NCBI GenBank assembly: GCA_964608675.1 | Contig: CAZSOZ010000001.1 | Coordinates: 221,272-285,271 of the forward strand | Length of the DNA: 64,000 nucleotides | Direction: 5' to 3' | Origin: an uncultured archaeon | GTDB lineage: Archaea; Iainarchaeota; Iainarchaeia; Iainarchaeales; 1-14-0-10-31-34 | Shown: positions 1 through 64,000 of the stretch, piece by piece | Layout of the letters: every line of letters begins with the position of its first letter | Position numbering within the stretch: position 1 is the stretch's first letter | Notes under the pieces: model-generated | The model's input: only the letters and a program-made list of their open reading frames with translations | The model's database searches: none | What the model was told of the DNA's origin: nothing | Made by a program: the position numbers and the translations under genes

Positions 1-12
1 TAATGAGAAAAA

Positions 13-282
13 ATGGATGACAGACTTTTTTATCAGGCGCCCCCGCCAAAAACAATAATACTAAAGGAATCAAAATTTAATCCAAAAAAAGCAGAAATCA
101 AAACAGATCAGGCAATAATTTGGGAGAATAAGGATTCATTTAAGCACACAATAACAGGATTTGGAATAAACAAAGAAATTCTTCCAGGAGAACAATTCAC
201 ATACAAATTCGAAGAACCAGGAACTTATGAATACGAAAGCACTTTGCAGAAAGACATGAAAGGAACAACACTAGTAATGTAA
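13..282 (+). CDS. Small cupredoxin-fold protein; the type-1 copper ligands appear not to be conserved.
   Basis: The C-terminal region HTITGF...GTYEYESTLQKDMKG aligns to plastocyanin GxYxFYCxPHxxxGMxG, but the Cys is replaced by Glu and the second His is not conserved. Confidence 0.35.
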   Translation: MDDRLFYQAPPPKTIILKESKFNPKKAEIKTDQAIIWENKDSFKHTITGFGINKEILPGEQFTYKFEEPGTYEYESTLQKDMKGTTLVM

Positions 283-315
283 TATTATACATAACTTTTT
301 TTAGGAGGAAGTTAA

Positions 316-771
316 ATGAAAATAGAATCCAAAAATTTTTCTGATACTGAATTTATTCCCCAAAGATTTTCTTGTGAGGGAGAAGACATTAACCCTGAAT
401 TAAAGATTTCAGGTATTCCTGAAAAAACAAAAGCCTTGGCTTTGATTGTTGATGACCCAGATGCTCCTTCAGGAATATTCAACCACTGGATTTTATGGAA
501 TATTCCAGTTAAAGAAAGAGAAAAAATAATTGAAGAAAATTCGGTTCCAGGGCTGAGAGGAATGAACGGCTTTGGAAAATTGGATTACGGCGGGCCGTGC
601 CCGCCAAGCGGAACACACAGATATTATTTTAGAGTTTATGCATTAAAAGAAAAATTAGATTTAGGGGAAGGAAATTCAAGACAAGAATTAAAGAAAGCAA
701 TGCAGGAAAAAATAATTGAACAATCAGAGTTAATGGGAAAATATCAAAAAAAAAACAATAAAATTAAATAA
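316..771 (+). CDS. Phosphatidylethanolamine-binding protein (PEBP/YbhB/YbcL family).
   Basis: Motifs DDPDAPSG, FNHWILWNIP and GGPCPPSGTHRYYFRVYAL are present, and a GGAGG ribosome-binding site lies upstream. Confidence 0.7.
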   Translation: MKIESKNFSDTEFIPQRFSCEGEDINPELKISGIPEKTKALALIVDDPDAPSGIFNHWILWNIPVKEREKIIEENSVPGLRGMNGFGKLDYGGPCPPSGTHRYYFRVYALKEKLDLGEGNSRQELKKAMQEKIIEQSELMGKYQKKNNKIK

Positions 772-863
772 AAAAAACAAAAATTACTAAAATTATTGAA
801 TTTTCACAAAAAAATCAATTAAAAGCTTTAAATTAAAAAAATTCCTTATTTAATTGATTAAAA

Positions 864-1088
864 ATGCCGTACAAAAAAACAAATGAATTGCCTGAAAGCA
901 TCAAAAGTAATCTTCCAAAAGAAGCACAAAAAATCTTTAAGGAAGCATACAATAATGCATGGAAGGAATACAAAGACCCAAAAAAAAGACAGGGAAACAC
1001 TTCAAGAGAAGGGGCATCAAGAAGAGTTGCATGGAGTGCAGTCAAAAAAAAATACAAAAAAAGCAAAGGAAAATGGGTAAAAAAATAG
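864..1088 (+). CDS. ChaB-family protein.
   Basis: MPYKKTNELPESIKSNLPKEAQKIFKEAYNNAWKEYKD...SREGASRRVAWSAVKKKY closely parallels the E. coli ChaB N-terminus (MPYKTKSDLPESVK...AQDIYKEAFNSAW...REE.AHKVAWAAVK). Confidence 0.7.
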   Translation: MPYKKTNELPESIKSNLPKEAQKIFKEAYNNAWKEYKDPKKRQGNTSREGASRRVAWSAVKKKYKKSKGKWVKK

Positions 1089-1136
1089 TGTTTTTTAATA
1101 TTAATTAACGAAAAAACAAATCTTTATATACATCTA

Positions 1137-1787
1137 GTGAGTATTTTTTTCATGCCAAGAAGAAGAAGGCCAAAGCCCGCAGGCAAAAACATCAAAGTTG
1201 AACAAAAAAAACAAAAAGAAATAAAATCAATGTTAAAAAAACAAAAAGAAAAGAACAAAGATTATCTTTCAACTGTATTAAAAAAAACAATCCAGGGCTC
1301 AGAAAAAAAAGAAGGAAGAAATGCCGCAGCCCATTTAGGAGTAAAACCAAAAAGCAATGCTCCAAGAATAAAAAAATATCCAAAATTAACGCTGTTTAAA
1401 CCGGTTCGCCTGCCTTCAGGCAATTATGTGGTTTCATTAAAAGCTAATTTGAAGGCGGTGACTCCTGAAAAATTAACCGGAAAAAAAATTCATTTTCCAT
1501 GGGGAATTGTAAAAAAAAGTGTAAAACCAAAAAGAAAGAGCGTTGAATTATGGGAACAAAAAAACATTACTTTGCAGGTTGAATATAATCCAAATAAAAT
1601 GCCTTCAAGGAAAGGAAAAGGAAAAATTCATATTCAAATAGCCGGGGGATCATCCAAAGTAGGCTTAACAAAAAAAGACAAATGGCGTTTTATTGAATTA
1701 TTGAAAAGAATTCATAAAGGAGAAAAACCAAAACAAACAGAAACCTTCAAAGTAACACTTGCAAAAGCATATACTGAAGTTATATAA
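1137..1787 (+). CDS. Hypothetical highly basic Lys-rich protein; the true start is probably MPRRRRPKP at 1152.
   Basis: Long ORF with no recognisable catalytic motifs. It shares the N-terminal MPRRxxP motif with ORF 5946-6170. Confidence 0.35.
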   Translation: MSIFFMPRRRRPKPAGKNIKVEQKKQKEIKSMLKKQKEKNKDYLSTVLKKTIQGSEKKEGRNAAAHLGVKPKSNAPRIKKYPKLTLFKPVRLPSGNYVVSLKANLKAVTPEKLTGKKIHFPWGIVKKSVKPKRKSVELWEQKNITLQVEYNPNKMPSRKGKGKIHIQIAGGSSKVGLTKKDKWRFIELLKRIHKGEKPKQTETFKVTLAKAYTEVI

Positions 1788-1829
1788 TTCTAACACAGTG
1801 TTTTTTATTTCTAACTCAAGGGCGTGGAA

Positions 1830-1910
1830 ATGTATGAAGAAAATTTGATTCTGGCATTGCTTTTGTGGCTTTGGTTTTTAAGGTTTGTTGGAAAAGGAGG
1901 CGTTGAATGA
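1830..1910 (+). CDS. Possible 26-aa hydrophobic micropeptide (MYEENLILALLLWLWFLRFVGKGGVE); its stop overlaps the ATG of the downstream XRE gene (ATGA).
   Basis: Read directly from the sequence; no homology support. Confidence 0.15.
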   Translation: MYEENLILALLLWLWFLRFVGKGGVE

Positions 1911-2100
1911 AAAACAGAATCAAAGAATTTCGAGCAAAATACAATTTAACTTAGGAACAGCTGGCTAAAATAGTTAAAGTTCGAAGAGAAACTATTGTTT
2001 TTCTTGAACAAGGGAAATACAATCCTTTGCTTAAACTGGCTCACGATATAGCAAAAATTTTTAATGAGCCAATTGAAAAAATTTTTGAATTTGAAGAGTA
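1907..2100 (+). pseudogene. XRE/Cro-C1 family HTH regulator with an in-frame TAG at codon 16 (1952-1954).
   Basis: A good ribosome-binding site (aaaggagg, 1893-1900) precedes the ATG at 1907. The translation [63 protein letters not shown] matches small XRE proteins (..LTQEELA..VSRQTIS.IE.GK.NPSL.LA.KIAK.F...IEEIF). The TAG sits at the conserved Gln codon (CAG), and TAG is a real stop elsewhere, for example at 8027-8029 and 20292-20294. Confidence 0.6.
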
Positions 2101-3286
2101 AATTTTTAGGAGTTCATTTCTACAGTTTTCGCCAAATAGTTTTTTTTTCGTCTATTGTTTGGATTTTAGATGATTCTTCATAGTTTGAATGCTGTCTTCT
2201 GGTTTAATGTTTTTGTTTGATATTTTGATTGGACAGTCTTATTTATTTGAAAAACCAAGTTTTATACATAACTTAGAATCCTGTTCGTCTTATTCAATGG
2301 TTCTGTTGATTAAGCCTTCCAAAAGATTTATCTGAATCAGCATAAAAAGCATGAAAAAAAGGGGAAACCAAGAATTCCGCTGAATATCTTGTGTATTGGC
2401 TTGATTTTGGCTGAAAATAGCTTAAATATGGCTCATTTTTATTAGACATAACCCGTATAAGACACATTATACGTGTTTTCCTAGAGGGGACTTAATCAAA
2501 AAACGCGAAAAATCAGCTTTACTGGAAGCAAGGAGGGTACAGACAGGAAAATAAGCATCGGCAGATTAAGAGTTATGTATACAAATTGAGGCAAATTTAA
2601 TACAGCTCAAAAAACATTAGCAAAATAGCTTTTCAGATAAAAAACTTCTCAAAATTAAAAAATTTCATAAAAAATTTTTATAAAAAAAAATTAAAATAAA
2701 ATATTCTTTTCTTTTCACACAAATTCAAAAAAATCAGAAAACACAGGAAAAAAAAACAAAAAAAAGAAAAAAAGCTTTTTTGGGGCTTTTTAGTTAATTT
2801 AGTTCATACGAAGCAGACATTTTCTAAAGTTTTTTGCTTAATTCTTTAAATTCATAAAAAATATTGCTTTTTTTTAACCTTTTTTAATTTTTTTTTAGTT
2901 ATTTGGTTTAATTAAGCTTTTTTAGGCAGTCAAATGCGTTTTTGGCTTGTTTTTTGGTTCTTTTGCTTTCCAGCAGGTTTATAACCCCCAACAACAAATA
3001 ATTATGTATAATTTTGCTACATAACTATCGGGCTTTTGGGGTTTTTATTCTCTTTTCCGTGTTCTTTTCTGCTTTTTTTTTACTTATTTTGGGGTTTGAT
3101 ATTGATTTTGATTGTGGTTGAGGGTTGAATGTTGGAACACGCAAATGCGGGATATGGAGTATTTTCTTTTTGCAAGGAAAAAAATTTGGGGCTGTTCTAA
3201 TGGAAAATGCTAATGGATTCAAATAAAGGGTTTTTTTTAGTTAAATTAAAACAAGTTTATAAACAGTTATGTATATATTTATTTTT

Positions 3287-3877
3287 ATGTTTGAATTTTT
3301 TTTTCAAAAAATTAAATTATTTTTTTTAATTTTTATTTTATTTGGATTTATTGGTTCTATTTCTTATTCTAATGTTAATTCAAATGCTTTAGTCTGCGGT
3401 GATTCAACCGGAGACGGAAAAGTCAATATTGCTGATTTATCTTTTTTGATTAATTATATTTTTTATTCAGGTCCTGTTCCTGAACCTATTGGAATAGCAA
3501 ATGTTGATAACAGCGGGGAAGTTAATATTGCTGATGCTTTTTATTTATCCAATTATATTTTTTATTCTGGTCCTGCGCCTAATTGTCCGGTAATTCAGCC
3601 AATAATTGTTATTCCTGAAGAAGGCCAAACTTTAAGTTCTCCTGTTTATGTTGCTGTTGAAAATCAAGGCATTGCTGATTCTTCTGAAATTAATGCTGTT
3701 AAGCTTTATTATTCTCTTGATAATTCAGATTGGGTTTATTTGCAGACTGATACTTCTGCGTCTGAGAATTTGTGGGAGTTTTCTGTTGAGCTTGAACCTG
3801 GTTTTAAATATATTATGGTTATTATGGAGTCAACTGAAGCCAGAACTTCTCCTTCTGTCTTAATCGAAGTAATCTGA
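3287..3877 (+). CDS. Secreted protein with two dockerin-type Ca-binding repeats.
   Basis: A signal peptide (KIKLFFLIFILFGFIGSISYS) is followed by GDSTGDGKVNIADLSFLINYIF and NVDNSGEVNIADAFYLSNYIF, which match dockerin type I repeats. The ORF track starts at 3269; the ATG at 3287 is the more plausible start. Confidence 0.6.
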   Translation: MFEFFFQKIKLFFLIFILFGFIGSISYSNVNSNALVCGDSTGDGKVNIADLSFLINYIFYSGPVPEPIGIANVDNSGEVNIADAFYLSNYIFYSGPAPNCPVIQPIIVIPEEGQTLSSPVYVAVENQGIADSSEINAVKLYYSLDNSDWVYLQTDTSASENLWEFSVELEPGFKYIMVIMESTEARTSPSVLIEVI

Positions 3878-3879
3878 TT

Positions 3880-4512
3880 TTATTTTATTCTTTTTTTGTG
3901 AAAATCTTTAATGAATGAATTCATTACATTTTTTCTTATGTCTGTAAGGGTTTTTTCATTTGTTTCTTCCATATCTATCATTTTTCCTTTTCTTGTTTGA
4001 ATTATTATGTTTCCTCCATCGTGGGATATTGTAGAGAATTCAACCAGCAAATCAATTCCGTTGTATTTTATTCTTGTTAAATAAGTTTTTTCTGAATAAA
4101 TTCTTCTGCCTATTTTGCGTTTATAGGTTTCTATAAATTCTTGGCTTGGCTTGCTTAATTGTTTAATTTCGCCTACTGGGGGAATTATTTTTTCCGAATG
4201 TATGTTTCCTGTCCGGCTTGTTATTTTTAATCCTGTTTTTTTGAGTGTTTCTTCTTGTTTTTTTCTTTTTTTGTTTGCTTTTGATATTAGTGTTTGAATT
4301 TGTCTTAAGGGTTTTGGGGTATTTCTTAAATATTTTGGTTTTCTATTGATTTTTTTCATATAACTAATTTTGTTTTTTTTATTAATAAATTTTTGCGTTT
4401 TCTTTTTTTTTGTGCTTGTTTTTAATTTCTTTTGTTCTTCCTTTATTGCATGAATTATCTTGATACTGCGGTTCTCGCTGCAAAAAAAGCAGGAAAAATT
4501 ATTTCTTCTCAT
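3880..4512 (-). CDS. Hypothetical basic protein; the start is probably an internal Met near 4359, which avoids overlap with the IMPase gene.
   Basis: ORF only; Lys/Arg-rich; no motif recognised. Confidence 0.3.
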   Translation of the reverse strand: MRRNNFSCFFCSENRSIKIIHAIKEEQKKLKTSTKKKKTQKFINKKNKISYMKKINRKPKYLRNTPKPLRQIQTLISKANKKRKKQEETLKKTGLKITSRTGNIHSEKIIPPVGEIKQLSKPSQEFIETYKRKIGRRIYSEKTYLTRIKYNGIDLLVEFSTISHDGGNIIIQTRKGKMIDMEETNEKTLTDIRKNVMNSFIKDFHKKRIK

Positions 4513-5229
4513 AGGGGGAAATTTACTGATCTTTCAAAAGTTAAATATAAGGGAGAAAGGGATATTGTGACTGAAGTTGATTTTGAAGCAGAAAAAATCA
4601 TTAAAGAAACAATTCTCAAAAGTTTTCCTTCTCATGAAATTCTTGCAGAGGAAACTCCAAGAGGTTATGAATTAGCTGACAATCTTTGGGTTGTGGATCC
4701 TTTGGACGGCACAGTTAATTTTGCTCACAATTACCCTAATTTTTGTGTTTCTATTGCTTTTAAACAGCAGGAGCAGACTCTTGTTGGGGTAATTTTTAAT
4801 CCGGTTTTGAATGAATTGTTTACTGCTGTTAAAGGAAAAGGCGCTTTTTTGAATGAAAAAAAAATTTTTGTTTCAAAAAACGCTGATTTAATTCGCATTC
4901 TGCTTAACACAGGTTTTTCTTATAATCGCGGAGAAAAAATGGAGTTTACTTTGAATGCAGTAAGAAGAATGCTTTATAAAATAAAAGACATTCGAAGAAG
5001 CGGTTCTGCAGCATTAGATTTAGCTTGTGTTGCCTGCGGAAGGACTGATGCTTATCTTGAATATCATTTAAAGCCGTGGGATTTATGTGCAGGAGCTTTA
5101 TTGGTTGAAGAAGCAGGAGGAAAAGTTTCTGATCCGGCGGGCTCTCAATTAAAGTCCCTTCCAATTGACTGCTTTGCTTCAAACAGCTTAATTCATGAAA
5201 AGCTTTTAAAAATAATAAACGAAAAATAA
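4450..5229 (+). CDS. suhB: Inositol monophosphatase / fructose-1,6-bisphosphatase family protein.
   Basis: Motifs WVVDPLDGTVNF, EEAGG and a conserved start MNYLDTAVLAAKKAGKII. The ORF track begins at 4432. Confidence 0.8.
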   Translation: MNYLDTAVLAAKKAGKIISSHRGKFTDLSKVKYKGERDIVTEVDFEAEKIIKETILKSFPSHEILAEETPRGYELADNLWVVDPLDGTVNFAHNYPNFCVSIAFKQQEQTLVGVIFNPVLNELFTAVKGKGAFLNEKKIFVSKNADLIRILLNTGFSYNRGEKMEFTLNAVRRMLYKIKDIRRSGSAALDLACVACGRTDAYLEYHLKPWDLCAGALLVEEAGGKVSDPAGSQLKSLPIDCFASNSLIHEKLLKIINEK

Positions 5230-5239
5230 TTATGTATAA

Positions 5240-5848
5240 TTAGAGTTTTATTTCTTCGAATGAGTCCATTGATACGTTTTCTCTTACTCTGTTTTCTTTT
5301 ATTTTTGTGTCTGATTCAATTACTTTGTCTGAAAATTGAGCAAATGCTTTCAATAGTTTTGGATCTAATTCTTGTTTTAAGTAAACTAGTATTCCTCCTG
5401 TACTGTTTTCTTTTAGTTTTCCTGTTGTATGGTGCACGAACTTCAAAACTGATTTTTCATTGTTATAAATCAGTAAAGTGTTGATTGAATCCAGTATTAA
5501 ATAATCTATTTTTGTTTTTTCCATTAATTTCAGTATCGCTAAACTGATTTGAGTCAGTGAATTTGGGTTGTCTATGTATTGTGTTTTTTCGTCACTCCAG
5601 CTTATTTTTCCTTTTGAAATGCTTTTGCTTATGCAGTCAATAAAATAAATGTTTTTTTGATTGATTTTTTTTTCTTTTATTTCTTTTTCCAGTGTTTTTT
5701 TTGTTTTGTTCACTGAAACAAAACATATTGATTTCTTTTTTAATGAAATTCCTTTCAGGATATTCATTATTCTTTCCTTATAGTTTTCATCTGGAACAAC
5801 CAGAATAATGTTTTGAATTTTTTCCAGTTCTTTAACTATTTTGTTCAT
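5240..5848 (-). CDS. KaiC/RecA-superfamily-like protein lacking a Walker A motif; a paralog of 30065-30628 and 30625-31542.
   Basis: It has a Walker-B-like YLILDSINTLLIYNNEKSVLKFVHHTTGKLKENSTGGILVY but no GxxGxGK[ST]. It is collinear with the two ORFs at 30.0-31.5 kb. Confidence 0.4.
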   Translation of the reverse strand: MNKIVKELEKIQNIILVVPDENYKERIMNILKGISLKKKSICFVSVNKTKKTLEKEIKEKKINQKNIYFIDCISKSISKGKISWSDEKTQYIDNPNSLTQISLAILKLMEKTKIDYLILDSINTLLIYNNEKSVLKFVHHTTGKLKENSTGGILVYLKQELDPKLLKAFAQFSDKVIESDTKIKENRVRENVSMDSFEEIKL

Positions 5849-5945
5849 GTTATTAATGAATAGTTTAATTCCTTTAAATACTTTTATTTGTTTTGCTTTA
5901 TTTTACCGCAAAGTATTTTAAACGTTTATTTTTAGTTTTTTTATT

Positions 5946-6170
5946 ATGCCTAGAAGAAAAAAGCCTGTTGAAGGCAAAATAATAAATAAAAGAGAGGATA
6001 ATGTCTGGAGAGAATGGTACAGCAAACTTACTCCTGCAGATCACGATAAAATGCTTGCTAAATTAGGTTTAGATGAAGAAGACAGAGAAGAATTTTTTGA
6101 GGAATCCAATATAGGGAAACCCCAAACCAAGCCAAAAACAAAAAGCAAAAAAGGAAAGAAAAAAAAGTAA
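5946..6170 (+). CDS. Small basic protein (MPRRKKP...), unknown function.
   Basis: ORF with a Lys-rich C-terminal tail. Confidence 0.3.
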   Translation: MPRRKKPVEGKIINKREDNVWREWYSKLTPADHDKMLAKLGLDEEDREEFFEESNIGKPQTKPKTKSKKGKKKK

Positions 6171-6560
6171 TTATTTTATTTGCAGTTCAACTGTTTTTTT
6201 GAATTTTTTTGAAGGATAACTGTAGCCTGATTCTTCTATGGTTATTTCTGTTGCAATAACTGCAATTTCTTGTTCTCCTTTTATTGCATAATTTTTTGGA
6301 AATACATCAATGTTTATTGTTTTTGTTTCTCCTGAATTAAGTTTTCCTAATTCTATTTGTTCTTTTTCTGCGTTGGTTTTGTTTAATCCCAGCTGGTTTC
6401 CGGCAATTATTTCCAGCCTTACTTTTTTTTCCTGCGGATAACGGTTAATTACTTCTATATTCATTCTTACAGGTTTTTTCTCCTGTAAGTCAAGTTTGAA
6501 TGGCACAAAATGCGTGTTAATTGCAATACTCAAAATCTTCCCCTCCTTTAAACAAATCAA
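6171..6560 (-). CDS. Hypothetical protein.
   Basis: ORF only. Confidence 0.3.
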   Translation of the reverse strand: MICLKEGKILSIAINTHFVPFKLDLQEKKPVRMNIEVINRYPQEKKVRLEIIAGNQLGLNKTNAEKEQIELGKLNSGETKTINIDVFPKNYAIKGEQEIAVIATEITIEESGYSYPSKKFKKTVELQIK

Positions 6561-6698
6561 GAATCAGTAAAATTATATGACATAAACTTAATTTAAATCT
6601 TTATTTTTTTTTGTTTTTTCCAAAAAGAATATAAATAAGTAAAAGAATAATCTATTAGAAAAGGAAAAACTATTTTTCCTTGTTTTTTTTGTGGAATT

Positions 6699-7175
6699 AT
6701 GTCTGAACTGCCTGAAAGCTCTCTTGTAAGAAAAACTTTCACAATTAGAACAATGGACTTGCCACCGAACGTAAAATTAACTAAACGTTCAATGCTCCGC
6801 TGGTTTGCTTTGGCTTTTGGTTTAATTTCTGAAAAGGAATCCCGCACAACAGTTCTTGAAGTTCTTGATGCGCTTTTTTATCTTAATCTTTCAAAAAAAG
6901 CTAATCCGACTGTTTTGGAAATTCAGGAGTACCTTAAAAAAAAGCATTTAAAGAAAATTTCTGAAAAATTACTGCGTTATCATTTAAACCGCATGAAGGA
7001 CACTGATTTGCTTGTCAGAAAGAAGCAAATGTATTTATTTAATCCTGCTCCTTTTGCAGAGCGTGATGACTTCAAGGCTTCTTTTAATCATTATATTACA
7101 AAGAACATTAATCATACTTTAATGAATTTAGAGGATGTTTTTTCTCAGCTGGCTGTAAGTTATAAAAAGAAGTAA
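6699..7175 (+). CDS. Hypothetical protein, possibly a winged-helix DNA-binding protein.
   Basis: ORF; weak pattern only. Confidence 0.3.
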   Translation: MSELPESSLVRKTFTIRTMDLPPNVKLTKRSMLRWFALAFGLISEKESRTTVLEVLDALFYLNLSKKANPTVLEIQEYLKKKHLKKISEKLLRYHLNRMKDTDLLVRKKQMYLFNPAPFAERDDFKASFNHYITKNINHTLMNLEDVFSQLAVSYKKK

Positions 7176-7192
7176 TCTCTTTTTTTTTTTGT

Positions 7193-8029
7193 ATGGCTTT
7201 CAAAAAAATTTCAATTGTTGTTTCAAAAACTGATCCAGCAGGCTTAAATATTGCAGAACACTTAATTAAAAAATTTGATTTCAAGCAAACAGAAAAACAA
7301 TTTAATTTTAATTCAGTTTATTTTTTTTCTTCAGAAAAAACGTTATTTGAATTGGTTTTCATTAACCAAAAACAGGTTTTTGCTGATTACTTGAATGAAT
7401 TAGATTCAGATTTAATTGTTTTTGCTTCCAAGCATTCAAGCAAAACAAAAAAACCTTGTTTAACTGTTCATTCAACAGGAAATTTTTCTAAAGCCGAATT
7501 AGGAGGAAAAACTAGAACTCTTTCTTTGGCATCTTCTTTTGTAATGAAAAATTTTTATTTAAATTTACTAAAAAAAGCCAAAAAAAGAAATTTTTTTCCG
7601 GTTTTTTTGGAGCAAACTCATCACGGTCCATTTCTTTTAAAACCTTCTGTGTTTATTGAAATTGGCAGTTCGGAGGAAGAATGGCAAAACCAAATTGCAG
7701 GAGAAATTTTGGCTGAAACAATAATAAATTCTTTTGAAAAATTTAATTCAAATTTTAGCACTGCTGTTGGAGTTGGAGGAACTCATTATTGTCCTGAATT
7801 CTCCAAAATAGAGGAAAGAACTCAGATTGCACTTTCTCACATTCTTTCAAAATATTATGTTGATGAAGTTGATTTGCGTTTGTTCAGGCAAATGCTGGAG
7901 AAAACCTTTGAAAAAGTTGATTTGGTTTTAATTGACTGGAAAGGTTTGACCAGCAGACAAAGAAACAAAATAATTTCTTTTTGCAAAGAACTCAGTCTTG
8001 ACTGGAAAAAAACAAGGGATTTTTTATAG
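7193..8029 (+). CDS. dtdA: D-aminoacyl-tRNA deacylase, archaeal type (DTD2).
   Basis: FASKHSSKTKKPCLTVHSTGNF, QTHHGP and FIEIGSSEEEW match Pyrococcus DTD2 (FASRHSSK..PALTTHVTGNW, ATHHGP, FFIEIGSSEEEW). About 278 aa, ending at a TAG stop. Confidence 0.85.
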   Translation: MAFKKISIVVSKTDPAGLNIAEHLIKKFDFKQTEKQFNFNSVYFFSSEKTLFELVFINQKQVFADYLNELDSDLIVFASKHSSKTKKPCLTVHSTGNFSKAELGGKTRTLSLASSFVMKNFYLNLLKKAKKRNFFPVFLEQTHHGPFLLKPSVFIEIGSSEEEWQNQIAGEILAETIINSFEKFNSNFSTAVGVGGTHYCPEFSKIEERTQIALSHILSKYYVDEVDLRLFRQMLEKTFEKVDLVLIDWKGLTSRQRNKIISFCKELSLDWKKTRDFL

Positions 8030-9826
8030 TCATTTTTTTTCCATCATTTTTTTTGCTTTTTTTGTTATGCTTTCTGCGTCCATTCCAAATCTTTTTTTGA
8101 TTTCTGCAGGAGCATCATAATCAATGTAGTCATCTGGAGCGCCAATTCTGTGCAGTTCAACATCTATTCCTTTTTCTTCAAGCATTTCTAATACTGCAGA
8201 ACCAAATCCGCCAGGCAATACATTTTCTTCTATTGTGATTGCTTTTCCTGTTTTTTTCAGACTCTCAATTAACATTTTTTCATCTAATGGTTTTGCAAAT
8301 CTTGCATTAATTACTTCTGCTGTAATTCCTTCTTTTTTTAGCAATGCTGCTGCTTCTTTTGTTTCTTTTAACATGAATCCAATACTTATTAATGAAATGT
8401 CTTTTCCTTCCTGAATTAATTCTGCTTTTCCTATTTCTAATGGTTTTGATTCTTTCATTTCAACTCCTATTGGAGTTCCTTTTGGGTACCTTACACTTAT
8501 TGGTCCTTTGTCGTATTTGTATGCTGTTAAAACCATGTCTCCTAATTCGTTTTCGTCTTTTGGAGCCATTACAACCATGTTTGGAATAATTCTTAAATAA
8601 CTTAAATCAAGTATTCCTCCTTGTGTTGGTCCGTCTCCTGTTATTGCAGATTTTGGAACCAAAAATTTTACTGGAAGATTCTGCAATGCTACATCATGAG
8701 CTATTTGGTCAAATCCTCTCTGTAAAAAAGGACTGTAAATTATTACAAAAGGTTTTACGCCTTCTGCTGCCAGTCCGGCTGCAAAAGTTACTGCGTGTTC
8801 TTCTGCTATTCCTACATCATAAAATCTTTCAGGGAATTTTTCTCCGAATTTAATTAGTCCTGTTCCTGCAGGCATTGCGGCTGTTATTGCAACTACTTTG
8901 TCGTCTTTTTCTGCTAATTTAATTACATCTTCTACTGCTGTTTTTTCAACTGAAACAGGTTTTTTTTTGGCAGGTTCTCCTGTTTCAATGTCGAATGCAG
9001 GGTGTTCGTGCCATCTTGCTTTGTCGTTTTCCATGTAAGGCATTCCTTTTCCTTTTATGGTTACTACGTGAAGCATTCTTGGCCCTGATAAATCTCTTAT
9101 TCTTTCTAATTCGCTTACTAGTTTTTCTACGTTGTGGCCGTCTATTGGTCCAAAATAATGTATTCCCATTTTTTCAAATATTGTTCCTACATCTCTTCTT
9201 GCTTTTTCTTCGTCTGCAAACATTGAAAGTTTTTTTAAGTGCTTGTACATTGCTCCTACATTTGGTGAAATGCTCATTTTGTTGTCATTTAAAATTATTA
9301 TCATGTCTGTTTGGTTGTATCCAATGTTGTTTAATGCTTCATAACACATTCCTCCTCCTAAAGCGCCGTCGCCTGTTATTGCAAGTACTTCGTATTCTTT
9401 TTTGTTTCTTTTTCTTGCTTCAGCTATTCCCATGGCTCCGCTTAAAGCAGTTGAAGCATGTCCTGCACTCCATATATCATAAGGTGTTTCTCCTCTGACA
9501 GTAAATCTTGGGATTCCTTTTGGAATGCAGATTGTGTGAAAGTATTTTCTTCTTCCTGTTAAAATTTTGTGGGTATAACTTTGATGGCTTGTATCAAACA
9601 AAATTTTGTCTTCAGGGCAATTGAATACGTAATGCAAGGCAACAGTTAATTCCACTACTCCTAAGTTTGCTCCAATATGTCCTCCGTTTATTGAACAAGT
9701 GTGAAGCAAAACTTCTCTTATTTCTTTTGATAATTCATTTAACTGTTCTACTTTTAATTTTTTTAAGTCTTCAGGACTGTCAATTTTTTCAAGTAATTTT
9801 GTTTTTGGAATATTGTTTTCTGCCAA
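8030..9826 (-). CDS. dxs: 1-deoxy-D-xylulose-5-phosphate synthase.
   Basis: GGHIGANLGVVELTVALHYVF...DTSHQSYTHKILTGRR; thiamine diphosphate motif GDGALGGGMCYEALNNIG; 598 aa. Confidence 0.9.
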   Translation of the reverse strand: MAENNIPKTKLLEKIDSPEDLKKLKVEQLNELSKEIREVLLHTCSINGGHIGANLGVVELTVALHYVFNCPEDKILFDTSHQSYTHKILTGRRKYFHTICIPKGIPRFTVRGETPYDIWSAGHASTALSGAMGIAEARKRNKKEYEVLAITGDGALGGGMCYEALNNIGYNQTDMIIILNDNKMSISPNVGAMYKHLKKLSMFADEEKARRDVGTIFEKMGIHYFGPIDGHNVEKLVSELERIRDLSGPRMLHVVTIKGKGMPYMENDKARWHEHPAFDIETGEPAKKKPVSVEKTAVEDVIKLAEKDDKVVAITAAMPAGTGLIKFGEKFPERFYDVGIAEEHAVTFAAGLAAEGVKPFVIIYSPFLQRGFDQIAHDVALQNLPVKFLVPKSAITGDGPTQGGILDLSYLRIIPNMVVMAPKDENELGDMVLTAYKYDKGPISVRYPKGTPIGVEMKESKPLEIGKAELIQEGKDISLISIGFMLKETKEAAALLKKEGITAEVINARFAKPLDEKMLIESLKKTGKAITIEENVLPGGFGSAVLEMLEEKGIDVELHRIGAPDDYIDYDAPAEIKKRFGMDAESITKKAKKMMEKK

Positions 9827-9926
9827 TAAAACACCTCTTTTTTTTTGCTTTTAATCTAACAATAATCTAGCTCAAAGTATTTAAAGCTTACGTTAATTTA
9901 AAAACCATATTTCGTCAAAAAGCGAA

Positions 9927-10448
9927 TTATTTCTTTTTCTTTTCTGTTATTTTTTTTATGTCTTTATGGATTGCGGTTACTACTGAAAAAACTTGTATTC
10001 CTTCTCCTCTTCCAAAAGGAGTAAGTTTTTCTCCTGTGGTTGCAATTATTCCTACTTGGTCTGGTTCTATTTTTAGTATTTCTGCTACTTTTTCTTTTAT
10101 TTCATCTGAAATTGGGTCGATTTTTGGTTTTTTGCATTCGATTGTTATTCCAACAGTAGTAATAACATAATTCATTTCTTTTAGTTTTTTTAATGGTTCT
10201 TTTAAGTATTCTTTTGAATCAGTTATTCCTTCTTCTTTGCATAATTTGTCTGCATGATTTCCTAGGCTTTTCCAGCCGATTATTTGTGCAATTGAATTAA
10301 ATAAAGAATGAAGTATTACGTCTGCATCTGAATTTCCTTTAAGGCCTCTTTCTCCTTTGATTTCTACTCCGCCTAAATACAGTTTTCTTTTTTCATGTAC
10401 ATGAGAAAACCTATGCGAATCTTGTCCTAATCCTACTTTGAAAGGCAT
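9927..10448 (-). CDS. ispF: 2-C-methyl-D-erythritol 2,4-cyclodiphosphate synthase.
   Basis: VGLGQDSHRF...GGVEI...GLKGNSDADVILHSL. Confidence 0.8.
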   Translation of the reverse strand: MPFKVGLGQDSHRFSHVHEKRKLYLGGVEIKGERGLKGNSDADVILHSLFNSIAQIIGWKSLGNHADKLCKEEGITDSKEYLKEPLKKLKEMNYVITTVGITIECKKPKIDPISDEIKEKVAEILKIEPDQVGIIATTGEKLTPFGRGEGIQVFSVVTAIHKDIKKITEKKKK

Positions 10449-10491
10449 AATATCCCGCTAAATTATGTATAAAACATTTTTTATACGCTTC

Positions 10492-11190
10492 TTAATTCTG
10501 TTCCTCTTTTTCTATTATTTTTTCTGCTAATTCCAGGTCTTCTTTTGTTGTAATTTTTATGTTGTCGTATGAACATTCAACAATTTTTATTTTTCCGTGA
10601 ATTCTTTCAACTAATTGCACGTCGTCTGTTCCGTAAAATCCATCTTTGTGTGCTTTTTCAAATGCTTTTACTGCAATATGAAAAATTATTGCCTGAGGGG
10701 TTTGCATTTGCCATAATTCTTTTCTTTTTAGGGTTTCTTTTACAAGCAAATCTTCATTAACTCTTTTGATTGTGTCTTTAACTCTTTGTGCTGCAACGCT
10801 TGCCCCAAATTTTTTTGCTTCTTGTATGCATTCTTTTATTGTTTTTTCTTTTACAAAAGGGTTAGCTGCATTATGAATTAATACAACATCTTCTTCTTTT
10901 GCTATTTCTTTTAGTTTTTTTATTCCGTTCCAGACAGAATCCTGCCTTTTTTCCCCGCCTTCCACAACAGCAATAATTTTTTTGAATTTTTCTCTTTCAG
11001 TTATTTTTTTTATTTCAGCAAAATCTTCTTTTGCAGCAGAAATAATTATTCCTTTAATTTTTTCTGTTTTATCAAATACTTTAATTGTTCTTGCAATTAT
11101 TTCCCTGCCTTTTATTTTGATGAAGACCTTGTTTTTTTCGTGCCCCATCCTGATTCCTTTTCCGCCTGCGCATACAACAACATAATTCAT
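10492..11190 (-). CDS. ispD: 2-C-methyl-D-erythritol 4-phosphate cytidylyltransferase.
   Basis: VVVCAGGKGIRMG N-terminal nucleotidyltransferase motif, at the size of IspD. Confidence 0.8.
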   Translation of the reverse strand: MNYVVVCAGGKGIRMGHEKNKVFIKIKGREIIARTIKVFDKTEKIKGIIISAAKEDFAEIKKITEREKFKKIIAVVEGGEKRQDSVWNGIKKLKEIAKEEDVVLIHNAANPFVKEKTIKECIQEAKKFGASVAAQRVKDTIKRVNEDLLVKETLKRKELWQMQTPQAIIFHIAVKAFEKAHKDGFYGTDDVQLVERIHGKIKIVECSYDNIKITTKEDLELAEKIIEKEEQN

Positions 11191-11251
11191 TTTTTTTTCC
11201 CTCTTTTATTATTGCCTCTTCAAAGTATTAAATTTTTTGTTTTTTTTTGGT

Positions 11252-11689
11252 TTATAGTTTTTTGTGGCTTGAAAACTTTTTTGGCGTTTTTTCAAATGAA
11301 ATTATTTTGTGTGAAAAAATCCTTGCTTTTTCCAGAATTTTTCCTGTTTTAGTTTTTCCAATTTTTGCGCTTGTTTTGAATTTTTTTGACATTCTGTTGA
11401 ATTTTAAATTTAATTTTTGGTTTCCTTTAATATAAATTATTACTTTACTTCTGATTGACATTAAAATTGCTTTTGTTACCGGTTTTTTGTTTTTCTTTTT
11501 GATTTTTTTTGCAGCTAGTTTGGCTATTGCAGTAATTATATTTGTTTTGGTTATTTCTTCTGCACTGAGGTTTTTGAATTCTTTTGGGGGGCTGGCATTA
11601 ACTAAATTGAGCATTCCTTTTCTTTTGAAACCGAATTTGTTGAAATATTCATGCACGCTTTCTTTTATGATTTGTTCTGTTTTGTCCAT
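11252..11689 (-). CDS. Hypothetical Lys-rich protein embedded in the MEP operon.
   Basis: ORF only. Confidence 0.3.
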   Translation of the reverse strand: MDKTEQIIKESVHEYFNKFGFKRKGMLNLVNASPPKEFKNLSAEEITKTNIITAIAKLAAKKIKKKNKKPVTKAILMSIRSKVIIYIKGNQKLNLKFNRMSKKFKTSAKIGKTKTGKILEKARIFSHKIISFEKTPKKFSSHKKL

Positions 11690-11706
11690 TTTTTTTCCTG
11701 ATTTTT

Positions 11707-12867
11707 TTATTCTTCTTCAATTATTTTTCTTGTTTTTTCTCTTGCTTTTTTGTCTGCTTCCAATACGGTTTCAATTGAATCAGCTTTTTTGTTTTTGTGT
11801 TCGTCGATTACTTTTTTGATGATTTCAGGGATTTTTCCGTAAACAATTTTTTTGTCTAAAAAAGCATATACAGCAATCTCATTTGCTGCATTCATTGCTG
11901 AAGGAAGTGTTCCTCCTTTTTTTCCTGCTTCAAAAGCGTATTTTAAGCAGGGAAAATTTTCATAATCAGGGGCTTCAAAAGTAAGTTGTTTTGCTTTAAT
12001 TAAATCAAGTTTTGGAAAGTTATTTGGAATTCTTTTTGGGTAGCTTAAAGCATATTGGATTGGCATGCGCATATCGTGTGTTCCAATTTGCGCCATAATG
12101 CTTCCGTCTACAAACTCTATCATTGAATGAATTAAACTTTGAGGATGTACTATTACTTCTATTTCTTCAAAATTTAAATCATATAACCATTTTGCTTCTA
12201 TTACTTCTAAGCCTTTATTCATTAATGTTGAGGAATCAATTGTTATTTTTGCTCCCATGCTCCAGGTTGGATGTCCTAAAGCTTGTTCTGGAGTAGAATT
12301 ATAGAATTCTTTTCTTTTTTTTCCTTTGAACGGCCCGCCAGAACAGGTAATAAGCACTCTGTTTACTTTGTTTCTTTCTTCTCCGTTTAAACATTGAAAT
12401 AAAGCTGAATGCTCTGAATCAATAGGCATCAAAGTAATGCCTTTTTCTTTTACTGCTTTCATTATTGGCTGGCCTCCGGCAACCAAAGTTTCTTTGTTTG
12501 CTAAAGCAATGTTTTTTCCTTTTTTGATTGCTTTCATTGTAGGTTGCATTCCAATTGAGCCTACAACTGCTATGATTGTTTGTTCAACTTCCTGCATTAC
12601 TGCAATTTCTTTCAGTCCTTTCATTCCTGAAACAATTTCGACTTCTTTTCCAATTTTTTTTTCTAATTCTTCTGCTGAGTTTTCTTCAAATAAACAGGCT
12701 TTTTCTGGCTTAAATTCTTTTATTTGTTCAATCATTTTTTCTACTTCGTTGAATGCAGCCAACCCAATTATTTTGAATTCTTTTTGATGGTTTTTAACTA
12801 CATCCAAAGTCTGGGTGCCAATGCTTCCTGTTGAACCCAAAATACTTATTTTCTTCATTTTAATCAT
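11707..12867 (-). CDS. dxr: 1-deoxy-D-xylulose-5-phosphate reductoisomerase.
   Basis: ISILGSTGSIGTQTLDV NADPH-binding motif, LANKE, CSGGPF; 386 aa. Confidence 0.85.
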   Translation of the reverse strand: MIKMKKISILGSTGSIGTQTLDVVKNHQKEFKIIGLAAFNEVEKMIEQIKEFKPEKACLFEENSAEELEKKIGKEVEIVSGMKGLKEIAVMQEVEQTIIAVVGSIGMQPTMKAIKKGKNIALANKETLVAGGQPIMKAVKEKGITLMPIDSEHSALFQCLNGEERNKVNRVLITCSGGPFKGKKRKEFYNSTPEQALGHPTWSMGAKITIDSSTLMNKGLEVIEAKWLYDLNFEEIEVIVHPQSLIHSMIEFVDGSIMAQIGTHDMRMPIQYALSYPKRIPNNFPKLDLIKAKQLTFEAPDYENFPCLKYAFEAGKKGGTLPSAMNAANEIAVYAFLDKKIVYGKIPEIIKKVIDEHKNKKADSIETVLEADKKAREKTRKIIEEE

Positions 12868-12982
12868 TAATATTTGGCTTCTTTAATTATTTAAAGGATT
12901 CTTTTTTTTTGTTTCTTCAATTTATTTAAAAATCGTTGCCTACTTTTATTTTTTCATATTTTTTATGAATTTGAGGGATGAA

Positions 12983-15622
12983 ATGAAACACATTTATTTT
13001 TTTGATGAAGGTTCAAAAGAACAAAAAAATTTGTTGGGAGGAAAAGGAAGCAATTTATGTGAAATGACTAATTTAGGTCTCCCAATTCCTAAGGGTTTTG
13101 TGATTTCAACTGAAGCATGCATTAATTTTTTTGATTCAAATGATTTTTCTGAAGGTCTTGAAACTGAATTAAATACTGCTTTGAAAAAACTTGAAGAGAG
13201 AACAGGAAAAAAATTTGATTCAAATGAAAATCCTTTGCTTGTTTCTGTTCGTAGCGGAGCAAGGGTTTCAATGCCTGGAATGATGGATACAGTTTTAAAT
13301 CTCGGCTTGAATGAAAAAACAATTCATGCAATGACGGAAAAAACTCAAAATAAACGGTTTGTTTTGGATTCTTATAGGCGGTTTATTCAAATGTTTTCTG
13401 ATGTTGTTTTGGGTTTAAATCATGATGATTTTGAAGAAGTCCTTGAAAAAGAAAAGTCTTCTGTTGGAATAAAGTTTGATTTTGAATTAAATGAACAATC
13501 TCTTGAAAAAATAATTAATGAATTCAAGGAAATAGTTGAAAAAAAGACTTTTAAGCCTTTTCCTGAAAACCCTGAAGAACAATTAATTTTGGCAGTTAAA
13601 GCGGTTTTTAGTTCTTGGAATAACAAAAGAGCTAAAACTTACAGGAAATTAAACAGTATTCCTGATGACTGGGGGACTGCAGTAATAATTCAGGAAATGG
13701 TTTTCGGCAATTTAGGAAATGATTCTGGGACAGGAGTTTGTTTTACTCGAAATCCTTCTGACGGCACAAAAGGGCTTTATGGAGAATTTCTTTTGAATGC
13801 ACAGGGGGAAGATGTTGTTGCAGGAATCAGGACACCAAAAAAAATTTCTGAATTAAAAGAAGTAATGCCTAAAATTTTCGATGAACTTTCTTCTTTTGCA
13901 GTAAAATTAGAAAAGCATTACAAGGACATGCAGGACATGGAATTCACCATAGAAAAAAACAGGCTGTTTGTTTTGCAGACAAGAAACGGCAAAAGAACTG
14001 CTCCTGCTGCAATCAGGATTGCAGTTGAAATGGTTGAAGAACAATTAATTTCAAAACAGGCGGCTTTAATGAAAATTGATTCTTTGCATTTAAATCAGCT
14101 TCTCCATAAAAGAATTGATTCTAATCAGGAATTAAATGAAATTGCTTTTGGCTTGAATGCTTCTCCTGGAGCTGCAACAGGAAAAATTGTTTTTGATTCA
14201 GACAAAGCTGTTGAATTAGGAGAAAAAGAAAACGTGATTTTGGTTAGAAAGGAAACTTCTCCTGATGACATTCATGGAATGCATGCATCAAAAGGAATTC
14301 TTACTTCTCGCGGGGGAATGACAAGCCATGCCGCGGTTGTTGCACGAGGAATGGGAAAACCGTGTGTTGCTGGATGTGAAGAAATAAAAATTGATTATTC
14401 TGCTAAAGAAATGAAGGCAAAAAATTCTGTTTTAAGGGAAGGAGATTTTATTTCAATTGACGGAACAACAGGAAAAGTGTTTTCAGGTGAACTAAAATTA
14501 GTTGAACCCAAACCAGATGAATTTTTTTCGCGGATTCTTTCATGGAGCGATGAAATAAAAGAATTAGCAGTTAGAACTAATGCAGATACTCCAAAAGACG
14601 CAAGAAAAGCAAGGGAATTAGGTGCAAAAGGAATTGGTTTATGCAGAACTGAACACATGTTTTTTGAGCCTGAAAGGCTTCCTATTGTTCAGAAAATGAT
14701 TTTGTCTTCTTCTGTTGATGAAAGAAAAAAATACTTGAATGAACTTGAAAAAATGCAGAGAGAAGACTTTGAAGGAATTCTTGAAGCAATGAATTCTTTT
14801 CCTGTTACAATTCGTTTAATTGATCCTCCTTTGCATGAATTTTTGCCTTCAAGAGAACATTTAATTAAGAAAATCGCTGAATTGAAGCATTCAGCTAATT
14901 TAGAAGACGGAAATAAATTAATTGCTGAATTACAGGAAAAAGAATCTTTGTTGAAGGAAGTCGAGGATTTAAGTGAATCAAATCCAATGCTTGGTTTTCG
15001 GGGATGCAGGCTGGGAATAATTTATCCTGAAATAATTGAAATGCAGACTAAAGCTGTTGCTGAAGCAGTAAAAAACTTAAAGAAAAAAGGTTTGAATCCT
15101 AAACCTGAAATAATGGTTCCTTTGGTTGGAATAGCAAAAGAGCTTGAGATTTCAAGAAAAACAATTGAAAAAATTTTAAAGGAAATTTTGCCTGATGAAA
15201 GCATTCCAATCGGCACAATGATTGAACTGCCTAGAGCAGCTTTAACTGCAGATGAAATTTCAAATCACGCTGATTTTTTTTCTTTCGGCACAAATGATTT
15301 AACTCAGACAACTTTTGGTTTTTCTCGTGATGATGTTGAAGGAAAATTTTTGAATAAGTATGTTGAACAAAAAATTCTTGAAATTTCTCCTTTTGTTTCT
15401 CTTGACGTAAAAGGAGTGGGAAAATTAATGGAAATAGCAGTTGGGCATGCAAGAAAAGCAAAACCTGAAATAAAATTAGGAATTTGCGGTGAGCACGGAG
15501 GGGACCCTGATTCAATTGAATTCTGCCACAAACTTAAATTAGATTATGTTTCTTGTTCTCCTTTCAGAGTGCCAATTGCAAGATTGTCTGCTGCACAGGC
15601 AAGCATTAGAAAGAAACAATAA
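12983..15622 (+). CDS. ppdK: Pyruvate, phosphate dikinase.
   Basis: GGMTSHAAVVARGMGKPCV phospho-His motif and a PEP-utilising C-terminal domain. The likely start is MKHIYFFDEG at 12983, preceded by gagggatga; the ORF track gives 12965. Confidence 0.9.
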   Translation: MKHIYFFDEGSKEQKNLLGGKGSNLCEMTNLGLPIPKGFVISTEACINFFDSNDFSEGLETELNTALKKLEERTGKKFDSNENPLLVSVRSGARVSMPGMMDTVLNLGLNEKTIHAMTEKTQNKRFVLDSYRRFIQMFSDVVLGLNHDDFEEVLEKEKSSVGIKFDFELNEQSLEKIINEFKEIVEKKTFKPFPENPEEQLILAVKAVFSSWNNKRAKTYRKLNSIPDDWGTAVIIQEMVFGNLGNDSGTGVCFTRNPSDGTKGLYGEFLLNAQGEDVVAGIRTPKKISELKEVMPKIFDELSSFAVKLEKHYKDMQDMEFTIEKNRLFVLQTRNGKRTAPAAIRIAVEMVEEQLISKQAALMKIDSLHLNQLLHKRIDSNQELNEIAFGLNASPGAATGKIVFDSDKAVELGEKENVILVRKETSPDDIHGMHASKGILTSRGGMTSHAAVVARGMGKPCVAGCEEIKIDYSAKEMKAKNSVLREGDFISIDGTTGKVFSGELKLVEPKPDEFFSRILSWSDEIKELAVRTNADTPKDARKARELGAKGIGLCRTEHMFFEPERLPIVQKMILSSSVDERKKYLNELEKMQREDFEGILEAMNSFPVTIRLIDPPLHEFLPSREHLIKKIAELKHSANLEDGNKLIAELQEKESLLKEVEDLSESNPMLGFRGCRLGIIYPEIIEMQTKAVAEAVKNLKKKGLNPKPEIMVPLVGIAKELEISRKTIEKILKEILPDESIPIGTMIELPRAALTADEISNHADFFSFGTNDLTQTTFGFSRDDVEGKFLNKYVEQKILEISPFVSLDVKGVGKLMEIAVGHARKAKPEIKLGICGEHGGDPDSIEFCHKLKLDYVSCSPFRVPIARLSAAQASIRKKQ

Positions 15623-15877
15623 TTATTTTTTTCTTTTTTTCATTATAGGGGGTCCTTCGTATTTGCAGTTTCTGCAGTAATAATCTTTTATTTCCCTGAA
15701 ATAAATTTTTGCAGGCATCTGGGTTAAAGTCATATCAGTTGAACCACATTTAGGGCAGGTTGGAATAAGGTTTTCTTCTTTTGATGCTTCCAGAATTTTT
15801 TTGTCAAAATCTTTTATTTTTTCTTCAAATTCTTCTTTATTTTCTTTATTCATTAATGTGCAATCTTTTTTTTTCAT
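15623..15877 (-). CDS. Small zinc-ribbon protein.
   Basis: CPKCGS...CRNCKY form a CxxC...CxxC pair. Confidence 0.4.
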   Translation of the reverse strand: MKKKDCTLMNKENKEEFEEKIKDFDKKILEASKEENLIPTCPKCGSTDMTLTQMPAKIYFREIKDYYCRNCKYEGPPIMKKRKK

Positions 15878-15987
15878 TTACAGCATCTTAAAATTGAAGG
15901 AACTTGTTTTTCTTTTTTTGTTTCTTTAATTATTTTTTTGTTTAATTCTTTTATTTTTTCTTCAAATTTTTCGTTCATTTTTTCACT

Positions 15988-16263
15988 TTATTGATTGCAT
16001 ACAAAGCAAGTATCTGTAATTAATTCAGTCCAGTCAATTCTTCTTTTAAGTTCTCTTATTTCTTTTTTGAATTCTTTTCTTACTAAATATTTTGTGGGAA
16101 AACTTTTTTCTTTTTCAATTTTTTGTTTTTTCAGCAGTTCTTTTATTATTTCTCTTGTTTCGTTGAAGCCAAAAAAAGTTTTTTCCTGCAGTTCTTCAAT
16201 TGTTTTTGGCTTATCTAATAAAATAACTAATGCTTCTTTTTCTTTCAGTGAAAGTCCAGACAT
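15988..16263 (-). CDS. Small hypothetical protein, possibly winged-helix.
   Basis: ORF only. Confidence 0.3.
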   Translation of the reverse strand: MSGLSLKEKEALVILLDKPKTIEELQEKTFFGFNETREIIKELLKKQKIEKEKSFPTKYLVRKEFKKEIRELKRRIDWTELITDTCFVCNQ

Positions 16264-16268
16264 ATTAA

Positions 16269-16685
16269 TCAGTAATTTGAGTTTGCTCTTCTTTTAATGT
16301 AATCCACTCTTATTTCTAATGCTTTGCTCATTTCGTTTTTGTCTTTTAATTCGTTCATTTTTTTTCCCAGAGTTTTGTCTCCAATTATGTTTGAAACCCA
16401 TTCTCCGAAATCATTTTTTTCTTGGTTAACGTGGCTTTTGAATGTTTCTTCATCCATTTCTTTTAAGTGTTCAGATAATTCACATAAATTTTTTACTGAA
16501 ATACTGTTATTTAAATAAAAATAATGATCAGGGTGTTTTACATTGCTTAACAGTACTGCAGCGCATTCGCTTCCGTTTGTTCTTTGCAGTTCGTATTTTG
16601 ATACTTCAGAAGAAAAAACATTAAACTCTTTTTTTAGTTTTGCAAAAACATTTTTCCAGAATCTAAATTCCATTAAATCACCCAA
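16269..16685 (-). CDS. Hypothetical protein.
   Basis: ORF only. Confidence 0.3.
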   Translation of the reverse strand: MGDLMEFRFWKNVFAKLKKEFNVFSSEVSKYELQRTNGSECAAVLLSNVKHPDHYFYLNNSISVKNLCELSEHLKEMDEETFKSHVNQEKNDFGEWVSNIIGDKTLGKKMNELKDKNEMSKALEIRVDYIKRRANSNY

Positions 16686-16727
16686 TAAATCATAATACTT
16701 ACTCTCTTATTGTATTTAAATTTTTGG

Positions 16728-17690
16728 TTATTTTTTTTCGTGTTTTTCTGCAAATTTTTCTGCTTTTTTTAATGAAAGAAGCCCGTTGTGCGCGCCTATT
16801 GTTTTTATTACTGAGCAGGCGTTAGCGGTTCCTATTTTTAGTGCTTCAGGAATTTTCTTTTTTGCAGTTAATGCAGAAATGAATCCTGTTGAAAAAGAAT
16901 CTCCTGCTCCTGTAACGTCTTTTCTTTCAACATCATAAGCTTTTTGTTTAAAGAATTTTTTTCCGTTAAATGCAGTGCTTCCTTTTCTTCCATCAGTCAT
17001 TACAACTAAATTAACTTTCATTTGATTTAATTCTCTTATTGCATCTCTTTCGTTTTTCTTTTTTGTCCATTCAGTAATTTCATCTTTGTTTAAAATAATT
17101 AAATAACAGTTTTTTATCATGTTTTTTAGTTTGTGTAACCCTAATTTTCTTTGAGATGCTCCTGGATTAAATGCAAGCTTTATATTGTTTTTTTTGCAGA
17201 ACGCGCTTATTTTTTCCAGAAATTTTATGCTGGTTCCGAATGAACTCAAATAAATCCAGTTCATTTTTTTTAGTTTTCTCCAGGGAACCTTTTTTTCATC
17301 CCAGTTATTGTTGGCGCCTCTGTAAGTCATTATTGTTCTGTCTCCTTTTGGTTTTCTGAAAATAACTGAAAAGCCTGTTTCTTTTTCTGAGGCAACTGCA
17401 AGAATTTTTATTTTTTCTATTTTAAGCAGGTTTTCTATTTTTTTTGCAGTTGAATCGTTTCCAAGTGAAATTACTGCGTGTGCATCAAAGCCCATTTTTT
17501 TGAATCCAACAGAAGTATTTAATGCACCTCCCCCGAAATCAAAGTGAATTTCGTCTATATCAAATTTTTTGCCCAGTTTTAAGCATAAATCTGTTCCTTT
17601 TTCTGTTTTGCTTTTTCTGAAATGAAATTCGCTTGTTTTAACAAAAATATCCTGTGTGGCTGAACCAATGCATGCAATTTTTTTATTCAT
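16728..17690 (-). CDS. PfkB-family carbohydrate kinase (ribokinase-like).
   Basis: GGGALNTSVGF and DVTGAGDSFSTGFISAL, the PfkB signature regions. Confidence 0.7.
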   Translation of the reverse strand: MNKKIACIGSATQDIFVKTSEFHFRKSKTEKGTDLCLKLGKKFDIDEIHFDFGGGALNTSVGFKKMGFDAHAVISLGNDSTAKKIENLLKIEKIKILAVASEKETGFSVIFRKPKGDRTIMTYRGANNNWDEKKVPWRKLKKMNWIYLSSFGTSIKFLEKISAFCKKNNIKLAFNPGASQRKLGLHKLKNMIKNCYLIILNKDEITEWTKKKNERDAIRELNQMKVNLVVMTDGRKGSTAFNGKKFFKQKAYDVERKDVTGAGDSFSTGFISALTAKKKIPEALKIGTANACSVIKTIGAHNGLLSLKKAEKFAEKHEKK

Positions 17691-17889
17691 CTTTTAGAAT
17701 AACACAGAAATCTTATTTATTCTTTGTGCAAAAAAAAAAACAGTTATTTATGTATAATTTTTTGTTTTTTTATTAGTTTTCTTTAATGCAAACCTTTTTA
17801 TTTGAGTTAAGGAGTATATTATTTGCAGTGTTTTTACAGCTTTTTTTCACGCAGCTGCTGCATAATTATGAAGAAATCATGCAATTAAG

Positions 17890-19116
17890 TTGAGTTATAT
17901 GAAGGTATTAATGCTGGGCTGGGAGTTTCCTCCTTTTAAATCCGGAGGACTTGGAACTTATTTGTATGGCTTTACTAAATCTCTTGCAGGAAAAGGCGCA
18001 GAAATCACTTTTGTTATGCCTTCAACCGGCCTTAAAATTAATCCTGGTTTCATTAATTTAATTCAAGCTGATGACAACTATTCTCATTTGGATGTAGTTG
18101 AAATTGAAGGTTTTGGTTTGCATCCTTATATTCCTTCTCTTTCTTTTAATTCTTCTTCGACTGTTTTGAATGATTCTCCTTCTTCTGATAAAAGCATTAA
18201 TGCTTATGGAATGAATTTCTTTCAGAAAGTAAAGAATTACACTAATTCTGCTGTCAACAGAATGCAGTCTGTTTATTGTGATGTAATTCACTGCCATGAC
18301 TGGATGACTTTTCCTTCAGGTATTGCATTAAAGGAAAGAAAAAAAAAGCCTTTGGTTGTCACAATTCATTCAACTGAATATGACAGGACAGGAAACCTTT
18401 CTCCTAATCATGTGATATGTGAAATTGAAAGAAAAGGCATGCATTCAGCTGATAAAGTAATTACAATCAGCAATTTCATGAAAAAGCAGTTAATTGAAAA
18501 ATATGATGTTCCTGAACAAAAAATTTGCGTTGTATATAACGGTATAGATAAATCTTCTTATGTTGTTCAAGAAAAAACTTTTTTTCCGTTGAACGAAAAA
18601 ATTGTTTTGTTTTTAGGGCGTTTGACTATTCAAAAAGGCCCTGACTGGTTTCTTGAAGCAGCTTATCAAGTCCTTCAATTTCGTCCTAACACGCGTTTTG
18701 TGGTTGTAGGAAACGGAGACATGTTTTCTCAGTTAATTAATAAAGCTATTTCTATGGGGATTTCTGATAAAATTGTTTTTGCAGGCTTTCAGGATGACGT
18801 AAGAAAATTTTATTCTGTTGCTGATTTGTTTGTAATGCCTTCGGTTTCTGAGCCTTTTGGCTTGACTGCTTTGGAAGCTATGGCTTCAAATACTCCTGTA
18901 ATTATTTCAAAGCAGTCAGGAGTAAGCGAAGTAATAAATCATTGTTTTAAACTTGATTTCTGGGATACTCAGGAAATGACAAACAAAATTGTAGGAATCC
19001 TTGATTACCCTCCTTTATCTAATGAACTTAAAAAGAATGCTTTTAATGAACTGCAGTCTTTCAGCTGGGATACAGTTGCAGACAAATGCCTTGAAGTTTT
19101 CAGAGAGGTAATCTGA
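17890..19116 (+). CDS. glgA: Glycogen synthase, archaeal GlgA-like GT-B glycosyltransferase (GT4/GT5).
   Basis: N-terminal MKVLMLGWEFPPFKSGGLGTYLYGFTKSLAGKGAEITFVMP resembles Pyrococcus glycogen synthase (MKVLLLGFEFLPVKVGGLAEAL...). HCHDWMT and a C-terminal glycos_transf_1 EPFGLT..EAMA are also present. Confidence 0.65.
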   Translation: MSYMKVLMLGWEFPPFKSGGLGTYLYGFTKSLAGKGAEITFVMPSTGLKINPGFINLIQADDNYSHLDVVEIEGFGLHPYIPSLSFNSSSTVLNDSPSSDKSINAYGMNFFQKVKNYTNSAVNRMQSVYCDVIHCHDWMTFPSGIALKERKKKPLVVTIHSTEYDRTGNLSPNHVICEIERKGMHSADKVITISNFMKKQLIEKYDVPEQKICVVYNGIDKSSYVVQEKTFFPLNEKIVLFLGRLTIQKGPDWFLEAAYQVLQFRPNTRFVVVGNGDMFSQLINKAISMGISDKIVFAGFQDDVRKFYSVADLFVMPSVSEPFGLTALEAMASNTPVIISKQSGVSEVINHCFKLDFWDTQEMTNKIVGILDYPPLSNELKKNAFNELQSFSWDTVADKCLEVFREVI

Positions 19117-20294
19117 TGCCTTCTGTCTGTTTGTATTTTCATGTTCATCAGCCTTTGCGTTTAAAGAATTATTCTTTGTTTGATATCGGCAGGAACTCAA
19201 ATTATTTTGATGATTCTGCAAACAAGTTTTATCTTGAACGAGTTTCAAAAAAATGTTATCTTCCTACAAACAAAATGCTGTTTGATTTAATTCAAAAGCA
19301 TGAAGGAAAATTCAAATTTTGTTTTTCGATTACAGGAGTTTTTCTTGACCAATTGGAAGAAAGTTTTCCTGAAGTAGTTTCTTCTTTTCAAAAGCTTGTT
19401 GATACAGGAAACGTTGAATTATTTGATGAAACTTATTATCATTCTCTTGCTTATCTTGTTTCAAAAAAAGAATTCATTAAACAAGTAAGAATGCATTCAA
19501 AGAAATTCAGGGAAGTATTTGGAGTTAAACCTAAAATTTTTCGGAATACTGAAGCAATGTATTCTAACGATATAGCTGAAGCTGTTTCTGAAATGAATTT
19601 TAAGGGAATTGTGGCTGAAGGCCTTTCTCATATTCTTGGCTGGCGTTCTCCTAATTTTGTTTACAAAGCAAAAAATTCAGGAATTAAAGTGCTTCTCAGA
19701 AACTATAAACTGGCTGATGATATTGCTTTCCGTTTTTCTTTGCGTGATTGGAAGGAATGGCCTTTAACTGCAGATAAATACTCTTCTTGGCTTTCTTCTA
19801 ATAGAGGTCATTGCATTAATTTGTTTATGGATTACGAAACTTTTGGGGAACATCAATGGGAGTCAACTGGAATATTTAATTTTTTGTCTCATCTTCCTTC
19901 TGAAATTTTAAAATACAAAAATCTTGAATTTTCCACTGCTTCTGAAATTATTTCTGATTATCCTGCAGTAGGAGAATTTGATGTTCCGTATGTTTCTTCT
20001 TGGGCTGATGTTGACAGAGATCTTTCAGCATGGCTGGAGAACGAAATGCAGAAACAGGCTTTTAATGAAATAAAATCTTTGGAGGAAAAAATTCTTTCCT
20101 CTAAAAAAAGAAAACTTATTTCTGACTGGAGAAAACTGCAGATTTCTGATCATTTTTATTATATGTGCACTAAATGGTTTGCTGACGGTGACGTTCACAA
20201 ATATTTTAATCCTTATGATTCTCCTTATGATTCTTTTTTGAATTACATGAATGTGATTTCAGACATAAAAAACCGTTTGAAAACCGGAAGATAG
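19116..20294 (+). CDS. Glycoside hydrolase family 57 enzyme (alpha-amylase / 4-alpha-glucanotransferase / branching-enzyme type).
   Basis: The N-terminal CLYFHVHQPLRL (HxHQP) is typical of GH57. The start overlaps the stop of the preceding gene (ATGA). Confidence 0.7.
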   Translation: MPSVCLYFHVHQPLRLKNYSLFDIGRNSNYFDDSANKFYLERVSKKCYLPTNKMLFDLIQKHEGKFKFCFSITGVFLDQLEESFPEVVSSFQKLVDTGNVELFDETYYHSLAYLVSKKEFIKQVRMHSKKFREVFGVKPKIFRNTEAMYSNDIAEAVSEMNFKGIVAEGLSHILGWRSPNFVYKAKNSGIKVLLRNYKLADDIAFRFSLRDWKEWPLTADKYSSWLSSNRGHCINLFMDYETFGEHQWESTGIFNFLSHLPSEILKYKNLEFSTASEIISDYPAVGEFDVPYVSSWADVDRDLSAWLENEMQKQAFNEIKSLEEKILSSKKRKLISDWRKLQISDHFYYMCTKWFADGDVHKYFNPYDSPYDSFLNYMNVISDIKNRLKTGR

Positions 20295-20349
20295 ATTTAA
20301 TAATTTATTTTGTGCATTATTTATAGTTTATTTTTTTAGGGGGTATTAA

Positions 20350-20544
20350 ATGGATTCAAGTGAATATTTTGGAAGCAAGGCAGGAACTGTTTGGGGGGCA
20401 TTAAACAATAATAAACCAATGACTGCAATTCAAATAAAAAAAGCAACTAAACTAAAATCAGAGCATGTTTTTGCTGCTTTGGGCTGGCTTGCAAGAGAAG
20501 GAAAAATAGGGATTTCAAAAAACAGGTTTTATTTAACTGAATAA
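20350..20544 (+). CDS. Small winged-helix-like protein.
   Basis: 64-aa ORF with a GGGGT ribosome-binding site upstream. Confidence 0.3.
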   Translation: MDSSEYFGSKAGTVWGALNNNKPMTAIQIKKATKLKSEHVFAALGWLAREGKIGISKNRFYLTE

Positions 20545-20585
20545 CTTTTTTTTTGATTGATTTTTTTTCTTTTATTTGTTTTTAG

Positions 20586-22367
20586 TTATTTTTCGTATGC
20601 TTTAAGGTAGTTTTCAATTAGGTTTCCCCAGTCAGCTAATCCAGAGTATTCTTTTGCCTTTATTTTTTTCTGCATTCTTTCCTGTTTTGAAAAAGAATAC
20701 ATTTCGTACATGGTTTTTTTCATTTCCTGCACTTCTTCTGAATATGTTTTTCCTTTTCTTTTTAATACTTGAATGCTTCCTTTTGCTTTTTTTCCAAGTT
20801 TTTCTTCTATGAACTGCCCAAAACCGCCTAAATTTGTTGTCACTGAAGGAACTCCTAATGCAGCTGTTTCTAACGGCGTATAACCCCATGGCTCGTAGTA
20901 TGATGGAAACACTCCATAATGAGAGCCTATTATTGCTTCATAATAATTTAATCCTATTAATCCGTCTGCTGTGCTTAAGTAAGTGGGGTAATAGATTATT
21001 TTCACTTTGTCTTCTTCTCTGTTTAATAAATTATTCTTTTTTATTGCTTTGATTATTTCGTTTTCGTTTACATCAAAGGCACTTAATGGAGGCGTAAAGT
21101 CTTTTTTGCTTTTTAATTTTAACAGCATTTTTTTTGCGTTCATTAAAAAGTTTTTTTCAAATAAGTCGTCTTCCATTTTTTTTCCTTCCATTAAATTTCT
21201 GAATAATTTTTTGTGTATTTTTGGAAGCTCTCTTTCAATCATATCTTCTATTGTCTGGTGTATTGCCATGTTTTCCATTACTGCAATATTTCTTGCAGTG
21301 GTTTCTTCTGCAACCCATAAAAAAGCAACAACAATTTTGTCTTGTTTTTCTTTTTTTAATTGTTTGTTTAATTCTCCTAAACCGTCAATAAACAAGTCTA
21401 TTCCTTTGTTGTGGACTTCGTGTCTTCCTGCAATAAAATAAAAAATCGTGTTTTTTATGTTAAAATAATAATACGGATAAAAGTATGCTTCAACGAATTC
21501 TCTTATTCTATTTCTGTATTGTTTGTGTAAAATGCTTAAGTCTTCCATTATCGGAAATTTTTCCATGTCTAGTCCGTTTGGAAGAATTAAATCGCATTTT
21601 TTTCCTAAAAGAAATTCTGCTTCTCTTGCTACGGCTTTGCTTACGCTTGTAAATACATCTGCATTCCATGCACACGTTTTTTCCAGCAAAAATTTTGCCT
21701 GCATTCCATAATCGTATGCAAGCTGTGCGTCAGCTGGCTTTTTTTCTTTGAATCCTTTTTCTATTAATTCATATAAATCCTGTTTTTTTGATTCTGCTAT
21801 AGTTCTTCCTAAAGCTGTTGCGTGGGTTGTAAAAATTGTTTTTGTTTTGCTTTTTATTTTTTTTAAGTGAAGCAGTCCTGTTCCGCTTAAGTATTCATGA
21901 AAGTGTGCAATTATTTTCTTTTTTCCAAAAACATTATTTTTTTCGAGTTTTTCTATGGTTAATCCAACTGCTTTTGCCCAGACTATTGGTTCATCAAACC
22001 AGTCGTTTGCTCCTAATGAATCTATTTTGAATTCATCCCATAACTCTTTTTTTATTTCGTTTGTTTTATTTTTTAAATTTGAATGGTCTATGAGAATGCA
22101 TTCAGGGCTTTTTTCTGCCATCACCCAGTTTCCGTAATGGCATTTTATTCCAAATTCTTTTTCTAATTCCACAAAACTTTGATGGAATTTTTCTGGAATT
22201 TTTTTTTCTTCAAATTCTGTTTTAGCTTTTTTTTCGTAGTAAGGCCCTATTTCATAAAATTCTGGAATTCTTTCAATCATTCTTGCTGCCTTGCTGGTTA
22301 AAACCGTGTGAATTCCTCCGTATTTGTTGCCAACTTCATAGCTTGCTTCTAACACAACATAATCCAT
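20586..22367 (-). CDS. GT3-family (eukaryote-like) glycogen/starch synthase.
   Basis: The N-terminus MDYVVLEASYEVGNKYGGIHTVLTSKA matches the GT3 glycogen synthase signature (E.ANKVGGIYTVI.TKA); 593 aa. Confidence 0.6.
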   Translation of the reverse strand: MDYVVLEASYEVGNKYGGIHTVLTSKAARMIERIPEFYEIGPYYEKKAKTEFEEKKIPEKFHQSFVELEKEFGIKCHYGNWVMAEKSPECILIDHSNLKNKTNEIKKELWDEFKIDSLGANDWFDEPIVWAKAVGLTIEKLEKNNVFGKKKIIAHFHEYLSGTGLLHLKKIKSKTKTIFTTHATALGRTIAESKKQDLYELIEKGFKEKKPADAQLAYDYGMQAKFLLEKTCAWNADVFTSVSKAVAREAEFLLGKKCDLILPNGLDMEKFPIMEDLSILHKQYRNRIREFVEAYFYPYYYFNIKNTIFYFIAGRHEVHNKGIDLFIDGLGELNKQLKKEKQDKIVVAFLWVAEETTARNIAVMENMAIHQTIEDMIERELPKIHKKLFRNLMEGKKMEDDLFEKNFLMNAKKMLLKLKSKKDFTPPLSAFDVNENEIIKAIKKNNLLNREEDKVKIIYYPTYLSTADGLIGLNYYEAIIGSHYGVFPSYYEPWGYTPLETAALGVPSVTTNLGGFGQFIEEKLGKKAKGSIQVLKRKGKTYSEEVQEMKKTMYEMYSFSKQERMQKKIKAKEYSGLADWGNLIENYLKAYEK

Positions 22368-22442
22368 TAATTCACCGTTTTAATCCATTAATAATCAGGC
22401 TTTTCTTTTATTAAATTTATCTTATTAAAAAAAGAGTTTTTT

Positions 22443-22736
22443 TTACCGAATGTTTGGTTTATCGCATGCTTGATAATAATTATCTTTTGTTCCATCTGAA
22501 TTAATTGTATAACAATAACACCACCCTATGTTTCCGTTGTTTGAATGATCTTCTCCAAAACATTTTTCTCCTGAACAAGTTCTGGTGCTTCCATTCTCGC
22601 ATTCCACAGTAATACTTTTATTTAAAGGAACAATTGATTTTATTACAGGTTCTTCAATTATTTTCATTTCATTAAAAGAACCTGAAACAATAACCACTAA
22701 AAACAAGACAATTATTACTATAAAAATTTTTTTCAT
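22443..22736 (-). CDS. Small secreted Cys-rich protein (8 Cys).
   Basis: A signal peptide KKIFIVIIVLFLVVIVSGS, then a Cys-rich mature region (CENGSTRTCSGEKCFGEDHSNNGNIGWCYCYTINSDGTKDNYYQAC). Confidence 0.4.
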   Translation of the reverse strand: MKKIFIVIIVLFLVVIVSGSFNEMKIIEEPVIKSIVPLNKSITVECENGSTRTCSGEKCFGEDHSNNGNIGWCYCYTINSDGTKDNYYQACDKPNIR

Positions 22737-22813
22737 TTACTCCCCTCAAATAATATTTTCTTTTTTTTTTATATTTAAATAAATTCTATTTAAATTAGAT
22801 TTATCTATAGAGT

Positions 22814-23800
22814 TCAAGCTTTTTTTAGTTCTTCTGCTGCTTGTTCTGGCGGCACTTCAATTAATACGATTCCTGTGCCTTTTTCTATTCCTCCGTAAAC
22901 TTTTTTGACGTTTGGCTGAATTTTTAAATGAAAGCAGTAAGCAGGATTTTTTTTCGTTAATTCATGCAAAAAATAATTGTATGGGGGATTACCTAATTTT
23001 TTTAGTTTGTTTAAAACAAGTTTTATTGCTTCAGCTAAATCTTCTAAAACTTCTTCGTTCATTTCAGTTAAATTTGAGTATTGTTTTTTTGGCATAATCC
23101 ATGTTTCATAAGTCCATTTTGGCGCAAAAGCAGTAAAGACAACAAAATTTTTGTTTTCAAAGATTTTTCTTTCACTTTTGTTTTCGTTTTCTGCTATTTT
23201 CAAGAAAACATTTTTTTTGTGTTTTTCATAAAAATCTTCTGCTTTTTTTATTTCTCTTTGAATTAAGTTTGGAATAAAAGGAAAAGTAATTATCTGTGAA
23301 TGATTGTGTGAAAGAGAGGCACCGCATTCTTTTCCAAAGTTTTTTATTATTAAAACATGTTTTACTCCTTTTCTTTTTTGTAATTCGTTTTCTCTTTCCT
23401 TGTAAGCATTAAATAATTCTTTCATTTCTTTTTTTGTTAGTTCTGATAATTCTTTTGAATGAACGTTTGTTTCTACTATTATTTCATGGTAGCCAAACGC
23501 ATTTCCGTATTCCAATAACTCTTTTTTTTCTTTTTTAAATTCTTTTTTTGACTGCATGGCAGAAAATTTGTTGTTAAATCCTCTTAAGTCCCATTTTATT
23601 TTGTTTCCTGTCCTGAAAATTTCTGGAGGAGTCTGTTTTTCGTTTCCCAGACAAAAAGGGCAGTTTAAGTCAATTTCTTTTTTTTCTTTTTCAATTGTTT
23701 TTTCTCTTTGATGGTCAAATGGTCTTTTGCTCCTGTTTTTTGAAATAATTACCCATTCATCCAGCAAATAGTCTTTTCTTAATTCATTTATTTTTTCCAT
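22814..23800 (-). CDS. HIT-superfamily hexose-1-phosphate nucleotidyltransferase (GalT-like).
   Basis: CPFCLGNE zinc/HIT-type motif and SHNHSQI (HxHxQ-like) in a 328-aa protein. Confidence 0.6.
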   Translation of the reverse strand: MEKINELRKDYLLDEWVIISKNRSKRPFDHQREKTIEKEKKEIDLNCPFCLGNEKQTPPEIFRTGNKIKWDLRGFNNKFSAMQSKKEFKKEKKELLEYGNAFGYHEIIVETNVHSKELSELTKKEMKELFNAYKERENELQKRKGVKHVLIIKNFGKECGASLSHNHSQIITFPFIPNLIQREIKKAEDFYEKHKKNVFLKIAENENKSERKIFENKNFVVFTAFAPKWTYETWIMPKKQYSNLTEMNEEVLEDLAEAIKLVLNKLKKLGNPPYNYFLHELTKKNPAYCFHLKIQPNVKKVYGGIEKGTGIVLIEVPPEQAAEELKKA

Positions 23801-23845
23801 AATCTCTTTAAGACTTTGTTTTTTATATTTCTATTGGTTTTTTGA

Positions 23846-25213
23846 ATGAAAGTTAACCCTAATATTTTCAGGCAGTATGATATAAGAGGTTTAGTTAACG
23901 AAGAACTTTCAGGAAACTTCAGTGAATTTTTAGGAAAAGCAATAGGAACTTATTTAATTGAAAACGGCGGAAAAATTGCAGTAGTAGGCCATGATAACAG
24001 GCCGTCTTCTCCTTCTTTTGCAAAGAATTTAATTAAAGGTCTTGTTTCAACTGGAATCGAAGTCCTTGATGTTGGTTTGGTTCCTACTCCTGCTTATTAT
24101 TTTTCGGTTATTTATTTTGAAGCTCATGGCGGTGCAATGATTACTGGTTCTCATAATCCTTCTGAATTCAACGGCTTTAAGATTTCAAAAGGAAACCATG
24201 CAGTTTTTGGAGAAGAAATTCAAAAAATAAGGCAATTAATGGAAAAAGAAAATTTTATTGAAGGAAAAGGAAGCGTAATAAAAAAGAGTGTTTTGAAAAT
24301 TTATGCTGAAACCATTTTAAAGAAAGTTTCGTTGAAGAAAAAATTAAAGGTTGTATTGGACTGCGGGAATGGAGTAGGAAGCGTTATTGCTCCTGAAATT
24401 TTAAGAAAACTTAATACAAATTTAACTGAATTATATTGTGTTTCGGACGGAACTTTTCCTAATCATCATCCTGATCCAACTTTGCCTTCTACTTTGACTG
24501 ATTTGATTGCAAAAGTAAAGGAACTGAATGCTGATATAGGGATTGCTTTGGATGGTGATGCAGACAGAATCGGTGTTGTAGATGAAAAAGGAAATATTTT
24601 ATGGGGAGACCAGTTAATGATTTTGTTTTCTCGTGAATTGTTAGAAAAAATTCCTGGCGCAAAAATTTTAGTTGAAGTCAAATGCTCTCAGGCTTTAATT
24701 GATGACATTAAAAATCATAAAGGCCGGCCAGTTTTGTCTCCTACAGGACATAGCATTATTGAAGCAAAAATGGTTGAAGAGCATGCTTATATTGCAGGAG
24801 AAATGTCTGGCCACATGTTTTTTAGAGATGAATATTTTGGTTTTGATGACGCAATTTATGCTTCTGCCAGAATTTTAAGGATTCTTTCTAATTCAGATAA
24901 AAAGCTTTCTGAAATGCTTGCTGATGCACCAAAATATTTTTCTTCTCCTGAAATCAGAGTCGAGTGTTCTGATGAAGAAAAATTTGAAGTAGTAAAAAAA
25001 GTTGGAGACTTTTTTAAGGAAAACCATAAAGTAATTGGAGTGGATGGAGCAAGAGTATTGTTTGAAGATGGATGGGGTTTAATTCGTGCTTCAAACACTC
25101 AGCCTGTTCTTGTTTTAAGGTTTGAAGCAAAAACAAAACAGTTTTTAGAGGAAATCAAATCAAAATTCCGCCAAAAATTAAATGAATTTGAATGCGTTAA
25201 ATTAAACTTCTGA
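23846..25213 (+). CDS. Phosphoglucomutase / phosphomannomutase.
   Basis: ITGSHNPSEFNGFK active-site Ser loop and GIALDGDADR metal-binding loop. Confidence 0.8.
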   Translation: MKVNPNIFRQYDIRGLVNEELSGNFSEFLGKAIGTYLIENGGKIAVVGHDNRPSSPSFAKNLIKGLVSTGIEVLDVGLVPTPAYYFSVIYFEAHGGAMITGSHNPSEFNGFKISKGNHAVFGEEIQKIRQLMEKENFIEGKGSVIKKSVLKIYAETILKKVSLKKKLKVVLDCGNGVGSVIAPEILRKLNTNLTELYCVSDGTFPNHHPDPTLPSTLTDLIAKVKELNADIGIALDGDADRIGVVDEKGNILWGDQLMILFSRELLEKIPGAKILVEVKCSQALIDDIKNHKGRPVLSPTGHSIIEAKMVEEHAYIAGEMSGHMFFRDEYFGFDDAIYASARILRILSNSDKKLSEMLADAPKYFSSPEIRVECSDEEKFEVVKKVGDFFKENHKVIGVDGARVLFEDGWGLIRASNTQPVLVLRFEAKTKQFLEEIKSKFRQKLNEFECVKLNF

Positions 25214-25365
25214 TTTTTTTCTTTTTTAACGCTAACGTATCTCTAAAAAGTTTTAAGTTTTTCTGCTAGCGAAGATAAATTTTTTTTTTTAAAGCATTTC
25301 CTTTGCGTGTATTTGTATATTTTTACAAGCTCTTTTATATTATATAAAAAGCTTTTTTCTTTAAA

Positions 25366-27210
25366 TCAGTAAAATTCGGTTTTAATTTTCTTGTTTGTTG
25401 TTTTAGCTAGAATTTTGCCTTTCTTCTTTTCAACAATTAATTCAAATAAAGTGTTTCCTATTCTGATTTTTCTTTTAATGAATTTAATGCTTTCAGGAAG
25501 TTTTGGTTGTAAAAAAATTTTTTTTTCAAATGCATTTAATTTTATTCCAAGCATGAATTCATCTATTGCTTTTACTGCAAGTGCGTGGCCCCATAACTGC
25601 ATTCCACATCCTTTTAGTTCTCCTTTTGAATTCCAACATTCTCCTATTCCTCCAACACAGTCTTGATTTAAGTCTTCTGAAAATTTCATTAAATATTCTA
25701 ATGCTTTTTCTTTTCTTTCTGCTTTGAATTCACTGCACGCCATCCATCCATTACATAAACTCCAGCTTAATCCTGTGTGATAGCCTTCGTTAAATTTTTT
25801 TTCTTTTCTGCTTAAAGTCAGAATTCCTTTTTTTGAGTTGAATTCTTCTGATTCAAATAATTCAATTTCTTTTTTTGTTGCAGGTTTCTGCATTAAGTAA
25901 ACTAATGGATTGCAGGTTTTTATGAATTCATTTTTTTCATTTAATAAATCTCTGTAAACTGAATTTTTTTCAAAGTTTTTTATTATTTTTCTGTTTAATT
26001 CAACTGCTTTTTTTTCTGTTTCGTGTACTTCTTTTTCTTTTTCCTTTAATACAAGCAGGTTTCTGATTGAATGCAGGGCTTTCAGATAGAGTGCCTGTAT
26101 TTCTATTCCTGCTCCTTTTCTTTTAATTGAATCCATCCATGTTTCGTTTTCTTTATGAAAAATTAATCCTTGTTTTTCTTTTGTTTTAATGAAATCCATT
26201 ACTTTTTTGTATTTGATTTTTTTAAGTATTTTTTTGTTTCCTGAAGCAAAAACATAACTGCTTAATCCAATTAAAAACAAAAGTGATGCATCAATTGAAT
26301 TAAAGAAAACTTTTTTTCCTTCAATGTAATTAGGAATTTTTCCGTTTTTGTTTTTTTTCCAGAAATACAATAAAATTTTTTCTGCTTTTTCAAATTCTCC
26401 TAAAGACAGCAGTGCATTCAGACTCCATAAATTGTCTCTCCCCCAGTACTGCAGAAACCAAGGGTAGCCGGCAAAAAAATTTTTGTTGTTTTTCAGCAAA
26501 GTAATTCCTTTTGCTGAATCAGCAAACAGTCTTTTAATTTCATTGTTATTGCATTCAATTAATTTTTCTGTTTTTTTGTTTTCTTTTTCTTTTTTTTGTA
26601 TTTCTTTTTTTATGTCTTTTTCAGTTAACTTTTTTTCTTTTTCTGGAATCACTGCAAAAATTAATTGTTTTCCTTTAAGCAGGATTTTTCCAGGAACAAA
26701 ATATTTTTGTTTTTCGTTTGACGGAAAATGAGTTTCTTCTTTTTTTTCTTCAATGAAATTCATTTTTCCTTTAATTAAAAAAAAGTTTAGTTTTCCTAAG
26801 TCATTTGAAATTTTTATTTTGTTTTTCTTTTTGTTTGTTTTTATTTGATATTTTCTTTGAGTTAAATTTTCTTCTCTTTTCCTTATGTTTACTGCTAATT
26901 TAAGTTCTGTTTCTTTTTCTTTCAAAAAATTTATTTTTACATACAAGCCTGTCTTGTTTTTTGGAATAAATAAGGTTTCGGTTGAATTATCGTTATACGA
27001 GTGAACTGCTTTAATGTAATTGTATTCGGTTTTTTTGCATTTGTTTTCTTTCATTCCTTTAATTGAATAATATTCCAAGTATTTGTTTGAATTTTTCCAT
27101 AATCCTGTCCATTTTGTTTTGAAGCCGTTATCACAGTATCTTGAAAAAAAGCCTTTGTTTCCTGATAGAACATAATATTTTTGTTCTTTGTTTTCTGTAA
27201 TTGAATGCAT
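25366..27210 (-). CDS. Glycogen debranching enzyme (amylo-alpha-1,6-glucosidase, GDE_C type).
   Basis: FFAGYPWFLQYWGRDNLWSLNALLSLGEFEKAEKIL matches the GDE_C signature (GYPWF..WGRD); 614 aa. Confidence 0.7.
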   Translation of the reverse strand: MHSITENKEQKYYVLSGNKGFFSRYCDNGFKTKWTGLWKNSNKYLEYYSIKGMKENKCKKTEYNYIKAVHSYNDNSTETLFIPKNKTGLYVKINFLKEKETELKLAVNIRKREENLTQRKYQIKTNKKKNKIKISNDLGKLNFFLIKGKMNFIEEKKEETHFPSNEKQKYFVPGKILLKGKQLIFAVIPEKEKKLTEKDIKKEIQKKEKENKKTEKLIECNNNEIKRLFADSAKGITLLKNNKNFFAGYPWFLQYWGRDNLWSLNALLSLGEFEKAEKILLYFWKKNKNGKIPNYIEGKKVFFNSIDASLLFLIGLSSYVFASGNKKILKKIKYKKVMDFIKTKEKQGLIFHKENETWMDSIKRKGAGIEIQALYLKALHSIRNLLVLKEKEKEVHETEKKAVELNRKIIKNFEKNSVYRDLLNEKNEFIKTCNPLVYLMQKPATKKEIELFESEEFNSKKGILTLSRKEKKFNEGYHTGLSWSLCNGWMACSEFKAERKEKALEYLMKFSEDLNQDCVGGIGECWNSKGELKGCGMQLWGHALAVKAIDEFMLGIKLNAFEKKIFLQPKLPESIKFIKRKIRIGNTLFELIVEKKKGKILAKTTNKKIKTEFY

Positions 27211-27266
27211 TCCTTCAGATTTTTGTCTTAACTTGATTTAAATTTATTCATCGTTTTTTGCGTTTT

Positions 27267-28685
27267 TTATTTTGAGTTTAATTGTTCTGCAATTTTTTTG
27301 TTTAATTTTTCTTTAAATTCTTTTATTTGAGCTGAATTTATTCTGCATCCTGCAGCTATTTTGTGTCCTCCGCCTTCTGCTTCTTTTCCTAATTCAAGGC
27401 AGGTTTCTTTTAGGATTTTTCCTAAATTTAATCCTTTTCTTATTAGTTCGTCTGTTGCTCTTGCGCTTACTTTAATTAATTTGTCTGATTGTTTTGCAAA
27501 AGCAATTATTGGTTTGTTTTGGCTTATCATTTCTGAACCGTAAAGCATTCCTGCAATAATTCCTACTATTTCTTCTTTAATGTTTTCTCCTGAATCAAAG
27601 AAATAAAATTCTTTTTCTTCTTTAATTCCTTGTTTTTGCACCCATTCTATGCCTCCTCTTAATTGTCTTCTGTGTTCTAAAAGAAGATCCATTGCATTTT
27701 GATAAGCATTAATTCTGTCTCCCATGCAGACTATTAATCCTATTTCAGGCATTCCGTGCCTTCCGCAGGCATTTAAAAGTGTGGCAAATTCTTTTGCATC
27801 TCTTAAGGGGCTTTCTGGGTTTTCTTTCAGCAGAGTGTATGTTTCTCCTATAATGTTTTTTGCCCTGTTTTCTGTGAAGCCTTTTTCAATTAAATGCATT
27901 ATTAAATATGAAGTTAATTTCTTTTTTTCTTCAAAGCTTAAATCAGAGTATGTTTTCCATTTTTCTTTTTCTTTTAATTGAATTCCTTTTTCTGAAATGA
28001 ATTCAGAACTGGCTTTTTCGTTTGCAGCCAAACCAGGAAAAACAGGACTGGTGGAATAAGAAATAAACTGGGTTAAAGGCCTTGAAATTTTTCCGTAGAC
28101 TCTTAAATCGTTTTCTTTTTTTATTAATCCTGTTTCTTCTGCATCTTTTAAAATTTCTTGATTTAACCCTTCAAGTTTTCCTTTGTAATCCTGCATGTCT
28201 CCTACTGCCCCTACTACTCCTAAAACACTTAAGTCTTTGTTTTTTTCTGAAATTTCTTTTGCAACTAAGTATGCCATTCCTGCTCCTGAAATTTCTTTTC
28301 CTCCGTCAAAACCAAACAAAAATGGATTTGAATGAAATTTGTATTCTGTTTTTTCGGGCAGATGGTGGTCTATCACAAAAAAATTTTTTTTAAGTTTTTC
28401 TTCAAGAAGATTTATTTGTCCTGAACCAAAATCAACAAAAACCCAGTTTTTTCCTTTATCTTTTATTTTTTGTATTGTTTCTGAATACAACTGTTTTACT
28501 GTAATGTTTTCAAATTTTTTGTTTTCTCTTTCTAGTGTTTTTGCCATTATTGCTCCTGCACATAATCCGTCTGCATCATGATGATTTATAATAACAAATT
28601 CGTTTCTTTTGAGGATTTCTTCTGCAATCTCTTTGTTTCTTTTTTTTAGTTCCTGAAAATTTCCCATAAAAAATTTCTTTTCCAT
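27267..28685 (-). CDS. DHH/DHHA1 phosphoesterase, archaeal RecJ/GAN (Cdc45-like) type.
   Basis: NHHDADGLCAGAIM (DHH motifs I-II), VIDHH, and C-terminal GGGHKIAAGCRI (DHHA1). About 470 aa, like archaeal GAN. Confidence 0.7.
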   Translation of the reverse strand: MEKKFFMGNFQELKKRNKEIAEEILKRNEFVIINHHDADGLCAGAIMAKTLERENKKFENITVKQLYSETIQKIKDKGKNWVFVDFGSGQINLLEEKLKKNFFVIDHHLPEKTEYKFHSNPFLFGFDGGKEISGAGMAYLVAKEISEKNKDLSVLGVVGAVGDMQDYKGKLEGLNQEILKDAEETGLIKKENDLRVYGKISRPLTQFISYSTSPVFPGLAANEKASSEFISEKGIQLKEKEKWKTYSDLSFEEKKKLTSYLIMHLIEKGFTENRAKNIIGETYTLLKENPESPLRDAKEFATLLNACGRHGMPEIGLIVCMGDRINAYQNAMDLLLEHRRQLRGGIEWVQKQGIKEEKEFYFFDSGENIKEEIVGIIAGMLYGSEMISQNKPIIAFAKQSDKLIKVSARATDELIRKGLNLGKILKETCLELGKEAEGGGHKIAAGCRINSAQIKEFKEKLNKKIAEQLNSK

Positions 28686-28726
28686 TAACCGTTTAATTCT
28701 TTTCCTTCTTTTATTTAATTGATTTC

Positions 28727-30034
28727 ATGGATTTTTTGGATAAACTTTTTGGAAAAAAGCAGAAAGAAACAAAAAAAGAGCACGTTATTTTGGAATTCAG
28801 AGAAATCCCTGAGTTTTCCAGAAAAATTTATTTTGATTCTTTTAATGAAATAGAAAAAGAAGTTTTTTCAGGAATTTCTGAAATAAAGCATTTTCTTAAT
28901 TCGCTTAAGTCTTCTTTGAATTCTCTTGAAGAGCAGAAAGTAGAGCAGGATAAAGGCCATAAAAAATTAAGAAAAATTGCGGCTACAAGCAAGAAAACGT
29001 TTATTGATAAAATGAGAAATTTAATTTCCAAGCTTTCTCCTCCTTCAAAATCTGATTTCATTGAATTGAATTCTTATTTTGAGAATTCAATCCAAATTCT
29101 TGAATCTGAAATTAATTCCTTTGGAAAAAACATCGCATATACAGGGATTGTTTTGAAAGATTCAGTTCAGGATGTAGGAAAAAAAATAAGGGAACTTAAT
29201 TCTTCTTTCAGGGAAACCAAAAAATTGTTTGATTCAAAAAAAGAACTCAATTTGTTTCCTGAGATAACCAGTTTGTTTCATCAGACAGAAGAAAATATTG
29301 CTCAAAAAAAGACATCAGTTTCTGCCGAAAAAGAAGTCATGCAAAAAATTTATTCAGCTGAAGAAGAATTAACGAAAACCAAAAAAAAGTTAGCTGAAAC
29401 AAAAAATTCTATTGAAGCAAAACAATATGATGAACTTTTAAAGCAGAAAAGTTCTTTAATGGAAGAAAAACAAAAATTAAAAATAAGCCTTGTTGAATTG
29501 TTTTATCCTGTTGAAAAACTTTTAAGGGGTTTCAGAAAACTGGTTGAATCAAAACATTTTGTGCTGAATGAAGATGAAAGAATTCTGTTAAATAATTATC
29601 TTTCAAACCCTGTTCTTGCTTTAAAAAAAGACAGCAGAGCAGAAACCCTAAAAAAAATATTTAATTACATTAAAGAATTAGCTGAAGAAGGAAAAATTTC
29701 TCTTAAACCAAAAGAAAAAGAAAAAAGAATGAATGCTTTGAATGAACTGCTTGAATTTGATTTTTTTGAGAAATTTTTCTGGAAGCTGAACGAATTAGAC
29801 AAAAACTTAAATGAAATTCAGTCCAGAATAAATTCTTTGGACGTTTCTTCAAAAATTTTTTCTCTTGAAAACCGACTTGAATCACTTGAGCATTCAATAA
29901 AAAACTATTCAAATGAATTAGAAAAACAAAAAAACAAAACAAAAGAAATTTCAAACAAAATTTCTTCTTTTAAGAATTCTCTTGAAGAAAAAATTTCAAT
30001 TTTTTCAGGAAAAGAAATTGAAATAAAACACTAA
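28727..30034 (+). CDS. Long coiled-coil protein of unknown function.
   Basis: 435 aa, Lys/Glu/Leu/Ser-rich with heptad-like periodicity; no catalytic motifs. Confidence 0.4.
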   Translation: MDFLDKLFGKKQKETKKEHVILEFREIPEFSRKIYFDSFNEIEKEVFSGISEIKHFLNSLKSSLNSLEEQKVEQDKGHKKLRKIAATSKKTFIDKMRNLISKLSPPSKSDFIELNSYFENSIQILESEINSFGKNIAYTGIVLKDSVQDVGKKIRELNSSFRETKKLFDSKKELNLFPEITSLFHQTEENIAQKKTSVSAEKEVMQKIYSAEEELTKTKKKLAETKNSIEAKQYDELLKQKSSLMEEKQKLKISLVELFYPVEKLLRGFRKLVESKHFVLNEDERILLNNYLSNPVLALKKDSRAETLKKIFNYIKELAEEGKISLKPKEKEKRMNALNELLEFDFFEKFFWKLNELDKNLNEIQSRINSLDVSSKIFSLENRLESLEHSIKNYSNELEKQKNKTKEISNKISSFKNSLEEKISIFSGKEIEIKH

Positions 30035-30064
30035 TTTTTTATTCTTGAAAGACTTATTCTTATT

Positions 30065-30628
30065 ATGGCTTTTTCTTTAAGCAGTCTTGAAATAAAAGAA
30101 AACAAAAGTGTTTTGTTTTCAGGCAGGTCTTTTCAGGCAAAAAAATTAATTGAATTAATCTTAAAAGAGCAAAAAAATCAGAAAAATATTCTTGTTGTTT
30201 TGGATCCGGCAAACTATTCTTCTTTAATGAACGATTTTTTTGTTGTTTCAAAAAAAGCTTTTGGAAGAAATTCAGTTGTAGTGGATGATTATTGTCTTTC
30301 TGAAATTTCTTCTGCAGTACATTCAGTTGAAAGAAAATCTGATTCAAAAGGAATTCTTTTGTTTGATTCTCTTTCTTCTTTGCTTTCATTTAATCCTTCA
30401 AACGCAGTTTATTCTTTTCTTTTTTTTGAATCAAGAAAAGCAAAAGAATTAAATTATTCTTTAATTGTGTTTATTGATGAAAGGCTTCATGATACTGCTG
30501 TTTTAATGAACATAAAAAAAATAATGGATTATAATTTCTTTTTTGAATTCAAGGAAAAAAAATTGTTTATAGAAAAAACTGCTTTTCCTTTTAATTCAAT
30601 CAAAAAAAATTATTCTTTTAATGTTTAG
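30065..30628 (+). CDS. KaiC/RecA-like fold protein without a Walker A motif (paralog family).
   Basis: ILLFDSLSSLLSFNPSNAVYSFLFFESRKAKELNYSLIVFIDE is collinear with the Walker B region of 5240-5848 and 30625-31542. Confidence 0.4.
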   Translation: MAFSLSSLEIKENKSVLFSGRSFQAKKLIELILKEQKNQKNILVVLDPANYSSLMNDFFVVSKKAFGRNSVVVDDYCLSEISSAVHSVERKSDSKGILLFDSLSSLLSFNPSNAVYSFLFFESRKAKELNYSLIVFIDERLHDTAVLMNIKKIMDYNFFFEFKEKKLFIEKTAFPFNSIKKNYSFNV

Positions 30629-31542
30629 AGTATTTGAAGGACTCTGTCGCAGAACTGGCTTAATGAATTAACTACTCCTTTATGTTCTTCTGATTTGACC
30701 ATTAAAAGAACTCCTTTCATTTTCCAGTCCCTTAGTTTTCCTATAACTAAATGAATAAATCTTTCAACTGAAGCAATATCGTTGTAAATTAACAAAGTGC
30801 TAATTGAATCAAAAACCAAAAATTTAGGTTTTTCTTTTTGTTTAACATATACTTCATCTATTGCAACACTTAATGCAGTTAAATCTCGAGGAGATTCAAT
30901 GAATTCAACGTTAGGATTAAAAGAAGCTTCTTTTCCTGTTCCTTTGCTTATTGCGTCAACAAAAATTAGTTTTTCTATATCTATTTTTTCTCTTTTAAGT
31001 GTTTCTTTCATGAAGTCAAAAGACCTATTCAAAGTTATGTATAATCCTTTTCCTTGTGTGTGGTTTATTAACAGTCTGATTAATTCGTAATTTATTTTTG
31101 AATAATTTGTTGGTTCCACTAAAAGCAGTGCAGTGAATTGTTCTTTTGGCAGTTCTTCTAAATATCTTAAAATTGTTAAGTCTATTCCTCTTCTCGGGCT
31201 TATTAATTCCTGCAGTGCTTCTTCTGGACGCATTTCTTTTTTTAAATCAGTTTTCATTTCAATGTTTTTTTTTCTTTTGTCTTTTTTTGTTACATAGGTT
31301 CTTATCTGTTTTTCAGGTTTTGTCAGAAGTTTTTCCAGTTCTTTAATTGAATCACCGTCTTTTCCGTTTTTTTTTGCTTCTTTGATTATTTCTTTTTTTC
31401 TTTCTTTTCCCAGGCTCTTTATTTGTTCTGTTAATTTCTGAAATCCTTCTTTTTTTTTTGCCTTCTTTTTTTTATTTTCTTTTTTCTTTTTTCCTTTTTT
31501 CTTGCTTTTCTTTTTTTTCTTTTTCATTTCAGATGTCCTCAA
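30625..31542 (-). CDS. KaiC/RecA-like protein without Walker A, carrying a poly-Lys N-terminal extension.
   Basis: N-terminus MKKKKKKSKKKGKKKKENKKKKAKKK, and a C-terminal FLVFDSISTLLIYNDIASVERFIHLVIGKLRDWKMKGVLLMV (Walker-B-like). It overlaps the downstream KaiC-like ATPase gene by 14 nt. Confidence 0.45.
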   Translation of the reverse strand: MRTSEMKKKKKKSKKKGKKKKENKKKKAKKKEGFQKLTEQIKSLGKERKKEIIKEAKKNGKDGDSIKELEKLLTKPEKQIRTYVTKKDKRKKNIEMKTDLKKEMRPEEALQELISPRRGIDLTILRYLEELPKEQFTALLLVEPTNYSKINYELIRLLINHTQGKGLYITLNRSFDFMKETLKREKIDIEKLIFVDAISKGTGKEASFNPNVEFIESPRDLTALSVAIDEVYVKQKEKPKFLVFDSISTLLIYNDIASVERFIHLVIGKLRDWKMKGVLLMVKSEEHKGVVNSLSQFCDRVLQIL

Positions 31543-32227
31543 ACAATTCCTGTTTTGATAAAACCTTTAATCCTGTCGGCCCGATTGTAACGGGATGAAG
31601 TTTTTCTGATATTTTTGTTCCTCTCATTTTTAGTATTCCTAAACTTCTTACAAACCTGTTTTCTATTTTTGTGTGATACAATAAAATTACTCCGTCTGCA
31701 ACATATTCTTCTAATCCAAACAAGCTTCTTGTTTTATCTAAATTTATTTCGTTTGTTATTACTGTTGTGCAGTCAATTTGTTTTAGCATTTTTCCAAGAC
31801 TCATTATTCTTTTTCTTGCATCCAGTTCTCTGTCAAAGTAAAGCCTGAAAATTACTCCTGGATCAATTACCAGTCTTTTTGCATTAATGGTTTGAATTGA
31901 ATCTTCAATCAAATTTTTGAGTTTGTCAAAATCATATAATTCCACTACTTCTATTATCAGCATTTTTTTCTGAATTAATTCTTCTAATTGGTATCCGAAT
32001 TCTTTTCCATTTCTTATTATTTCGTCGTATGTTTCTTCTAATGAAATGTATATTGCTGGTTCATTGAATTCTATTGCTCCTTTATATAAGTATTCCAGAC
32101 AAAAGCAGGTTTTTCCTGAACCTGGGTCTCCTGCTAATACAACAAGGTTTCCTCTTGGAATTCCTCCATCCATTAATTCATCTAAGCCTGGAACCCCTGT
32201 TTGCGTTCTGTCAGCTAATCTAGGCAT
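31529..32227 (-). CDS. KaiC-like RecA-superfamily ATPase, resembling FlaH/ArlH.
   Basis: GVPGLDELMDGGIPRGNLVVLAGDPGSGKTCFCLEY (Walker A) and RLVIDPG (Walker B); 232 aa, the single-domain size of FlaH. Confidence 0.65.
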   Translation of the reverse strand: MPRLADRTQTGVPGLDELMDGGIPRGNLVVLAGDPGSGKTCFCLEYLYKGAIEFNEPAIYISLEETYDEIIRNGKEFGYQLEELIQKKMLIIEVVELYDFDKLKNLIEDSIQTINAKRLVIDPGVIFRLYFDRELDARKRIMSLGKMLKQIDCTTVITNEINLDKTRSLFGLEEYVADGVILLYHTKIENRFVRSLGILKMRGTKISEKLHPVTIGPTGLKVLSKQELFEDI

Positions 32228-32377
32228 AAATTTTTCACTTCTAAATAAATAAGTTAAAGGTATTTAAAATAACTTGTTTAATTTTATTTTTTTCATAATT
32301 GTTTATTTTCTTAAACCGCAAAACATTTAAATACAACAATCTTTCTTATACTATTCAATAATTGTTTTTTTAACTTA

Positions 32378-32384
32378 AAGGAGG
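32378..32384 (+). promoter_or_regulatory. Shine-Dalgarno site (AAGGAGG) 7 nt upstream of the major pilin ATG.
   Basis: aaaggaggaagataaATG, read directly. Confidence 0.5.
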
Positions 32385-32391
32385 AAGATAA

Positions 32392-32835
32392 ATGTTTAAG
32401 AATAACAAAGGACAATCCGCACTTGAATATTTGATGACATATGGATGGGCTTTGGTTGTAATTGTAATTGTAATTGCAGCCTTGTTTGCTTTCGGTGTCT
32501 TCAATACTCCAAAGAACTGTACACAAACCGGCGGCCAGATGTTGATAAAAAACTATGATTTCAATAGCGGTTTAATACAATTGCAAATTACAAACGGAAC
32601 ACCTAATACAGTAGAAATCACTGGTTTTGATTCTACAACAGGCATTGATAGTTGGTCTGGAGGAGATCCTTGGGTTACACACACCAGTTCTGACTTAGCA
32701 AAAAATGACACTAACACATTCTTTTTAGTGCCGTCATCCGCTTTGTCTGGAAGCATTACTGAAGAAATCACAATGACTTATACATCAGGCGGATTAACTA
32801 AAACAGAAAAAACAACTTGTAGTGGACCAGTTTAA
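32392..32835 (+). CDS. Major type IV pilin / Flp-like pilin with a class III signal peptide.
   Basis: MFKNNKGQSALEYLMTYGWALVVIVIVIAALFA has a short basic N-region, G|QSALEY (Glu at +5 after the Gly, EY as in Flp/archaeal pilins) and a hydrophobic helix. The mature part is Thr/Ser/Gly-rich with N-x-T/S sequons; 147 aa. Confidence 0.7.
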   Translation: MFKNNKGQSALEYLMTYGWALVVIVIVIAALFAFGVFNTPKNCTQTGGQMLIKNYDFNSGLIQLQITNGTPNTVEITGFDSTTGIDSWSGGDPWVTHTSSDLAKNDTNTFFLVPSSALSGSITEEITMTYTSGGLTKTEKTTCSGPV

Positions 32836-33025
32836 ATAACTCCACTCTTTTTTTCTTTTTTTTTTAATTATTTCAGTTATTGCTTTCTTTAAATAACTTA
32901 ACTTTTTTTTTGAATAAGCAAAAAAAAGCCTTTGTTTTTGATTGCTATAGATCTCTGTGAGTGCCAAACAGATTAACGTTAAATTGTCTTTCAATTTATT
33001 TGATTTAAATCAATTTTGCTGAAAA

Positions 33026-33065
33026 GCTATAGTTACAGGAGCTATAGCTACAGGAATTTACAGGA
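33026..33065. repeat. Short tandem direct repeat, 15 nt x about 2.6 (gctatagttacagga / gctatagctacagga / atttacagga), in the convergent intergenic region.
   Basis: Read directly. It lies between the pilin stop and the 3' end of the pilus operon; a related gctatag occurs at about 32944. Confidence 0.5.
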
Positions 33066-33182
33066 TTTGATTGCTGATTCTTTAAAGGAAAAAATTTTTC
33101 AAAAACCTGTTTTTTAAATTGAATCAAAAAATAAATTCCAATTCTTTAATTCCCTTATTTTTTTTTGCCTGTTTTTTTTTTA

Positions 33183-34172
33183 TTATATTAATGACTTGAA
33201 TGTGTTTTCTAAAAACAGTGAAACAATAAAATAAATTGCATATGATGCAATAAGCATTACTGGAATGTATTTTATTCCTCCTTTTTCGCTTCTTGAATTA
33301 ATTATTCCTATTGTAAGAGACCCAAAAACAGAGATTACTGCTAAAGTCACTAAAGAAAAAACAAAAATGAATTCAGGCTGTATTGCCATTCCTCCTGCAC
33401 CTATTCCTAATCCTCCCTGCGAGGAAGCTAATGCAACTGATTCTTCTGATATTGTTCCAATGCTTCCCATTTGCTTTGACATTATTTTCACGATGAATGA
33501 ACTGATTCCAAACATTAATGGCGCTCCAATCATTGAAGCAAAGAAAATAAGTATTACATACATTGAAACATTTCCTTTTACTTCTTCTTGTAATGCGTTT
33601 TGTTCCCTTAAATCGTCTGATAATTGAAGAAGCAGGTTTGCCATTTCTCCTCCGGATTTCATTCCTTCTGTTATTAGCCAGATTGTTTTTTGAAATGTTT
33701 TTGATTTTATGCTGTTTGTCATTTCTTTTAATGCTGTTTCAGTTCTTTCTCCTGCCATCATTTTTTTGCTTGCTTTTTTGAATTCTATTTCTAATGGGCC
33801 AAATTCAGGTCTTGCAGAAATAAGCAAAGCTTTTTCTGTAGTTATTCCTGATTTCATGTTTGATGCAATTAATTGCAGGGCATCAGGCAGAATTTTTTCT
33901 ACGAATTTTCCTTTGGATTCGCCTGCCTGATTTAATAAATAGTAAATGCCCCCTGCAATCAATGCAAATCCTGCTGTAAATCCAATGAAAAAATTCAGCT
34001 GAAAAAAATAAGTTAATGCAAATCCTGATGCTATTGCTGAAGCAAAACTAAATACTGCCAGAAATCCTGTAAAATTTTTTGTTTCAATATCTATTCCTGA
34101 ATACATTAATTCTTTTGTAAATGTATCTAATACTGTTCTTGGAATCAGTTTTCCTATTTTTTCGTACATCAT
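33183..34172 (-). CDS. Type II secretion system F-domain (T2SSF) membrane protein, TadC/FlaJ-like.
   Basis: Multi-TM protein with a T2SSF-like cytoplasmic region (ASNMKSGITTEKALLISA...); 329 aa. Confidence 0.65.
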   Translation of the reverse strand: MMYEKIGKLIPRTVLDTFTKELMYSGIDIETKNFTGFLAVFSFASAIASGFALTYFFQLNFFIGFTAGFALIAGGIYYLLNQAGESKGKFVEKILPDALQLIASNMKSGITTEKALLISARPEFGPLEIEFKKASKKMMAGERTETALKEMTNSIKSKTFQKTIWLITEGMKSGGEMANLLLQLSDDLREQNALQEEVKGNVSMYVILIFFASMIGAPLMFGISSFIVKIMSKQMGSIGTISEESVALASSQGGLGIGAGGMAIQPEFIFVFSLVTLAVISVFGSLTIGIINSRSEKGGIKYIPVMLIASYAIYFIVSLFLENTFKSLI

Positions 34173-34179
34173 TTTTTTT

Positions 34180-35076
34180 TCATCCCATTAAATTTGGTGT
34201 TTTTGATTTTAATATTCCTAAATACATGAATTCTCCTACTGCAATAAAAATCAACAAAATCCAGAATAACATTTCTCCTAACTGCATTTGAGGAAACGAA
34301 CTTAACACAATAAGGAATGTGACTCCTAATGAAGGAATTATTACTCCTAACATCATGTACATTAATGAAAGAATTTTCATTGAATTTCCGTATTTTGTGA
34401 TTTGGAGTTTTTCTTCTCTTATCATTGTTGAAACCAGTTCTTCCATTACTGAGCTTACATCTGATCCTGCTTTCATTCCGTTTATTATCTGCCAAATGCT
34501 TCTCCTGAAAAAAAGTGAAGGATTGTATCTTGCAATTTTTTCTAATGCAATTTCTTCTATTGTTCCTGTTTCAATTTCTTTTACGGCTTTTCTGAATTCA
34601 TTTGATAATGCGCCGTAATCTCCTTCTGCTATTATATTCAGGGAATCAAACAGGGAAACCCCTGATTTTATTTCCACTGCCATTGTTCTTAAAGCAAAAA
34701 TTAAATTCCTTTCAACTTCTCTTATTTTTTGTTTTCCTTTCATTTTTGGATATAATGCAGTTTGCATCATCACAAATCCGCTGAAAAGAGCGCCTCCTAT
34801 TAAGGCTGCAAGCAAATAACTGTCCGGAAGCAATCGTATTCCAATAAGCAAAGCCAAAATGAATCCTATTACAAAATAGATTGCCCCCATTGTTAGAATT
34901 ATTGCTGAATATTCTTTTTCGTTGTATTCCAGTTCTGCCTGATATAATTCAAGTTTAAGGTAAGGAAAGAATTTTGAAATCTTTAATCCTATTCCATAAA
35001 ATTTTTTTGAAATAGTTTTAATTAGAGAAAGGGGAAGAAAATTAAATGGAATCATTTTGTTTTTTTTTGTTTTCAT
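34180..35076 (-). CDS. T2SSF-domain membrane protein, TadB/FlaJ-like.
   Basis: TM segments and the T2SSF region ALRTMAVEIKSGVSLFDSLNIIAEGDYGALSNEF...; 298 aa. Confidence 0.65.
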   Translation of the reverse strand: MKTKKNKMIPFNFLPLSLIKTISKKFYGIGLKISKFFPYLKLELYQAELEYNEKEYSAIILTMGAIYFVIGFILALLIGIRLLPDSYLLAALIGGALFSGFVMMQTALYPKMKGKQKIREVERNLIFALRTMAVEIKSGVSLFDSLNIIAEGDYGALSNEFRKAVKEIETGTIEEIALEKIARYNPSLFFRRSIWQIINGMKAGSDVSSVMEELVSTMIREEKLQITKYGNSMKILSLMYMMLGVIIPSLGVTFLIVLSSFPQMQLGEMLFWILLIFIAVGEFMYLGILKSKTPNLMG

Positions 35077-35088
35077 TTTTTTTTTACC

Positions 35089-36591
35089 TCAAAAATCAGG
35101 CTTCCTGTTTTTTTCTGCTAATTCAATTATTTCATCTTTGTCTCTGTAATATTTTGCCATTATTTTTCCTACTTTTTCAATTTTTTTTATTTTGTTTTTT
35201 ACCAGCCAGTCAAGAATTATTTTTTTTGTTTTTAGTTCTTTTGACATTTCCTGTCTGCTGAATCCTGTATGCAGACCTAATTCATCAAATAACCTTATGC
35301 TTTCTGAATGTTTTTCTATGGTGTCTGTTGCTCCTTTCCATCGGTATAAAACATTTGCTTTAACTTCTTCTTGGCTTCCTCTTCTTTCAGTAATGTATTC
35401 TGCTATCTGCAGAACTCTTCTTACATTTAGTCTTCTGTTTCTGAACATAACTACATTCAAGTGTACTGAATCCAGCATTGTTTTTGGAACTTCAATTGGA
35501 GGATTTGTAAGCCTTCTTACAGTTTCTGCTGCAGTATTTGCATGAAAAGTAGTGTAAGCTGAATGCCCGGTGTGCATTGCTTCAAATAATACTTCTGCTT
35601 CTCTCTGCCTTCTTATTTCCCCTACAATCAGTCTGTCCGGACGCATTCTCAAAGAATTTACCAGCAAATTAAGCATGGTTACTTCTCCTTTTCCTTCAAC
35701 GTTGGGTTCTCTTGTTGTTAAGGGAACCCAGTGAAGGTAAGGAGGCAAACTTAATTCTCTTGTGTCTTCAATACTTAATATTCTTTGATTGGGTTGAATA
35801 AAAGGCAGGCACACATTTAAAGAAGTTGTTTTTCCTGAACCTGTTCCTCCTGAAAAAATAATGTTTAGTTCGTATTCCATTGCAAGCCAGATTAAAGACA
35901 TTATTTCTGTGTTGACTGTTTTGTTTTCCACAAAATCTGTTACAGTATAAGGTTGTCTTCTGAATCTTCTGATTGTAATAGTGTTTCCTTTGCTTGAAAT
36001 AGGAAACAAGGTTGCATTTGCTCTGTCTCCTGTAATTAAGTGTGCGTCCAGCAAAGGATTTAATACAGTAATCTGCTTTCCTATTCTTCTGGCAATAATG
36101 CTTGCATAATTTTGGATTTCGCTTTCAGGACTCACATAAACGTTTGTTTTCAGCCATCCGAATCCTTTATGGTAAACCCACACAGGGTCAACAGAACTGT
36201 TTATAACTATTTCTTCAATGTTTCCGTCATTTAGCAGGAATTCAATTTTTCCTAATCCAAGCATTTCTTCTAAAAGAAGCCCTATCAATAAATCCCTTGA
36301 ACCTTCCCCTATGTCTGGGAGTTCTCTGTCAAGTATTTTTTCTGCTTTTCCCTGAAATTTTTTTTTCAGCGAATCAACAAAATCAGGGTCCATCATTCTT
36401 TCTGCTTGTATGGTTGAATCAGTTATAATGCTTCTTTTTAGGTTTTCTAATACTGCTTCTGTTCCTTCTCCGAATTCAGGGAAATTAAGAAAATAAATTC
36501 TTACAAATTCATTTTCTTTTTCAAGTATGTTTACTTCAATTTCTGTTTCAATTGATTTCACTTTATATGTTTTTAGTACTTTTTCTTTCAT
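35089..36591 (-). CDS. Type IV pilus / secretion ATPase of the FlaI/TadA(CpaF)/VirB11 family.
   Basis: IIFSGGTGSGKTTSLN Walker A, RLIVGEIR Walker-B/Asp box, and His box EAMHTGHSAYTTFHANTA. The N-terminal domain is about 230 aa; total 500 aa. Confidence 0.85.
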   Translation of the reverse strand: MKEKVLKTYKVKSIETEIEVNILEKENEFVRIYFLNFPEFGEGTEAVLENLKRSIITDSTIQAERMMDPDFVDSLKKKFQGKAEKILDRELPDIGEGSRDLLIGLLLEEMLGLGKIEFLLNDGNIEEIVINSSVDPVWVYHKGFGWLKTNVYVSPESEIQNYASIIARRIGKQITVLNPLLDAHLITGDRANATLFPISSKGNTITIRRFRRQPYTVTDFVENKTVNTEIMSLIWLAMEYELNIIFSGGTGSGKTTSLNVCLPFIQPNQRILSIEDTRELSLPPYLHWVPLTTREPNVEGKGEVTMLNLLVNSLRMRPDRLIVGEIRRQREAEVLFEAMHTGHSAYTTFHANTAAETVRRLTNPPIEVPKTMLDSVHLNVVMFRNRRLNVRRVLQIAEYITERRGSQEEVKANVLYRWKGATDTIEKHSESIRLFDELGLHTGFSRQEMSKELKTKKIILDWLVKNKIKKIEKVGKIMAKYYRDKDEIIELAEKNRKPDF

Positions 36592-38358
<1,767 letters not shown>

Positions 38359-38402
38359 TTTATATTCCCATTTATATGTTGTTGTTTATCCTTTTTATTT
38401 TT

Positions 38403-39503
38403 TCATGTCGCTTTAGTTATTGCACTTGGATTAGATTCGTTTCCATACCAGTCCACTGCAGTTAAATAAAAGTAATTTGTCTGCCATAATTCCAGCTCTT
38501 TTCCTGTTTCTTCTTTTGAGGAAACTGCGTTCAGAACATATGCAGTGAATGCCTGGCTGTCTTCTTTGCTTCTGTAAATCCTGTATTCTTTTAAATCTTC
38601 TTCTGGGTTTGCATTCCATGCAATAAGTATTTTGCCGTCTGTTTTTCTTGCAGTTATTCCTGTTGGAGCAGAGGGAGCAATCGAATCATTTTTTACTTTT
38701 ATTCCTGTGATTTCAAAAACTTTTCCTGTGTTTTTTATTTCAATTATATATTCTCCTTCTTTTTCAGGAGCAGTTAATTCTGCTGAAAAAATTTTTGAAC
38801 AGGAACTGCATAAATTTTTTGTTATTTTTTGGGTTTTTTGTGTTGAATTATTTTTAATCCATTCAACAATAAAATTGAATTCTTTTGCAGGAATTTTTTC
38901 TGCATCTACAATTAAACTAATTTTTTGGTTTGGTTTAACAAATTTTTTTTCTATTGAAATTCTTTTTATTTCAAATGTTTCTTGATGAATGCATTTTCCG
39001 TTAATGCATTCTCCTTCGTTGCATCCGCATTTTTCGCAGTTTTTTTCCAGTTTTCCGTTATTGCAGTAATTTGGCTTTTGTTTTGAACATTCTCCAAACA
39101 AAGTTCCGTCAATGCATTTTTTTTCTGTTTCAATTACAGTTATTTTCTTTTTTTTGTTTATTTGGTTTCCGTTATCCAGAATCATTTTCATTTCAATCAT
39201 GTAAACTCCTGTTTTCTGAAAGATTTCTGTGAATTCAACTGAGCATTCTGTTTTACTGCATTCTTTTTCTTTTGTTTTTTCTGGAGACAAGTAAACTATT
39301 TTTTTTATGAGGAAAGAACTTTCTGCATTTACTTCAAATAATGCTTTTTCTCCTTTCTCAAAGCTTTCTTTTGATTTAATTTCAATTTTTGATTCAGTGG
39401 TTATTCCTTTAACATTAATTATTCCTGCAGAACTCAAAGTAAAAAAAACCCCTAAAAAAACTGTTATTGAAAGAATTATTGAAAAAATATTTTTTATTTC
39501 CAT
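38403..39503 (-). CDS. Secreted or membrane-anchored protein with a Cys-rich module and a C-terminal fibronectin-III-like domain.
   Basis: N-terminal hydrophobic signal; CIDGTLFGECSKQKPNYCNNGKLEKNCEKCGCNEGECINGKCIHQ; the C-terminal PSAPTGITARKTDGKILIAWNANPEEDLKEYRIYRS...YFYLTAVDWYGNESNPS is FN3-like. Confidence 0.45.
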   Translation of the reverse strand: MEIKNIFSIILSITVFLGVFFTLSSAGIINVKGITTESKIEIKSKESFEKGEKALFEVNAESSFLIKKIVYLSPEKTKEKECSKTECSVEFTEIFQKTGVYMIEMKMILDNGNQINKKKKITVIETEKKCIDGTLFGECSKQKPNYCNNGKLEKNCEKCGCNEGECINGKCIHQETFEIKRISIEKKFVKPNQKISLIVDAEKIPAKEFNFIVEWIKNNSTQKTQKITKNLCSSCSKIFSAELTAPEKEGEYIIEIKNTGKVFEITGIKVKNDSIAPSAPTGITARKTDGKILIAWNANPEEDLKEYRIYRSKEDSQAFTAYVLNAVSSKEETGKELELWQTNYFYLTAVDWYGNESNPSAITKAT

Positions 39504-39510
39504 TTTTTTT

Positions 39511-40473
39511 TCACTTGTTTGTTTTTTCTATATTAAATCTGCTGTCAGTCAAAGTTATGTTTAAGTCATTTAATTTTATTTCTTCTATTTCTGAAGTAAA
39601 CAAAAACTGGACTTTTGCTTGAATTTGTGTTCCTGAATGCCTTATTTCAACATTGTTTTCATTGAAAAAAATTTTTATTTCTTCTGAATTGCATCCTGCA
39701 CCAACACACAAAAAAGTTATTTCGTGGTCTGATGTTGAATCAAAATGCTTGCTTGTTTTTCTGGTATCTGAATTTAAATCGCATTCTGAACAGTTTTCAT
39801 CCAGCAAATTTACTTCAATAAAAGGACTTAACTGCATGGGATTATAGCTTTCCTGATAACAGTTTTGATCTCCTCCGTAATCACATGACAAAAAATTGTA
39901 GTCTTCTGAAGACGAAACAGAAATATTTATGTCAATCTTTCTGATTAAATCTATATCAAAATTTTCTTCGCATTCATTTGAGCCATGAAAGTGCATTGAA
40001 TTGTAGTCTGTTAAAGTGTATTTTTGGCATTGTGGTTTTATAATTAAATTAATGTTTTCATCTATTCCCCCCCATAAACTGTTTTTTGGGGCTTCTACTT
40101 CAACTTCTATTAAATCATAAATTGCTGAATCACTGCTTTCAGCAAAAATTTCATATGCATTAATAAAATCAAAAAAGCTTTTGGTTTGAACTTCTTTTAA
40201 GGGAAGTTTTTGAGTAAAACTGACAGTTCTTTCTTCAATTGAATAAGTAAACGGAACAAGCCTTTCAAAATAAGTTTTTGTTGTTCCTGTCCTGTAAAAA
40301 TCTTTTATAAAACCTATGTTTGAATACTTGTATTTTACTTGGTCAACGGCGTTTGAAGCAAATGACTTTTTTTCTGCTTCCAGATACTGGCTGTTTATTT
40401 TGAATGCAAAACCTAACAGCATTAAAGACAAAACCAATCCCATTAAAACAAAAAATAATCCTTTGTTTTTCAT
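39511..40473 (-). CDS. Secreted protein with a possible class-III-like (pilin-like) N-terminus.
   Basis: MKNKG|LFFVLMGLVLSLMLLGFAF: short basic N-region, Gly, then a 20-aa hydrophobic stretch. It overlaps the upstream gene by 4 nt. Confidence 0.35.
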   Translation of the reverse strand: MKNKGLFFVLMGLVLSLMLLGFAFKINSQYLEAEKKSFASNAVDQVKYKYSNIGFIKDFYRTGTTKTYFERLVPFTYSIEERTVSFTQKLPLKEVQTKSFFDFINAYEIFAESSDSAIYDLIEVEVEAPKNSLWGGIDENINLIIKPQCQKYTLTDYNSMHFHGSNECEENFDIDLIRKIDINISVSSSEDYNFLSCDYGGDQNCYQESYNPMQLSPFIEVNLLDENCSECDLNSDTRKTSKHFDSTSDHEITFLCVGAGCNSEEIKIFFNENNVEIRHSGTQIQAKVQFLFTSEIEEIKLNDLNITLTDSRFNIEKTNK

Positions 40474-43196
40474 TTAATCCAGCCCCTGTATTCTATTACA
40501 TAAAATTCTGTTTTTGGAGAAGCATAACAATGAATGGAATCAAGATTATTTGTAGGGCATTCACTTAAATTTCCGTTTGGATTGACTTCCACGCAGATTA
40601 TTCCTTGTGTAGCAATATATTCATCTAAATAAAGTATTGTTGAAAAACTGCAGTCTGAGTCATTTCCTCCGCATAATTCAGGCACAAGATAATGATTTCC
40701 AAGAAGAATTCTTCCTGCTCCTGTACTGCAAACTGAATCATTTCCTAAATAAAAATTCAAATCAGTTTCTCCTGTGTTCAAATCTCCAATATTTGATACA
40801 TTTACATCAATAAAAATGTCTGTTTCGCTTAATATTTCTCCACTGATTATTTCAACTGCAATATCTCTTTTTTTGAATGGAATTGGAACAGTGAATGCAT
40901 TCCAGTCAATTATTTGTGTTGTTCCGTTTTCATCCACATAAGACAAATAACTTCCTTGTCCGGGAAAAACAATTGAATCTGTTTCGCATCCTAAATTTGA
41001 ATCACATGCAATATTAATTGTATAACTTCCGTGCCAAGGATTTTCAGGAGAAATGTTTCCTGCATCAAAAACAAGGTTTCCGTCAATAATTGTAGCGTTT
41101 CCGTCATCAATTATCGTAATATTTTGAGGCATTATAATTGTTACGTTGGAGTCTGTTGCTTGAGCCTGAATTTCATCTGCAATCAAATTATAGATGTCCA
41201 TTAATGCATTTGCGTCTTCTGCAAAGTAATAATTGGCATCAGTTGCATTAGCAATATTCTGTAATTCTGTTTCATCCACGTCTCCTCCAAATCCAATAGT
41301 ATAAATTTTTATTCCTAAATCTGCTGCGTCTTCTGCTGCCTGCAACGAATCCCCTGAATTTGACTGTCCGTCTGACAGCAAGACTTGGAATTTTAATGCA
41401 TATTCCGCGGTTCTTTCTGAAATTAATTCTTCTGTTCCTTCTCTTATTCCTTGTTCGATGTTTGTTCCTCCTCCGGGCAACAGGGAATTTACATCTGTCT
41501 GTAATGCAAGTTTGTTTGAATCATCTAATTTTTTTAATTGTGAATCCAGAAAAGAAGAAGTATGAAAGCTGGCTACTCCTATTTGGTCTGATGCTTTCCA
41601 TTCATTGAAATCAATAAATGTAGCAGCAGAAGCCTGAACTGCATCCATTTTTGTTCCAGAACTTAAATCCAAAGTAATTAAACCCATTGAATCAGCCGCA
41701 ATAAATGCATACCCGTTTTCGACTCTTACATCATTATATTCGTAAGGAGTCCTGTAAATTCTGTTCAATAAAGGATTATCTACATCGCTTACATCAATGG
41801 AATACAAGCCTCCTGATTCATCTGCAATATATGCAGTGTTTCCGACTACATCAACTCCTCTTGCGTTGTCTGCAGTATTATAGTTCCCTCTTGCACTAAT
41901 ATTGCTTGGATCACTTACATCAAAAACGTCCAGTCCTCTTGAACCATTTGCAACAAACACATAGTTTCCTGAAACTTTTACTCTGTAAGCTTGTCCGCCT
42001 AAATCCATTGAATCCTCAAAAGTTAAATTGTTTGGGTCACTGGCATTTAATACAACAAATCCGTCATTGTAATTTCCTATATATAAATAAGTTCCATCTG
42101 AATCAATTCCAAACGCAGTTCCAGAAGTATCATAATTGTCCTGATGATTTATATTTCCTGGATCGCTTGCATCATATGAATCAACTCCTCTTGAACCGTT
42201 TGCAGCATACAATTGATTCCCTATTTTTACAACCCCATAAGAATAGTTTCCTGATAAATCAACTCTGTCTGTTTCAAACATGTCTGTAGGATCGCTTATA
42301 TCTATTGATCTTATTCCTGAAGTGTAATCTGCCACATATGCATAATTTCCTTCAATAAAAACATCAAAAGCAATATATGTGTCTTGCCTGTCTCCATATA
42401 ATATGTCTAATGGATTGCTTACATTAAAACTGTATATTCCATAATAATAATCTGCAAGGAAAGCATAATTTCCTGAAACATCAACTGCCTGAGAATTATA
42501 TGCGTCGTATTCTCCTCCCCAGCTCATTGAACCGCTTTTGTCTATAACAAGCATTATGTCTACAGGCCTTCGGTATCCAGGGGGAAAAGCAGCAGTCAAA
42601 TTAACTATAATATTTTGATCGCATTCAAGTTCTGTGTCAGGAACCGTATTTACATCGAAAACAAAATTAAGGTCTTCTCCCATGAAATCAAAAAATATTT
42701 TTCCTGTGTCAAAAACAAATTTTTGTTCTGATTGCATTAAACCCAGAATATTTGTATCACATTCTCCTGGAGGCTGTTTTTTTACAATTAATTTTTTTCC
42801 GTAGAAAACAGTTTTATTTTCAGGGACTTCTGATCCAAAAGAGAATTCATTAAAATCTGTTCCAAAACAATCATTAAAAGTCTGGTTGTTTCTGCATTTA
42901 ATTGAATTCAAATCAAATTGTTTTACGCTTACATTTAAGTCAAGGTAATCAGGAAAAAATCCTTCAAGTTTATTGTAAATATTTTCAGCTGAAGCAGATG
43001 TATTTGCATCCATTTGACTTATAAGAAACCCTGTTTGTTCCATTGCATTGAATGCGTCGTTTAATTCCTGTCCAATGTTTCTTTCAGCTTTTTCTTCAGA
43101 AAAAAATAATCCTGCAGACAAAATTATTCCTGAAACTAAAACTAATGCAAGAATAGCATCAAAACTAAATGTAAACCCTTTATTCCCATAATTCAT
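40470..43196 (-). CDS. Giant pilin-like adhesin: class III signal peptide, then a vWA domain interrupted by an LVIVD-repeat beta-propeller, then a C-terminal Cys-containing domain.
   Basis: Likely start MNYGNKG|FTFSFDAILALVLVSGIILSAGLFF; the ORF track extends to 43241. MIDAS DIMLVIDKSGSMSW is followed by about 300 aa of LVIVD-like repeats (YAFLADYYYGIYSFNVSNPLD, YAYVADYTSGIRSIDISDPTD, YVFVANGSRGLDVFDVSDPSN, TAYIADESGGLYSIDVSDVDNP, YAFIAADSMGLITLDLSSG). The vWA then resumes (GGGTNIEQGI, LLSDGQSN, IYTIGFGGD). Confidence 0.7.
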   Translation of the reverse strand: MNYGNKGFTFSFDAILALVLVSGIILSAGLFFSEEKAERNIGQELNDAFNAMEQTGFLISQMDANTSASAENIYNKLEGFFPDYLDLNVSVKQFDLNSIKCRNNQTFNDCFGTDFNEFSFGSEVPENKTVFYGKKLIVKKQPPGECDTNILGLMQSEQKFVFDTGKIFFDFMGEDLNFVFDVNTVPDTELECDQNIIVNLTAAFPPGYRRPVDIMLVIDKSGSMSWGGEYDAYNSQAVDVSGNYAFLADYYYGIYSFNVSNPLDILYGDRQDTYIAFDVFIEGNYAYVADYTSGIRSIDISDPTDMFETDRVDLSGNYSYGVVKIGNQLYAANGSRGVDSYDASDPGNINHQDNYDTSGTAFGIDSDGTYLYIGNYNDGFVVLNASDPNNLTFEDSMDLGGQAYRVKVSGNYVFVANGSRGLDVFDVSDPSNISARGNYNTADNARGVDVVGNTAYIADESGGLYSIDVSDVDNPLLNRIYRTPYEYNDVRVENGYAFIAADSMGLITLDLSSGTKMDAVQASAATFIDFNEWKASDQIGVASFHTSSFLDSQLKKLDDSNKLALQTDVNSLLPGGGTNIEQGIREGTEELISERTAEYALKFQVLLSDGQSNSGDSLQAAEDAADLGIKIYTIGFGGDVDETELQNIANATDANYYFAEDANALMDIYNLIADEIQAQATDSNVTIIMPQNITIIDDGNATIIDGNLVFDAGNISPENPWHGSYTINIACDSNLGCETDSIVFPGQGSYLSYVDENGTTQIIDWNAFTVPIPFKKRDIAVEIISGEILSETDIFIDVNVSNIGDLNTGETDLNFYLGNDSVCSTGAGRILLGNHYLVPELCGGNDSDCSFSTILYLDEYIATQGIICVEVNPNGNLSECPTNNLDSIHCYASPKTEFYVIEYRGWIK

Positions 43197-43734
43197 AAAC
43201 TTGTAATTCAATTTGAGCTTCACTTCCTCTATAATTAACAATTCTTTTGGTTGAAATCAAATATTCTGTCTGGCTTGCAGGACTTAATCCTGCACTAATT
43301 ATTATTACTCCTTGAGTTAAAACAAAATAATAATCATATCCTTCCAATCCAAGGAGTTCCCTGCTTTTATTGTAGTCAAGATTTGAAAAAGCTGTCAGTT
43401 TGTCTTCGCTTATCTGATTTCTTTCCATTAATCCAATTCTTTCAATATGGCTTTCACTTAAATCCTCCCAGTTTTCAGGATAGCCTTTTGTTTCAGTTAA
43501 TTCTTTTAAAACAAAAAAAGAAGAATGATTGATTTCATTTAATTCCATGTTTCTAGTAAAATCTTTTGTGTTTTTGTTTACTGCTGAAAGAACAGAAGTA
43601 AAAATTAAAACAAAAATAAAAAACCCCATAACTAAATCAATCATGCTTGACTGTCCTCGTTTGCTTTTATGCAGGAATAAGAAAGTGCTTTTAGTCAAGC
43701 ACAAGGATTTCTTAGATTTTTTCAATTTCAACAA
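43180..43734 (-). CDS. Pilin-like protein (minor pilin / pseudopilin) with a class III signal peptide.
   Basis: KRGQSSMIDLVMGFFIFVLIFTSVLSA: G|QSS followed by a hydrophobic helix; 184 aa. Confidence 0.5.
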   Translation of the reverse strand: MLKLKKSKKSLCLTKSTFLFLHKSKRGQSSMIDLVMGFFIFVLIFTSVLSAVNKNTKDFTRNMELNEINHSSFFVLKELTETKGYPENWEDLSESHIERIGLMERNQISEDKLTAFSNLDYNKSRELLGLEGYDYYFVLTQGVIIISAGLSPASQTEYLISTKRIVNYRGSEAQIELQVYELWE

Positions 43735-44068
43735 CTCCGTTTAAATCTTTTATTCTTACATTTCCTTTTGTAATAAAAATTTCTTGGGCTATTCCATAAT
43801 AACTGCAGGAAATTCCTTCAACATCAATCCACCCTTCACCTACATTAAAGTCTTTTTCTGCATAAAATTCAACGGTTGTTTTTTTTCCTGAAGCATAAAC
43901 TGAACTGATTATATCTGAGATTTTTCTGCATTCAGCTTTTGATTCAAGATAATCTGCCATTATTTCAATTTCATTATTTTTTTCAAAACTATATGCTGCA
44001 ATTACTGCAAAAGATAAAAGCAGTACAACTGCTCCAATAATTATTTCCATTGAAACCTGGCCTTTCAT
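43712..44068 (-). CDS. Pilin-like protein with a class III signal peptide.
   Basis: MKGQVSMEIIIGAVVLLLSFAVIAA has the QxSxE motif immediately after Gly; 118 aa. Confidence 0.6.
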   Translation of the reverse strand: MKGQVSMEIIIGAVVLLLSFAVIAAYSFEKNNEIEIMADYLESKAECRKISDIISSVYASGKKTTVEFYAEKDFNVGEGWIDVEGISCSYYGIAQEIFITKGNVRIKDLNGVVEIEKI

Positions 44069-44078
44069 TTAAATCATT

Positions 44079-44507
44079 TCAGCTAATTTCAGTGAAAGTG
44101 ACATTTGAATCAGTGGATTCAACTGCAATAAAATGAAATCCTTCTTCTGTTGAAAAACTTGTTGGTTCAAGTTCTGCTTTGCTTATATCATAAACTTCAT
44201 AAGTGCTTACTAAAGAAGTCATTTCAATTATTACTTGGCTGCCAATTGTATAAAAATTTGTTACTCCTGAAGGAAGTTCTGCTTCAACTACAATAATGCT
44301 TCCGTTTCTTGTGCTTACTTCATCTGCAGCATTAACTAATTCCCTTAAAGAATAATAAGTTGTATTAAATCTCTCGTTTTCATTCACAGTAATTATTGCA
44401 AAAACAAACATTATTCCTACAATAAGCATAACAATTGCAGTAAGACTTACGTATTCAACAGAAATCTGCCCTTTATTCAAAAAACCACTTTCCTTATTTA
44501 GAAACAA
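44079..44507 (-). CDS. Pilin-like protein with a class III signal peptide; first gene of the operon, with an apparent TTG start.
   Basis: LNKGQISVEYVSLTAIVMLIVGIMFVFA has QxSxEY; 142 aa. Confidence 0.6.
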   Translation of the reverse strand: MFLNKESGFLNKGQISVEYVSLTAIVMLIVGIMFVFAIITVNENERFNTTYYSLRELVNAADEVSTRNGSIIVVEAELPSGVTNFYTIGSQVIIEMTSLVSTYEVYDISKAELEPTSFSTEEGFHFIAVESTDSNVTFTEIS

Positions 44508-44605
44508 TCTTTATCAATATAAATCTTTTCAGCTAAAAAAATAAACTATTTTCAAAAAGCAATCGCCCAAAAAAACTGCTTTCGTTCGTCAATTAACGTA
44601 ATTTT

Positions 44606-45544
44606 TTGTTTTTCGTTATATTTTTAGTTTGCTCTGCAAAAATATATTTAATGTTTTCAGTTAAAAGCAAGGCATCAGAAGAACAGGAATTATGGAAAAA
44701 AATAGAGGACTTAGAAAATTCCCTTAAAAAAGCTGAATCTGCCAATAAACCTGAAATCGAAATTCAGTTAGCAAAACTTAAATTTCAGTTATCTGAACTT
44801 CAGAAGCCTTCAAAAAAAAGAAATCTTGATTTTGAAGTTGAACTGCAAAAAAAGCAGTCTCAATACAATGATTTATATGAAAAATACTCTAAATTAAGGC
44901 AGGCAGTAGGTTCAGTAAGTTCTGTTTCTGAAATAGAAGAAAAGCAGAAAGAAAAAGAACTAAAAGACAAACTGCATAAATTTCTTCTCAAAAAATATGC
45001 TGACATAATAAATGAAACCGAAAAAAAAACTATTGGAGAAATAAAAGGTCTTATTGATCCAGATGATTTAAGCATTCAGTCTCTTTTGGCAGAATTAATT
45101 ACAGAAAATTATTCTTTCAGCAAAAATTATCTTTCAATGGCAAAAGAAGCCTATGATTTTGTTTTAAAAGAAATTTCTTTTGTTGAATCAGATATAAAAA
45201 TCAATTTTTGGCTTACTCCTACTGAAATAATAAAAAACAAATTTGCAGACGATGAAGATTTAGCTGTGTTTTTATGCACTTTGCTTTATGCTTTAGGAGA
45301 CGAAAACGCGTTTGTGATTGTAGCTGAAATGGAAAACCTTTCAAGCCATGCTTTTGTTATTACTGAACACAAAAACAAATTTTATTTGTTTGACTCTTCA
45401 CAGAAAAAATCTTTTAATGAATTTTCAGGAAAAAAAGAAGAAATATTAGAAAATTATTCTTTCAGGGACTCAAAAATCAAGAGATTTTTATACAGATTTA
45501 ATGCATTAGAATACGAGCAGTTTCCTGAAGAAAGAACAGAATGA
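44606..45544 (+). CDS. Coiled-coil protein with a C-terminal transglutaminase-like (Cys-His-Asp) core.
   Basis: DLAVFLCTLLYALGDENAFVIVAEMENLSSHAFVITEHKNKFYLFDS has Cys, His and Asp in the order and spacing of transglutaminase-like/papain-like cores. The N-terminal 120 aa is coiled-coil. Confidence 0.35.
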   Translation: MFFVIFLVCSAKIYLMFSVKSKASEEQELWKKIEDLENSLKKAESANKPEIEIQLAKLKFQLSELQKPSKKRNLDFEVELQKKQSQYNDLYEKYSKLRQAVGSVSSVSEIEEKQKEKELKDKLHKFLLKKYADIINETEKKTIGEIKGLIDPDDLSIQSLLAELITENYSFSKNYLSMAKEAYDFVLKEISFVESDIKINFWLTPTEIIKNKFADDEDLAVFLCTLLYALGDENAFVIVAEMENLSSHAFVITEHKNKFYLFDSSQKKSFNEFSGKKEEILENYSFRDSKIKRFLYRFNALEYEQFPEERTE

Positions 45545-45626
45545 ATTATGTAGCCTTTTCATTTTATTTTTAAACCTTTTTTTCTTTTTCTATTATGTTT
45601 GTTTTCATAAAAATTATGAAACGACT

Positions 45627-45737
45627 CTTTTCTTTTTTCCGAAAAAGAAAAGTGCAAGCTGCAATTTAATCCCAAAAGGATTAAGTGCACACAAAAACTG
45701 AAAAAGTTTTTGTAGTGCCTAAAAGAAAAAAGGCACT
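45627..45737 (+). promoter_or_regulatory. Cluster of three hairpins in the 5' region of gap-pgk.
   Basis: An 11-bp stem cttttcttttt/aaaaagaaaag (45627-45652); a 7-bp stem aaaaact/agttttt (about 45692-45710); and a 7-bp stem agtgcct/aggcact (45714-45737). Confidence 0.3.
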
Positions 45738-45770
45738 AGTTCATAAAAATAATAATTTTTTCAGGGGGAT

Positions 45771-46751
45771 TTGATGATTAAAGTTGCAATAAATGGTTTT
45801 GGAAGAATTGGAAGGATTATTTTAAGAGAGGGATTAAACAGAAAAAACATTGATTTTGTTGCAGTAAATGATTTGACTGACAATAAAAATTTGGCGCATT
45901 TATTCAAGCATGATTCAGTTCACGGAACCTTTCAGGGAGAAGTTTCTTTTGATGAAAACAGCATTTCTGTTAACGGAAAAAAAATAAAGGTTTTTTCAGA
46001 ACCCAACCCTGAAAAACTTCCCTGGAAAGAGCTTGGAGTTCAAGCAGTATTTGAATGCACAGGAAAATTAAGAAAAAACGAGGATTTTAAAAAGCATTTA
46101 ATGGCCGGAGCAAAAAAAGTAATTGTTTCTGCTCCTGCTGAAGGAGTTGATTCAACTGTTGTTTTAGGTGTAAATGATTCAAAGGAATGGACTTCTTTAT
46201 CTAATGCTTCCTGTACTACCAACTGTCTTGCTCCAGTTGCAATGGTTTTGGAAAAAGAATTTGGAATTGTTTCAGGAATGATGAACACAATTCATGCTTA
46301 CACAAGCGATCAAAGACTTTTGGATGCTCCTCATAAGGATTTAAGGAGAGCAAGAGCTGCTGCTTTATCAATTATTCCTACAACTACTGGAGCAACAAAA
46401 GCAGTAGGAAAAGTTCTTCCTTCTGTTGAAGGAAAACTGGACGGAGTATCTTTAAGGGTGCCTGTTCCTGCAGGGTCGATAACAGATTTTGTTTGTGTGT
46501 TAAAAAAAGAAGCAACTGTTGAAGAAGTTAATTCAGCTTTAAAGAAGGCATCTGAAACTTATTTGAAAGGCATACTTGAATATACTGAAGAACCTTTGGT
46601 TTCAAGAGACATTATTGGAAACAAGCATTCAAGCATTGTTGATTCTTCTTTAACTCAAGTAGTAAACAAAAATATGGTGAGAGTTCTTTCGTGGTATGAT
46701 AATGAATGGGGGTATTCTGCAAGAATGCTTGACTTAATTGAAAAAATTTGA
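45771..46751 (+). CDS. gap: Glyceraldehyde-3-phosphate dehydrogenase, type I (bacterial/eukaryotic type).
   Basis: INGFGRIGR and SNASCTTNCLAP (active-site Cys); 326 aa; GGGGGA ribosome-binding site upstream. Confidence 0.9.
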   Translation: MMIKVAINGFGRIGRIILREGLNRKNIDFVAVNDLTDNKNLAHLFKHDSVHGTFQGEVSFDENSISVNGKKIKVFSEPNPEKLPWKELGVQAVFECTGKLRKNEDFKKHLMAGAKKVIVSAPAEGVDSTVVLGVNDSKEWTSLSNASCTTNCLAPVAMVLEKEFGIVSGMMNTIHAYTSDQRLLDAPHKDLRRARAAALSIIPTTTGATKAVGKVLPSVEGKLDGVSLRVPVPAGSITDFVCVLKKEATVEEVNSALKKASETYLKGILEYTEEPLVSRDIIGNKHSSIVDSSLTQVVNKNMVRVLSWYDNEWGYSARMLDLIEKI

Positions 46752-46760
46752 GGAAAAAAA

Positions 46761-47969
46761 ATGCTGAAACCGATTTCTGAAATTCAAATAAAAGGAAAAA
46801 CAATTTTAGTAAGAGCAGACTTAAATTCTTCTGTTAAAAACAGAAAAATTATTTCAGGCCAAAGACTTAAAGAGCATTCTAAGACACTTTTAATGCTTTC
46901 CTCTAAAAAAGCAAAAACAGTTGTTCTTTCTCATCAGGGAAGAAAAGAACGCGATGACTTTATTTCATTAAAAAATCATCTTTCAATTTTAGAAGAACTA
47001 ACAGGAAAAAAAATTCAATTCAGTTCATGGAAAGAAAATTTCAAACAAAAAATTTCTGCTTTAAAGGAAGAAGAAATTCTGTTAATGGAAAACACAAGGT
47101 TTTTGGAATTTGAGTCAGAAGAAAAAACTCCTGAAGAACACTCAAAGCAGAAAATAATTCAGGAACTTGCATCGGTTGCTGATGCGTTTGTTTTGGATGC
47201 ATTAAGTGTTTCTCACAGAAGCCATGCTTCTGTTGTAGGTTTTATTCCTTTAATTCCTTCTTTTTCCGGTCCAGTTTTGGATTCAGAATTAATTAATCTT
47301 GATAAAGCCCTTAATTTTAAGGAATCTCCAAGAGTTCTTTTTTTAGGAGGAGCAAAACCCGAGGATTCCATAAAAACTCTTTCTTTTTTTCTGAAAGAAA
47401 ACAAAACAGACAAAGCCCTTCTTTCAGGGATTTTAGGAGAACTTTTTTTGTCTGCTCAAGGAATAAAATTTGGTGCAAAAGACTCTTTTTTTGAATCAAA
47501 GAATTATTTTGAGTTAATTCCTGAAATAAAAGAAATTCATAGTTCATTCAAAGAAAAAATTTTTTTGCCCGAAGATTTTGCTTTAAACAAAAACAAAAAA
47601 AGAAAAAATCTTTCTGCTGAAAACCTGCCTTCAGATTTTGAAACAAAAGACATCGGAAAAAAAACAATTCAAAAATTTTCAGAGGAAATAAAAAAAGCTA
47701 AAATGATTGTATTTAACGGCCCGCCGGGAGTTTTTGAAGAAAAAGAATTTTCTTTGGGAACAAAATCAGTTTTTCAGGCCATGAAAGAAAACTCATGCTT
47801 TACTTTTTTAGGAGGAGGAGACACAGGAACTGCTTTAATTTCTTTAGGGTTTTCTCCTTGTGATTTTTCTTTTGTTTCTTTGAGTGGAAAAGCTTCTTTA
47901 AAGTATTTGTCAGGAAAAAAATTGGTTGCAGTTGAAGCATTAAAGCAATCAAAACTAAAATTAAAATAA
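46761..47969 (+). CDS. pgk: Phosphoglycerate kinase.
   Basis: GKTILVRADLN, VLSHQGR and FNGPPGVFEEKEFSLGT; 9 nt after gap. Confidence 0.8.
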   Translation: MLKPISEIQIKGKTILVRADLNSSVKNRKIISGQRLKEHSKTLLMLSSKKAKTVVLSHQGRKERDDFISLKNHLSILEELTGKKIQFSSWKENFKQKISALKEEEILLMENTRFLEFESEEKTPEEHSKQKIIQELASVADAFVLDALSVSHRSHASVVGFIPLIPSFSGPVLDSELINLDKALNFKESPRVLFLGGAKPEDSIKTLSFFLKENKTDKALLSGILGELFLSAQGIKFGAKDSFFESKNYFELIPEIKEIHSSFKEKIFLPEDFALNKNKKRKNLSAENLPSDFETKDIGKKTIQKFSEEIKKAKMIVFNGPPGVFEEKEFSLGTKSVFQAMKENSCFTFLGGGDTGTALISLGFSPCDFSFVSLSGKASLKYLSGKKLVAVEALKQSKLKLK

Positions 47970-48019
47970 TTTTTTTAAAGCTGAATAATTAATTTTTTTT
48001 TCTAAACTTAATTTTTTTT

Positions 48020-48523
48020 TTATGTTCCACAGACTTCTTCAATACAATCACAGTTTCCATCGCATGCCTCAAAATCATTTTCTGTATTGCAGGTTTCGTC
48101 TGTACAATCACAGCCGTATTCTGCGCAATACTGTGATTCACATGAAGGATTGTTCATTTTGTTGGTTAATTCTCCTATTTCGTTGTAAACACAAGGCTCT
48201 ATTGCATCAGGTCCTTCGCAGTTGTCATAAACAACAAAATTATAGATTCCTATTGCAGAGTACACTAAACTTAAAATCATAATTAAAGTAAAAATCCATG
48301 AAATTACTTCAAAGTGTTTGAAAACAATTCCTCCTATTTTAGGATTTCTTTTCATTATTTTTCCAGTTAACTTCATTTTCATTTTCTTGTCAAAAGATGT
48401 TTCACATTTTCTTAAAGTAATTCTTCGGAAAACACAGTCAAATGCTTCTTTTGCATAATCCTTGTATTTAGCTGAAAAAACTCCCAATAATGCAAAAACA
48501 ATTAAGGCAATAAAACAAATCAT
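48020..48523 (-). CDS. Small two-TM membrane protein with a Cys-rich C-terminal domain.
   Basis: TM helices at the N-terminus and mid-protein; the C-terminus is CEGPDAIEPCVYN...CESQYCAEYGCDCTDETCNTENDFEACDGNCDCIEEVCGT. Confidence 0.4.
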   Translation of the reverse strand: MICFIALIVFALLGVFSAKYKDYAKEAFDCVFRRITLRKCETSFDKKMKMKLTGKIMKRNPKIGGIVFKHFEVISWIFTLIMILSLVYSAIGIYNFVVYDNCEGPDAIEPCVYNEIGELTNKMNNPSCESQYCAEYGCDCTDETCNTENDFEACDGNCDCIEEVCGT

Positions 48524-48588
48524 TCAATCACTTTTTAGAAATAAATATTACTGCAGGAATCCTTTTTAATTGAATTTACCTGCTTAGT

Positions 48589-51273
48589 TCATTCAATTAA
48601 TACTGCCGGCTTTAATGGAAAAGCATTTCCTGCTTTTTTCTCTGAACTTTTTTCTGCTTCAATTAATTCAATTTCTGCGTTGAATTTTTCTTTTAATTTT
48701 TTTAGGTTTTCTTTTAAGGCTTTTATTTCATTTATTTCAATTAATTCCTGTGTTTCATTCAGTTTTTTTACTGCAGTCTGAACAAATCCTTTTGCTTCTT
48801 TTGCATGCTGTTTTCCTTCTTTTGTCTGCATTGCTTTTTTCATTCCAAACCCAAATTCAATTCTGTTGTTTTCCTGCTTTAATTTTTCTTCAAACAATTT
48901 TTTCATTAGAATCCATTTCCATTCAGGTGCAGTAAAAATTTTTATTCTGCTTATTTTTTGTTTTCCTGCAAGCTCTTTAATTTGTTCAACATCAGATTCC
49001 AGATTTTCAATGAATTCCTGTTGTTTTTCTATTTGAACGTAAATTTTTTTTTCTTCTGCTTTCGGCCATTCCTGTAAGCTGGCAAAACCTTTTCCTTTAA
49101 GTTTTTCCCATAATTCTTCACTTAAATGAGGTGCAAAAGGATTCAGCATTAAAACAAGTTTTTCAATTCCTTCTCTGAAAACAGGGCTTTCTTTTTTTTC
49201 AAATTTTCCCAGTTCACTGCTTAACTGGCTTAATTCTGAAACAGCTTTGTTTAACTGCAGGCTTTCAGTGTATTCAGTGCATTTTTTTATTGTTCTTTGA
49301 ATTTTTGAAAGCAGTAATTTTTCTTTTGAATCAAGTTTTGTTTTTATTTTTTCTTTTTTTGGGTTTTCTTTGATGATTGAATAAATTCTGTTTAAAAACT
49401 TGAATGAATTTTCTGTTCCTTTTGAATTCCATTCCATTTCGCTTTCCGGATTGCTTGCAGACAAAATAAACACTCTTGCAGTATCTGCTCCAAATCTTTG
49501 AATTATTTCTCCTGGGTCAACTATATTTCCCAGGCTTTTGCTCATTGCTTTTCCGTCTTTTAAAACCATTCCTTGTGTAAGGAGTTTTTCAAAAGGTTCA
49601 TCAATTTTTATTAAACCCAAATCTCTTATTGCTTTAGTGAAAAACCTTGCATACATTAAATGAAGTATTGCGTGTTCTATTCCTCCAATGTACTGGTTTA
49701 CAGGCATCCAGTATTCTGCTTCTTTTTTGTCAAACATTTTGTCTGTTTTAGGAGAGCAGTACCTTAAAAAATACCAGCTTGAATCAAAAAAAGTGTCCAT
49801 AGTGTCTGTTTCTCTTCTGGCTTTTCCTTTGCATTTTGGGCATTCTGTTTCAACAAATTCTTTAACTGAATCCAGAGGATTTCCTTTTCCTGTAAATTCT
49901 GCGTTTTCAGGAAGCTTAATCGGAAGATTTTTTTCTTGAACCAACTGAATCCCGCATTTTTTACAGTAAACAACAGGAATTGGTGTTCCCCAAAACCTCT
50001 GCCTTGAAATCAGCCAGTCCCTCAACTTATAATTTACGGTTTTTTTTCCTATTTTTTTTTCTTCTAAAAAATCACTTATTTTTTCTTTTGCTTTTTCTGA
50101 ATTCATTCCATTAAACTCTTTTGAGTTAACCATTATTCCTTCTTCAGTGAAAGCTTCTTTCATTTCTTCTGCTTTTAGTTTTTTTTCTTTGGGCTGAATT
50201 ACAACTTTAATTGGCAGACCATATTTTTTTGCAAACAAAAAATCTCTTTGGTCGTGCGCTGGAACAGCCATTACTGCTCCTGTACCGTATTCCATTACAG
50301 CGTAATCAGCAACAAAAATTTTGCATTCTTCTCCATTAACAGGATTAATGAAATGTTTTCCGATAAACATTCCTTTTTTTTCCAGTCCTTCTGATGTTCT
50401 TTCAATTATTGTCTGTTTTTTTACTTCCTTTAAGAATTCATTTAATTTTTCTTTGTATTTTGTTCCTTTAACCCATTCTTTTATTTTTTCGTGTTCCGGC
50501 GCAAACACTAAATAAGTTATTCCAAAAATTGTGTCTGGCCGTGTAGTAAAAGTTGAAATTGTTTCTCCTGTTTCTTTTACTTTAAAATAAATTTCAGTTC
50601 CCTTGCTTTTTCCAATCCAGTTTTTTTGCATTACTTTAACTCTTTCAGGCCAATCCTTTAATTTTTTTAAGTCTTCTAATAGTTCATCTGCATAATCAGT
50701 TATTTTCAGAAACCATTGCTCTAATTCTTTTTCTCCTGCAATACTTTTGCATCTCCAGCATTTTCCGTTTTCAACCTGCTCGTTTGCTAAAACTGTTCTG
50801 CATTCTTTGCACCAGTTTACTTTTGATTTTTTTTTGTAAGCCAGACCTTTTTTGTAAAATTCTCTGAACAGCCATTGATTCCATTTATAGTATTCTGGAT
50901 CGGCTGTAGCAAAGCTTCTGTTCCAGTCATAACTGAATCCAAGCATTTTTTGTTGTTCTTTCATTTCTTGAATTCTTTGGTAAGTCCATTTTTTTGGGTT
51001 TACTTTGCTTTTGATTGCCGCGTTTTCTGCAGGCAAACCTAAGGCATCATATCCCATTGGATACAATACATTAAATCCTTTCATTCTTTTGAATCTTGCA
51101 AGCGCGTCTCCGATTGAATAATTCCTTACATGCCCCATATGCAGTTTTCCTGAAGGATAAGGGAACATTTCCAGTACATAATATTTTTTTTTCTTTGAAT
51201 CAGTTTTTACTTCAAAAACTTTTTTTTCTTTCCATTTTTTCTGCCATTTTTCTTCAATTTTTTTATGGTTCAT
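48589..51273 (-). CDS. leuS: Leucyl-tRNA synthetase, bacterial type.
   Basis: [48 protein letters not shown] is near-identical in pattern to E. coli LeuRS; KMSKS (KMSKSLGN) is present; 894 aa with a Lys/Glu-rich C-terminal tail. Confidence 0.9.
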
Positions 51274-51382
51274 TTTTTCACTTTTTTTTTAGCCTGTTTA
51301 TTTATTGGTTTAAGAAAAAGTTTTAATAGTCATTTAATTTTCTTGTGCATTTAAAAGCTTTTTTCTGTTTCTTTTTTTTTAG

Positions 51383-51571
51383 GTGATTTTTTTGGTTGAA
51401 CAAAGATTTCCTGAATATAACCCTGAAATTTGCGCTTATTGTGGTGCATGTGTTGCAGTTTGTCCTGCATTGGCTTTGGATTTAAAGGAAAAAAGAATTG
51501 TTTTTTATGAAGACAAATGCATTAAATGTCTTGCTTGTGCTAAAATTTGTCCTGTTGGAGCATTAAAGTAA
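51383..51571 (+). CDS. 2x[4Fe-4S] ferredoxin.
   Basis: CAYCGACVAVCP and CIKCLACAKICP, two CxxCxxCxxxCP motifs; 62 aa. Confidence 0.7.
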   Translation: MIFLVEQRFPEYNPEICAYCGACVAVCPALALDLKEKRIVFYEDKCIKCLACAKICPVGALK

Positions 51572-51585
51572 TTTGGTGAAAAGAA

Positions 51586-52788
51586 ATGGAAAAGGAGTTT
51601 GACGTAATTGTTGTTGGAGGAGGTCCTGCTGGATTGCGGACAGCAGAAAAAACAGCAGAAAAAGGCCTTAAAGTTTTATTGCTTGAAAAAGATCAGGAAA
51701 TAGGAAGCCCTGTAAGATGCGGGGAAGGCCTTGGGTTAGGCTGGTTTAACAGACTGGGAATTGAACCAAAACCTGAATTTGCTGTACAGCCAATGTATGG
51801 AGCAGTCTTGTATTCTCCTTCAGGAAAAGAATTAATTGTAAGGTTTGATAAAATTTCAGGTTATATTATTGAAAGAAGAATTTTTGAAAAATTTCTTGCA
51901 AGACAAGCTTCAAGGAAAGGAGCAAAAATTCTTGCAAAAGCAACTGCCTTAAATGTTTTAAAAGAAGGAAATCAAGTTATTGGAATTAAAGCTTTAATTG
52001 ACGGAAAAGAAGAAGAACTAAAAGCTAAAATTGTTGTTGCTGCTGACGGAGTTGAATCTGTTATTGCAAGAAAAGCAGGTTTAAACACTACAAACAATCT
52101 TTATCATGTGGATTCAGGATACCAGTATGAAATGGCAGGAATTAAAATAAAGCACTCTGATTTAATTGCATTATATTTTTCAAACCAGCACGCTCCAAGA
52201 GGATACGTCTGGATTTTTCCTAAAGGAAAAGATTATGCTAATGTAGGCGTTGGAATTCTTGGTTCTGATACCAAAACAGCAAAAAAATACTTGGATGAAT
52301 GGCTTGAAACACAGCCTGAACTAAAAAATGCAAGCAAAGTAGTTGTTAATGCTGGCTGTATTCCTGTTGGAGGCTTTTTGGATAAAATGACTTCTCATGG
52401 TTTAATTGTTGTAGGAGATGCAGCTCATCAGGTTAATCCAATTCATGGAGGCGGAATGGGTATTGCGATGGAAGCAGCAGATGTTGCTTCAGAAGTAATA
52501 AAAGAAGCTTTTAATTCAAATGATTTTTCTGACAAAAAACTTTCAGAGTATACTTCCAGATGGTATCAAAAAAGAGGAAATAAACTAAAAAACATTTTAA
52601 AGAAAAGAAAAATGCTTGAATCAATTTCTGATGAAGATTTTGAAGTTTTGGTTAATTCTTTAAGTGGGGAAGACGTATTAAAATTGGCGGAAGGCGAATT
52701 AATGGAGTCAGCAAAACTGCTGACAAAAAAACTTGTGAAAAACCCAAAACTTGCAATGCTTATGGTTAAATACCTTAAAGAAAAATAA
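51586..52788 (+). CDS. Geranylgeranyl reductase family flavoprotein (archaeal lipid saturation type).
   Basis: DVIVVGGGPAGLRTAEKTAEKGLKVLLLEKDQEIGSPVRCGEGLG FAD-binding region, about 400 aa, directly downstream of the ferredoxin. Confidence 0.75.
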   Translation: MEKEFDVIVVGGGPAGLRTAEKTAEKGLKVLLLEKDQEIGSPVRCGEGLGLGWFNRLGIEPKPEFAVQPMYGAVLYSPSGKELIVRFDKISGYIIERRIFEKFLARQASRKGAKILAKATALNVLKEGNQVIGIKALIDGKEEELKAKIVVAADGVESVIARKAGLNTTNNLYHVDSGYQYEMAGIKIKHSDLIALYFSNQHAPRGYVWIFPKGKDYANVGVGILGSDTKTAKKYLDEWLETQPELKNASKVVVNAGCIPVGGFLDKMTSHGLIVVGDAAHQVNPIHGGGMGIAMEAADVASEVIKEAFNSNDFSDKKLSEYTSRWYQKRGNKLKNILKKRKMLESISDEDFEVLVNSLSGEDVLKLAEGELMESAKLLTKKLVKNPKLAMLMVKYLKEK

Positions 52789-52789
52789 T

Positions 52790-53332
52790 TCAGCTGTATA
52801 ATTCTGTTATTTCATTTAATTTTATTTGCTGAGTGTTATAAATTTTTATTGCAGTTAATTCTTCTTTATTATTTTTAATTAATTCAACGTTAAATCTTTC
52901 TTTGGTTATTTCTTCATATTGATTAAAATTCTTTAATTCAATTGTTTTTTTCTGTTCTATTAATACTTTGTTTTTTTCTGTAAAAGTTATTTCTGCGTTT
53001 TTATGAAACCATACTCCGTTAACGCTTTCTCCTGTTTTCAGGTTTTTTTCTAATTCAACCAGATAACCAAATTCATATCTATCAATCAATCCTCTTTTGT
53101 TTATTTTAATAAAAATGCTTTCTCCTTTTTTAATAAATCCAAGGTCTTTTTCTGTTAAAATTATTTTTTTTTCTTTTTCTAATTCAATTGCTTTGTTTCT
53201 TAAAGCAACAGGATAATTGAATTCAGTTTCATTTACTGCAATTGATTTGCCGGTAGGTTCTGCAGGCTCTGTAATGCATCCTAAAAAAAATAAAACAAGA
53301 ACAATAACAAAATAATTTGTTTTTTTCATCAA
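52790..53332 (-). CDS. Putative lipoprotein / secreted protein.
   Basis: MMKKTNYFVIVLVLFFLGC is a signal peptide with a Cys at a lipobox-like position. Confidence 0.4.
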   Translation of the reverse strand: MMKKTNYFVIVLVLFFLGCITEPAEPTGKSIAVNETEFNYPVALRNKAIELEKEKKIILTEKDLGFIKKGESIFIKINKRGLIDRYEFGYLVELEKNLKTGESVNGVWFHKNAEITFTEKNKVLIEQKKTIELKNFNQYEEITKERFNVELIKNNKEELTAIKIYNTQQIKLNEITELYS

Positions 53333-53421
53333 TTACTCCTCAAGCAAAATTATGTATTAATCTGTGTTTTTTGTTGTTTTTATATTTATTGTTTTAATTC
53401 TTTTTGGGGTTTGAATAATTT

Positions 53422-54528
53422 ATGCAGTTATTGGATTTAACTTTGAGTTATTTTTTAATGGAAGCAAAACCTTTTTTTGAGGAATCTTTTGTAAATAAAA
53501 TTCAGGAACTGGACAAAGACAAATTCAAATTAAAGCTTAGAACAAAACAAGGCATAAAAAACCTTTTTTTATTTCCTTCTGCGTTGTTTTTTTCTGACTA
53601 CAAAATTAATGCAAGAAAGCAGACTTCAGGTTTTGGGGCCTTTTTAAGAAAAAGAATTGAAGGAAAAAAAATGCTTTCAGTAGAACAGCACAACTCAGAC
53701 AGAATAATAAAAATTGAATTTTATGATTATTTTTTGATTCTTGAATTATTTTTGAACGGAAACATTATTTTAACAGACAAAAACTTTGAAATAATTTCTG
53801 CATTAAAAAAAGAAGAAACAAAAAACAGGAAAATTTCAAAGAAACAAAAGTATGTTTTCCCTGAATCAGGAAAACTTGACCCAAAAAAAATGTTTTTTGA
53901 AGAATTTTTCGAAAAATTAAAAGAACAAGACAAGGATTCTGTTTCAGCGCTTGTTTCGTGTGTTGAAATTTCTCCTGTTATTGCAAAAGAAGTTTTTTTC
54001 AAATTAAATTTAAAGGAAACCAATCCAGACAAAATTACTGCAAAAAAAATTTTTGATGAAATAAAAGAAATTTATTCATTAAAACAAAAATCTGAACCAG
54101 TAATCATTCAGAAAGAAAAACAAAAATTTCTTCTTCCTTTTCCTTTGTTTTCAGAAAAAAATTTCATTAAAGTGAATTCTATTAATTCTGCTTTGGATGA
54201 CTTTTATTCAAAAAAATTTTTTTCTTCAAAACAACCTGAAAAAAAACCAAAAAAACTTATTGCCTTACAGCACAGTTTTGCTGAACAGCATGCATCAGAA
54301 AAAAAACTTTTAAATCAGATTGAATTAAACCGAAAAAAAGCAGAATCAATTTATGCAAACAGTCTTTTAATACAGCAGGCAATTGATTCCATAAAAAAAG
54401 GCTTTTTAAAAGAATTAAAGGAAAAAGAAATAAAACAAAAAATAAATTCCTTTCTAAAGGAAAAAAACAGCAGGTTAACTCTGGTGTCTTTAACTAAAAA
54501 CAAAGCAATAATTGAATTAAAAGAGTAA
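53422..54528 (+). CDS. NFACT-N (FbpA/Rqc2 N-terminal)-like protein; uncertain.
   Basis: The N-terminal pattern FVNKIQELDKDKFKLKLRTKQGIKNLFLFPSALFFSD resembles the NFACT-N consensus (G.RI.KI.Q.....L.L.LR....K..LLIS). Confidence 0.3.
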   Translation: MQLLDLTLSYFLMEAKPFFEESFVNKIQELDKDKFKLKLRTKQGIKNLFLFPSALFFSDYKINARKQTSGFGAFLRKRIEGKKMLSVEQHNSDRIIKIEFYDYFLILELFLNGNIILTDKNFEIISALKKEETKNRKISKKQKYVFPESGKLDPKKMFFEEFFEKLKEQDKDSVSALVSCVEISPVIAKEVFFKLNLKETNPDKITAKKIFDEIKEIYSLKQKSEPVIIQKEKQKFLLPFPLFSEKNFIKVNSINSALDDFYSKKFFSSKQPEKKPKKLIALQHSFAEQHASEKKLLNQIELNRKKAESIYANSLLIQQAIDSIKKGFLKELKEKEIKQKINSFLKEKNSRLTLVSLTKNKAIIELKE

Positions 54529-54535
54529 AGCTGAA

Positions 54536-54802
54536 TTATTCTTCTACTGCGCTTAATTCTCTTTCGTCAACTATAAAAACATCGCTTACTGCTGTGACAG
54601 CAGAATAAGGAATGTTTATTACTCTGTCTTTTGTTCCTACTCTTTTAATTACTTTGCTGTCCCTGTCAACTTCTACTAAAAGGGTTTCAATTTCGCCTGT
54701 TATTTCATTTACTGTTAAGTCTGTTAGTTTTCCTACTTCGTCTCCTCTGTTTGTAATAACTCTTTTGGTAGCAAGCTGTCTTGCAACAGTATATTTATAC
54801 AT
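54536..54802 (-). CDS. PRC-barrel domain protein.
   Basis: 88 aa; the pattern RGDEVGKLTDLTVNEITGEIETLLVEV is typical of archaeal PRC barrels. Confidence 0.55.
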   Translation of the reverse strand: MYKYTVARQLATKRVITNRGDEVGKLTDLTVNEITGEIETLLVEVDRDSKVIKRVGTKDRVINIPYSAVTAVSDVFIVDERELSAVEE

Positions 54803-55033
54803 TCAAAAAACCATCCAATTTTTTTTTCTATAATTTATAAAGTATTTACATATTTATAAATCTTCCGCTGAAATCCTCTATACATAAAATTTTCCTTAAA
54901 AATCTGCATTTAAAGCCGTTTTCAGGCGTTTTTGTTTTTCCGGTTTTTTTACCAAAAAAAATCAAAACAACGTTATGTATACTTGTGTTTTTTTCTTTTT
55001 TTTCTTTTTTTCAGTTAAGTTTTTTAAGTTCTT

Positions 55034-55300
55034 TTGCGTTATTTTTGCATGGCTAAATCTGAATCATCAACTAAATCTAAAGCTTTTCCTGTTAAATTTG
55101 TTTTAATTTTTGTTTTTGGGTTTGTTTTAGGGGTTTTAATTCAGTTCATGTTTATTCAGCCAATGCTTGATAATGCTCCTTCATTTAAATCTTCTCTTGC
55201 TGACTGTGAAACAAGCAAAGAAATCTGTGATAAAGAAGTCAAATCATATTTTGAGTGCTTTCAAAAACATTCAATTAATCCTAATACTGATTGTTCCTGA
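55034..55300 (+). CDS. Small membrane protein.
   Basis: One TM helix (FVLIFVFGFVLGVLIQFMF). Confidence 0.3.
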   Translation: MRYFCMAKSESSTKSKAFPVKFVLIFVFGFVLGVLIQFMFIQPMLDNAPSFKSSLADCETSKEICDKEVKSYFECFQKHSINPNTDCS

Positions 55301-55877
55301 CTTCGATTACTTTTCTTTTTTTTTCTTTGAAAATTTGCGCCTGAAAGCATTTTATTATGCATTCTTTTTGTTTCCAGTCTTTTTTGTTTAATCCTGCTTT
55401 AATGCAGGTCTGTTCTAAAAATTCTTCTGGATTCCATTTCCATTCAACTGCAACTTGAGGCAAAAGAAGACCTGAACGCCCGTTCATTTCAATTATCAAG
55501 CCGTCTTTTCCTATTCTGATTTTTTTGCCGGCCTTTGATTTGCTTTCTTTTATTTCTTTTGGAGAACTTAAAACAGAAATCTCTATTTCAATTTCTTCAA
55601 GTTCTTCTGCTTTCAAGGATTCAAACCTTGGGTCATTGAATCCGGCTGAAACGCCTGCTTCAATTACTGCAGTCCATAAAGGCATGACAGGATAAGGAAA
55701 TCCAACGCATCCTCTTAATTCTCCTTTTTTGTGCAGGGAAACAAACACTCCTTGTTTTTCAGAATATTTTTTTGGAGGAATTTCTTTCATTATTGTTCTT
55801 GTTGCAAGAAAATATTTAATGCTTTTTCTTGCCAGTTCAATCAGTTTTTTTCCTTCTTCTAAAGATAATTCTGCCAT
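55281..55877 (-). CDS. AMMECR1-domain protein.
   Basis: GELRGCVGFPYPVMPLWTAVIEAGVSAGFNDPRF contains the AMMECR1 signature (LRGCIG); 198 aa. Confidence 0.7.
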   Translation of the reverse strand: MAELSLEEGKKLIELARKSIKYFLATRTIMKEIPPKKYSEKQGVFVSLHKKGELRGCVGFPYPVMPLWTAVIEAGVSAGFNDPRFESLKAEELEEIEIEISVLSSPKEIKESKSKAGKKIRIGKDGLIIEMNGRSGLLLPQVAVEWKWNPEEFLEQTCIKAGLNKKDWKQKECIIKCFQAQIFKEKKRKVIEVRNNQY

Positions 55878-55995
55878 TTAATTAAAATTACTGCAAACCT
55901 GTTTTAATTCTTTTTTTTTGGCTGTCCAAAAAGCAGTTAGTTCGTCAATCAACGTTTGAATTCTTTTTTATTTATTTTTAAAGCAAAAATCAAAA

Positions 55996-58900
55996 ATGAA
56001 ATTAAATTTCCTTTTAATTTTAATTCTTTTGTTTTTGTTTTCTGGCTGTTCAGAGGAAAAACTTGAATACAAAAACGCGTGCCTTTCTCTGACTTCTTAT
56101 TCTTTTCAGGAAATTCCTGAATGCAGTTCTCAGGAAGACTGCTTTAAAGAAGTTGAAAAACACTTGTTTGATTTTAAGCAAACTTTTTCTTTTGAATCTT
56201 CTGATAAACTTCATTCTTATAAAAATAATCTTGCTTCTTCTTGGCTTTATTTTAATAAATCCCTTAAGCTGGTAAAGGAACTAAACCGTTTGTGTTATTC
56301 TGATGATTTTTCTTTTCTGCCGGAAAAAACCAATGAACTGGTTTTTTCTTTGGAAAAAGCATTTGAATTTTCAGATAAAGCAAGCCTTGATTCTTTTTCT
56401 TTTCTTTTAACAGAAAAAAATTTTCTGAACAAACAAAACATTGAATTAATTCCTGAAGAGCTTTTGTTTGATGATTTTATTTTATTTAATCACAATCTGA
56501 ATGAATTGTCTACTCCTGAAATATACAAGTCTTCTGGTTCTTATGTTTCAAAATATTTTAATGCTTCAGCAGAATTCAATGATTTTTCCTCTAAATTTGG
56601 TTTTTATTCTCTTTATTTGAATGAATTCACTTCCTCTGACTTAATTAATTTTTATCAAAAAGACGCTCTTGATTCAGTTAAATCAAATAAATTTTATGTT
56701 CCACTGATGAAAAAAACTTTTTCTTCGGTTTCTTCCTTTATTTTCGGCTTAAATGACTTAAAAAGAACTGTTTCTGTTCTTAATTCAATTCCTTCAAACA
56801 AACTGTTTTTTTTGTATGGAAATTTTGTTTCTCCAAAAAATTCTGTTGCATCAGAATTTTCTCTGCTCGTTAAAAAAGTTTCAGAGCACAAGTTGTCTTT
56901 AAATGAATCAAATAATTCTTTGGTTTTGGAAATTGAATCTGATTTTAATGAAATTTCTTTTAAGCTTGACGAGCTCTCTGTTTCTTCTGTAAGCAGATTT
57001 GATTCAAATATAACTTCTTTTCTTTTTGAGGAACTGAATGCTTCTTTTATTTCAGAAAACAAAAACGAAATTTTTTCTGCTGAAACTTTTGTTTTTGAAT
57101 CAAGAAAAAAGCTTTCACTGCTTAAATCAAAGTTCAATGAATTAAAAAGAAAGGATTCTTTTAATGAAATTTCTTTGGGAAAAAAATCTTCCCTGCTTAA
57201 GCAAATTAAAGCTGAAACTCTTTCCCTGAAAGAAGACATTGGTTTTTTTGCAGGAGCCTTTATTGATGAATTAATTGTTTTATGCAGTACAAAAACAGAA
57301 TTAATTTCTTCAGAATTAAACCAAAAAGATTTTTCTTCTTTTTCTTGGGAAATAACTTCTCTTGCCTCCAGAACTGCAGTAAAAATTGATTTATTTGAAG
57401 ATGCTTCAAAAGAACAAAAAATTATTTACTGTAAGGACACCATTCTCCTCAAAAAACAGCTTGATTCTGCTTTAGAAAACCAGGAAAAATTTCTTTTAAG
57501 TTCTTCTGAGTCCCTGAACGAATGCATTTCTTCCCTTGAAAAAATTTTTTATTCAAAAAATCTTTCAGTTTTTGTTGATTCTTTTTATTCCCTTAAATCC
57601 ATGCAAAAAAACAGGCTTCCTTTTTCTTATCTTTTGGATTCCTGTTCAGACCTCAAAAAAAGAATAACTGTTTACCTTTATTCTTATGATGAAGAAATAA
57701 TTCAGGCAAACGATTTTTACATCAAATCAGAAAAAATTTTATCAAATCTTTCCTTTTTATCAAAAATTTATCCCGAATTCTTTAATTCAGTCAAAACAAC
57801 CAATTTTATTTCTGATTTTGATGAAATTTCACTTGATTTTTCTTTAAAAAAACTTAAACCTGAATTTTTTCCTTTTTCTTCTGAAAAACTTTCTTTAATC
57901 AAAAAATTTAATCAAAAAATAAATTCTTTTTTTTCTTCTTCTTTTGGACAATTCCTTTCATTTAATTATTCAATAAAATCTTTTCCTTTAGAGCAGGCGG
58001 TTCTAGGAAAAACTTTTTTGGTTAAACAAAAAATCTTTTTTCCCAATCCTTTGAATGAACCAATTAACCTTGAATTCTCTTTTCTTTCTCCTTTTCTTTC
58101 TTCTGAAAATAAATTAATTCATTCATGCATTAAAGAGATAACTAAAAGCAAGTCTAATTCAAGAATTTTAGTTTCTTGTTTTCCTGAGGAAGGGCTTTTG
58201 TTTGAATCAGACAAAAATTTACTGCTTTCTTTTTTTGATTCTTTTCCTGAATTAATTGAAGCAAACCAGAATTCTGTTTTGTTTTCTAAATCCCTGAAAA
58301 TTGATTCTTTTTCACAAATTTCTTCTTTGAAGGCAGTTGTTCCTTTGGAATTTAATTCTGATAATGCTTTTGCTGTATTTAATTCACAGAAAATTCCTGT
58401 TGAAATAAAAGAAAAAAACGCGGTTTTTTATTTGGAGGAACTTAATTCAGAGCCTTTGATTGAATTATTTTTTTCTGTTTCCAAACCTGTTTCTTTTGAA
58501 TTTTCCGAGAAATCAAGAAAAAAACTTGATGAAAACACTTTTTTGGTTTTTTTTGATTTACAGTTAAAAAACAATCTGGCTTTTGATTTTGATTCAATTA
58601 AAATTTTTCTTCCTTTAAATGACTCTGATTCAATTCTTGAAGCAAAATTAACAGATTTTTCTTCTGAAATAAAAGTTTATTCTTTGGGAAAAAAATTTTT
58701 TTTTAAAACCTCTTTAAATAAACTTGAGTCAAAAAAATTTTTTCTTGAAATAAAAATAAAAGACTTTGATGAATACAAAAAATCATTGAAGAATTCTCTT
58801 TTATCTGAAATTTCATTGATTGAAGACCCTGTTTTCAGAAAAAATTTTCAGACAAAAATTAATTCTGCTGATTCCTTTGAAGAATTAATTGAATTAAATG

Positions 58901-59988
58901 CCAAACTTTCTTCTTTTCTGGAAGAAAAAAATTCTTTTATGAATTCAGAGTTTTTGTCTCTTAAGTCGTTGGTTGAAGAAAAAATTACAGGACTCAAAGA
59001 AACTGTTGCTTTTTTTGATTCAACAGGATTTTATTCTGAATCAAATGAATTAAAATCAAAAATTCTGAAAGCTGAATCTGATTTAATCAAAGCTGTTTCT
59101 GTTTCTAAAGAAAAAGGAACAGAACTGCTTCTTTCTGTTAATTCTTTTTTGGAGGAAGTTTCTGACAAAAACCTTGAAGCATTTCTTTTAAACAAAAGAA
59201 ACTTTGTTTTAGAAAAAACAGCGGGTTCAAATGAATTAATTGCTTTGCTGAACAGCAAAAAAATTTTTGACTTAAAGAACGCCCTGCTTGAACAAGACAC
59301 TAATTTTTTGTCTTTTTTTTCAAAAAAAGATTATTTTAATTCTGCTCTTTCTTTGAATTTAATGCAGTCTGATTCAAAAAAACTTCTTGAATTAATTTCC
59401 AAAGAAATCCAGCTTAAAAAACAAAAATTGAATGAAAAAAAAATTTTTTTCAAAGAAAAAAAGCAGTTAACTGAAATGCTTTTTTCTTCTCTTGAAAACG
59501 CTTTATCTGAAAGCAAATTTTATCTTTCTCCTATTTCAAAGTCAAGACTTAAATTTTTAAGAAATGAATTTGATTCAATTAATTTTTCTTTTAAGGACAG
59601 CAGTTCTCCTGAAAGCCTGCTTTCAGCTGAATTGCTTGCAGAACAATCAGACAAAGAATTAAATGCAATCCATGAAGAACTTTCTTTTTCTTTGAATAAA
59701 TTAAAAGAAGACGCAAAAGTTTTCTTGTTGTCTGCAAAAATTTCAGGAAAAAATATTTCTTCTGCACAAACTCTTTTTGAGGAAGGAAAATACATTGATT
59801 CAATTAATGCTTCTTTTTTTTCAGCTGAATCCTCTCCAACAGCTTTTGCTTTTCTTTCTTCTTTTGAAGTCCCTTTGCAGGTTTATCCTCTTCTTATTAT
59901 AATTCTTTTTGTTGCAGGAAAAAAATTTTTTATTAAAAAAAAGAAGAAAAGAAAGCCTAAAAAGAAACATTTAAAGAGTTTGGAATAA
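55996..59988 (+). CDS. Giant (1330 aa) low-complexity surface protein with an N-terminal lipoprotein-like signal, a C-terminal TM anchor and a poly-Lys tail.
   Basis: MKLNFLLILILLFLFSGC signal with Cys; the body is extremely Ser/Phe/Leu/Lys/Glu/Asn-rich and predicted helical; the C-terminus is PLQVYPLLIIILFVAGKKFFIKKKKKRKPKKKHLKSLE. Confidence 0.6.
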   Translation: MKLNFLLILILLFLFSGCSEEKLEYKNACLSLTSYSFQEIPECSSQEDCFKEVEKHLFDFKQTFSFESSDKLHSYKNNLASSWLYFNKSLKLVKELNRLCYSDDFSFLPEKTNELVFSLEKAFEFSDKASLDSFSFLLTEKNFLNKQNIELIPEELLFDDFILFNHNLNELSTPEIYKSSGSYVSKYFNASAEFNDFSSKFGFYSLYLNEFTSSDLINFYQKDALDSVKSNKFYVPLMKKTFSSVSSFIFGLNDLKRTVSVLNSIPSNKLFFLYGNFVSPKNSVASEFSLLVKKVSEHKLSLNESNNSLVLEIESDFNEISFKLDELSVSSVSRFDSNITSFLFEELNASFISENKNEIFSAETFVFESRKKLSLLKSKFNELKRKDSFNEISLGKKSSLLKQIKAETLSLKEDIGFFAGAFIDELIVLCSTKTELISSELNQKDFSSFSWEITSLASRTAVKIDLFEDASKEQKIIYCKDTILLKKQLDSALENQEKFLLSSSESLNECISSLEKIFYSKNLSVFVDSFYSLKSMQKNRLPFSYLLDSCSDLKKRITVYLYSYDEEIIQANDFYIKSEKILSNLSFLSKIYPEFFNSVKTTNFISDFDEISLDFSLKKLKPEFFPFSSEKLSLIKKFNQKINSFFSSSFGQFLSFNYSIKSFPLEQAVLGKTFLVKQKIFFPNPLNEPINLEFSFLSPFLSSENKLIHSCIKEITKSKSNSRILVSCFPEEGLLFESDKNLLLSFFDSFPELIEANQNSVLFSKSLKIDSFSQISSLKAVVPLEFNSDNAFAVFNSQKIPVEIKEKNAVFYLEELNSEPLIELFFSVSKPVSFEFSEKSRKKLDENTFLVFFDLQLKNNLAFDFDSIKIFLPLNDSDSILEAKLTDFSSEIKVYSLGKKFFFKTSLNKLESKKFFLEIKIKDFDEYKKSLKNSLLSEISLIEDPVFRKNFQTKINSADSFEELIELNAKLSSFLEEKNSFMNSEFLSLKSLVEEKITGLKETVAFFDSTGFYSESNELKSKILKAESDLIKAVSVSKEKGTELLLSVNSFLEEVSDKNLEAFLLNKRNFVLEKTAGSNELIALLNSKKIFDLKNALLEQDTNFLSFFSKKDYFNSALSLNLMQSDSKKLLELISKEIQLKKQKLNEKKIFFKEKKQLTEMLFSSLENALSESKFYLSPISKSRLKFLRNEFDSINFSFKDSSSPESLLSAELLAEQSDKELNAIHEELSFSLNKLKEDAKVFLLSAKISGKNISSAQTLFEEGKYIDSINASFFSAESSPTAFAFLSSFEVPLQVYPLLIIILFVAGKKFFIKKKKKRKPKKKHLKSLE

Positions 59989-60027
59989 AAGAAAGGAATA
60001 TTTAAATAGTGCTTTGCTTTTATTTTT

Positions 60028-60930
60028 GTGATGCCAGAAAAAAAGGATTTAAAGTACAGTATTATGGATAAAGCTTTGGGAGTAAAGCAGTCTGTTTCTA
60101 AATCAATTCCTTCTGTTCAATCCCTTAAAAAAAAACCTGTTTCAAAATCAAAGCCTGCTCCAAAGCCTGTAAAGAAATCTGTTCAAGAAAAAAACCATAG
60201 TTCTTTGATTGGAATTGCAGTTATTTTTTTGATTGTGGTTGTTGCATTAATTTTTGTTTTGGATGATTCTCTTGATTTAGATTTAGTTGATGCAGGAAAA
60301 GAAAATCAGCCTTCTTCTGCTGATGAAATTCCTGAAAACCAAGAAGAAATCAAACTTTCTTTTGATGAAAGATACACTGAATGTGCAAGCAAGCCTTTGG
60401 TTCAGCATAAAGATGAATGCCTTCAAAATCTTGCAGTTGAATTTAACAAAGAATTCTTGTGTGATGAATTAACTAATCTTGATTTAGAGAAATGCAGAAG
60501 GCTTGTCTGGAAAGCTAATGCAGTGGTTTCTTTGGAAATAGAAAAATGCAGTGAGCTTTTAACTGAATTAGATAAAATTGAATGCATTAAAGAAATTGCT
60601 TTATTGTCTTCTGATAAAACAATCTGCAGTAAAATAACTGAAGTGGTTTCTTCTGCTGATTTAACTCAGGTTAATTCATGTTATATTGCTTTGGCAGTTC
60701 AGGAAAAAGATTTGTCTGTTTGTGATTTAATTGAGGGAAGCATGAAGGACACCTGTAAATTTAATACTGCTGTTGTTATTTCTAATCCTGATTTATGCAT
60801 TGGATTTGAAGTTCCTACTATAAGAAATGACTGTATTGCAAGAATCGCAAAAAACTTGAATGATGTTTCTTTGTGCAACAGAATAAGCAGTTCAATTCAA
60901 AAAAATAAGTGCATTAAAGATTTATCTTAA
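60028..60930 (+). CDS. Membrane-anchored protein with a Lys/Pro-rich N-terminus, one TM and an extracellular domain of degenerate Cys-containing repeats.
   Basis: TM LIGIAVIFLIVVVALIFVL, then about 9 repeats of a roughly 20-aa unit with paired Cys (..C..L...L.K..C.K..). Confidence 0.45.
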   Translation: MMPEKKDLKYSIMDKALGVKQSVSKSIPSVQSLKKKPVSKSKPAPKPVKKSVQEKNHSSLIGIAVIFLIVVVALIFVLDDSLDLDLVDAGKENQPSSADEIPENQEEIKLSFDERYTECASKPLVQHKDECLQNLAVEFNKEFLCDELTNLDLEKCRRLVWKANAVVSLEIEKCSELLTELDKIECIKEIALLSSDKTICSKITEVVSSADLTQVNSCYIALAVQEKDLSVCDLIEGSMKDTCKFNTAVVISNPDLCIGFEVPTIRNDCIARIAKNLNDVSLCNRISSSIQKNKCIKDLS

Positions 60931-62082
60931 ATATAAATACAAGTAAATTGCTACTCCAAATAAAACAAAAAGCATTCCTGCAATTAATTCCTGTTTTATT
61001 TCTTCTTTTTCAAATATTATTTCAGTTTTTTCGCAGGAAACTTTTTTTCCTTCAAATTCCAGTGTGCATCCTAATTCAAATTTTCCTGCAGTGTTTGATT
61101 TAATTTTTGTTTTAAAGTAAACTATTTGTTTTGGGTGAATTGACGCAAATTTTTTTTCATTTTTTTTTAATTCAATTCCCTTTCCTAAAACAGTTATTTT
61201 TGCATTATGCACTGTTTCAAGTGAATTGTTTATTATCACTATTTCTATTTCGCTTTCTTCTTTTATTTGATTTATTTGTTTTTTCAGCATAATTATTGGT
61301 TCAAGTTTTTTTTTGTATTCTTTTGGAAGTATTTCAGGATAATTTGATTTAATTGTTTTTTCTTCTTTGAATTCATTCAAATAAACTGCTACTGCATTCG
61401 GAAGAAGTCTTGTATTTGGGTTTTTCAGCCTGTAAGTGAATTCCAGTGAAATTTCTTTTCCTGCCTGAATTTCCCCTGAAAACGAACTTTTTCCTTTTAT
61501 TAATTCAATGTCTTTTCGTTCTTTGTCTCCGTCAGTTATTTTCACAAAAGTTGATTCATTTCCGTAATTTTTTAAAGTGGTTTTCACGTGTATTTCCTGT
61601 CCTACTACTAATTCTTTTGATACAACTTTTTTTGTAAAACTGCCTTCAGGAAAAAAAGCAGTCTTATAATTTCCTATTATTGAATCATTGTAAACATTTA
61701 TTTTTGGAATGGAATCAGATGAATTTCCGCATATTCTGAGTTCATTTTTTGTTTTTAATTCTTCTTTTTTTAGTGTTATTCTTTGAAATTCGTTTCCTGT
61801 TCCTGATTCAATAATTGAAATCAGTTTATTATTTAATTCAACTGTAATGTTTGCGTCTCCTTTAATGTTTGGAGTAAAAGTATAATGCACTGAAATAATA
61901 GTGAATTCCTCTGAATTAAATTCATCATAAAAAATTATTTTCATGCATTCCTGTGCGTTAGCTTCATGTATTTTAAGTTCTTCTTCATAGCCTATCGAAA
62001 AAAAAGTTTTTTCTTTTATTGTTTCTCCGCTGACTATTCCTGTTAAAAGCACAGCAAGAATTACAAGCATTTTTTTGTTCAT
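60922..62082 (-). CDS. Secreted surface protein with a C-terminal TM anchor.
   Basis: N-terminal signal MNKKMLVILAVLLTGIVSG and C-terminal LIAGMLFVLFGVAIYLYLYLR. Confidence 0.4.
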   Translation of the reverse strand: MNKKMLVILAVLLTGIVSGETIKEKTFFSIGYEEELKIHEANAQECMKIIFYDEFNSEEFTIISVHYTFTPNIKGDANITVELNNKLISIIESGTGNEFQRITLKKEELKTKNELRICGNSSDSIPKINVYNDSIIGNYKTAFFPEGSFTKKVVSKELVVGQEIHVKTTLKNYGNESTFVKITDGDKERKDIELIKGKSSFSGEIQAGKEISLEFTYRLKNPNTRLLPNAVAVYLNEFKEEKTIKSNYPEILPKEYKKKLEPIIMLKKQINQIKEESEIEIVIINNSLETVHNAKITVLGKGIELKKNEKKFASIHPKQIVYFKTKIKSNTAGKFELGCTLEFEGKKVSCEKTEIIFEKEEIKQELIAGMLFVLFGVAIYLYLYLR

Positions 62083-62552
62083 TTTTTCCCTTTAATTTTT
62101 TTAAGTATTTGTTGTATGGAACTCTTTAAATTTTTCTCGTTTTTTATTTCAATTATTTTTTTATAGTTTTTTTCTGCTTTTTTTTTGCAGTAATTTGTTT
62201 CCTCACAGTAAAGATTGTCCTGAATTTTTATTTCAGTATAGCCTCTTTTTCTAAGCCTTTTTTCAAGAATCTTTCTTTTTGTTCTTAAAACAAAAAATAA
62301 ATCTGTATTTATTTTCATTTCGCATAAAGTGTGGCCTTCAATTATTATGTTTTCTTTTTTTTTCAGGAATTCATTCATTTTTTTCTGGAATTTTTTTAAG
62401 TCTATTTCAACTTCGCTTCCTTTTCTTTTGCCTGTTTTTGTTTTTAAAGCAAAATCTTTTTCGTTTACTGTTTTCCAGTTTAATTTTTCCTTTAATTTTT
62501 CTGCTAAAACCGTTTTTCCTGTTCCAGGAATCCCTGTAATTAAAACCTTCAT
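62079..62552 (-). CDS. Adenylate-kinase-like P-loop kinase (AK6/Fap7-like).
   Basis: MKVLITGIPGTGKTVLAEKL P-loop at the N-terminus; 157 aa. Confidence 0.55.
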   Translation of the reverse strand: MKVLITGIPGTGKTVLAEKLKEKLNWKTVNEKDFALKTKTGKRKGSEVEIDLKKFQKKMNEFLKKKENIIIEGHTLCEMKINTDLFFVLRTKRKILEKRLRKRGYTEIKIQDNLYCEETNYCKKKAEKNYKKIIEIKNEKNLKSSIQQILKKIKGKK

Positions 62553-63028
62553 TTTTTCACTTTTATTCTGTTTAATATTCCTCTAAAAAGAGAGCAAACA
62601 ACTATTGGCATTTTAGTTAATTCAAATTCTATTGAATTAATTTTTTTTCCGTTTATTTCAACGGCTTTTCCTATTATTTCATTTTTTTTTACAAGTGAAT
62701 CAAAATGCTTTGAATTGTCTCCTTTAACCAAAAATTTTTCTTTTTTTCTTTTCAGCATTCTGTGTAATAAAAATTTTTGGTTTCTGTAAAACATTATTAT
62801 GTCTCCTGTTTTTAGTTTTTCTGATTCAATTAACTTGATTTTTATTCTTGAATTTTCGTTGATTAAAGGAAGCATGCTTGTCCCTTTTGTTTGTACTTCA
62901 ATTGTTTTTCCTTTATTGTTTTTTTTAAACAAATCAACTGCCTGAATAAATGTTTTTTCTTTCATTTCATTCACAACTGAATTTTCTCTGCCTTTCAGAA
63001 ACAAAATTGAGATTTCCAAGTTTTTCAT
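62549..63028 (-). CDS. Signal peptidase I (S26B, Sec11-like archaeal type); the start is probably an internal Met.
   Basis: KGTSMLPLI (catalytic Ser region, like GSMEP), GDIIMFY...LLHRM (His) and KGDNSKHFDSLV...IGKAV (box D/E-like). Confidence 0.55.
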   Translation of the reverse strand: MKNLEISILFLKGRENSVVNEMKEKTFIQAVDLFKKNNKGKTIEVQTKGTSMLPLINENSRIKIKLIESEKLKTGDIIMFYRNQKFLLHRMLKRKKEKFLVKGDNSKHFDSLVKKNEIIGKAVEINGKKINSIEFELTKMPIVVCSLFRGILNRIKVKK

Positions 63029-63878
63029 TAAATGAAAGAAGGATATGCGGATTTTCTGCTTGCACGTAATAAATTTCTCTTAATTTTTTTTCTACTAACA
63101 GATTTATTTTGTATGCTTCCCTTCCTTCAAAGAAAATTTTTTTATCGAACTCAAATTTTATTTCTTTGTTTGGAACCATGAATTCTTTTGTTTCAATAAA
63201 TTCATCGAAATTGAATTGTCCTCCTTCATAATATAAGAAAAACAAGGGAAGCACAATATCTCTTTCAGTTAAATCAAAAAAATTTTTTTCTTTTAATCCT
63301 TTTTCAAGTGCGTTTTTACAGGATTCTGAATAATTTAATTTAATTACTTTTGAGTTCTTGATCAGGATTTTTCCAAAAATTCTTTCTTTTGGAAACGAAA
63401 CAGCAATAACTCCTTCAATAAAGTTTTCATTTTTGTCCAAAACAAAAAAATTATAGTCTACGCTGAAATTAGAGTCAATTTTTTCATACAAAAAGTAATA
63501 TTCCTGTCCTTTTTTGAATTCAATTTTCTTTAAAGGATTTATTTTTATTTCAAATTCTTTTGTTTTTCCGTCTGAAGGCATTATTTTCAAGAGAAAATTC
63601 ATTCCTGTGATTATACACGGAAAAGAAATTTCGTTTAATCCTTTTCTTAAATCAAAATAATTAACGCATTTTAATTCTTTTTCATTAAATACTTCTATTC
63701 TGGCTTTTTTTAATTCTTTTTGGGAAACAATATTCAATTCAACTATTTTTTTTTCAAAGTCAAATGAATAACTATTTAATTCCAGTTCATAGTCATTTAA
63801 TTTATTTTCTGGTTTTTTCTGAATGCATCCAAAAGCCAGCAAAAAAACAACCAATAAAAATAATGCTTTTTTTTTCAT
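62967..63878 (-). CDS. Putative lipoprotein / secreted protein.
   Basis: MKKKALFLLVVFLLAFGC is a signal peptide with a lipobox-like Cys. Confidence 0.4.
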   Translation of the reverse strand: MKKKALFLLVVFLLAFGCIQKKPENKLNDYELELNSYSFDFEKKIVELNIVSQKELKKARIEVFNEKELKCVNYFDLRKGLNEISFPCIITGMNFLLKIMPSDGKTKEFEIKINPLKKIEFKKGQEYYFLYEKIDSNFSVDYNFFVLDKNENFIEGVIAVSFPKERIFGKILIKNSKVIKLNYSESCKNALEKGLKEKNFFDLTERDIVLPLFFLYYEGGQFNFDEFIETKEFMVPNKEIKFEFDKKIFFEGREAYKINLLVEKKLREIYYVQAENPHILLSFNEKLGNLNFVSERQRKFSCE

Positions 63879-64000
63879 TAAAAGAAATAGTGTTCTTTCT
63901 CTTTTTTAATATAACATTTACTAACTAATTTGTTTTTTTGAAGTTAATTTAGCCAATTACAAAGTAAAGCCGGTTTGTGGAGAAGCAGATATAAACATAC

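Follow-up and report, generated by a model that had tools for sequence, protein, structure and literature searches.

The closest described counterparts of the locus analyzed here are the Epd pilus of Methanococcus maripaludis and the clade 1-2 pili (Makarova 2016; Denise 2019), with which it shares a single assembly ATPase accompanied by two single-T2SSF genes, pilins whose cleavage site follows KG (predicted here) and that have Gln at +1 and Glu at +5, at least five minor pilins and large adhesin-like proteins encoded in the locus, and a role in attachment (proposed here). Epd pili require EpdL and both EpdJ and EpdK, their pilins are cut at KG↓Q (PMC4371748), and they mediate attachment (PMC6668835). 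The published clade 1 model already includes at least five minor pilins and large adhesins (PMC4858521). Two genes with one T2SSF domain each are the native arrangement in archaeal Epd-like and many euryarchaeal clade 1/2 pili, from which the bacterial TadB/TadC arrangement is derived (PMC6668835, PMC4858521, PMC4371748); the archaeal split platform is considered ancestral to Tad and a product of gene fission within Archaea (PMC6668835). In DPANN, the pili of Hamm et al. ("The parasitic lifestyle of an archaeal symbiont") and the Nanohaloarchaeota "Tad" clusters (PMC9563170) share with the present locus a CpaF/TadA-type ATPase, platform genes of the TadB/TadC type, a neighboring coiled-coil or charged protein and two kaiC genes, and their clusters likewise lack a prepilin peptidase. 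In these sources, the pilins are not annotatable, or are assigned just to FlaF/PilA for one locus type, and the Iainarchaeota are not among the lineages named in the relevant passage of Hamm et al. One of the related loci compared below, L016, belongs to a MAG described in PMC9563170.

The locus lies in a 64 kb stretch of DNA that was analyzed as a whole (hereafter, the window) and also encodes glycolysis, glycogen and MEP-pathway genes; the archaeon was initially suggested to be host-dependent. Its components, in the order of transcription of the ten-gene array and followed by the genes just beyond it, are:

44079..44507, minus strand: g1, slot-1 minor pilin (ORF of 142 aa; Gln at +1, Glu at +5)
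43712..44068, minus strand: g2, slot-2 minor pilin (118 aa, MKG↓QVSMEI)
43180..43734, minus strand: g3, slot-3 minor pilin (about 160 aa, RG↓QSSMID, start codon uncertain)
40470..43196, minus strand: g4, slot-4 modular pilin (908 aa from the ATG; VWA and LVIVD)
39511..40473, minus strand: g5, slot-5 pilin-like protein (320 aa, NKG↓LFFVLM, N-terminus without a nearby acidic residue)
38403..39503, minus strand: g6, secreted or N-terminally anchored protein (366 aa, hydrophobic N-terminus)
36592..38358, minus strand: g7, cytoplasmic Lys/Glu-rich protein (588 aa, winged helix at about 510-570)
35089..36591, minus strand: g8, pilus assembly ATPase (500 aa, T2SSE 3.7e-37)
34180..35076, minus strand: g9, platform protein, N-terminal half (298 aa, T2SSF 2e-17)
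33183..34172, minus strand: g10, platform protein, C-terminal half (329 aa, T2SSF 9e-15)
32392..32835, plus strand: candidate major pilin, convergent with g10 (147 aa, KG↓QSALEYLMTYGWALVV)
31529..32227, minus strand: single-domain KaiC-like ATPase (232 aa, Walker A and B intact)
30625..31542, minus strand: degenerate KaiC-like protein (DUF7504 7e-9, KaiC 3e-4)

Taken together, the data support the reading of these genes as an Epd/Tad-related type IV pilus operon of a small, Iainarchaeum-like archaeon from the DPANN group. All ten minus-strand ORFs within 33183-44507 were verified at these coordinates. Five of their products have pilin-type N-termini; the others are a secreted protein, a cytoplasmic protein rich in Lys and Glu, a pilus ATPase and two platform proteins of half size. 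With the likeliest start codons and in the direction of transcription, g1 and g2 are separated by 10 nt, g2 and g3 overlap by up to 23 nt (the g3 start being uncertain), g3 and g4 by 17 nt, and g4 and g5 by 4 nt; the other gaps are 7 (g5-g6), 44 (g6-g7), 0 (g7-g8), 12 (g8-g9) and 7 nt (g9-g10). The initial annotation, which delineated this interval as ten tightly packed genes, is correct with respect to gene content and packing (gaps of at most 44 nt and several overlaps) but misses the likely major pilin (32392-32835, plus strand) and the KaiC-like pair (30625-32227, minus strand). It is also borne out on class III signals, a vWA protein with a pilin-like N-terminus, a Lys/Glu-rich protein abutting the start of a FlaI/TadA-type ATPase, and two separate T2SSF-domain membrane proteins, as detailed below. 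As it stated for the locus, no prepilin peptidase and no archaellum accessory genes were found in the entire 64 kb window; neither was a prepilin peptidase found within 10 kb of any of 80 related loci.

The ATPase g8, of the hexameric FlaI/GspE2 type, displays the Walker A motif GSGKTT and a His box. Its NCBIfam scores are 278 bits for FlaI, 198 for TadA and 139 for VirB11, and its scores against PDB entries are 229 bits for 2oap, 181 for FlaI, 164 for CpaF and 82 for VirB11, so that A. fulgidus GspE2 ranks above FlaI and CpaF, with VirB11 far behind. By these scores, g8 groups with archaeal pilus ATPases and not with the conjugative VirB11. The protein is 87% identical to the ATPase of a Ca. 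Iainarchaeum MAG. The two platform proteins contain a single T2SSF domain each and are 28% identical to one another; g9 aligns with residues 6-248 of 555 in ArlJ and 16-241 of 484 in UpsF, and g10 with residues 264-479 of the 484 in UpsF. The respective genes are separate in all 62 resolvable related DPANN loci, and the order of ATPase, N-terminal half and C-terminal half is retained in 62/62 DPANN loci from at least five named phyla.

The stop codon of g7 directly adjoins the ATPase start. This protein has a Lys+Glu content of 41% and a maximum hydropathy of 0.49, with no hydrophobic segment, and its conservation across DPANN is limited to a domain of about 60 aa that yields weak TrmB/MarR/HTH matches. 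By position and composition, g7 is probably the counterpart of the coiled-coil protein in Hamm et al. The preceding gene, g6, encodes a protein with a Cys-rich middle part and an FN3-like C-terminus; its orthologues (in L005, L006, L008 and L015) are confined to Iainarchaeota relatives. Of its initial description as a secreted, FN3-containing protein, the secreted-type hydrophobic N-terminus stands, whereas the FN3 domain comes solely from weak matches (PDB 5z06, E 0.009; 5jip, E 0.013), with no Pfam match. Beyond g10, the N-terminus of the candidate major pilin is of a type (QSALEYLMTY or QAAMEFLMTY) that adjoins the machinery in many DPANN loci, at times as tandem copies; this conservation and the gene context suggest the 147-aa QSALEYL protein as the major subunit. 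The single-domain KaiC-like gene (Pfam KaiC, 9e-59) comes straight after the platform genes in many DPANN loci. The degenerate protein lacks the P-loop and has a Lys-rich N-terminal tail, and its gene is paired with the KaiC gene in L006, L008, L011, L015 and L073.

The N-termini of the cassette proteins, namely KG↓QISVEY in g1, KG↓QVSMEI in g2, RG↓QSSMID in g3, NKG↓FTFSFDA in g4 and NKG↓LFFVLM in g5, are each followed by a hydrophobic stretch, and the locus N-termini have the features by which archaeal class III signals are recognized in the literature (a charged residue at -2, Gly or Ala at -1 and a hydrophobic domain thereafter). Gln occupies +1 in four class III N-termini of the locus, and three of these four have Glu at +5. 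The six reading frames of the window contain the motif [KR][GA]Q.[STA].[DE] at three places, all within the pilus locus, and among 60 non-overlapping ORFs tested a stricter N-terminal rule singles out pilus-locus ORFs exclusively. Against the Pfam Class_IIIsignal model (cut-off 23.7 bits), g1 scores 17.5 bits and its orthologues 21-22 bits. The public gene call for g1 begins at 44480, yielding a 133-aa protein with the leader MNKG↓QISVEY, whereas that for g3 (154 aa, beginning with MIDLV) truncates the signal peptide.

Judging from sequence, these five pilin-like genes are a cassette that is conserved across DPANN, with its own N-terminal signature for each slot. Slot 1 has Gln at +1 and an acidic residue at +5 in 18/18 proteins; in slot 2, the corresponding numbers are 23/24 and 24/24; in slot 3, Gln is at +1 in 27/30 proteins and the acidic residue is at +6 in 29/30. 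In slot 4, Asp or Glu is found at +6 in 33/33 members, a figure that is not independent because the search pattern demanded this residue. Slot 5 is devoid of Asp and Glu from +1 to +8 in 28 of the 29 family members. Typical sizes across DPANN are about 135, 125 and 165 aa, followed by 139-1883 aa and about 300 aa, and overlapping genes recur. In the AlphaFold2 model of g3 (pLDDT 89.3), an N-terminal helix of 55 residues precedes a four-stranded sheet, which is the pilin topology of a long helix and a beta-sheet; the g3 family comprises 3057 representatives at 50% identity, and 13 of 29 members weakly match Pfam DUF7287. No match to g5 was found in Pfam or PDB; in the related loci, its homologs are always encoded downstream of slot 4, with a short gap or overlap. 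The initial view that giant pilin-like adhesins substitute for accessory genes is not supported in light of this conserved five-gene organization. In the closest relative, L001, the ATPase is 87% and the platform proteins 74-78% identical to those described here, as opposed to just 31-34% for the pilins; slot 4 in L001 encodes 164 aa and slot 1 encodes 473 aa.

The slot-4 protein g4 consists of the class III N-terminus, a pilin module, a vWA domain with an inserted propeller and C-terminal beta-sandwich domains (Pfam VWA, 3e-19; LVIVD repeats, 8e-30). Over its first 100 residues it matches the profile of slot 3 (hhalign 88%, E 3e-6). In the AlphaFold2 model (pLDDT 83.6), a seven-bladed LVIVD propeller is inserted into the vWA domain after the MIDAS loop, and the MIDAS residues D219, S221, S223, T578 and D609 are invariant among 33 homologs. 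The best Foldseek match of this model in PDB is the pilus tip adhesin SpaC (E 8.5e-15), a match at the domain level only because the TM-scores are low (0.21-0.25). The length of slot-4 proteins varies from 139 to 1883 aa among relatives; a VWA domain is present in 21 of 30, and the remainder include proteins with ConA-type lectin, propeller or sialidase-N modules. With its vWA domain and pilin-type N-terminus, g4 is a plausible tip adhesin.

Compared with Epd, where the major pilins are of the Flp type (about 70 aa), the candidate major pilin has 147 aa; the EppA peptidase and the FleN/MinD (TadZ-like) ATPase are absent from the locus; the role of large adhesin falls to a pilin with vWA and propeller domains rather than to a DUF2341 protein; the winged-helix Lys/Glu-rich protein and the KaiC pair are joined to the machinery; and the nearest solved relative of g8, by score, is A. 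fulgidus GspE2. Relative to the descriptions of DPANN pili cited above, the additions are the five-slot pilin cassette, the modular adhesin pilin and the candidate major pilin. The bacterial Tad/Flp pilus (TadA/CpaF, TadB, TadC, TadE/F/G) is similar in its single ATPase, split platform and pseudopilin-like minor subunits that include a large vWA-bearing one (TadG), although no Pfam match to TadE or TadG was found among the locus proteins. The Streptococcus sanguinis pilins PilB (vWA) and PilC (ConA-like lectin) are modular adhesins in which a functional module is likewise grafted onto a pilin module, with the vWA metal site of PilB used in adhesion, as proposed for g4, and both module classes recur among DPANN slot-4 proteins. 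The differences are the archaeal class III signal, the lack of any detectable sequence relationship, and the interruption of the g4 vWA domain by a seven-bladed propeller, with beta-sandwich domains after it; the published survey of modular pilins covers bacteria only. In Pseudomonas, a vWA and beta-propeller adhesin, PilY1, is also presented by differentiated minor pilins (FimU-PilVWX), but PilY1, unlike g4, is no pilin and carries its propeller after, not inside, the vWA domain. No homology of the locus proteins to PilY1, FimU-PilVWX or the GspH-K tip was detected. SpaC of Lactobacillus rhamnosus GG similarly has a vWA head atop Ig-like domains at a pilus tip, but is assembled by sortase in an unrelated system.

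The locus is likely to encode an adhesive type IV pilus that belongs to the archaeal Epd/clade-2 group and bears, at its tip, a complex of minor pilins displaying an exchangeable adhesin. The initial annotation instead took the split platform as the mark of bacterial TadB/TadC, joined to an archaeal Epd-type system in a hybrid locus. Two separate single-T2SSF genes are indeed found in bacterial tad operons, but g9 and g10 correspond to the N- and C-terminal halves of archaeal ArlJ/UpsF, in that order, also a difference from Tad/Flp; the nearest relatives of g8 are archaeal GspE2 and FlaI, CpaF being only the third-best by structure; the secretin (RcpA), TadZ, TadD, the Flp pilin and TadV are all absent; and the split, universal among the resolvable DPANN relatives, is the published native archaeal arrangement, from which Tad descends (PMC6668835). 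The machinery layout has already been described for archaeal Epd-type and DPANN pili, and a new archaeal-bacterial hybrid is not supported, being a very improbable explanation. Even less credible is an archaellum-related rotary motility filament. The top NCBIfam match of g8 is the FlaI model and a single-domain KaiC-like (FlaH-like) ATPase is encoded nearby, but the cut-off of that model, 550 bits, is far above the 278 bits of g8, the KaiC-like protein reaches 147 bits with KaiC_arch_3 compared to only 47 with ArlH, no ArlF, ArlG, ArlX, ArlCDE or archaellin was found, and the archaellum platform is one fused ArlJ.

The two remaining alternatives concern the function of the locus. A pilus used mainly for DNA or nutrient capture, in a competence-like uptake, appears unlikely. 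Methanococcus maripaludis cannot undergo natural transformation without its Epd-type pili, epdJ, epdK and epdL included, and pilus-mediated DNA import has been proposed for Undinarchaeota and Nanohaloarchaeota, but the slot-4 cargo (vWA with an intact metal site, propeller and lectin-type modules) is typical of protein or glycan binders, not of DNA binders, and neither a second (retraction) ATPase nor a pilin that binds DNA nor a DNA transporter is seen at the locus. Such uptake would be compatible with adhesion by the same pilus. A short pseudopilus or secretion/assembly device, akin to the type II secretion system or the Sulfolobus bindosome, that places g5, g6 and other surface proteins without forming a long filament is less probable still. 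The match of g8 to the bindosome ATPase BasE (149 bits), the several genes for large secreted or pilin-like proteins, and the differentiated minor subunits, one without the acidic residue, which resemble the GspH-K pseudopilus tip, are in line with such a device; however, the BasE score is well under those for FlaI and GspE2, substrate-binding proteins with class III signals are absent, and a highly conserved separate gene for a 147-aa pilin of the filament-forming type lies beside the machinery both here and in relatives.

In the adhesive pilus, the short leaders would be removed by a prepilin peptidase encoded elsewhere in the genome, and the 147-aa QSALEYL protein would form the major subunit. 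By analogy with bacterial minor pilins, g1-g5 would make a low-abundance priming or tip complex. The slot-5 protein, like GspK/PilX, lacks the conserved acidic residue near its N-terminus and is therefore proposed to occupy the apex. The slot-4 protein would display its metal-dependent vWA/propeller head, whose ligand would be a protein or glycan carried by a surface or by another cell. The winged-helix protein g7 and the KaiC pair might serve the ATPase as a scaffold or regulators. The conservation of the machinery, the divergence of the pilin cassette and the swapping of cargo domains between relatives fit an adhesin under pressure to change its target.

Around the ten minus-strand ORFs that the initial annotation recognized between positions 33183 and 44507, all of which are present with gene functions mostly as it had guessed, the pilus locus extends further than that interval, which misses the gene for a 147-aa pilin and a pair of KaiC-like genes. 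With the most likely start codons, the ten genes are separated by gaps of 0-44 nt or overlap by 4-23 nt. The components are as follows (a slash follows the Gly that ends the leader).

44507 to 33183, minus strand: ten pilus genes, from g1 (44079-44507) to g10 (33183-34172), encoding five pilin-like proteins (g1-g5), a secreted protein (g6), a Lys/Glu-rich protein (g7), the ATPase (g8) and two platform proteins (g9, g10)
32392-32835, just past g10 on the opposite strand: 147-aa pilin with the N-terminus MFKNNKG/QSALEYLMTYGWALVV
31529-32227: single-domain KaiC-like ATPase with intact Walker motifs (Pfam, 9e-59)
30625-31542: degenerate KaiC-like protein with a lost P-loop and a Lys-rich tail

In each of g1-g5, a short basic leader with a terminal Gly precedes a hydrophobic stretch (g1, KG/QISVEY; g2, KG/QVSMEI; g3, RG/QSSMID; g4, NKG/FTFSFDA; g5, NKG/LFFVLM). 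Six proteins of the locus have the features that a review gives for archaeal class III signals, namely a charged residue at -2, Gly, Ala or Ser at -1 and then a hydrophobic domain. The Pfam Class_IIIsignal model scores g1 and orthologues just below its threshold (17.5-22.4 versus 23.7 bits). In the six frames of the 64 kb window, the motif [KR][GA]Q.[STA].[DE] occurs three times, always within the pilus locus, which argues that it is not a compositional accident; a stricter signal rule applied to 60 non-overlapping ORFs was passed by ORFs of the pilus locus only. The combination of Gln at +1 with Glu at +5, a signature of EppA peptidase substrates in Methanococcus (PMC4371748), is present in g1, g2 and the 147-aa pilin, whereas g3 has Gln at +1 and Asp at +6. 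A search based on the GxGD motif and multi-span ORFs detected no A24-family prepilin peptidase (PibD/FlaK/EppA) in the window or within up to 10 kb around 80 related DPANN loci, and published DPANN clusters of the same type likewise lack one (PMC9563170). Rfam and tRNA scans of the window gave no matches. Bacterial promoter models, which are inapplicable to archaea, found sites no commoner in the window than in shuffled sequence, and a bacterial terminator scan, inapplicable for the same reason, found them slightly above shuffled sequence.

Comparison of the related loci indicates that g1-g5 represent a cassette that is conserved across DPANN and travels as a unit; its position varies between upstream in the same orientation, upstream in divergent orientation, and downstream of KaiC. 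The five slots differ in size and in the residues that follow the leader:

Slots of the pilin cassette in DPANN loci
Slot 1: about 135 aa; Gln at +1 in 18/18, acidic residue at +5 in 18/18
Slot 2: about 125 aa; Gln at +1 in 23/24, acidic residue at +5 in 24/24
Slot 3: about 165 aa; Gln at +1 in 27/30, acidic residue at +6 in 29/30
Slot 4: 139-1883 aa; hydrophobic residue at +1, F.FS.DA..A (Asp/Glu at +6 is not independent because it was in the search pattern)
Slot 5: about 300 aa; hydrophobic residue at +1, no acidic residue at +1 to +8 in 28/29

The slot-3 family is large, with 3057 representatives at 50% identity in an exhaustive search, which was used in place of a word-indexed profile search that yielded 13 matches only. 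All named members sampled are DPANN proteins labelled "hypothetical", and "hypothetical protein" is the label of the cassette proteins wherever the source names them. The public call of g3 (P0135; 43180-43734) starts at MIDLV, inside the mature protein, so that the 154-aa product has lost the class III signal; homologues of g3 retain RG/QSS upstream of this start. The misplaced start helps explain why DPANN pilins were previously reported as "not annotated" (PMC9563170), and errors of this kind may hide further pilins in DPANN annotations. Slot 3 and a short slot-4 protein give weak Pfam matches to DUF7287 and DUF7288, respectively (best E-values 8e-4 and 7e-5); no mention of either family was found in a literature search. 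These matches are a hint, and only a lead, that the cassette could be older than DPANN. For slot 5, neither Pfam nor the PDB contains a relative. Several slot-3 homologues (P0152, P0155, P0182, P0198, P0273 and P0288), one of them from a Micrarchaeota MAG, are about 370-400 aa long and align with the profile over two separate regions, suggesting that slot-3 pilins were duplicated in tandem or fused.

Pfam searches identify VWA and LVIVD repeats in g4. The predicted structure (pLDDT 83.6) starts with an N-terminal helix and a small head of helix and sheet, after which come the first strand and the DxSxS loop of the vWA domain, a seven-bladed propeller of 28 strands (residues 228-510), the remainder of the vWA domain and, finally, beta-sandwich domains. 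Given that the vWA domain is split on either side of the propeller in this model, the propeller is predicted to be inserted into the vWA domain beside the metal site. The MIDAS motif (DxSxS...T...D) is complete, with D219, S221, S223, T578 and D609 invariant in 33 homologues, as expected of a functional type of vWA domain with a complete predicted metal site. Residues 1-100 align with the profile of slot-3 pilins (hhalign 88%, E 3e-6), and the shortest slot-4 members (139-164 aa) consist of this pilin module alone. Thus, g4 is built as modular type IV pilins are by definition, with an independent functional domain placed after a pilin module that bears a class III signal. Among 30 large slot-4 proteins, VWA is present in 21, a ConA-type lectin domain in five, LVIVD in four and another propeller in three; the largest ones join lectin and vWA modules. 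In structural comparison, g4 is closest to SpaC, a vWA tip adhesin of a sortase pilus, and PilY1 has matching domain content. The modular pilins of Streptococcus sanguinis, one with a vWA and one with a lectin domain, share the design of g4; the survey that included them covered bacteria only. For archaeal clade 1, Makarova et al. proposed large PilY-like adhesins along with at least five minor pilins (PMC4858521).

The displayed modules appear to change quickly. In L001, the locus of the closest relative (ATPase 87% identical), the motor components are 74-87% identical to those described here versus only 31-34% for the pilins. In that locus, the slot-1 protein has a large extension (473 aa; L001:4565-5986) and slot 4 is bare (164 aa; L001:6773-7267), whereas in two other relatives, L006 and L015, it is the slot-2 pilin that reaches about 550 aa; a large extension can therefore occupy different slots. 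These extensions have no Pfam match. The divergence of the L001 pilins together with the shifted extension points to rapid turnover and exchange of displayed modules. A Nanoarchaeota locus (L048:8026-8850, minus strand) encodes a pilin-like protein with a dockerin domain and a DUF7266 match, and dockerin may be another such module. At 3269-3877 (plus strand), the window also encodes a protein containing a type I dockerin domain (6e-8).

The motor is that of an archaeal type IV pilus. The locus combines a FlaI/PilB-type secretion ATPase, a T2SSF platform and pilins with class III signals. The ATPase g8 (T2SSE, 3.7e-37) contains the Walker A, Walker B and His-box motifs. It is 87% identical to its counterpart in a Candidatus Iainarchaeum MAG, 61-68% identical to those of other Iainarchaeum MAGs, and 50-59% identical to homologues from Woesearchaeota, Nanoarchaeota, Aenigmarchaeota, Nanohaloarchaeota and Altiarchaeota. 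A protein identical to g4 occurs in public data on a 364-kb contig. The window is accordingly assigned to a genome of the Iainarchaeota (Diapherotrites), one of the DPANN lineages. Each of g9 and g10 contains a single T2SSF domain, and the two are 28% identical to each other; g9 aligns with the first half of ArlJ and UpsF and g10 with the second half of UpsF, which identifies them, by alignment, as the two halves of the normal archaeal platform, in order. Two homologous platform genes with a single T2SSF domain each and the EppA-type pilin signature of Gln +1 and Glu +5 are features of the Epd-like/Tad clade. This clade has a short major pilin, about 70 aa in clade 1 (PMC4858521), whereas the candidate here is 147 aa long. 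No TadZ-like FleN/MinD ATPase, another trait of the clade, was detected in or beside the locus with Pfam and NCBIfam; it may be encoded elsewhere.

The initial annotation had taken the two platform genes as a bacterial arrangement and the locus as a hybrid of archaeal and bacterial Tad-like pili. This reading fails because the split platform is an archaeal trait rather than a bacterial import. In all 62 resolvable cases among the 80 related loci, the ATPase gene is followed by separate ORFs of about 295 and 325 aa. Two tadC-like genes are present in many euryarchaeal loci of clades 1 and 2 (PMC4858521), the Epd pilus of Methanococcus requires EpdL and both EpdJ and EpdK (PMC4371748), and Denise et al. 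(2019) traced the two single-domain platform genes shared by Epd-like and Tad systems to gene fission, with transfer of Tad from Archaea to Bacteria (PMC6668835). By score rankings, the best PDB match of g8 is Archaeoglobus GspE2 (2oap; 229 bits, nearly full length), followed by FlaI (181), the Tad ATPase CpaF (164) and VirB11 (82); the NCBIfam ranking has the same order. Bacterial Tad/Flp membership is rejected, given that no Pfam or NCBIfam match to the secretin RcpA, TadD, TadZ, the Flp pilin or TadV was found in the locus or among its neighbours. An archaellum is rejected as well: g8 reaches 278 bits on the FlaI model, whose cut-off is 550, the KaiC-like protein reaches 47 bits on ArlH (cut-off 215), and none of ArlF, ArlG, ArlH, ArlX/ArlCDE, archaellins or a single fused ArlJ was found at the locus. 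A conjugative system was rejected because VirB11 scores (82-139 bits) are far below those of pilus ATPases (229-278 bits) and a scan of the locus revealed no VirB4, VirD4 or VirB6-type partner genes; g8 thus ranks with archaeal pilus ATPases, as had been anticipated. The core system is one already described for DPANN and for Epd-like pili.

Two genes upstream of the ATPase call for comment. The FN3 label given to g6 finds weak support. The g7 protein is 41% Lys plus Glu with no hydrophobic segment; only about 60 aa (residues ~510-570), with weak winged-helix matches to TrmB, MarR and HTH_24, are conserved across phyla, and the remainder is Lys/Glu-rich and variable in length. A homologue search returned 14 close relatives only, owing to the low complexity of the query, and the winged-helix domain was recovered by comparing related loci instead. 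Lacking both a signal peptide and a membrane segment, and with a stop codon that abuts the start of g8, g7 most likely acts in the cytoplasm as a partner or regulator of the motor. Hamm et al. reported coiled-coil proteins beside CpaF and TadC across DPANN and liken them to a viral attachment protein; g7 probably corresponds to these proteins by position and composition, and its features argue for an intracellular location.

Among the genes missed on the other side of the locus, the 147-aa protein is the apparent major pilin, as suggested by its size, stand-alone position and conservation: in many relatives, genes adjacent to the machinery, at times as tandem copies, encode proteins with a near-identical N-terminus. 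The KaiC gene of Woesearchaeota and Nanoarchaeota loci comes directly after the platform genes. KaiC-family ATPases have previously been described as associated with archaeal pilus loci, and Nanohaloarchaeota clusters contain two kaiC genes and no peptidase (PMC9563170). Adjoining the KaiC-like pair on the opposite strand, a 187-aa protein (30065-30628, plus strand) with weak DUF7504, DUF835 and FlaH-like matches (E 0.006-0.015) may represent a third degenerate KaiC-family gene. Divergent from g1 is a gene for a transglutaminase-like or CEP76 peptidase-like protein (44606-45544, plus strand; DUF553, 2e-5). Its homologues, 40-77% identical, lie near pilin genes in six Iainarchaeota loci (L001, L004, L005, L006, L008 and L015), and those that appear on the gene map are just upstream, in opposite orientation; this gene is a candidate for a possible functional tie to the pilus. 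Farther away, a 1330-aa protein (55996-59988, plus strand) has an N-terminus resembling that of a lipoprotein or a signal sequence, matches nothing in Pfam at E 0.1 and may be a further large surface protein. The window also contains a run of bacterial-type MEP/DOXP isoprenoid pathway genes (8030-12867, minus strand), comprising DXS (DXP_synthase_N, 1e-97), IspF (3.5e-41), IspD (1.5e-61) and DXR (about 1e-43); in archaea, the mevalonate route is the norm.

What the sequences show is the set of parts, the conservation of that set and the N-terminal signature of each slot; how the system works is a proposal. The leaders would be trimmed by a peptidase encoded elsewhere, and the ATPase with the split platform would polymerise the 147-aa pilin, with g1-g5 priming assembly and staying at the tip. 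In type II secretion, the acid-less subunit GspK is located at the apex; by analogy, the slot-5 protein, without an acidic residue, would occupy the apex, and g4 would offer a metal-dependent head to a ligand. Tentatively, and with rather less than even confidence, the five-slot cassette can be viewed as the tip of the DPANN pilus, in which one slot, in most cases slot 4 but sometimes slot 1 or 2, carries exchangeable adhesin modules that set the partner, namely vWA, propeller and lectin domains and, in a single pilin-like protein, a dockerin. An additional or alternative role of the pilus in DNA uptake is credible because Epd pili are required for transformation; a pseudopilus-type role in secretion appears less likely.

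DPANN archaea are mostly uncultivated. Published surveys of this group found the pilus motor genes and reported the pilins as not annotatable (PMC9563170). The present locus and its 80 relatives locate these pilins, in the form of a five-gene cassette with slot-specific N-termini and a stand-alone major pilin, with highly variable adhesin modules on one slot. What is new is the cassette with its slot-specific signatures, the previously missed major pilin and KaiC pair, and the recognition that slot 4 is a modular adhesin of variable make-up, with a propeller interrupting its vWA domain. The picture of type IV filament evolution is unchanged, and the locus fits the view of the split platform as an archaeal trait later inherited by bacterial Tad. 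The locus helps annotate DPANN surface biology, yielding concrete attachment-factor candidates and a simple sequence rule to find them. If the proposed role of the cassette is correct, module swaps would set the host cell or surface for each lineage, and reading the cassette would predict the partners for which uncultivated symbionts are specific.

Follow-up and report, generated by a model that had tools for sequence, protein, structure and literature searches.

Among described pilus proteins with vWA domains, PilB is a modular pilin and a proven adhesin (PMC8179133); it is bacterial, about 50 kDa in size, and has a contiguous vWA domain with neither a propeller nor C-terminal beta-sandwiches. 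The same paper surveys modular pilins on the basis of the bacterial N-methylation signature, and that survey makes no mention of archaea. PilY1/PilC, the bacterial type IVa tip adhesins, are likewise pilus-associated, combine a vWA domain with a seven-bladed propeller and work with a minor pilin set; in PilY1, however, the two domains stand in tandem (vWA N-terminal, propeller C-terminal), the propeller belongs to another family, and the protein is not itself a pilin. The TadG vWA pseudopilins of Tad/Flp pili are also large pilin-like vWA proteins from a TadA/TadC-type operon, but they are bacterial, their vWA domain is contiguous and their function is itself putative; Makarova et al. 2016 (PMC4858521) cite the hypothesis that TadG "anchor[s] the pilus".

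The vWA/LVIVD protein described here is encoded by a small uncultured Iainarchaeota/Diapherotrites (DPANN) archaeon. To our knowledge the Iainarchaeota have no cultured member, and no description of this protein family was found in the searchable literature. Its architecture is well supported: an LVIVD beta-propeller is inserted between beta1 and alpha1 of the vWA domain, within the loop where the metal-binding serines lie. We consider the protein to be, probably, a very large modular pilin of an Iainarchaeota type IV pilus, namely an adhesin that is presented on the pilus, depends on a metal and carries an exchangeable module for specificity. The PilY1/PilC family is absent from its Pfam results, in which the propeller is accounted for by LVIVD only and is internal rather than C-terminal; up to an E of 0.1, no TadG/TadE-type family appeared in the Pfam scan either.

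Architecture of the vWA/LVIVD protein

The gene lies at positions 40470-43241 on the minus strand of the window, the whole 64-kb stretch of DNA that was analyzed, and encodes 923 aa when counted from a TTG codon, as initially annotated. The true start is likely one of two codons downstream of this TTG: a GTG at 43223, which fits the leader MK.KLN..F in the homologs P0002 and P0003, or an ATG at 43196, which gives a 908-aa product 100% identical to the database protein P0001. The reading frame begins with a class-III-like signal peptide and a hydrophobic helix (43107-43196; MNYGNKG/FTFSFDAILALVLVSGIILSAGLFF, the slash marking the putative cleavage site), followed by an alpha/beta domain with four invariant Cys residues (ORF residues 54-218; 42588-43082) and then by vWA strand beta1 with the MIDAS loop VDIMLVIDKSGSMSW (ORF residues 227-241; 42519-42563). 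The inserted seven-bladed propeller (ORF residues 243-527; 41661-42515) separates this segment from the rest of the vWA domain, alpha1 to alpha6 (ORF residues 528-697; 41151-41660), which contains the MIDAS residues Thr593 (GGGT) and Asp624 (LLSDG). C-terminal beta-sandwich domains (ORF residues 698-923; 40470-41150) with a weak CARDB match, conserved Cys and the motif ECPxNN...C...W.W complete the protein. The motifs listed in the initial annotation are all present, in ORF numbering: KGFTFSF at 21-27, DIMLVIDKSGSMSW at 228-241 and, after the repeats, GGGTNI at 590-595, LLSDGQSN at 621-628 and IGFGGD at 649-654.

Both inserted and interrupted domains exceed their Pfam cut-offs. The VWA model (PF00092) scores 70.3 bits against a cut-off of 23.8 (E 3e-19), with residues 532-684 covering profile positions 17-172 of 174; as the match begins at position 17, the missing part is exactly strand beta1 and the DxSxS loop. 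A family profile aligned to the PDB vWA chain 4rck_A gives the same picture in two pieces (229-242 to chain residues 20-33, 535-690 to chain residues 45-216), indicating that the vWA/LVIVD protein has some 290 residues where 4rck has about 12; 3ibs was a second PDB profile match of the post-propeller part. Profile matches in Pfam and the PDB thus agree on a break that follows the DxSxS loop, in line with the earlier proposal that the MIDAS motif precedes the repeats and the remaining vWA motifs come after them. The AF2 models are compatible with a closed vWA fold; the pTM for the vWA/LVIVD protein, only 0.56, leaves its domain arrangement uncertain. The predictions that the vWA domain closes around the propeller, and of where the propeller lies relative to the MIDAS, come from the topology, the confidence values and the model of a paralog.

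The repeats are true LVIVD repeats, as originally proposed (PF08309, 102.4 bits against a cut-off of 20.2, E 7.8e-30), in tandem and with a period of about 42 aa, and the region conforms to a beta-propeller fold. They number seven, of about 41-43 aa each, rather than the five first counted; GNQLYAANGSRGVDSYDASDP and GTYLYIGNYNDGFVVLNASDP had been overlooked. Among close relatives, conservation is lowest in the propeller, at 54-66% identity; the remainder of the vWA domain and the C-terminal part reach 73-83%. The MIDAS set is complete (D234-K-S236-G-S238, T593 and D624 in ORF numbering), and the corresponding residues D219, S221, S223, T578 and D609 of the 908-aa numbering are invariant or nearly so among 21 aligned members and 36 propeller-class representatives. 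The motif D-x-S-G-S-M-x-W is invariant within the propeller class (DxSGSMSW in the vWA/LVIVD protein). The MIDAS is predicted to hold a metal.

The pilin-like N-terminus and its operon

The class III signal peptide assigned at the outset is upheld by the motif [KR]G/F.F[ST].[DE] (KG/FTFSFD here), which is kept together with a hydrophobic helix across the vWA-protein family, and by five further pilin-like neighbors. The N-terminus has the short polar leader, the [KR]-[GA] pair and the roughly 20 hydrophobic residues of an archaeal type IV pilin leader, and AF2 places a helix at residues 12-28 (16-60 in the paralog model). Pfam Class_IIIsignal (PF04021), a short model built for Q-type pilins, gave no match to the protein at E up to 0.1. 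The N-terminal domain matched no recognized pilin family and is confined to the vWA-protein family, with only 125 proteins found by phmmer among 1.84 billion representative proteins; this four-Cys domain is a candidate pilin or stalk module.

The vWA gene is the fourth in a tight operon, all on the minus strand, preceded by three small pilin-like genes and followed by a fifth. The first product, of 142 aa (44079-44507; KG/QISVEY), has an N-terminus that is conserved in related loci and is the sole neighbor matched by Class_IIIsignal (E 0.004, 17.5 bits, under the cut-off of 23.7); the others are of 118 aa (43712-44068; KG/QVSMEI) and 184 aa as an ORF (43180-43734; RG/QSSMIDL), the 3' end of the last overlapping the start of the vWA gene. 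The gene for the fifth, a 320-aa pilin-like protein (39511-40473; KG/LFFVLMG), overlaps the vWA stop by 4 nt, and its product has no acidic residue at +5/+6. Two further conserved genes follow, encoding a Cys-rich 366-aa protein with a Sec-type signal peptide (38403-39503) and a Lys/Glu-rich 588-aa protein without family assignment (36592-38358), and then a FlaI/PilB-type (T2SSE) pilus assembly ATPase (35089-36591; PF00437, E 4e-37; 278 bits against the NCBIfam FlaI model, under its cut-off of 550) and two TadC/FlaJ-like (T2SSF) membrane platform genes (34180-35076 and 33183-34172; PF00482, E 2e-17 and 9e-15 for the two). The operon is adjoined by a KaiC-like pair and a candidate major pilin gene on the plus strand (32392-32835; 147 aa; KG/QSALEYLMTYGWALVVIVIV), with an N-terminus that is almost invariant among related loci. 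Class-III-like N-termini are conserved in six proteins of the operon. The gene order is conserved in 55 loci from about 50 species-level Iainarchaeota genomes, and nearly all of the loci long enough to tell keep the arrangement of the ATPase with the TadC/FlaJ platform. No prepilin peptidase gene or motif was recognized within the window.

Variation at the insertion site

Positional orthologs differ in what they carry at the same vWA site, a socket and insertion hotspot where inserts range from 0 to about 1560 aa. Some have none, and in these orthologs, which the initial annotation had suggested looking for, the vWA domain is contiguous; others carry a beta domain of about 120 aa, a propeller, or a propeller with DUF4082. 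Still others have ConA-like lectin domains, between one and three of them, with Laminin_G_3 matches at E down to 2e-68 and inserts of up to about 1560 aa. The full MIDAS is present in 36 of 36 propeller-class representatives and is lost in all four insertion-less ones. The presence of other binding modules at this site in relatives indicates that the vWA/LVIVD protein is probably a swappable attachment head, and variable contents are as expected for an exchangeable ligand-recognition head.

More tentatively, the MIDAS loop may be an evolutionary "socket" for the repeated exchange of whole ligand-binding domains, in which insert and metal site would form a composite binding site, an inverted integrin head, that could be the main determinant of the partner or surface for these DPANN archaea. 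As part of the same speculative reading, emptying of the socket might be followed by decay of the MIDAS.

Proposed function and relation to known systems

The adhesin function suggested at the outset agrees with the conserved MIDAS, with the setting in the operon and with matches in fold to the tip adhesins of pili, and is what we infer for the protein. We propose that a prepilin peptidase would cut it after KG, and that its hydrophobic N-terminal helix would then dock it so that it joins the other minor pilin-like proteins in a complex; this complex would prime pilus assembly and end at the tip of a filament of the 147-aa major pilin. There the vWA MIDAS, with Mg2+, Mn2+ or Ca2+, may bind a ligand on a surface or another cell through an acidic group of that ligand, while the propeller on the MIDAS face would supply or shape ligand specificity, as at the propeller-betaI interface of the integrin head, and the C-terminal beta-sandwiches and N-terminal domain would serve as a stalk. 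Alternatively, a subunit of this size (about 100 kDa) might remain anchored in the membrane, and the MIDAS could be used for a contact that is internal or structural.

In a different, rather unlikely reading, the protein would be an accessory of the pilus machinery that is kept in the membrane by its N-terminal helix rather than a subunit of the filament, its ectodomain binding the S-layer, the shaft of the pilus or some other component of the machinery. Its very large size and single N-terminal hydrophobic helix, the BatA/BatB-type membrane-anchored proteins as closest sequence relatives of its vWA part, the failure to see a prepilin peptidase within the window and the anchoring hypothesis for TadG (cited in PMC4858521) are all consistent with such a role. 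Yet [KR]G before the hydrophobic stretch and an acidic residue at +6 are hallmarks of processed pilins common to the co-encoded small pilins, a variable, lectin-rich insertion site is more in keeping with a ligand binder that faces outward than with a fixed contact within the machinery, and the propeller evolves faster than the scaffold. The proposal that the split is an artifact (gene fusion, frameshift, mis-assembly or chance motifs), with the DxSGS segment outside the vWA fold, was raised since the window is metagenome-type sequence and has nothing positive in its favor; it is effectively refuted. The split is far beyond chance and is conserved in dozens of genomes.

Class III signals also occur on large non-pilin archaeal proteins, as in the Sulfolobus bindosome, where the large substrate-binding proteins of the Bas system are displayed near the cell surface. 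It is improbable, if conceivable, that the locus likewise encodes a bindosome-like surface assembly instead of a long adhesive pilus, with vWA/propeller/lectin heads capturing substrates, for example polysaccharides or metal-chelated compounds, for uptake. The lectin-type inserts of some members would suit this, as would a match of the ATPase to the NCBIfam BasE model, at 149 bits far under the cut-off of 1000; the ATPase, however, scores higher against the FlaI model, no linked ABC transporter genes were found, and the locus includes a canonical major pilin gene (QSALEYLMTYGWA) that is highly conserved.

Read as a pilus-presented adhesin, the protein can be set beside further groups of vWA proteins. 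By sequence, its vWA part comes nearest to the BatA/BatB proteins (PDB 4rck and 3ibs; E 6e-18 and 1e-7), which likewise place a vWA domain after an N-terminal membrane helix but lack the insert, the pilus context and the C-terminal sandwiches; against the NCBIfam model for BatA of the aerotolerance proteins, the vWA/LVIVD protein scores 46.4 bits, under the cut-off of 380. The tip adhesins SpaC, RrgA, GBS104, PitA and Mfa5 of sortase and type V pili also have vWA domains, but the inserts in these are short "arms", unlike the autonomous 285-aa domain found here, and they are assembled by sortases or strand exchange, not by type IV machinery.

The locus is a concrete, conserved candidate attachment device for how DPANN archaea recognize and hold partners or surfaces, and would extend to archaea the "modular pilin" concept established in bacteria. 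Its relatives form a natural variant series (without insert, with a beta domain, with a propeller, with lectin domains), and the tolerance of the vWA MIDAS loop for inserts of such different sizes can inform both the study and the engineering of vWA adhesins. The integrin head likewise pairs these two folds: its ligand site is a MIDAS beside the propeller face, and one domain sits within a loop of its partner; there, however, the alphaI vWA domain lies inside an FG-GAP propeller, whereas here an LVIVD propeller lies inside the vWA domain, with no homology implied beyond the fold. The vWA/LVIVD protein would thus exemplify a complete seven-bladed propeller in a vWA metal-binding loop, the reverse of integrin alphaI.

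A vWA domain split by an LVIVD propeller

The vWA/LVIVD protein is encoded by the ORF at 40470..43241 on the minus strand, which specifies 923 aa when counted from TTG 43241. On the sequence evidence its start codon is ambiguous and may be this TTG, GTG 43223 or ATG 43196. The leaders of homologues ("MK.KLN..F") align with GTG 43223, a codon with GAGGAA in front of it, or with the position of ATG 43196, from which a 908-aa form identical to the unnamed database protein P0001 is read; whichever of the three starts is used (43196..43241), the gene overlaps the end of the 184-aa gene that precedes it. The motifs reported in the initial annotation lie where they were claimed in ORF numbering, namely KG/FTFSF (slash, predicted cleavage site) at 21-27, DIMLVIDKSGSMSW at 228-241, GGGTNI at 590-595, LLSDGQSN at 621-628 and IGFGGD at 649-654.

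By membership tests the protein is a vWA-domain and LVIVD-propeller protein. The LVIVD repeats proposed from the sequence were recovered as a match to Pfam PF08309 (E 7.8e-30), with seven repeats of ~41-43 aa each rather than the five originally counted. The expected vWA domain matches PF00092 (E 3e-19) over residues 532-684 only, corresponding to profile positions 17-172 of 174; since the match begins at profile position 17, strand beta1 and the DxSxS loop are exactly what is missing. A family profile built from 21 members matches the solved vWA structure 4rck_A in two pieces, profile 229-242 (DimlvlDrSGSmsW) aligning with 4rck_A residues 20-33 and profile 535-690 with residues 45-216, indicating that ~290 residues stand in for a 12-residue link between the MIDAS loop (the vWA metal site) and helix alpha1. 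The MIDAS residues are invariant or nearly so on either side of the insert, with D219-x-S221-G-S223 before it and T578 and D609 after it (numbering of the 908-aa form). The Pfam gap, the two-piece profile match and the flanking MIDAS residues together bear out the proposal that the propeller splits the vWA domain. The AF2 model of the protein has a pTM of 0.56, and the arrangement of its domains is uncertain.

The insertion site across the family

The family was defined with a propeller-deleted query and a phmmer search using the N-terminal 229 residues; the latter, run exhaustively over 1.84 billion representative proteins, returned only 125 matches. Insert size, measured as the distance from DxSGS to helix alpha1 in 115 full-length representatives, falls into several classes. 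Four representatives, proteins of 648-671 aa, carry no insert; ~24 have an insert of ~112-147 aa without LVIVD, and four have one of ~230-240 aa. The propeller class, with ~283-299 aa, comprises 36 representatives including the window protein. Inserts of ~430-450 aa consist of a propeller that itself holds a nested DUF4082-like domain, and larger inserts reach ~1560 aa, the giant ones containing one to three Laminin_G_3/ConA-like lectin domains (E down to 2e-68). In the 1351-aa homologue P0031, DUF4082-like domains are nested inside the propeller, and an extra DUF4082-like insert occupies a second vWA site that lies between GGT and SDG, which makes the nesting in this protein three levels deep. 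The insertion point is a hotspot throughout the family, and what it holds is of at least five kinds (exemplified by homologues P0242, P0258, P0252, P0213, P0255, P0285, P0293 and P0274, the P0138/P0124 and P0033 classes, and the related loci L004 and L056-L058). Among these, P0258 carries no insert, P0138 a beta domain and P0285 lectin domains.

Orthologues without the insertion, sought as a check on the split domain, do exist, and their vWA domain is contiguous. They are true positional orthologues: the 648-aa protein P0258 lies in the same operon, behind a divergent transglutaminase-like gene and genes of 140, 118 and 161 aa, and is followed by genes of 314 and 632 aa, T2SSE and two T2SSF genes. 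The MIDAS of the insertion-less orthologues is degenerate, reading DxSRP with no Thr, and the full MIDAS is kept in all 36 propeller-class members. In a neighbor-joining tree of the scaffold (the protein outside the insert), the insert classes are interleaved and the insertion-less group is nested among propeller forms, which hints at repeated swaps and secondary loss of inserts, the tree being a rough one with long branches and no support values. Conservation among close relatives is lowest in the propeller (54-66% identity), higher in the post-insert vWA and C-terminal region (73-83%) and higher again in beta1 with the MIDAS loop (91-100%).

The pilus operon and its neighbors

The vWA/LVIVD protein shows both the sequence hallmarks and the genomic setting of an archaeal pilin-like protein. 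Its gene is the fourth of a compact minus-strand operon, whose genes overlap or are separated by at most 44 nt. Genes 1-3 encode small pilin-like proteins of 142, 118 and 184 aa. Directly downstream of the vWA/LVIVD gene, and overlapping it by 4 nt, lies a gene for a 320-aa pilin-like protein (39511..40473, minus strand), followed by genes for a 366-aa Cys-rich secreted protein (minus strand) and an extremely Lys/Glu-rich 588-aa protein (36592..38358, minus strand), and the operon ends with a FlaI/PilB-type ATPase gene and two TadC-like genes, also on the minus strand. The 588-aa gene is a conserved member of the operon and stands between the pilin-like genes and that of the ATPase; its homologue at the related locus L001 gave only a faint HTH_24 match. 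By tblastn the same order was found in 55 related loci wherever the contig is long enough, almost all from metagenome-assembled genomes labelled Candidatus Iainarchaeum, Diapherotrites or "archaeon". A few family contigs bear the labels Bacteroidota, Chloroflexi, Thaumarchaeota or Micrarchaeota (L006, L043 and L044; also L008, L033 and L034); since a gene of this family is present on them, these contigs are probably Iainarchaeota sequences that were mis-binned or mislabelled.

Class-III-like N-termini are kept in six operon proteins across loci, with the pattern [KR]G/F.F[ST].[DE] in the vWA protein. That of the 320-aa protein, [KR]G/[VIL][LF]F..M, lacks the acidic +5/+6 residue present in the other five pilin-like proteins; in bacterial systems a missing acidic residue marks the tip-most subunit (GspK), and by this analogy the 320-aa protein is reminiscent of GspK-type tip subunits. 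Adjoining the operon, between the TadC-like genes and a KaiC-like pair, is a plus-strand gene (32392..32835) for a 147-aa canonical archaeal pilin with the N-terminus KG/QSALEYLMTYGWA (KG/QSALEYLMTYGWALVVIVIV), which is almost invariant over Iainarchaeota loci; this is likely the major pilin. The KaiC-like ATPase pair (30625..32227, minus strand) matches PF06745, its second member also DUF7504 and DUF7090, and its place beside the pilus genes agrees with the link between KaiC-family ATPases and archaeal type IV pilus loci noted earlier (Makarova et al. 2016, PMC4858521). Divergent from the operon, a plus-strand gene (44606..45544) encodes a transglutaminase-like/CEP76-peptidase-like protein (DUF553, E 2e-5), possibly a protease for maturation or an enzyme for cross-linking; its position is conserved in ~30 related loci.

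Two further genes of the window deserve mention in their own right. The leucyl-tRNA synthetase encoded at 48589..51273 (minus strand) contains the editing domain PF13603 (E 6e-72), which is typical of bacterial-type enzymes, in a genome that is otherwise archaeal, and the gene may have been acquired horizontally. For the 1330-aa ORF at 55996..59988 (plus strand), Pfam gave no match at E values up to 0.01.

Proposed role and comparison with known systems

The most economical reading of the vWA/LVIVD protein, which we infer to act in attachment, is that of a modular, pilin-like tip adhesin. After being cut behind KG by a prepilin peptidase, which would give the predicted mature N-terminus FTFSFDAILALV..., the protein would enter a priming complex with other minor pilin-like proteins through its hydrophobic helix, and this complex would be raised on a filament built from the 147-aa pilin. 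Three loops make up the MIDAS face of a vWA domain, namely beta1-alpha1, alpha2-alpha3 and beta4-alpha4, so an insert in the beta1-alpha1 loop necessarily lies on this face, and the propeller, or a lectin or other domain in its place, most likely takes part in the binding of ligand at the metal site or gates it. A tip adhesin is supported by structural likeness to the pilus tip adhesins SpaC, Mfa5, PilB, PitA, RrgA and GBS104, by the lectin-type domains that take this position in other members, by the faster evolution of the insert and by the coupling of insert presence with an intact MIDAS.

The same reading is weakened by the uncertain domain arrangement, by the vWA/LVIVD protein having no match to the Pfam class-III signal, and by the lack of a recognizable peptidase in the window, where a GxGD-type motif regex over all ORFs matched only unrelated soluble proteins. 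A membrane-anchored machinery or anchor protein of the type hypothesized for TadG is an alternative that we regard as unlikely, and a bindosome-like display system seems more doubtful still; membership tests place the protein outside the TadG, PilY1 and BatA families. A role as an ArnB-type regulator was ruled out by the signal peptide/membrane helix, conserved Cys pairs and surface-type domains, which indicate that the protein is extracellular. Gene fusion or misassembly was likewise dismissed, the same continuous ORF being kept in ~50 genomes, including two complete chromosomes, and the probability of an artefact is negligible.

The tip-adhesin interpretation places the family within a kind already known, that of pilus-borne modular adhesins; the family itself is real, conserved and undescribed. 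Our search of the literature on LVIVD, on DPANN/Iainarchaeota/Diapherotrites pili and on vWA modular pilins found no description of it, and its members, where named at all, appear in databases as "VWA domain-containing protein" or "hypothetical protein", and in one case as "Mg-chelatase subunit ChlD". A survey of modular pilins covers bacterial pilins only (PMC8179133), and a census of archaeal type IV pili has vWA proteins as ArnB-like regulators only, with DPANN absent (PMC4858521). The architecture should be a moderate surprise to the specialist, and the family gives a way to test how an uncultured DPANN lineage attaches. In SpaC and RrgA only short arms are inserted in the vWA domain. PilY1 combines vWA and propeller in tandem, whereas here they are nested, and integrins have the inverse topology, with vWA nested in the propeller. 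In function the nearest analogue is PilB of S. sanguinis, a modular pilin with a vWA domain and a proven adhesin (PMC8179133).

Follow-up and report, generated by a model that had tools for sequence, protein, structure and literature searches.

Putative Hybrid gap-pgk Operon and Chimeric Leucyl-tRNA Synthetase in a Low-GC DPANN-Type Archaeon

Introduction

Chimeric leucyl-tRNA synthetases (LeuRS) of the architecture considered here have been described in Halobacteria, in particular NmLeuRS1 and NmLeuRS2 of Natrialba magadii (Fang et al. 2014, PMC4005665), and Andam et al. 2012 (PMC3436685) refer to the halobacterial chimeric enzyme as "LeuRS-B". According to the summary in PMC12525153, haloarchaea run lower glycolysis with a bacterial NAD-type GAPDH and an archaeal PGK. 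PMC8421398, citing Castelle and Banfield 2018, reports the MEP pathway in Woesearchaeota. Here, a 64,000-nt stretch of DNA (the window) was analysed; its features are listed in Table 1. It is very probable that the window holds a hybrid gap-pgk operon and a chimeric LeuRS, and that its mixed gene content, MEP genes included, follows the known DPANN pattern and involves no misassembly.

Table 1. Positions of the annotated features in the window.
Feature	Position	Strand	Evidence
ChaB-family small protein	864..1088	+	PF06150, 79.7 bits
dxs	8030-9826	-	TIGR00204, 716 bits (cutoff 466)
ispF	9927-10448	-	TIGR00151, 151 bits (cutoff 116)
ispD	10492-11190	-	TIGR00453, 215 bits (cutoff 181)
dxr	11707-12867	-	TIGR00243, 509 bits (cutoff 316)
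Archaeal RecJ-family nuclease (host marker)	27267..28685	-	NF053576 RecJ_archaeal, 534.5 bits (cutoff 360)
Archaeal type IV pilus/archaellum-like cluster, directly upstream of gap	32392..44507	-	Profile matches
Shine-Dalgarno-like GGGGG, 5 nt before gap ATG	45764..45768	+	Sequence reading; putative function
gap, type I (bacterial-kind) glyceraldehyde-3-phosphate dehydrogenase, 325 aa	45774..46751	+	TIGR01534, PF00044, PF02800
gap-pgk junction	46750..46760	+	Sequence reading
pgk, archaeal-type phosphoglycerate kinase, 402 aa	46761..47969	+	PF00162, 327 bits
Predicted membrane protein, 167 aa, Cys-rich tail, between pgk and leuS	48020..48523	-	
leuS, 894 aa	48589-51273	-	Bacterial HIGH-region signature
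leuS C-terminal domain, aa 738-894, archaeal-type, tRNA(Leu) variable-arm-binding (predicted)	48592..49062	-	phmmer to 1wz2
leuS body, aa 1-737, LeuRS-B	49063..51273	-	TIGR00396; T. thermophilus 1h3n
CP1 editing domain, aa 217-403, bacterial insertion position	50065..50625	-	PF13603, 241 bits
Geranylgeranyl-reductase-family enzyme, archaeal lipid type (host marker)	51586..52788	+	TIGR02032, 246 bits (cutoff 159)

Results and Discussion

Domain Architecture of LeuRS

By its domain matches, the leuS product is a natural chimera of a bacterial-type body and an archaeal C-terminal domain. The body consists of a Rossmann fold, Cys clusters, an editing domain and a helical anticodon-binding domain, all of bacterial type. 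As in the bacterial enzymes (E. coli; T. thermophilus 1h3n/2v0c), the HIGH motif reads HMGH, the xMSKS motif reads AMSKS, two Cys clusters are present, CP1 occupies the bacterial position with TTRPDT and HDQRD (AVPAHDQRD in the translation), and anticodon binding is assigned to a helical domain. The bacterial model TIGR00396 was matched with 1005 bits over aa 1-746 (model positions 1-780 of 843) and T. thermophilus 1h3n with 830 bits; alignments to bacterial LeuRS ended at aa ~745. Unlike in bacterial LeuRS, an archaeal domain replaces the short bacterial C-terminal domain, as which the unmatched TIGR00396 positions 781-843 were read.

The archaeal model TIGR00395 reached 320 bits (cutoff 648), with the C-terminal half alone aligning, and the archaeal models and P. 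horikoshii LeuRS 1wz2 spanned aa 516-894, each reaching its own C-terminus. The C-terminal domain matched 1wz2 to the last residue (phmmer, E = 5.7e-25), and the last ~150 residues aligned end to end with 1wz2 residues 829-967. In tblastn searches of plasmids and genome contigs, bacterial LeuRS matches mostly ended at aa ~715-785 and none passed 805; archaeal ones extended to aa 886-894. All eight bacteria in the per-block identity table were gapped past aa 750. When the C-terminal domain was searched by itself, it turned up solely at protein C-termini, behind a bacterial-type or an archaeal-type body. The bacterial HIGH-region signature, recorded in the earlier note as the mark of a bacterial LeuRS, was recovered, and that designation holds for about five-sixths of the protein (the body); it does not extend to the tRNA-binding C-terminal domain, which is archaeal by its match to 1wz2.

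Compared with archaeal LeuRS 1wz2, the C-terminal domain is homologous and retains the variable-arm recognition residues, whereas the body responsible for catalysis and editing is bacterial-type. The P. horikoshii residues that recognise A47c/G47d of tRNALeu (Fang et al. 2014, PMC4005665) correspond to the window residues as D845 to D761, I849 to I765, P962 to P889, I964 to V891, I966 to I893 and E967 to E894, five of the six being identical and the sixth changed from I to V. No tRNA genes were found in the window; tRNA-Leu genes lie within ~9 kb of a chimeric leuS in the archaeal MAGs L015, L017 and L041. The cloverleafs of these relatives' genes, folded by hand, show a variable arm made of a 3-bp stem closed by a UUAGU loop, so that positions 47c and 47d are A and G. 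The body would activate and proofread with bacterial-type domains, and the tail would grip the variable arm of archaeal tRNA(Leu); charging in the archaeal mode is proposed because the tail is the archaeal C-terminal domain.

As in NmLeuRS1, the bacterial-type body runs to a conserved W-P motif (Met1-Pro756 in NmLeuRS1; Met1-Pro737 in the window enzyme, a boundary that is our own mapping of the motif). An archaeal tail of ~150 aa with a hydrophobic-Ile-acidic tip (...PAVLIE in the window) is likewise shared with halobacterial LeuRS, and the enzyme of Haladaptatus caseinilyticus was the only plasmid-borne LeuRS to match the window protein over its full length. Unlike the haloarchaeal enzymes, the window LeuRS is not acidic and occurs in non-halophilic DPANN-labelled MAGs. 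It branched apart from the haloarchaeal sequence in neighbour-joining trees and is only 41% identical to the haloarchaeal enzyme, as against 51-58% to Clostridia bodies. The same range of 51-58% covers Clostridia and Omnitrophota LeuRS, whose matches end at aa ~738-784.

Spread and Origin of the LeuRS Body

Chimeric LeuRS of this kind is widespread among DPANN-labelled MAGs and was also found in two labelled Promethearchaeota (Asgard); the bacterial/archaeal junction lies inside a single ORF, leuS, which recurs in more than 100 homologues. LeuRS trees were built by neighbour-joining with a simple distance correction and rooted with archaeal-type LeuRS. The split separating Bacteria and Haladaptatus from the archaeal chimeric enzymes and the outgroup had a bootstrap of 88% with 35 sequences, 74% with 67 sequences (669 columns) and 72% when the editing domain was removed. 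Since the LeuRS body was not nested among the most similar bacteria, these trees give no support for its recent bacterial import. Body and C-terminal-domain trees of the chimeric enzymes largely agreed in their groups, the outcome expected if both parts descended vertically together.

An alternative is that LeuRS-B with an archaeal tail is an old resident lineage of archaea (DPANN and some Asgard) and not a recent import from crown bacteria. The key split speaks for it, having been obtained despite a bacterial sample enriched for sequences most like the window LeuRS, as does the concordance of the body and tail trees. Against it, the method was neighbour-joining only with a simple correction and a long outgroup branch, the split fell to 2-48% within single sub-regions, and monophyly of the archaeal chimeric enzymes received 5-19%. 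The bacterial sample was also narrow, with Actinomycetota represented by one plasmid-borne sequence and one labelled MAG, no CPR, and two Bacteroidia-labelled sequences clustering with Clostridia. Moreover, the haloarchaeal sequence was placed inside Bacteria, unlike in the published tree, and the window LeuRS is no closer to other DPANN chimeras (53-57% identity) than to Clostridia (up to 58%). An old archaeal residence, with a branch that arises next to or beneath the entire bacterial LeuRS sample, is regarded as rather unlikely.

The gap-pgk Pair

The gap ORF spans 45771/45774-46751 (+), includes LSNASCTTNCLAP and ends with a TGA stop at 46749-46751. The start was assigned to ATG 45774 because the 100% identical protein P0121 has 325 aa. 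The active site, SNASCTTNCLAP, was located where the earlier note had seen a type I motif, and the type I model TIGR01534 scored 430 bits (cutoff 367). The closest solved structures are bacterial, the first being T. maritima 1hdg (421 bits). The gene is clearly bacterial in kind: identity to enzymes from several bacterial phyla is 60-65%, and archaeal type I GAPDHs form three or more clusters with bacterial ones in between. The window GAPDH clusters away from the other archaeal sequences, which suggests a separate acquisition of the window gap. The N-terminal VAVNDL motif suggests an NAD-dependent enzyme.

Phosphoglycerate kinase appears, from its structure matches and named homologues, to be archaeal-type and not bacterial. 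It carries SHQGRK, the bacterial counterpart being HLGR, and among solved structures it scores best with Pyrococcus horikoshii 2cun (228 bits), no bacterial PGK exceeding 191 bits; this assignment is based on one non-DPANN archaeal reference, a 37-bit margin and the names given to the homologues by their sources. All named homologues come from MAGs labelled DPANN or "archaeon". The Woesearchaeota PGK from locus L011, used as a control, ranked the opposite way, with bacterial enzymes first and P. horikoshii last. The pgk ATG follows gap after 9 nt, as originally noted, and GAGGA (46750-46754) shares bases with the TGA stop of gap; both suggest co-transcription and coupled translation.

In order, strand and short spacer the pair resembles bacterial gap-pgk(-tpi) operons and the L011 pair; unlike these, its pgk is archaeal-type. 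The initial comparison with bacterial gap-pgk operons accordingly does not hold here: because PGK is archaeal-type, the pair is a putative hybrid operon and not an imported bacterial one. As in haloarchaea, a bacterial-kind GAPDH and an archaeal PGK are paired in one archaeon; unlike there, the genes form one tight, putatively co-transcribed operon in a DPANN-type lineage. Between pgk and leuS, the predicted membrane protein had no family match in the profile search, and an unannotated 162-aa gene occupies the same place in relative L010 (matched by position only).

Import of a ready-made bacterial gap-pgk operon together with a complete bacterial LeuRS, which is the literal version of the earlier proposal, would agree with the bacterial kind of gap, the identity of the LeuRS-B body to Clostridia enzymes and the existence of an all-bacterial gap-pgk pair in a Woesearchaeota MAG (L011). 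Yet the window PGK sides with the archaeal enzyme in the ranking and shares just 30% identity with the bacterial-type enzyme of L011, and the leuS tail is archaeal, leaving the end of TIGR00396 unmatched; such an import is improbable.

Host Affiliation and Gene Content

The window comes from a low-GC archaeon of DPANN type with a small genome. The MAGs closest to it carry the submitters' labels Diapherotrites, Iainarchaeum, Micrarchaeota or "archaeon", and all named close homologues of GAPDH, PGK and LeuRS are from MAGs labelled DPANN or "archaeon". Besides RecJ, matches to archaeal models include RqcH, DTD2 and FlaI/FlaJ-like pilus proteins, and the lipid enzyme best matched archaeal DGGGPL reductase models (digeranylgeranylglycerophospholipid-reductase type). 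The pilus cluster encodes a FlaI-like ATPase, two FlaJ/UpsF-like membrane proteins and pilin-like proteins.

The MEP genes dxs, ispF, ispD and dxr (8030-12867) are of bacterial kind; all four exceeded their NCBIfam equivalog cutoffs, and ChaB was likewise recovered. Bacterial-kind dxs, dxr, ispD, ispF and sugar-metabolism genes in an archaeal host are found in DPANN genomes with no essential difference. Anabolic genes of bacterial origin have reportedly been described in Diapherotrites by Youssef et al. in 2015. Shine-Dalgarno-like motifs precede 15 of the 55 window ORFs (background 10%); since archaeal-type genes also have them, they are no mark of bacterial origin, contrary to their first use as a sign of acquisition. 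The preferred reading of the earlier note, an archaeon holding bacterial-type genes, was right as to the host (RecJ, RqcH, DTD2, pili, lipid reductase). The gap and MEP genes are indeed of bacterial kind; for the LeuRS body, which lies outside the sampled bacteria by neighbour-joining, the trees lend a recent import no support.

That the organism is a bacterium with acquired archaeal genes, the note's less favoured option, is extremely unlikely: gap, the MEP genes, the LeuRS body and the Shine-Dalgarno-like motifs would fit, but the RecJ_archaeal match exceeds the equivalog cutoff, RqcH, DTD2, pili, the lipid-type reductase, PGK and the LeuRS tail are archaeal, the named close relatives are all labelled archaeal, and relatives carry archaeal-type tRNA(Leu).

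Assembly Integrity

A separate Logan assembly (SRR7048224) was 100% identical over window positions 36761-49792, contiguously covering the pilus cluster, gap, pgk and part of leuS. Two relatives with ~75% nucleotide identity were collinear with the window over 34570-56643 (L010) and 35856-60620 (L014). Since this gene order is common to independent assemblies, misassembly was ruled out. An assembly or binning artefact joining bacterial and archaeal DNA, for which nothing specific speaks beyond the generic risk of MAG-derived sequence, has a vanishingly small probability given these assemblies, the even GC content (25-34%) and the leuS junction within a single ORF with its many homologues.

Conclusions

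The preferred reading is a hybrid gap-pgk operon and a chimeric LeuRS within the mixed gene content of a DPANN archaeon. The bacterial-kind GAPDH would oxidise glyceraldehyde-3-phosphate to 1,3-bisphosphoglycerate, with direction and cofactor as predicted, from which the lineage's own archaeal-type PGK would then make ATP. Together with the glycogen genes and PPDK present in the window, gap-pgk is consistent with a fermentative, glycolytic lifestyle. Both patterns, the GAPDH/PGK pairing and the chimeric LeuRS, are already known from salt-loving archaea, which makes the case instructive rather than new. The phenomenon is real and mostly known, and the window is another example of mixed DPANN gene content.

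Host and Assembly

The window belongs to a DPANN-type archaeon and carries a hybrid operon, in which a bacterial-kind gap gene precedes an archaeal pgk gene, adjoining a gene for a chimeric LeuRS. The features discussed are listed in the table. The earlier note had preferred an archaeon to a bacterium carrying archaeal genes as the host, and this was borne out by the archaeal envelope and informational genes on the same DNA. RecJ_archaeal scored 534.5 bits, above its equivalog cutoff of 360, and archaeal models were the best matches for RqcH, the FlaI-like ATPase, the FlaJ/UpsF-like protein, DTD2, and the DGGGPL reductase. Within the limits of the window, the archaeal RecJ, RqcH, pilus proteins, DTD2, and lipid reductase exclude a bacterial host. 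The relatives are labelled Diapherotrites, Iainarchaeum, Micrarchaeota, and Woesearchaeota. No ribosomal protein, RNA polymerase, or rRNA genes and no Rfam family matches were found within the window.

A misassembly of bacterial and archaeal DNA is excluded, likewise as far as the window allows, by an identical independent assembly and by collinear relatives. A 14-kb contig of the separate Logan assembly SRR7048224 was 100% identical over window positions 36761-49792, which take in archaeal pilus genes, gap, pgk, and part of leuS. The relatives L010 and L014 were collinear with the window at approximately 75% nucleotide identity across 34570-56643 and 35856-60620, respectively. The GC content of the window was 25-34% throughout. 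The FlaI-like pilus ATPase of the window contains no intein, whereas precomputed Pfam hits place an intein bearing a LAGLIDADG domain in its L010 orthologue.

Features of the window and of related loci
Feature	Sequence	Position	Strand	Remarks
XRE-family HTH gene	window	1907-2101	+	small; in-frame TAG at 1952-1954
Glycogen cluster: GT4/GT5-type synthase	window	17890-19116		
Glycogen cluster: GH57	window	19116-20294		
Glycogen synthase family protein	window	20586-22367	-	593 aa; PF05693, 451 bits, full length
Glycogen cluster: GalT-like enzyme	window	22814-23800		
Glycogen cluster: PGM/PMM	window	23846-25213		
Glycogen cluster: debranching-enzyme-like protein	window	25366-27210		
FlaI-like pilus ATPase	window	35089-36591		500 aa
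Three short hairpins	window	within 45650-45750	+	
gap	window	45771/45774-46751	+	ORF read from sequence
pgk	window	46761-47969	+	ORF read from sequence
167-aa protein	window	48020-48523	-	two predicted membrane segments; Cys-rich acidic tail (CDCTDETC...CDGNCDCIEEVC)
leuS	window	48589-51273	-	894 aa; ORF read from sequence
Ser/Phe/Leu/Lys-rich protein	window	55996-59988	+	1330 aa
FlaI-like ATPase orthologue	L010 (GCA_043824355.1)	517-3519		1000 aa
gap-pgk pair	L011 (GCA_018698995.1)	6001-8337		
Chimeric leuS	L031	10001-12775		Promethearchaeota label; 142-kb contig
Chimeric leuS	L052	10001-12766		Promethearchaeota label; 451-kb contig

The Hybrid gap-pgk Pair

The type I active-site motif reported for the GAPDH was present in the translation as LSNASCTTNCLAP (catalytic-Cys motif S-x-x-S-C-T-T-N-C-L-A-P), and the protein matched the type I equivalog TIGR01534 with 430.3 bits (cutoff 367.2). 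Its N- and C-terminal domains were both matched (PF00044, 134.9 bits; PF02800, 221.1 bits). The start codon was assigned to ATG 45774, because a 100% identical database protein has 325 aa; GGGGG is located 5 nt upstream of the start. From its VAVNDL motif and homology, the enzyme is predicted to be phosphorylating and NAD-dependent. The top solved relatives were all bacterial (T. maritima, G. stearothermophilus, and Aquifex, 404-421 bits). The nearest homologues (74-85% identity), labelled only as 'archaeon' where a label was given, share one small MAG group with the LeuRS and PGK matches. Matches at 60-66% identity were mixed, comprising archaeal MAGs (Altiarchaeota and Woesearchaeota) and bacterial groups (Fidelibacterota, Marinimicrobia, Cloacimonetes, Patescibacteria, and Bacteroidetes). 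In a neighbour-joining tree, archaeal-labelled copies formed at least three clusters with bacterial ones interleaved. The GAPDH is a bacterial-kind enzyme transferred across domains, and such transfer probably happened more than once.

The 226-nt spacer upstream of gap contains three hairpins (ttaatcc/ggattaa, caaaaact/agtttttg, and agtgcc/ggcact), which are probably terminators of the preceding gene. A blastn comparison with L010 and L014 gave no alignment for this spacer, and no Rfam family matched it.

The description of gap and pgk as a bacterial operon held for the gene order on one strand and for the 9-nt spacer, which follows from the gap TGA stop at 46749-46751, but not for pgk itself, which is of archaeal type. 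A GAGGA motif overlaps the gap stop codon. The pgk product carries the PGK fold (PF00162, 327 bits). NCBIfam covers PGK only with a bifunctional PGK/TIM model, by which archaeal and bacterial enzymes are inseparable; therefore, a ranking against solved structures with a control was used. The best solved match was P. horikoshii PGK (2cun), the sole non-DPANN archaeal reference, with 228 bits versus 191 bits for the best bacterial PGK. The control, the PGK adjoining a type I gap in the Woesearchaeota MAG L011 (30% identity to the window PGK), reversed this ranking, with a bacterial structure first (1php, 295 bits) and 2cun last (197 bits). The N-terminal domain of the window PGK aligned with 2cun nearly without gaps, and the two share the motif HQG(R/K), which is HLGR in bacterial PGKs. 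All named homologues of the window PGK at 44-77% identity belonged to DPANN-labelled or 'archaeon' MAGs.

The hybrid pair was also found in the close relatives L010 and L014, and the L011 pair, type I gap followed by bacterial-type pgk, is all-bacterial; thus, DPANN-labelled archaea hold both arrangements. The L011 pair adjoins CDP-archaeol synthase and other lipid genes. In an Altiarchaeota MAG, gap was present without pgk beside it. The combination of a bacterial GAPDH with an archaeal PGK is already known in haloarchaea (PMC12525153).

Architecture of the LeuRS

All the motifs quoted in the earlier note, including those of LeuRS, were found. Its 'bacterial LeuRS' proved bacterial-type over aa 1-746, with the Rossmann fold, CP1, and helical bundle, but the C-terminal domain (aa 738-894, following a body of aa 1-737) is archaeal. 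The bacterial equivalog TIGR00396 scored 1004.7 bits over aa 1-746, and the match stopped at model position 780 of 843; positions from approximately 781 to 843, read as the short bacterial C-terminal domain, were unmatched in the window LeuRS. The alignment with T. thermophilus LeuRS (1h3n) reached 830 bits, and the editing domain (PF13603, aa 217-403) occupies the bacterial position. Archaeal LeuRS models and P. horikoshii LeuRS (1wz2) covered aa 516-894 and reached their own C-termini. The archaeal equivalog TIGR00395 scored 320 bits against a cutoff of 648.5, with its best stretch confined to aa 516-894, so the protein is not a canonical archaeal LeuRS. With the last 254 residues as the query, 1wz2 was aligned to the final residue (E = 5.7e-25), and all bacterial LeuRS alignments ended at approximately aa 745.

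A tblastn search against plasmids and a block-wise identity table gave the same picture. Bacterial plasmid leuS matches ended mostly at approximately aa 715-785 and none past 805 (Monoglobus, 55% identity; Brevibacillus and Fusobacterium, 51%; E. coli, 44%). The sole plasmid match over aa 24-894 was that of the haloarchaeon Haladaptatus caseinilyticus (41% identity), and the C-terminal domain alone had no tblastn match among plasmids.

The architecture is already on record: LeuRS1 and LeuRS2 of Natrialba magadii were described as natural chimeras, bacterial in the N-terminal region and archaeal in the C-terminal domain (Fang et al. 2014, PMC4005665); like them, the window LeuRS combines a bacterial-type N-terminal part with a domain homologous to P. 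horikoshii Glu822-Glu967. The Natrialba enzymes charged P. horikoshii tRNA(Leu) and not E. coli tRNA(Leu), and recognition needed the penultimate Ile together with A47c/G47d (PMC4005665). The residues that reportedly read A47c/G47d of tRNA(Leu) in P. horikoshii LeuRS, the penultimate Ile among them, are conserved in the window protein: P. horikoshii D845, I849, P962, I964, I966, and E967 (residue list in PMC4005665) correspond to D761, I765, P889, V891, I893, and E894. No tRNA genes were found within the window. In three archaeal loci with chimeric leuS (L015, L017, and L041), tRNA-Leu genes are located 2.6-8.8 kb from it. In hand-drawn cloverleaves, the variable arm of each is long, with three base pairs in the stem and UUAGU in the loop, so that the archaeal identity elements A47c and G47d are both present. 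These tRNA-Leu genes of relatives are evidence for the recognition mode proposed across the family, but not direct evidence for the window genome.

Distribution of the Chimeric LeuRS

The best 120 homologues of the window LeuRS were nearly all full-length, with 54-79% identity. Most had 890-920 aa, a few reached 939 aa, and one was an 801-aa partial sequence. Those named included Diapherotrites, Micrarchaeota, Woesearchaeota, and Nanoarchaeota, with one 'Thermoproteota' and one 'bacterium' label. The C-terminal domain alone, searched against 1.84 billion representatives, gave 190 matches; in all 150 of these that were listed, the domain stood at the protein C-terminus. Two kinds of full-length match were seen: some had bacterial-type bodies, a Nanohaloarchaea fragment among them, and others had archaeal-type bodies, among them those of a 'DPANN group archaeon' and a Micrarchaeota. 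Hence, both LeuRS forms occur within DPANN-labelled MAGs.

When one genome per GTDB species was searched with the full-length protein, matches including the C-terminal domain (to aa 886-894) came from archaeal MAGs only, labelled 'archaeon', Woesearchaeota, Iainarchaeum, Micrarchaeota, Methanosarcinales, and, in two cases, Promethearchaeota. Bacterial-labelled matches (51-58% identity, mostly Clostridia/Bacillota and Omnitrophota) ended at aa 737-798, most of them at 744-784. At 47% identity to the window protein, the LeuRS of the two Promethearchaeota-labelled (Asgard) loci, L031 and L052, is a full-length chimera, bacterial-type in its body and archaeal in its C-terminal domain. In the literature searched, no report of a chimeric LeuRS outside Halobacteria was found, which is absence of evidence only.

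Origin of the LeuRS Body and Tail

Body trees were built by neighbour-joining and rooted with seven archaeal-type LeuRS; bacterial sequences with the greatest similarity to the window were part of the set of 67. The split between Bacteria plus Haladaptatus and the archaeal chimeric bodies plus outgroup had bootstrap values of 88% (35 sequences), 74% (67 sequences, 669 columns), and 72% (67 sequences without the editing domain), and of 2-48% in single sub-regions. The archaeal chimeric bodies formed a basal grade outside Clostridia. The haloarchaeal LeuRS was placed inside Bacteria, which differs from the published tree. Because the method is a simple distance one, the outgroup branch is long, single sub-regions give weak support, and the haloarchaeal sequence departs from the published tree, the deep placement is taken as a minority reading and not as a result.

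It seems unlikely, though conceivable, that the LeuRS-B body with an archaeal tail is an ancient archaea-resident form, neither a haloarchaeal oddity nor a recent import, branching beside or below all bacterial LeuRS. The chimeric form is widespread among DPANN-labelled MAGs (Diapherotrites/Iainarchaeum, Micrarchaeota, Woesearchaeota, Nanoarchaeota, and Nanohaloarchaea), and two Promethearchaeota-labelled MAGs also have it. On this reading, the 'extinct deep-branching donor' lineage proposed for LeuRS-B by Andam et al. (PMC3436685) would still be alive in these archaea. The LeuRS-B clade as a whole could have started out with the archaeal-type C-terminal domain, which the bacterial tail later replaced in bacteria.

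In the C-terminal-domain tree (147 columns, with little resolution), tails from both body types were interleaved. A separate clade of chimeric-LeuRS domains, apart from those on archaeal-type bodies, received 0% bootstrap in this poorly resolved tree and was rejected. The domains occur in two styles, 'EKPDFG...' and 'KTRD...LP..VL', each on both body types, a hint that the tail follows the host lineage and not the body, for which the tree is too weak to give proof.

Other Genes and Signals in the Window

Further bacterial signs cited earlier were the MEP genes, ChaB, and Shine-Dalgarno-led genes. The MEP genes dxs, dxr, ispD, and ispF were all confirmed above equivalog cutoffs (ispE, ispG, and ispH are absent from the window), and the ChaB gene is present. 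MEP genes are reported for Woesearchaeota, with transfer from Firmicutes proposed (PMC8421398). Shine-Dalgarno-like motifs preceded 27% of ORFs versus 10% in the background. Archaeal-type genes have them as well (pgk, the pilin gene at 32392, and the reductase at 51586), so they are no sign of bacterial origin; such motifs are signals of host translation and do not mark where a gene came from. A sigma-70 promoter scan was at chance (15 found versus 17 expected). A terminator scan found 9 versus 4.1 expected (sd 2.0), most of them inside coding sequence.

No family match was obtained for the 167-aa protein encoded between pgk and leuS; L010 has an unannotated 162-aa gene at the equivalent place. 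The 1330-aa protein has an N-terminal lipoprotein-like signal, a C-terminal membrane anchor, and no Pfam match, and a 1341-aa gene of L010 starts where its gene does. The XRE-family HTH gene is broken by an in-frame TAG ('NLT*EQLA') at a position where XRE-family sequences presumably have Gln; PF01381 scored 45 bits with the stop read as Q. The surrounding 1.5-kb stretch (1788-3268) is AT-rich and poor in genes. The HTH gene is probably a pseudogene or the product of a C-to-T change; the remaining genes read normally with TAG as a stop. The glycogen synthase family protein belongs to PF05693, the eukaryote-type (GT3) family, and its gene is part of the glycogen cluster listed in the table.

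Implications

The chimeric gene content described earlier is real, though it had been read incompletely, with the archaeal pgk and the archaeal LeuRS tail overlooked. Both features of the locus have precedents in Halobacteria, and the gene mixture is typical for DPANN genomes. For annotation, an N-terminal 'bacterial' motif in an archaeal LeuRS does not indicate a bacterial enzyme, archaeal gap-pgk pairs may mix origins gene by gene, and single-motif calls overstate horizontal transfer. The locus is an example of an imported catabolic GAPDH wired to a native PGK, and of an imported catalytic module fitting host tRNAs by retaining or acquiring a host-type tRNA-binding domain. The thread of most value is how widely chimeric LeuRS occurs, and how deeply it may branch, among archaea labelled DPANN or Asgard; deep LeuRS-B bodies in these groups, if true, would inform views of pre-bacterial lineages and of how aaRSs coevolved with tRNAs.
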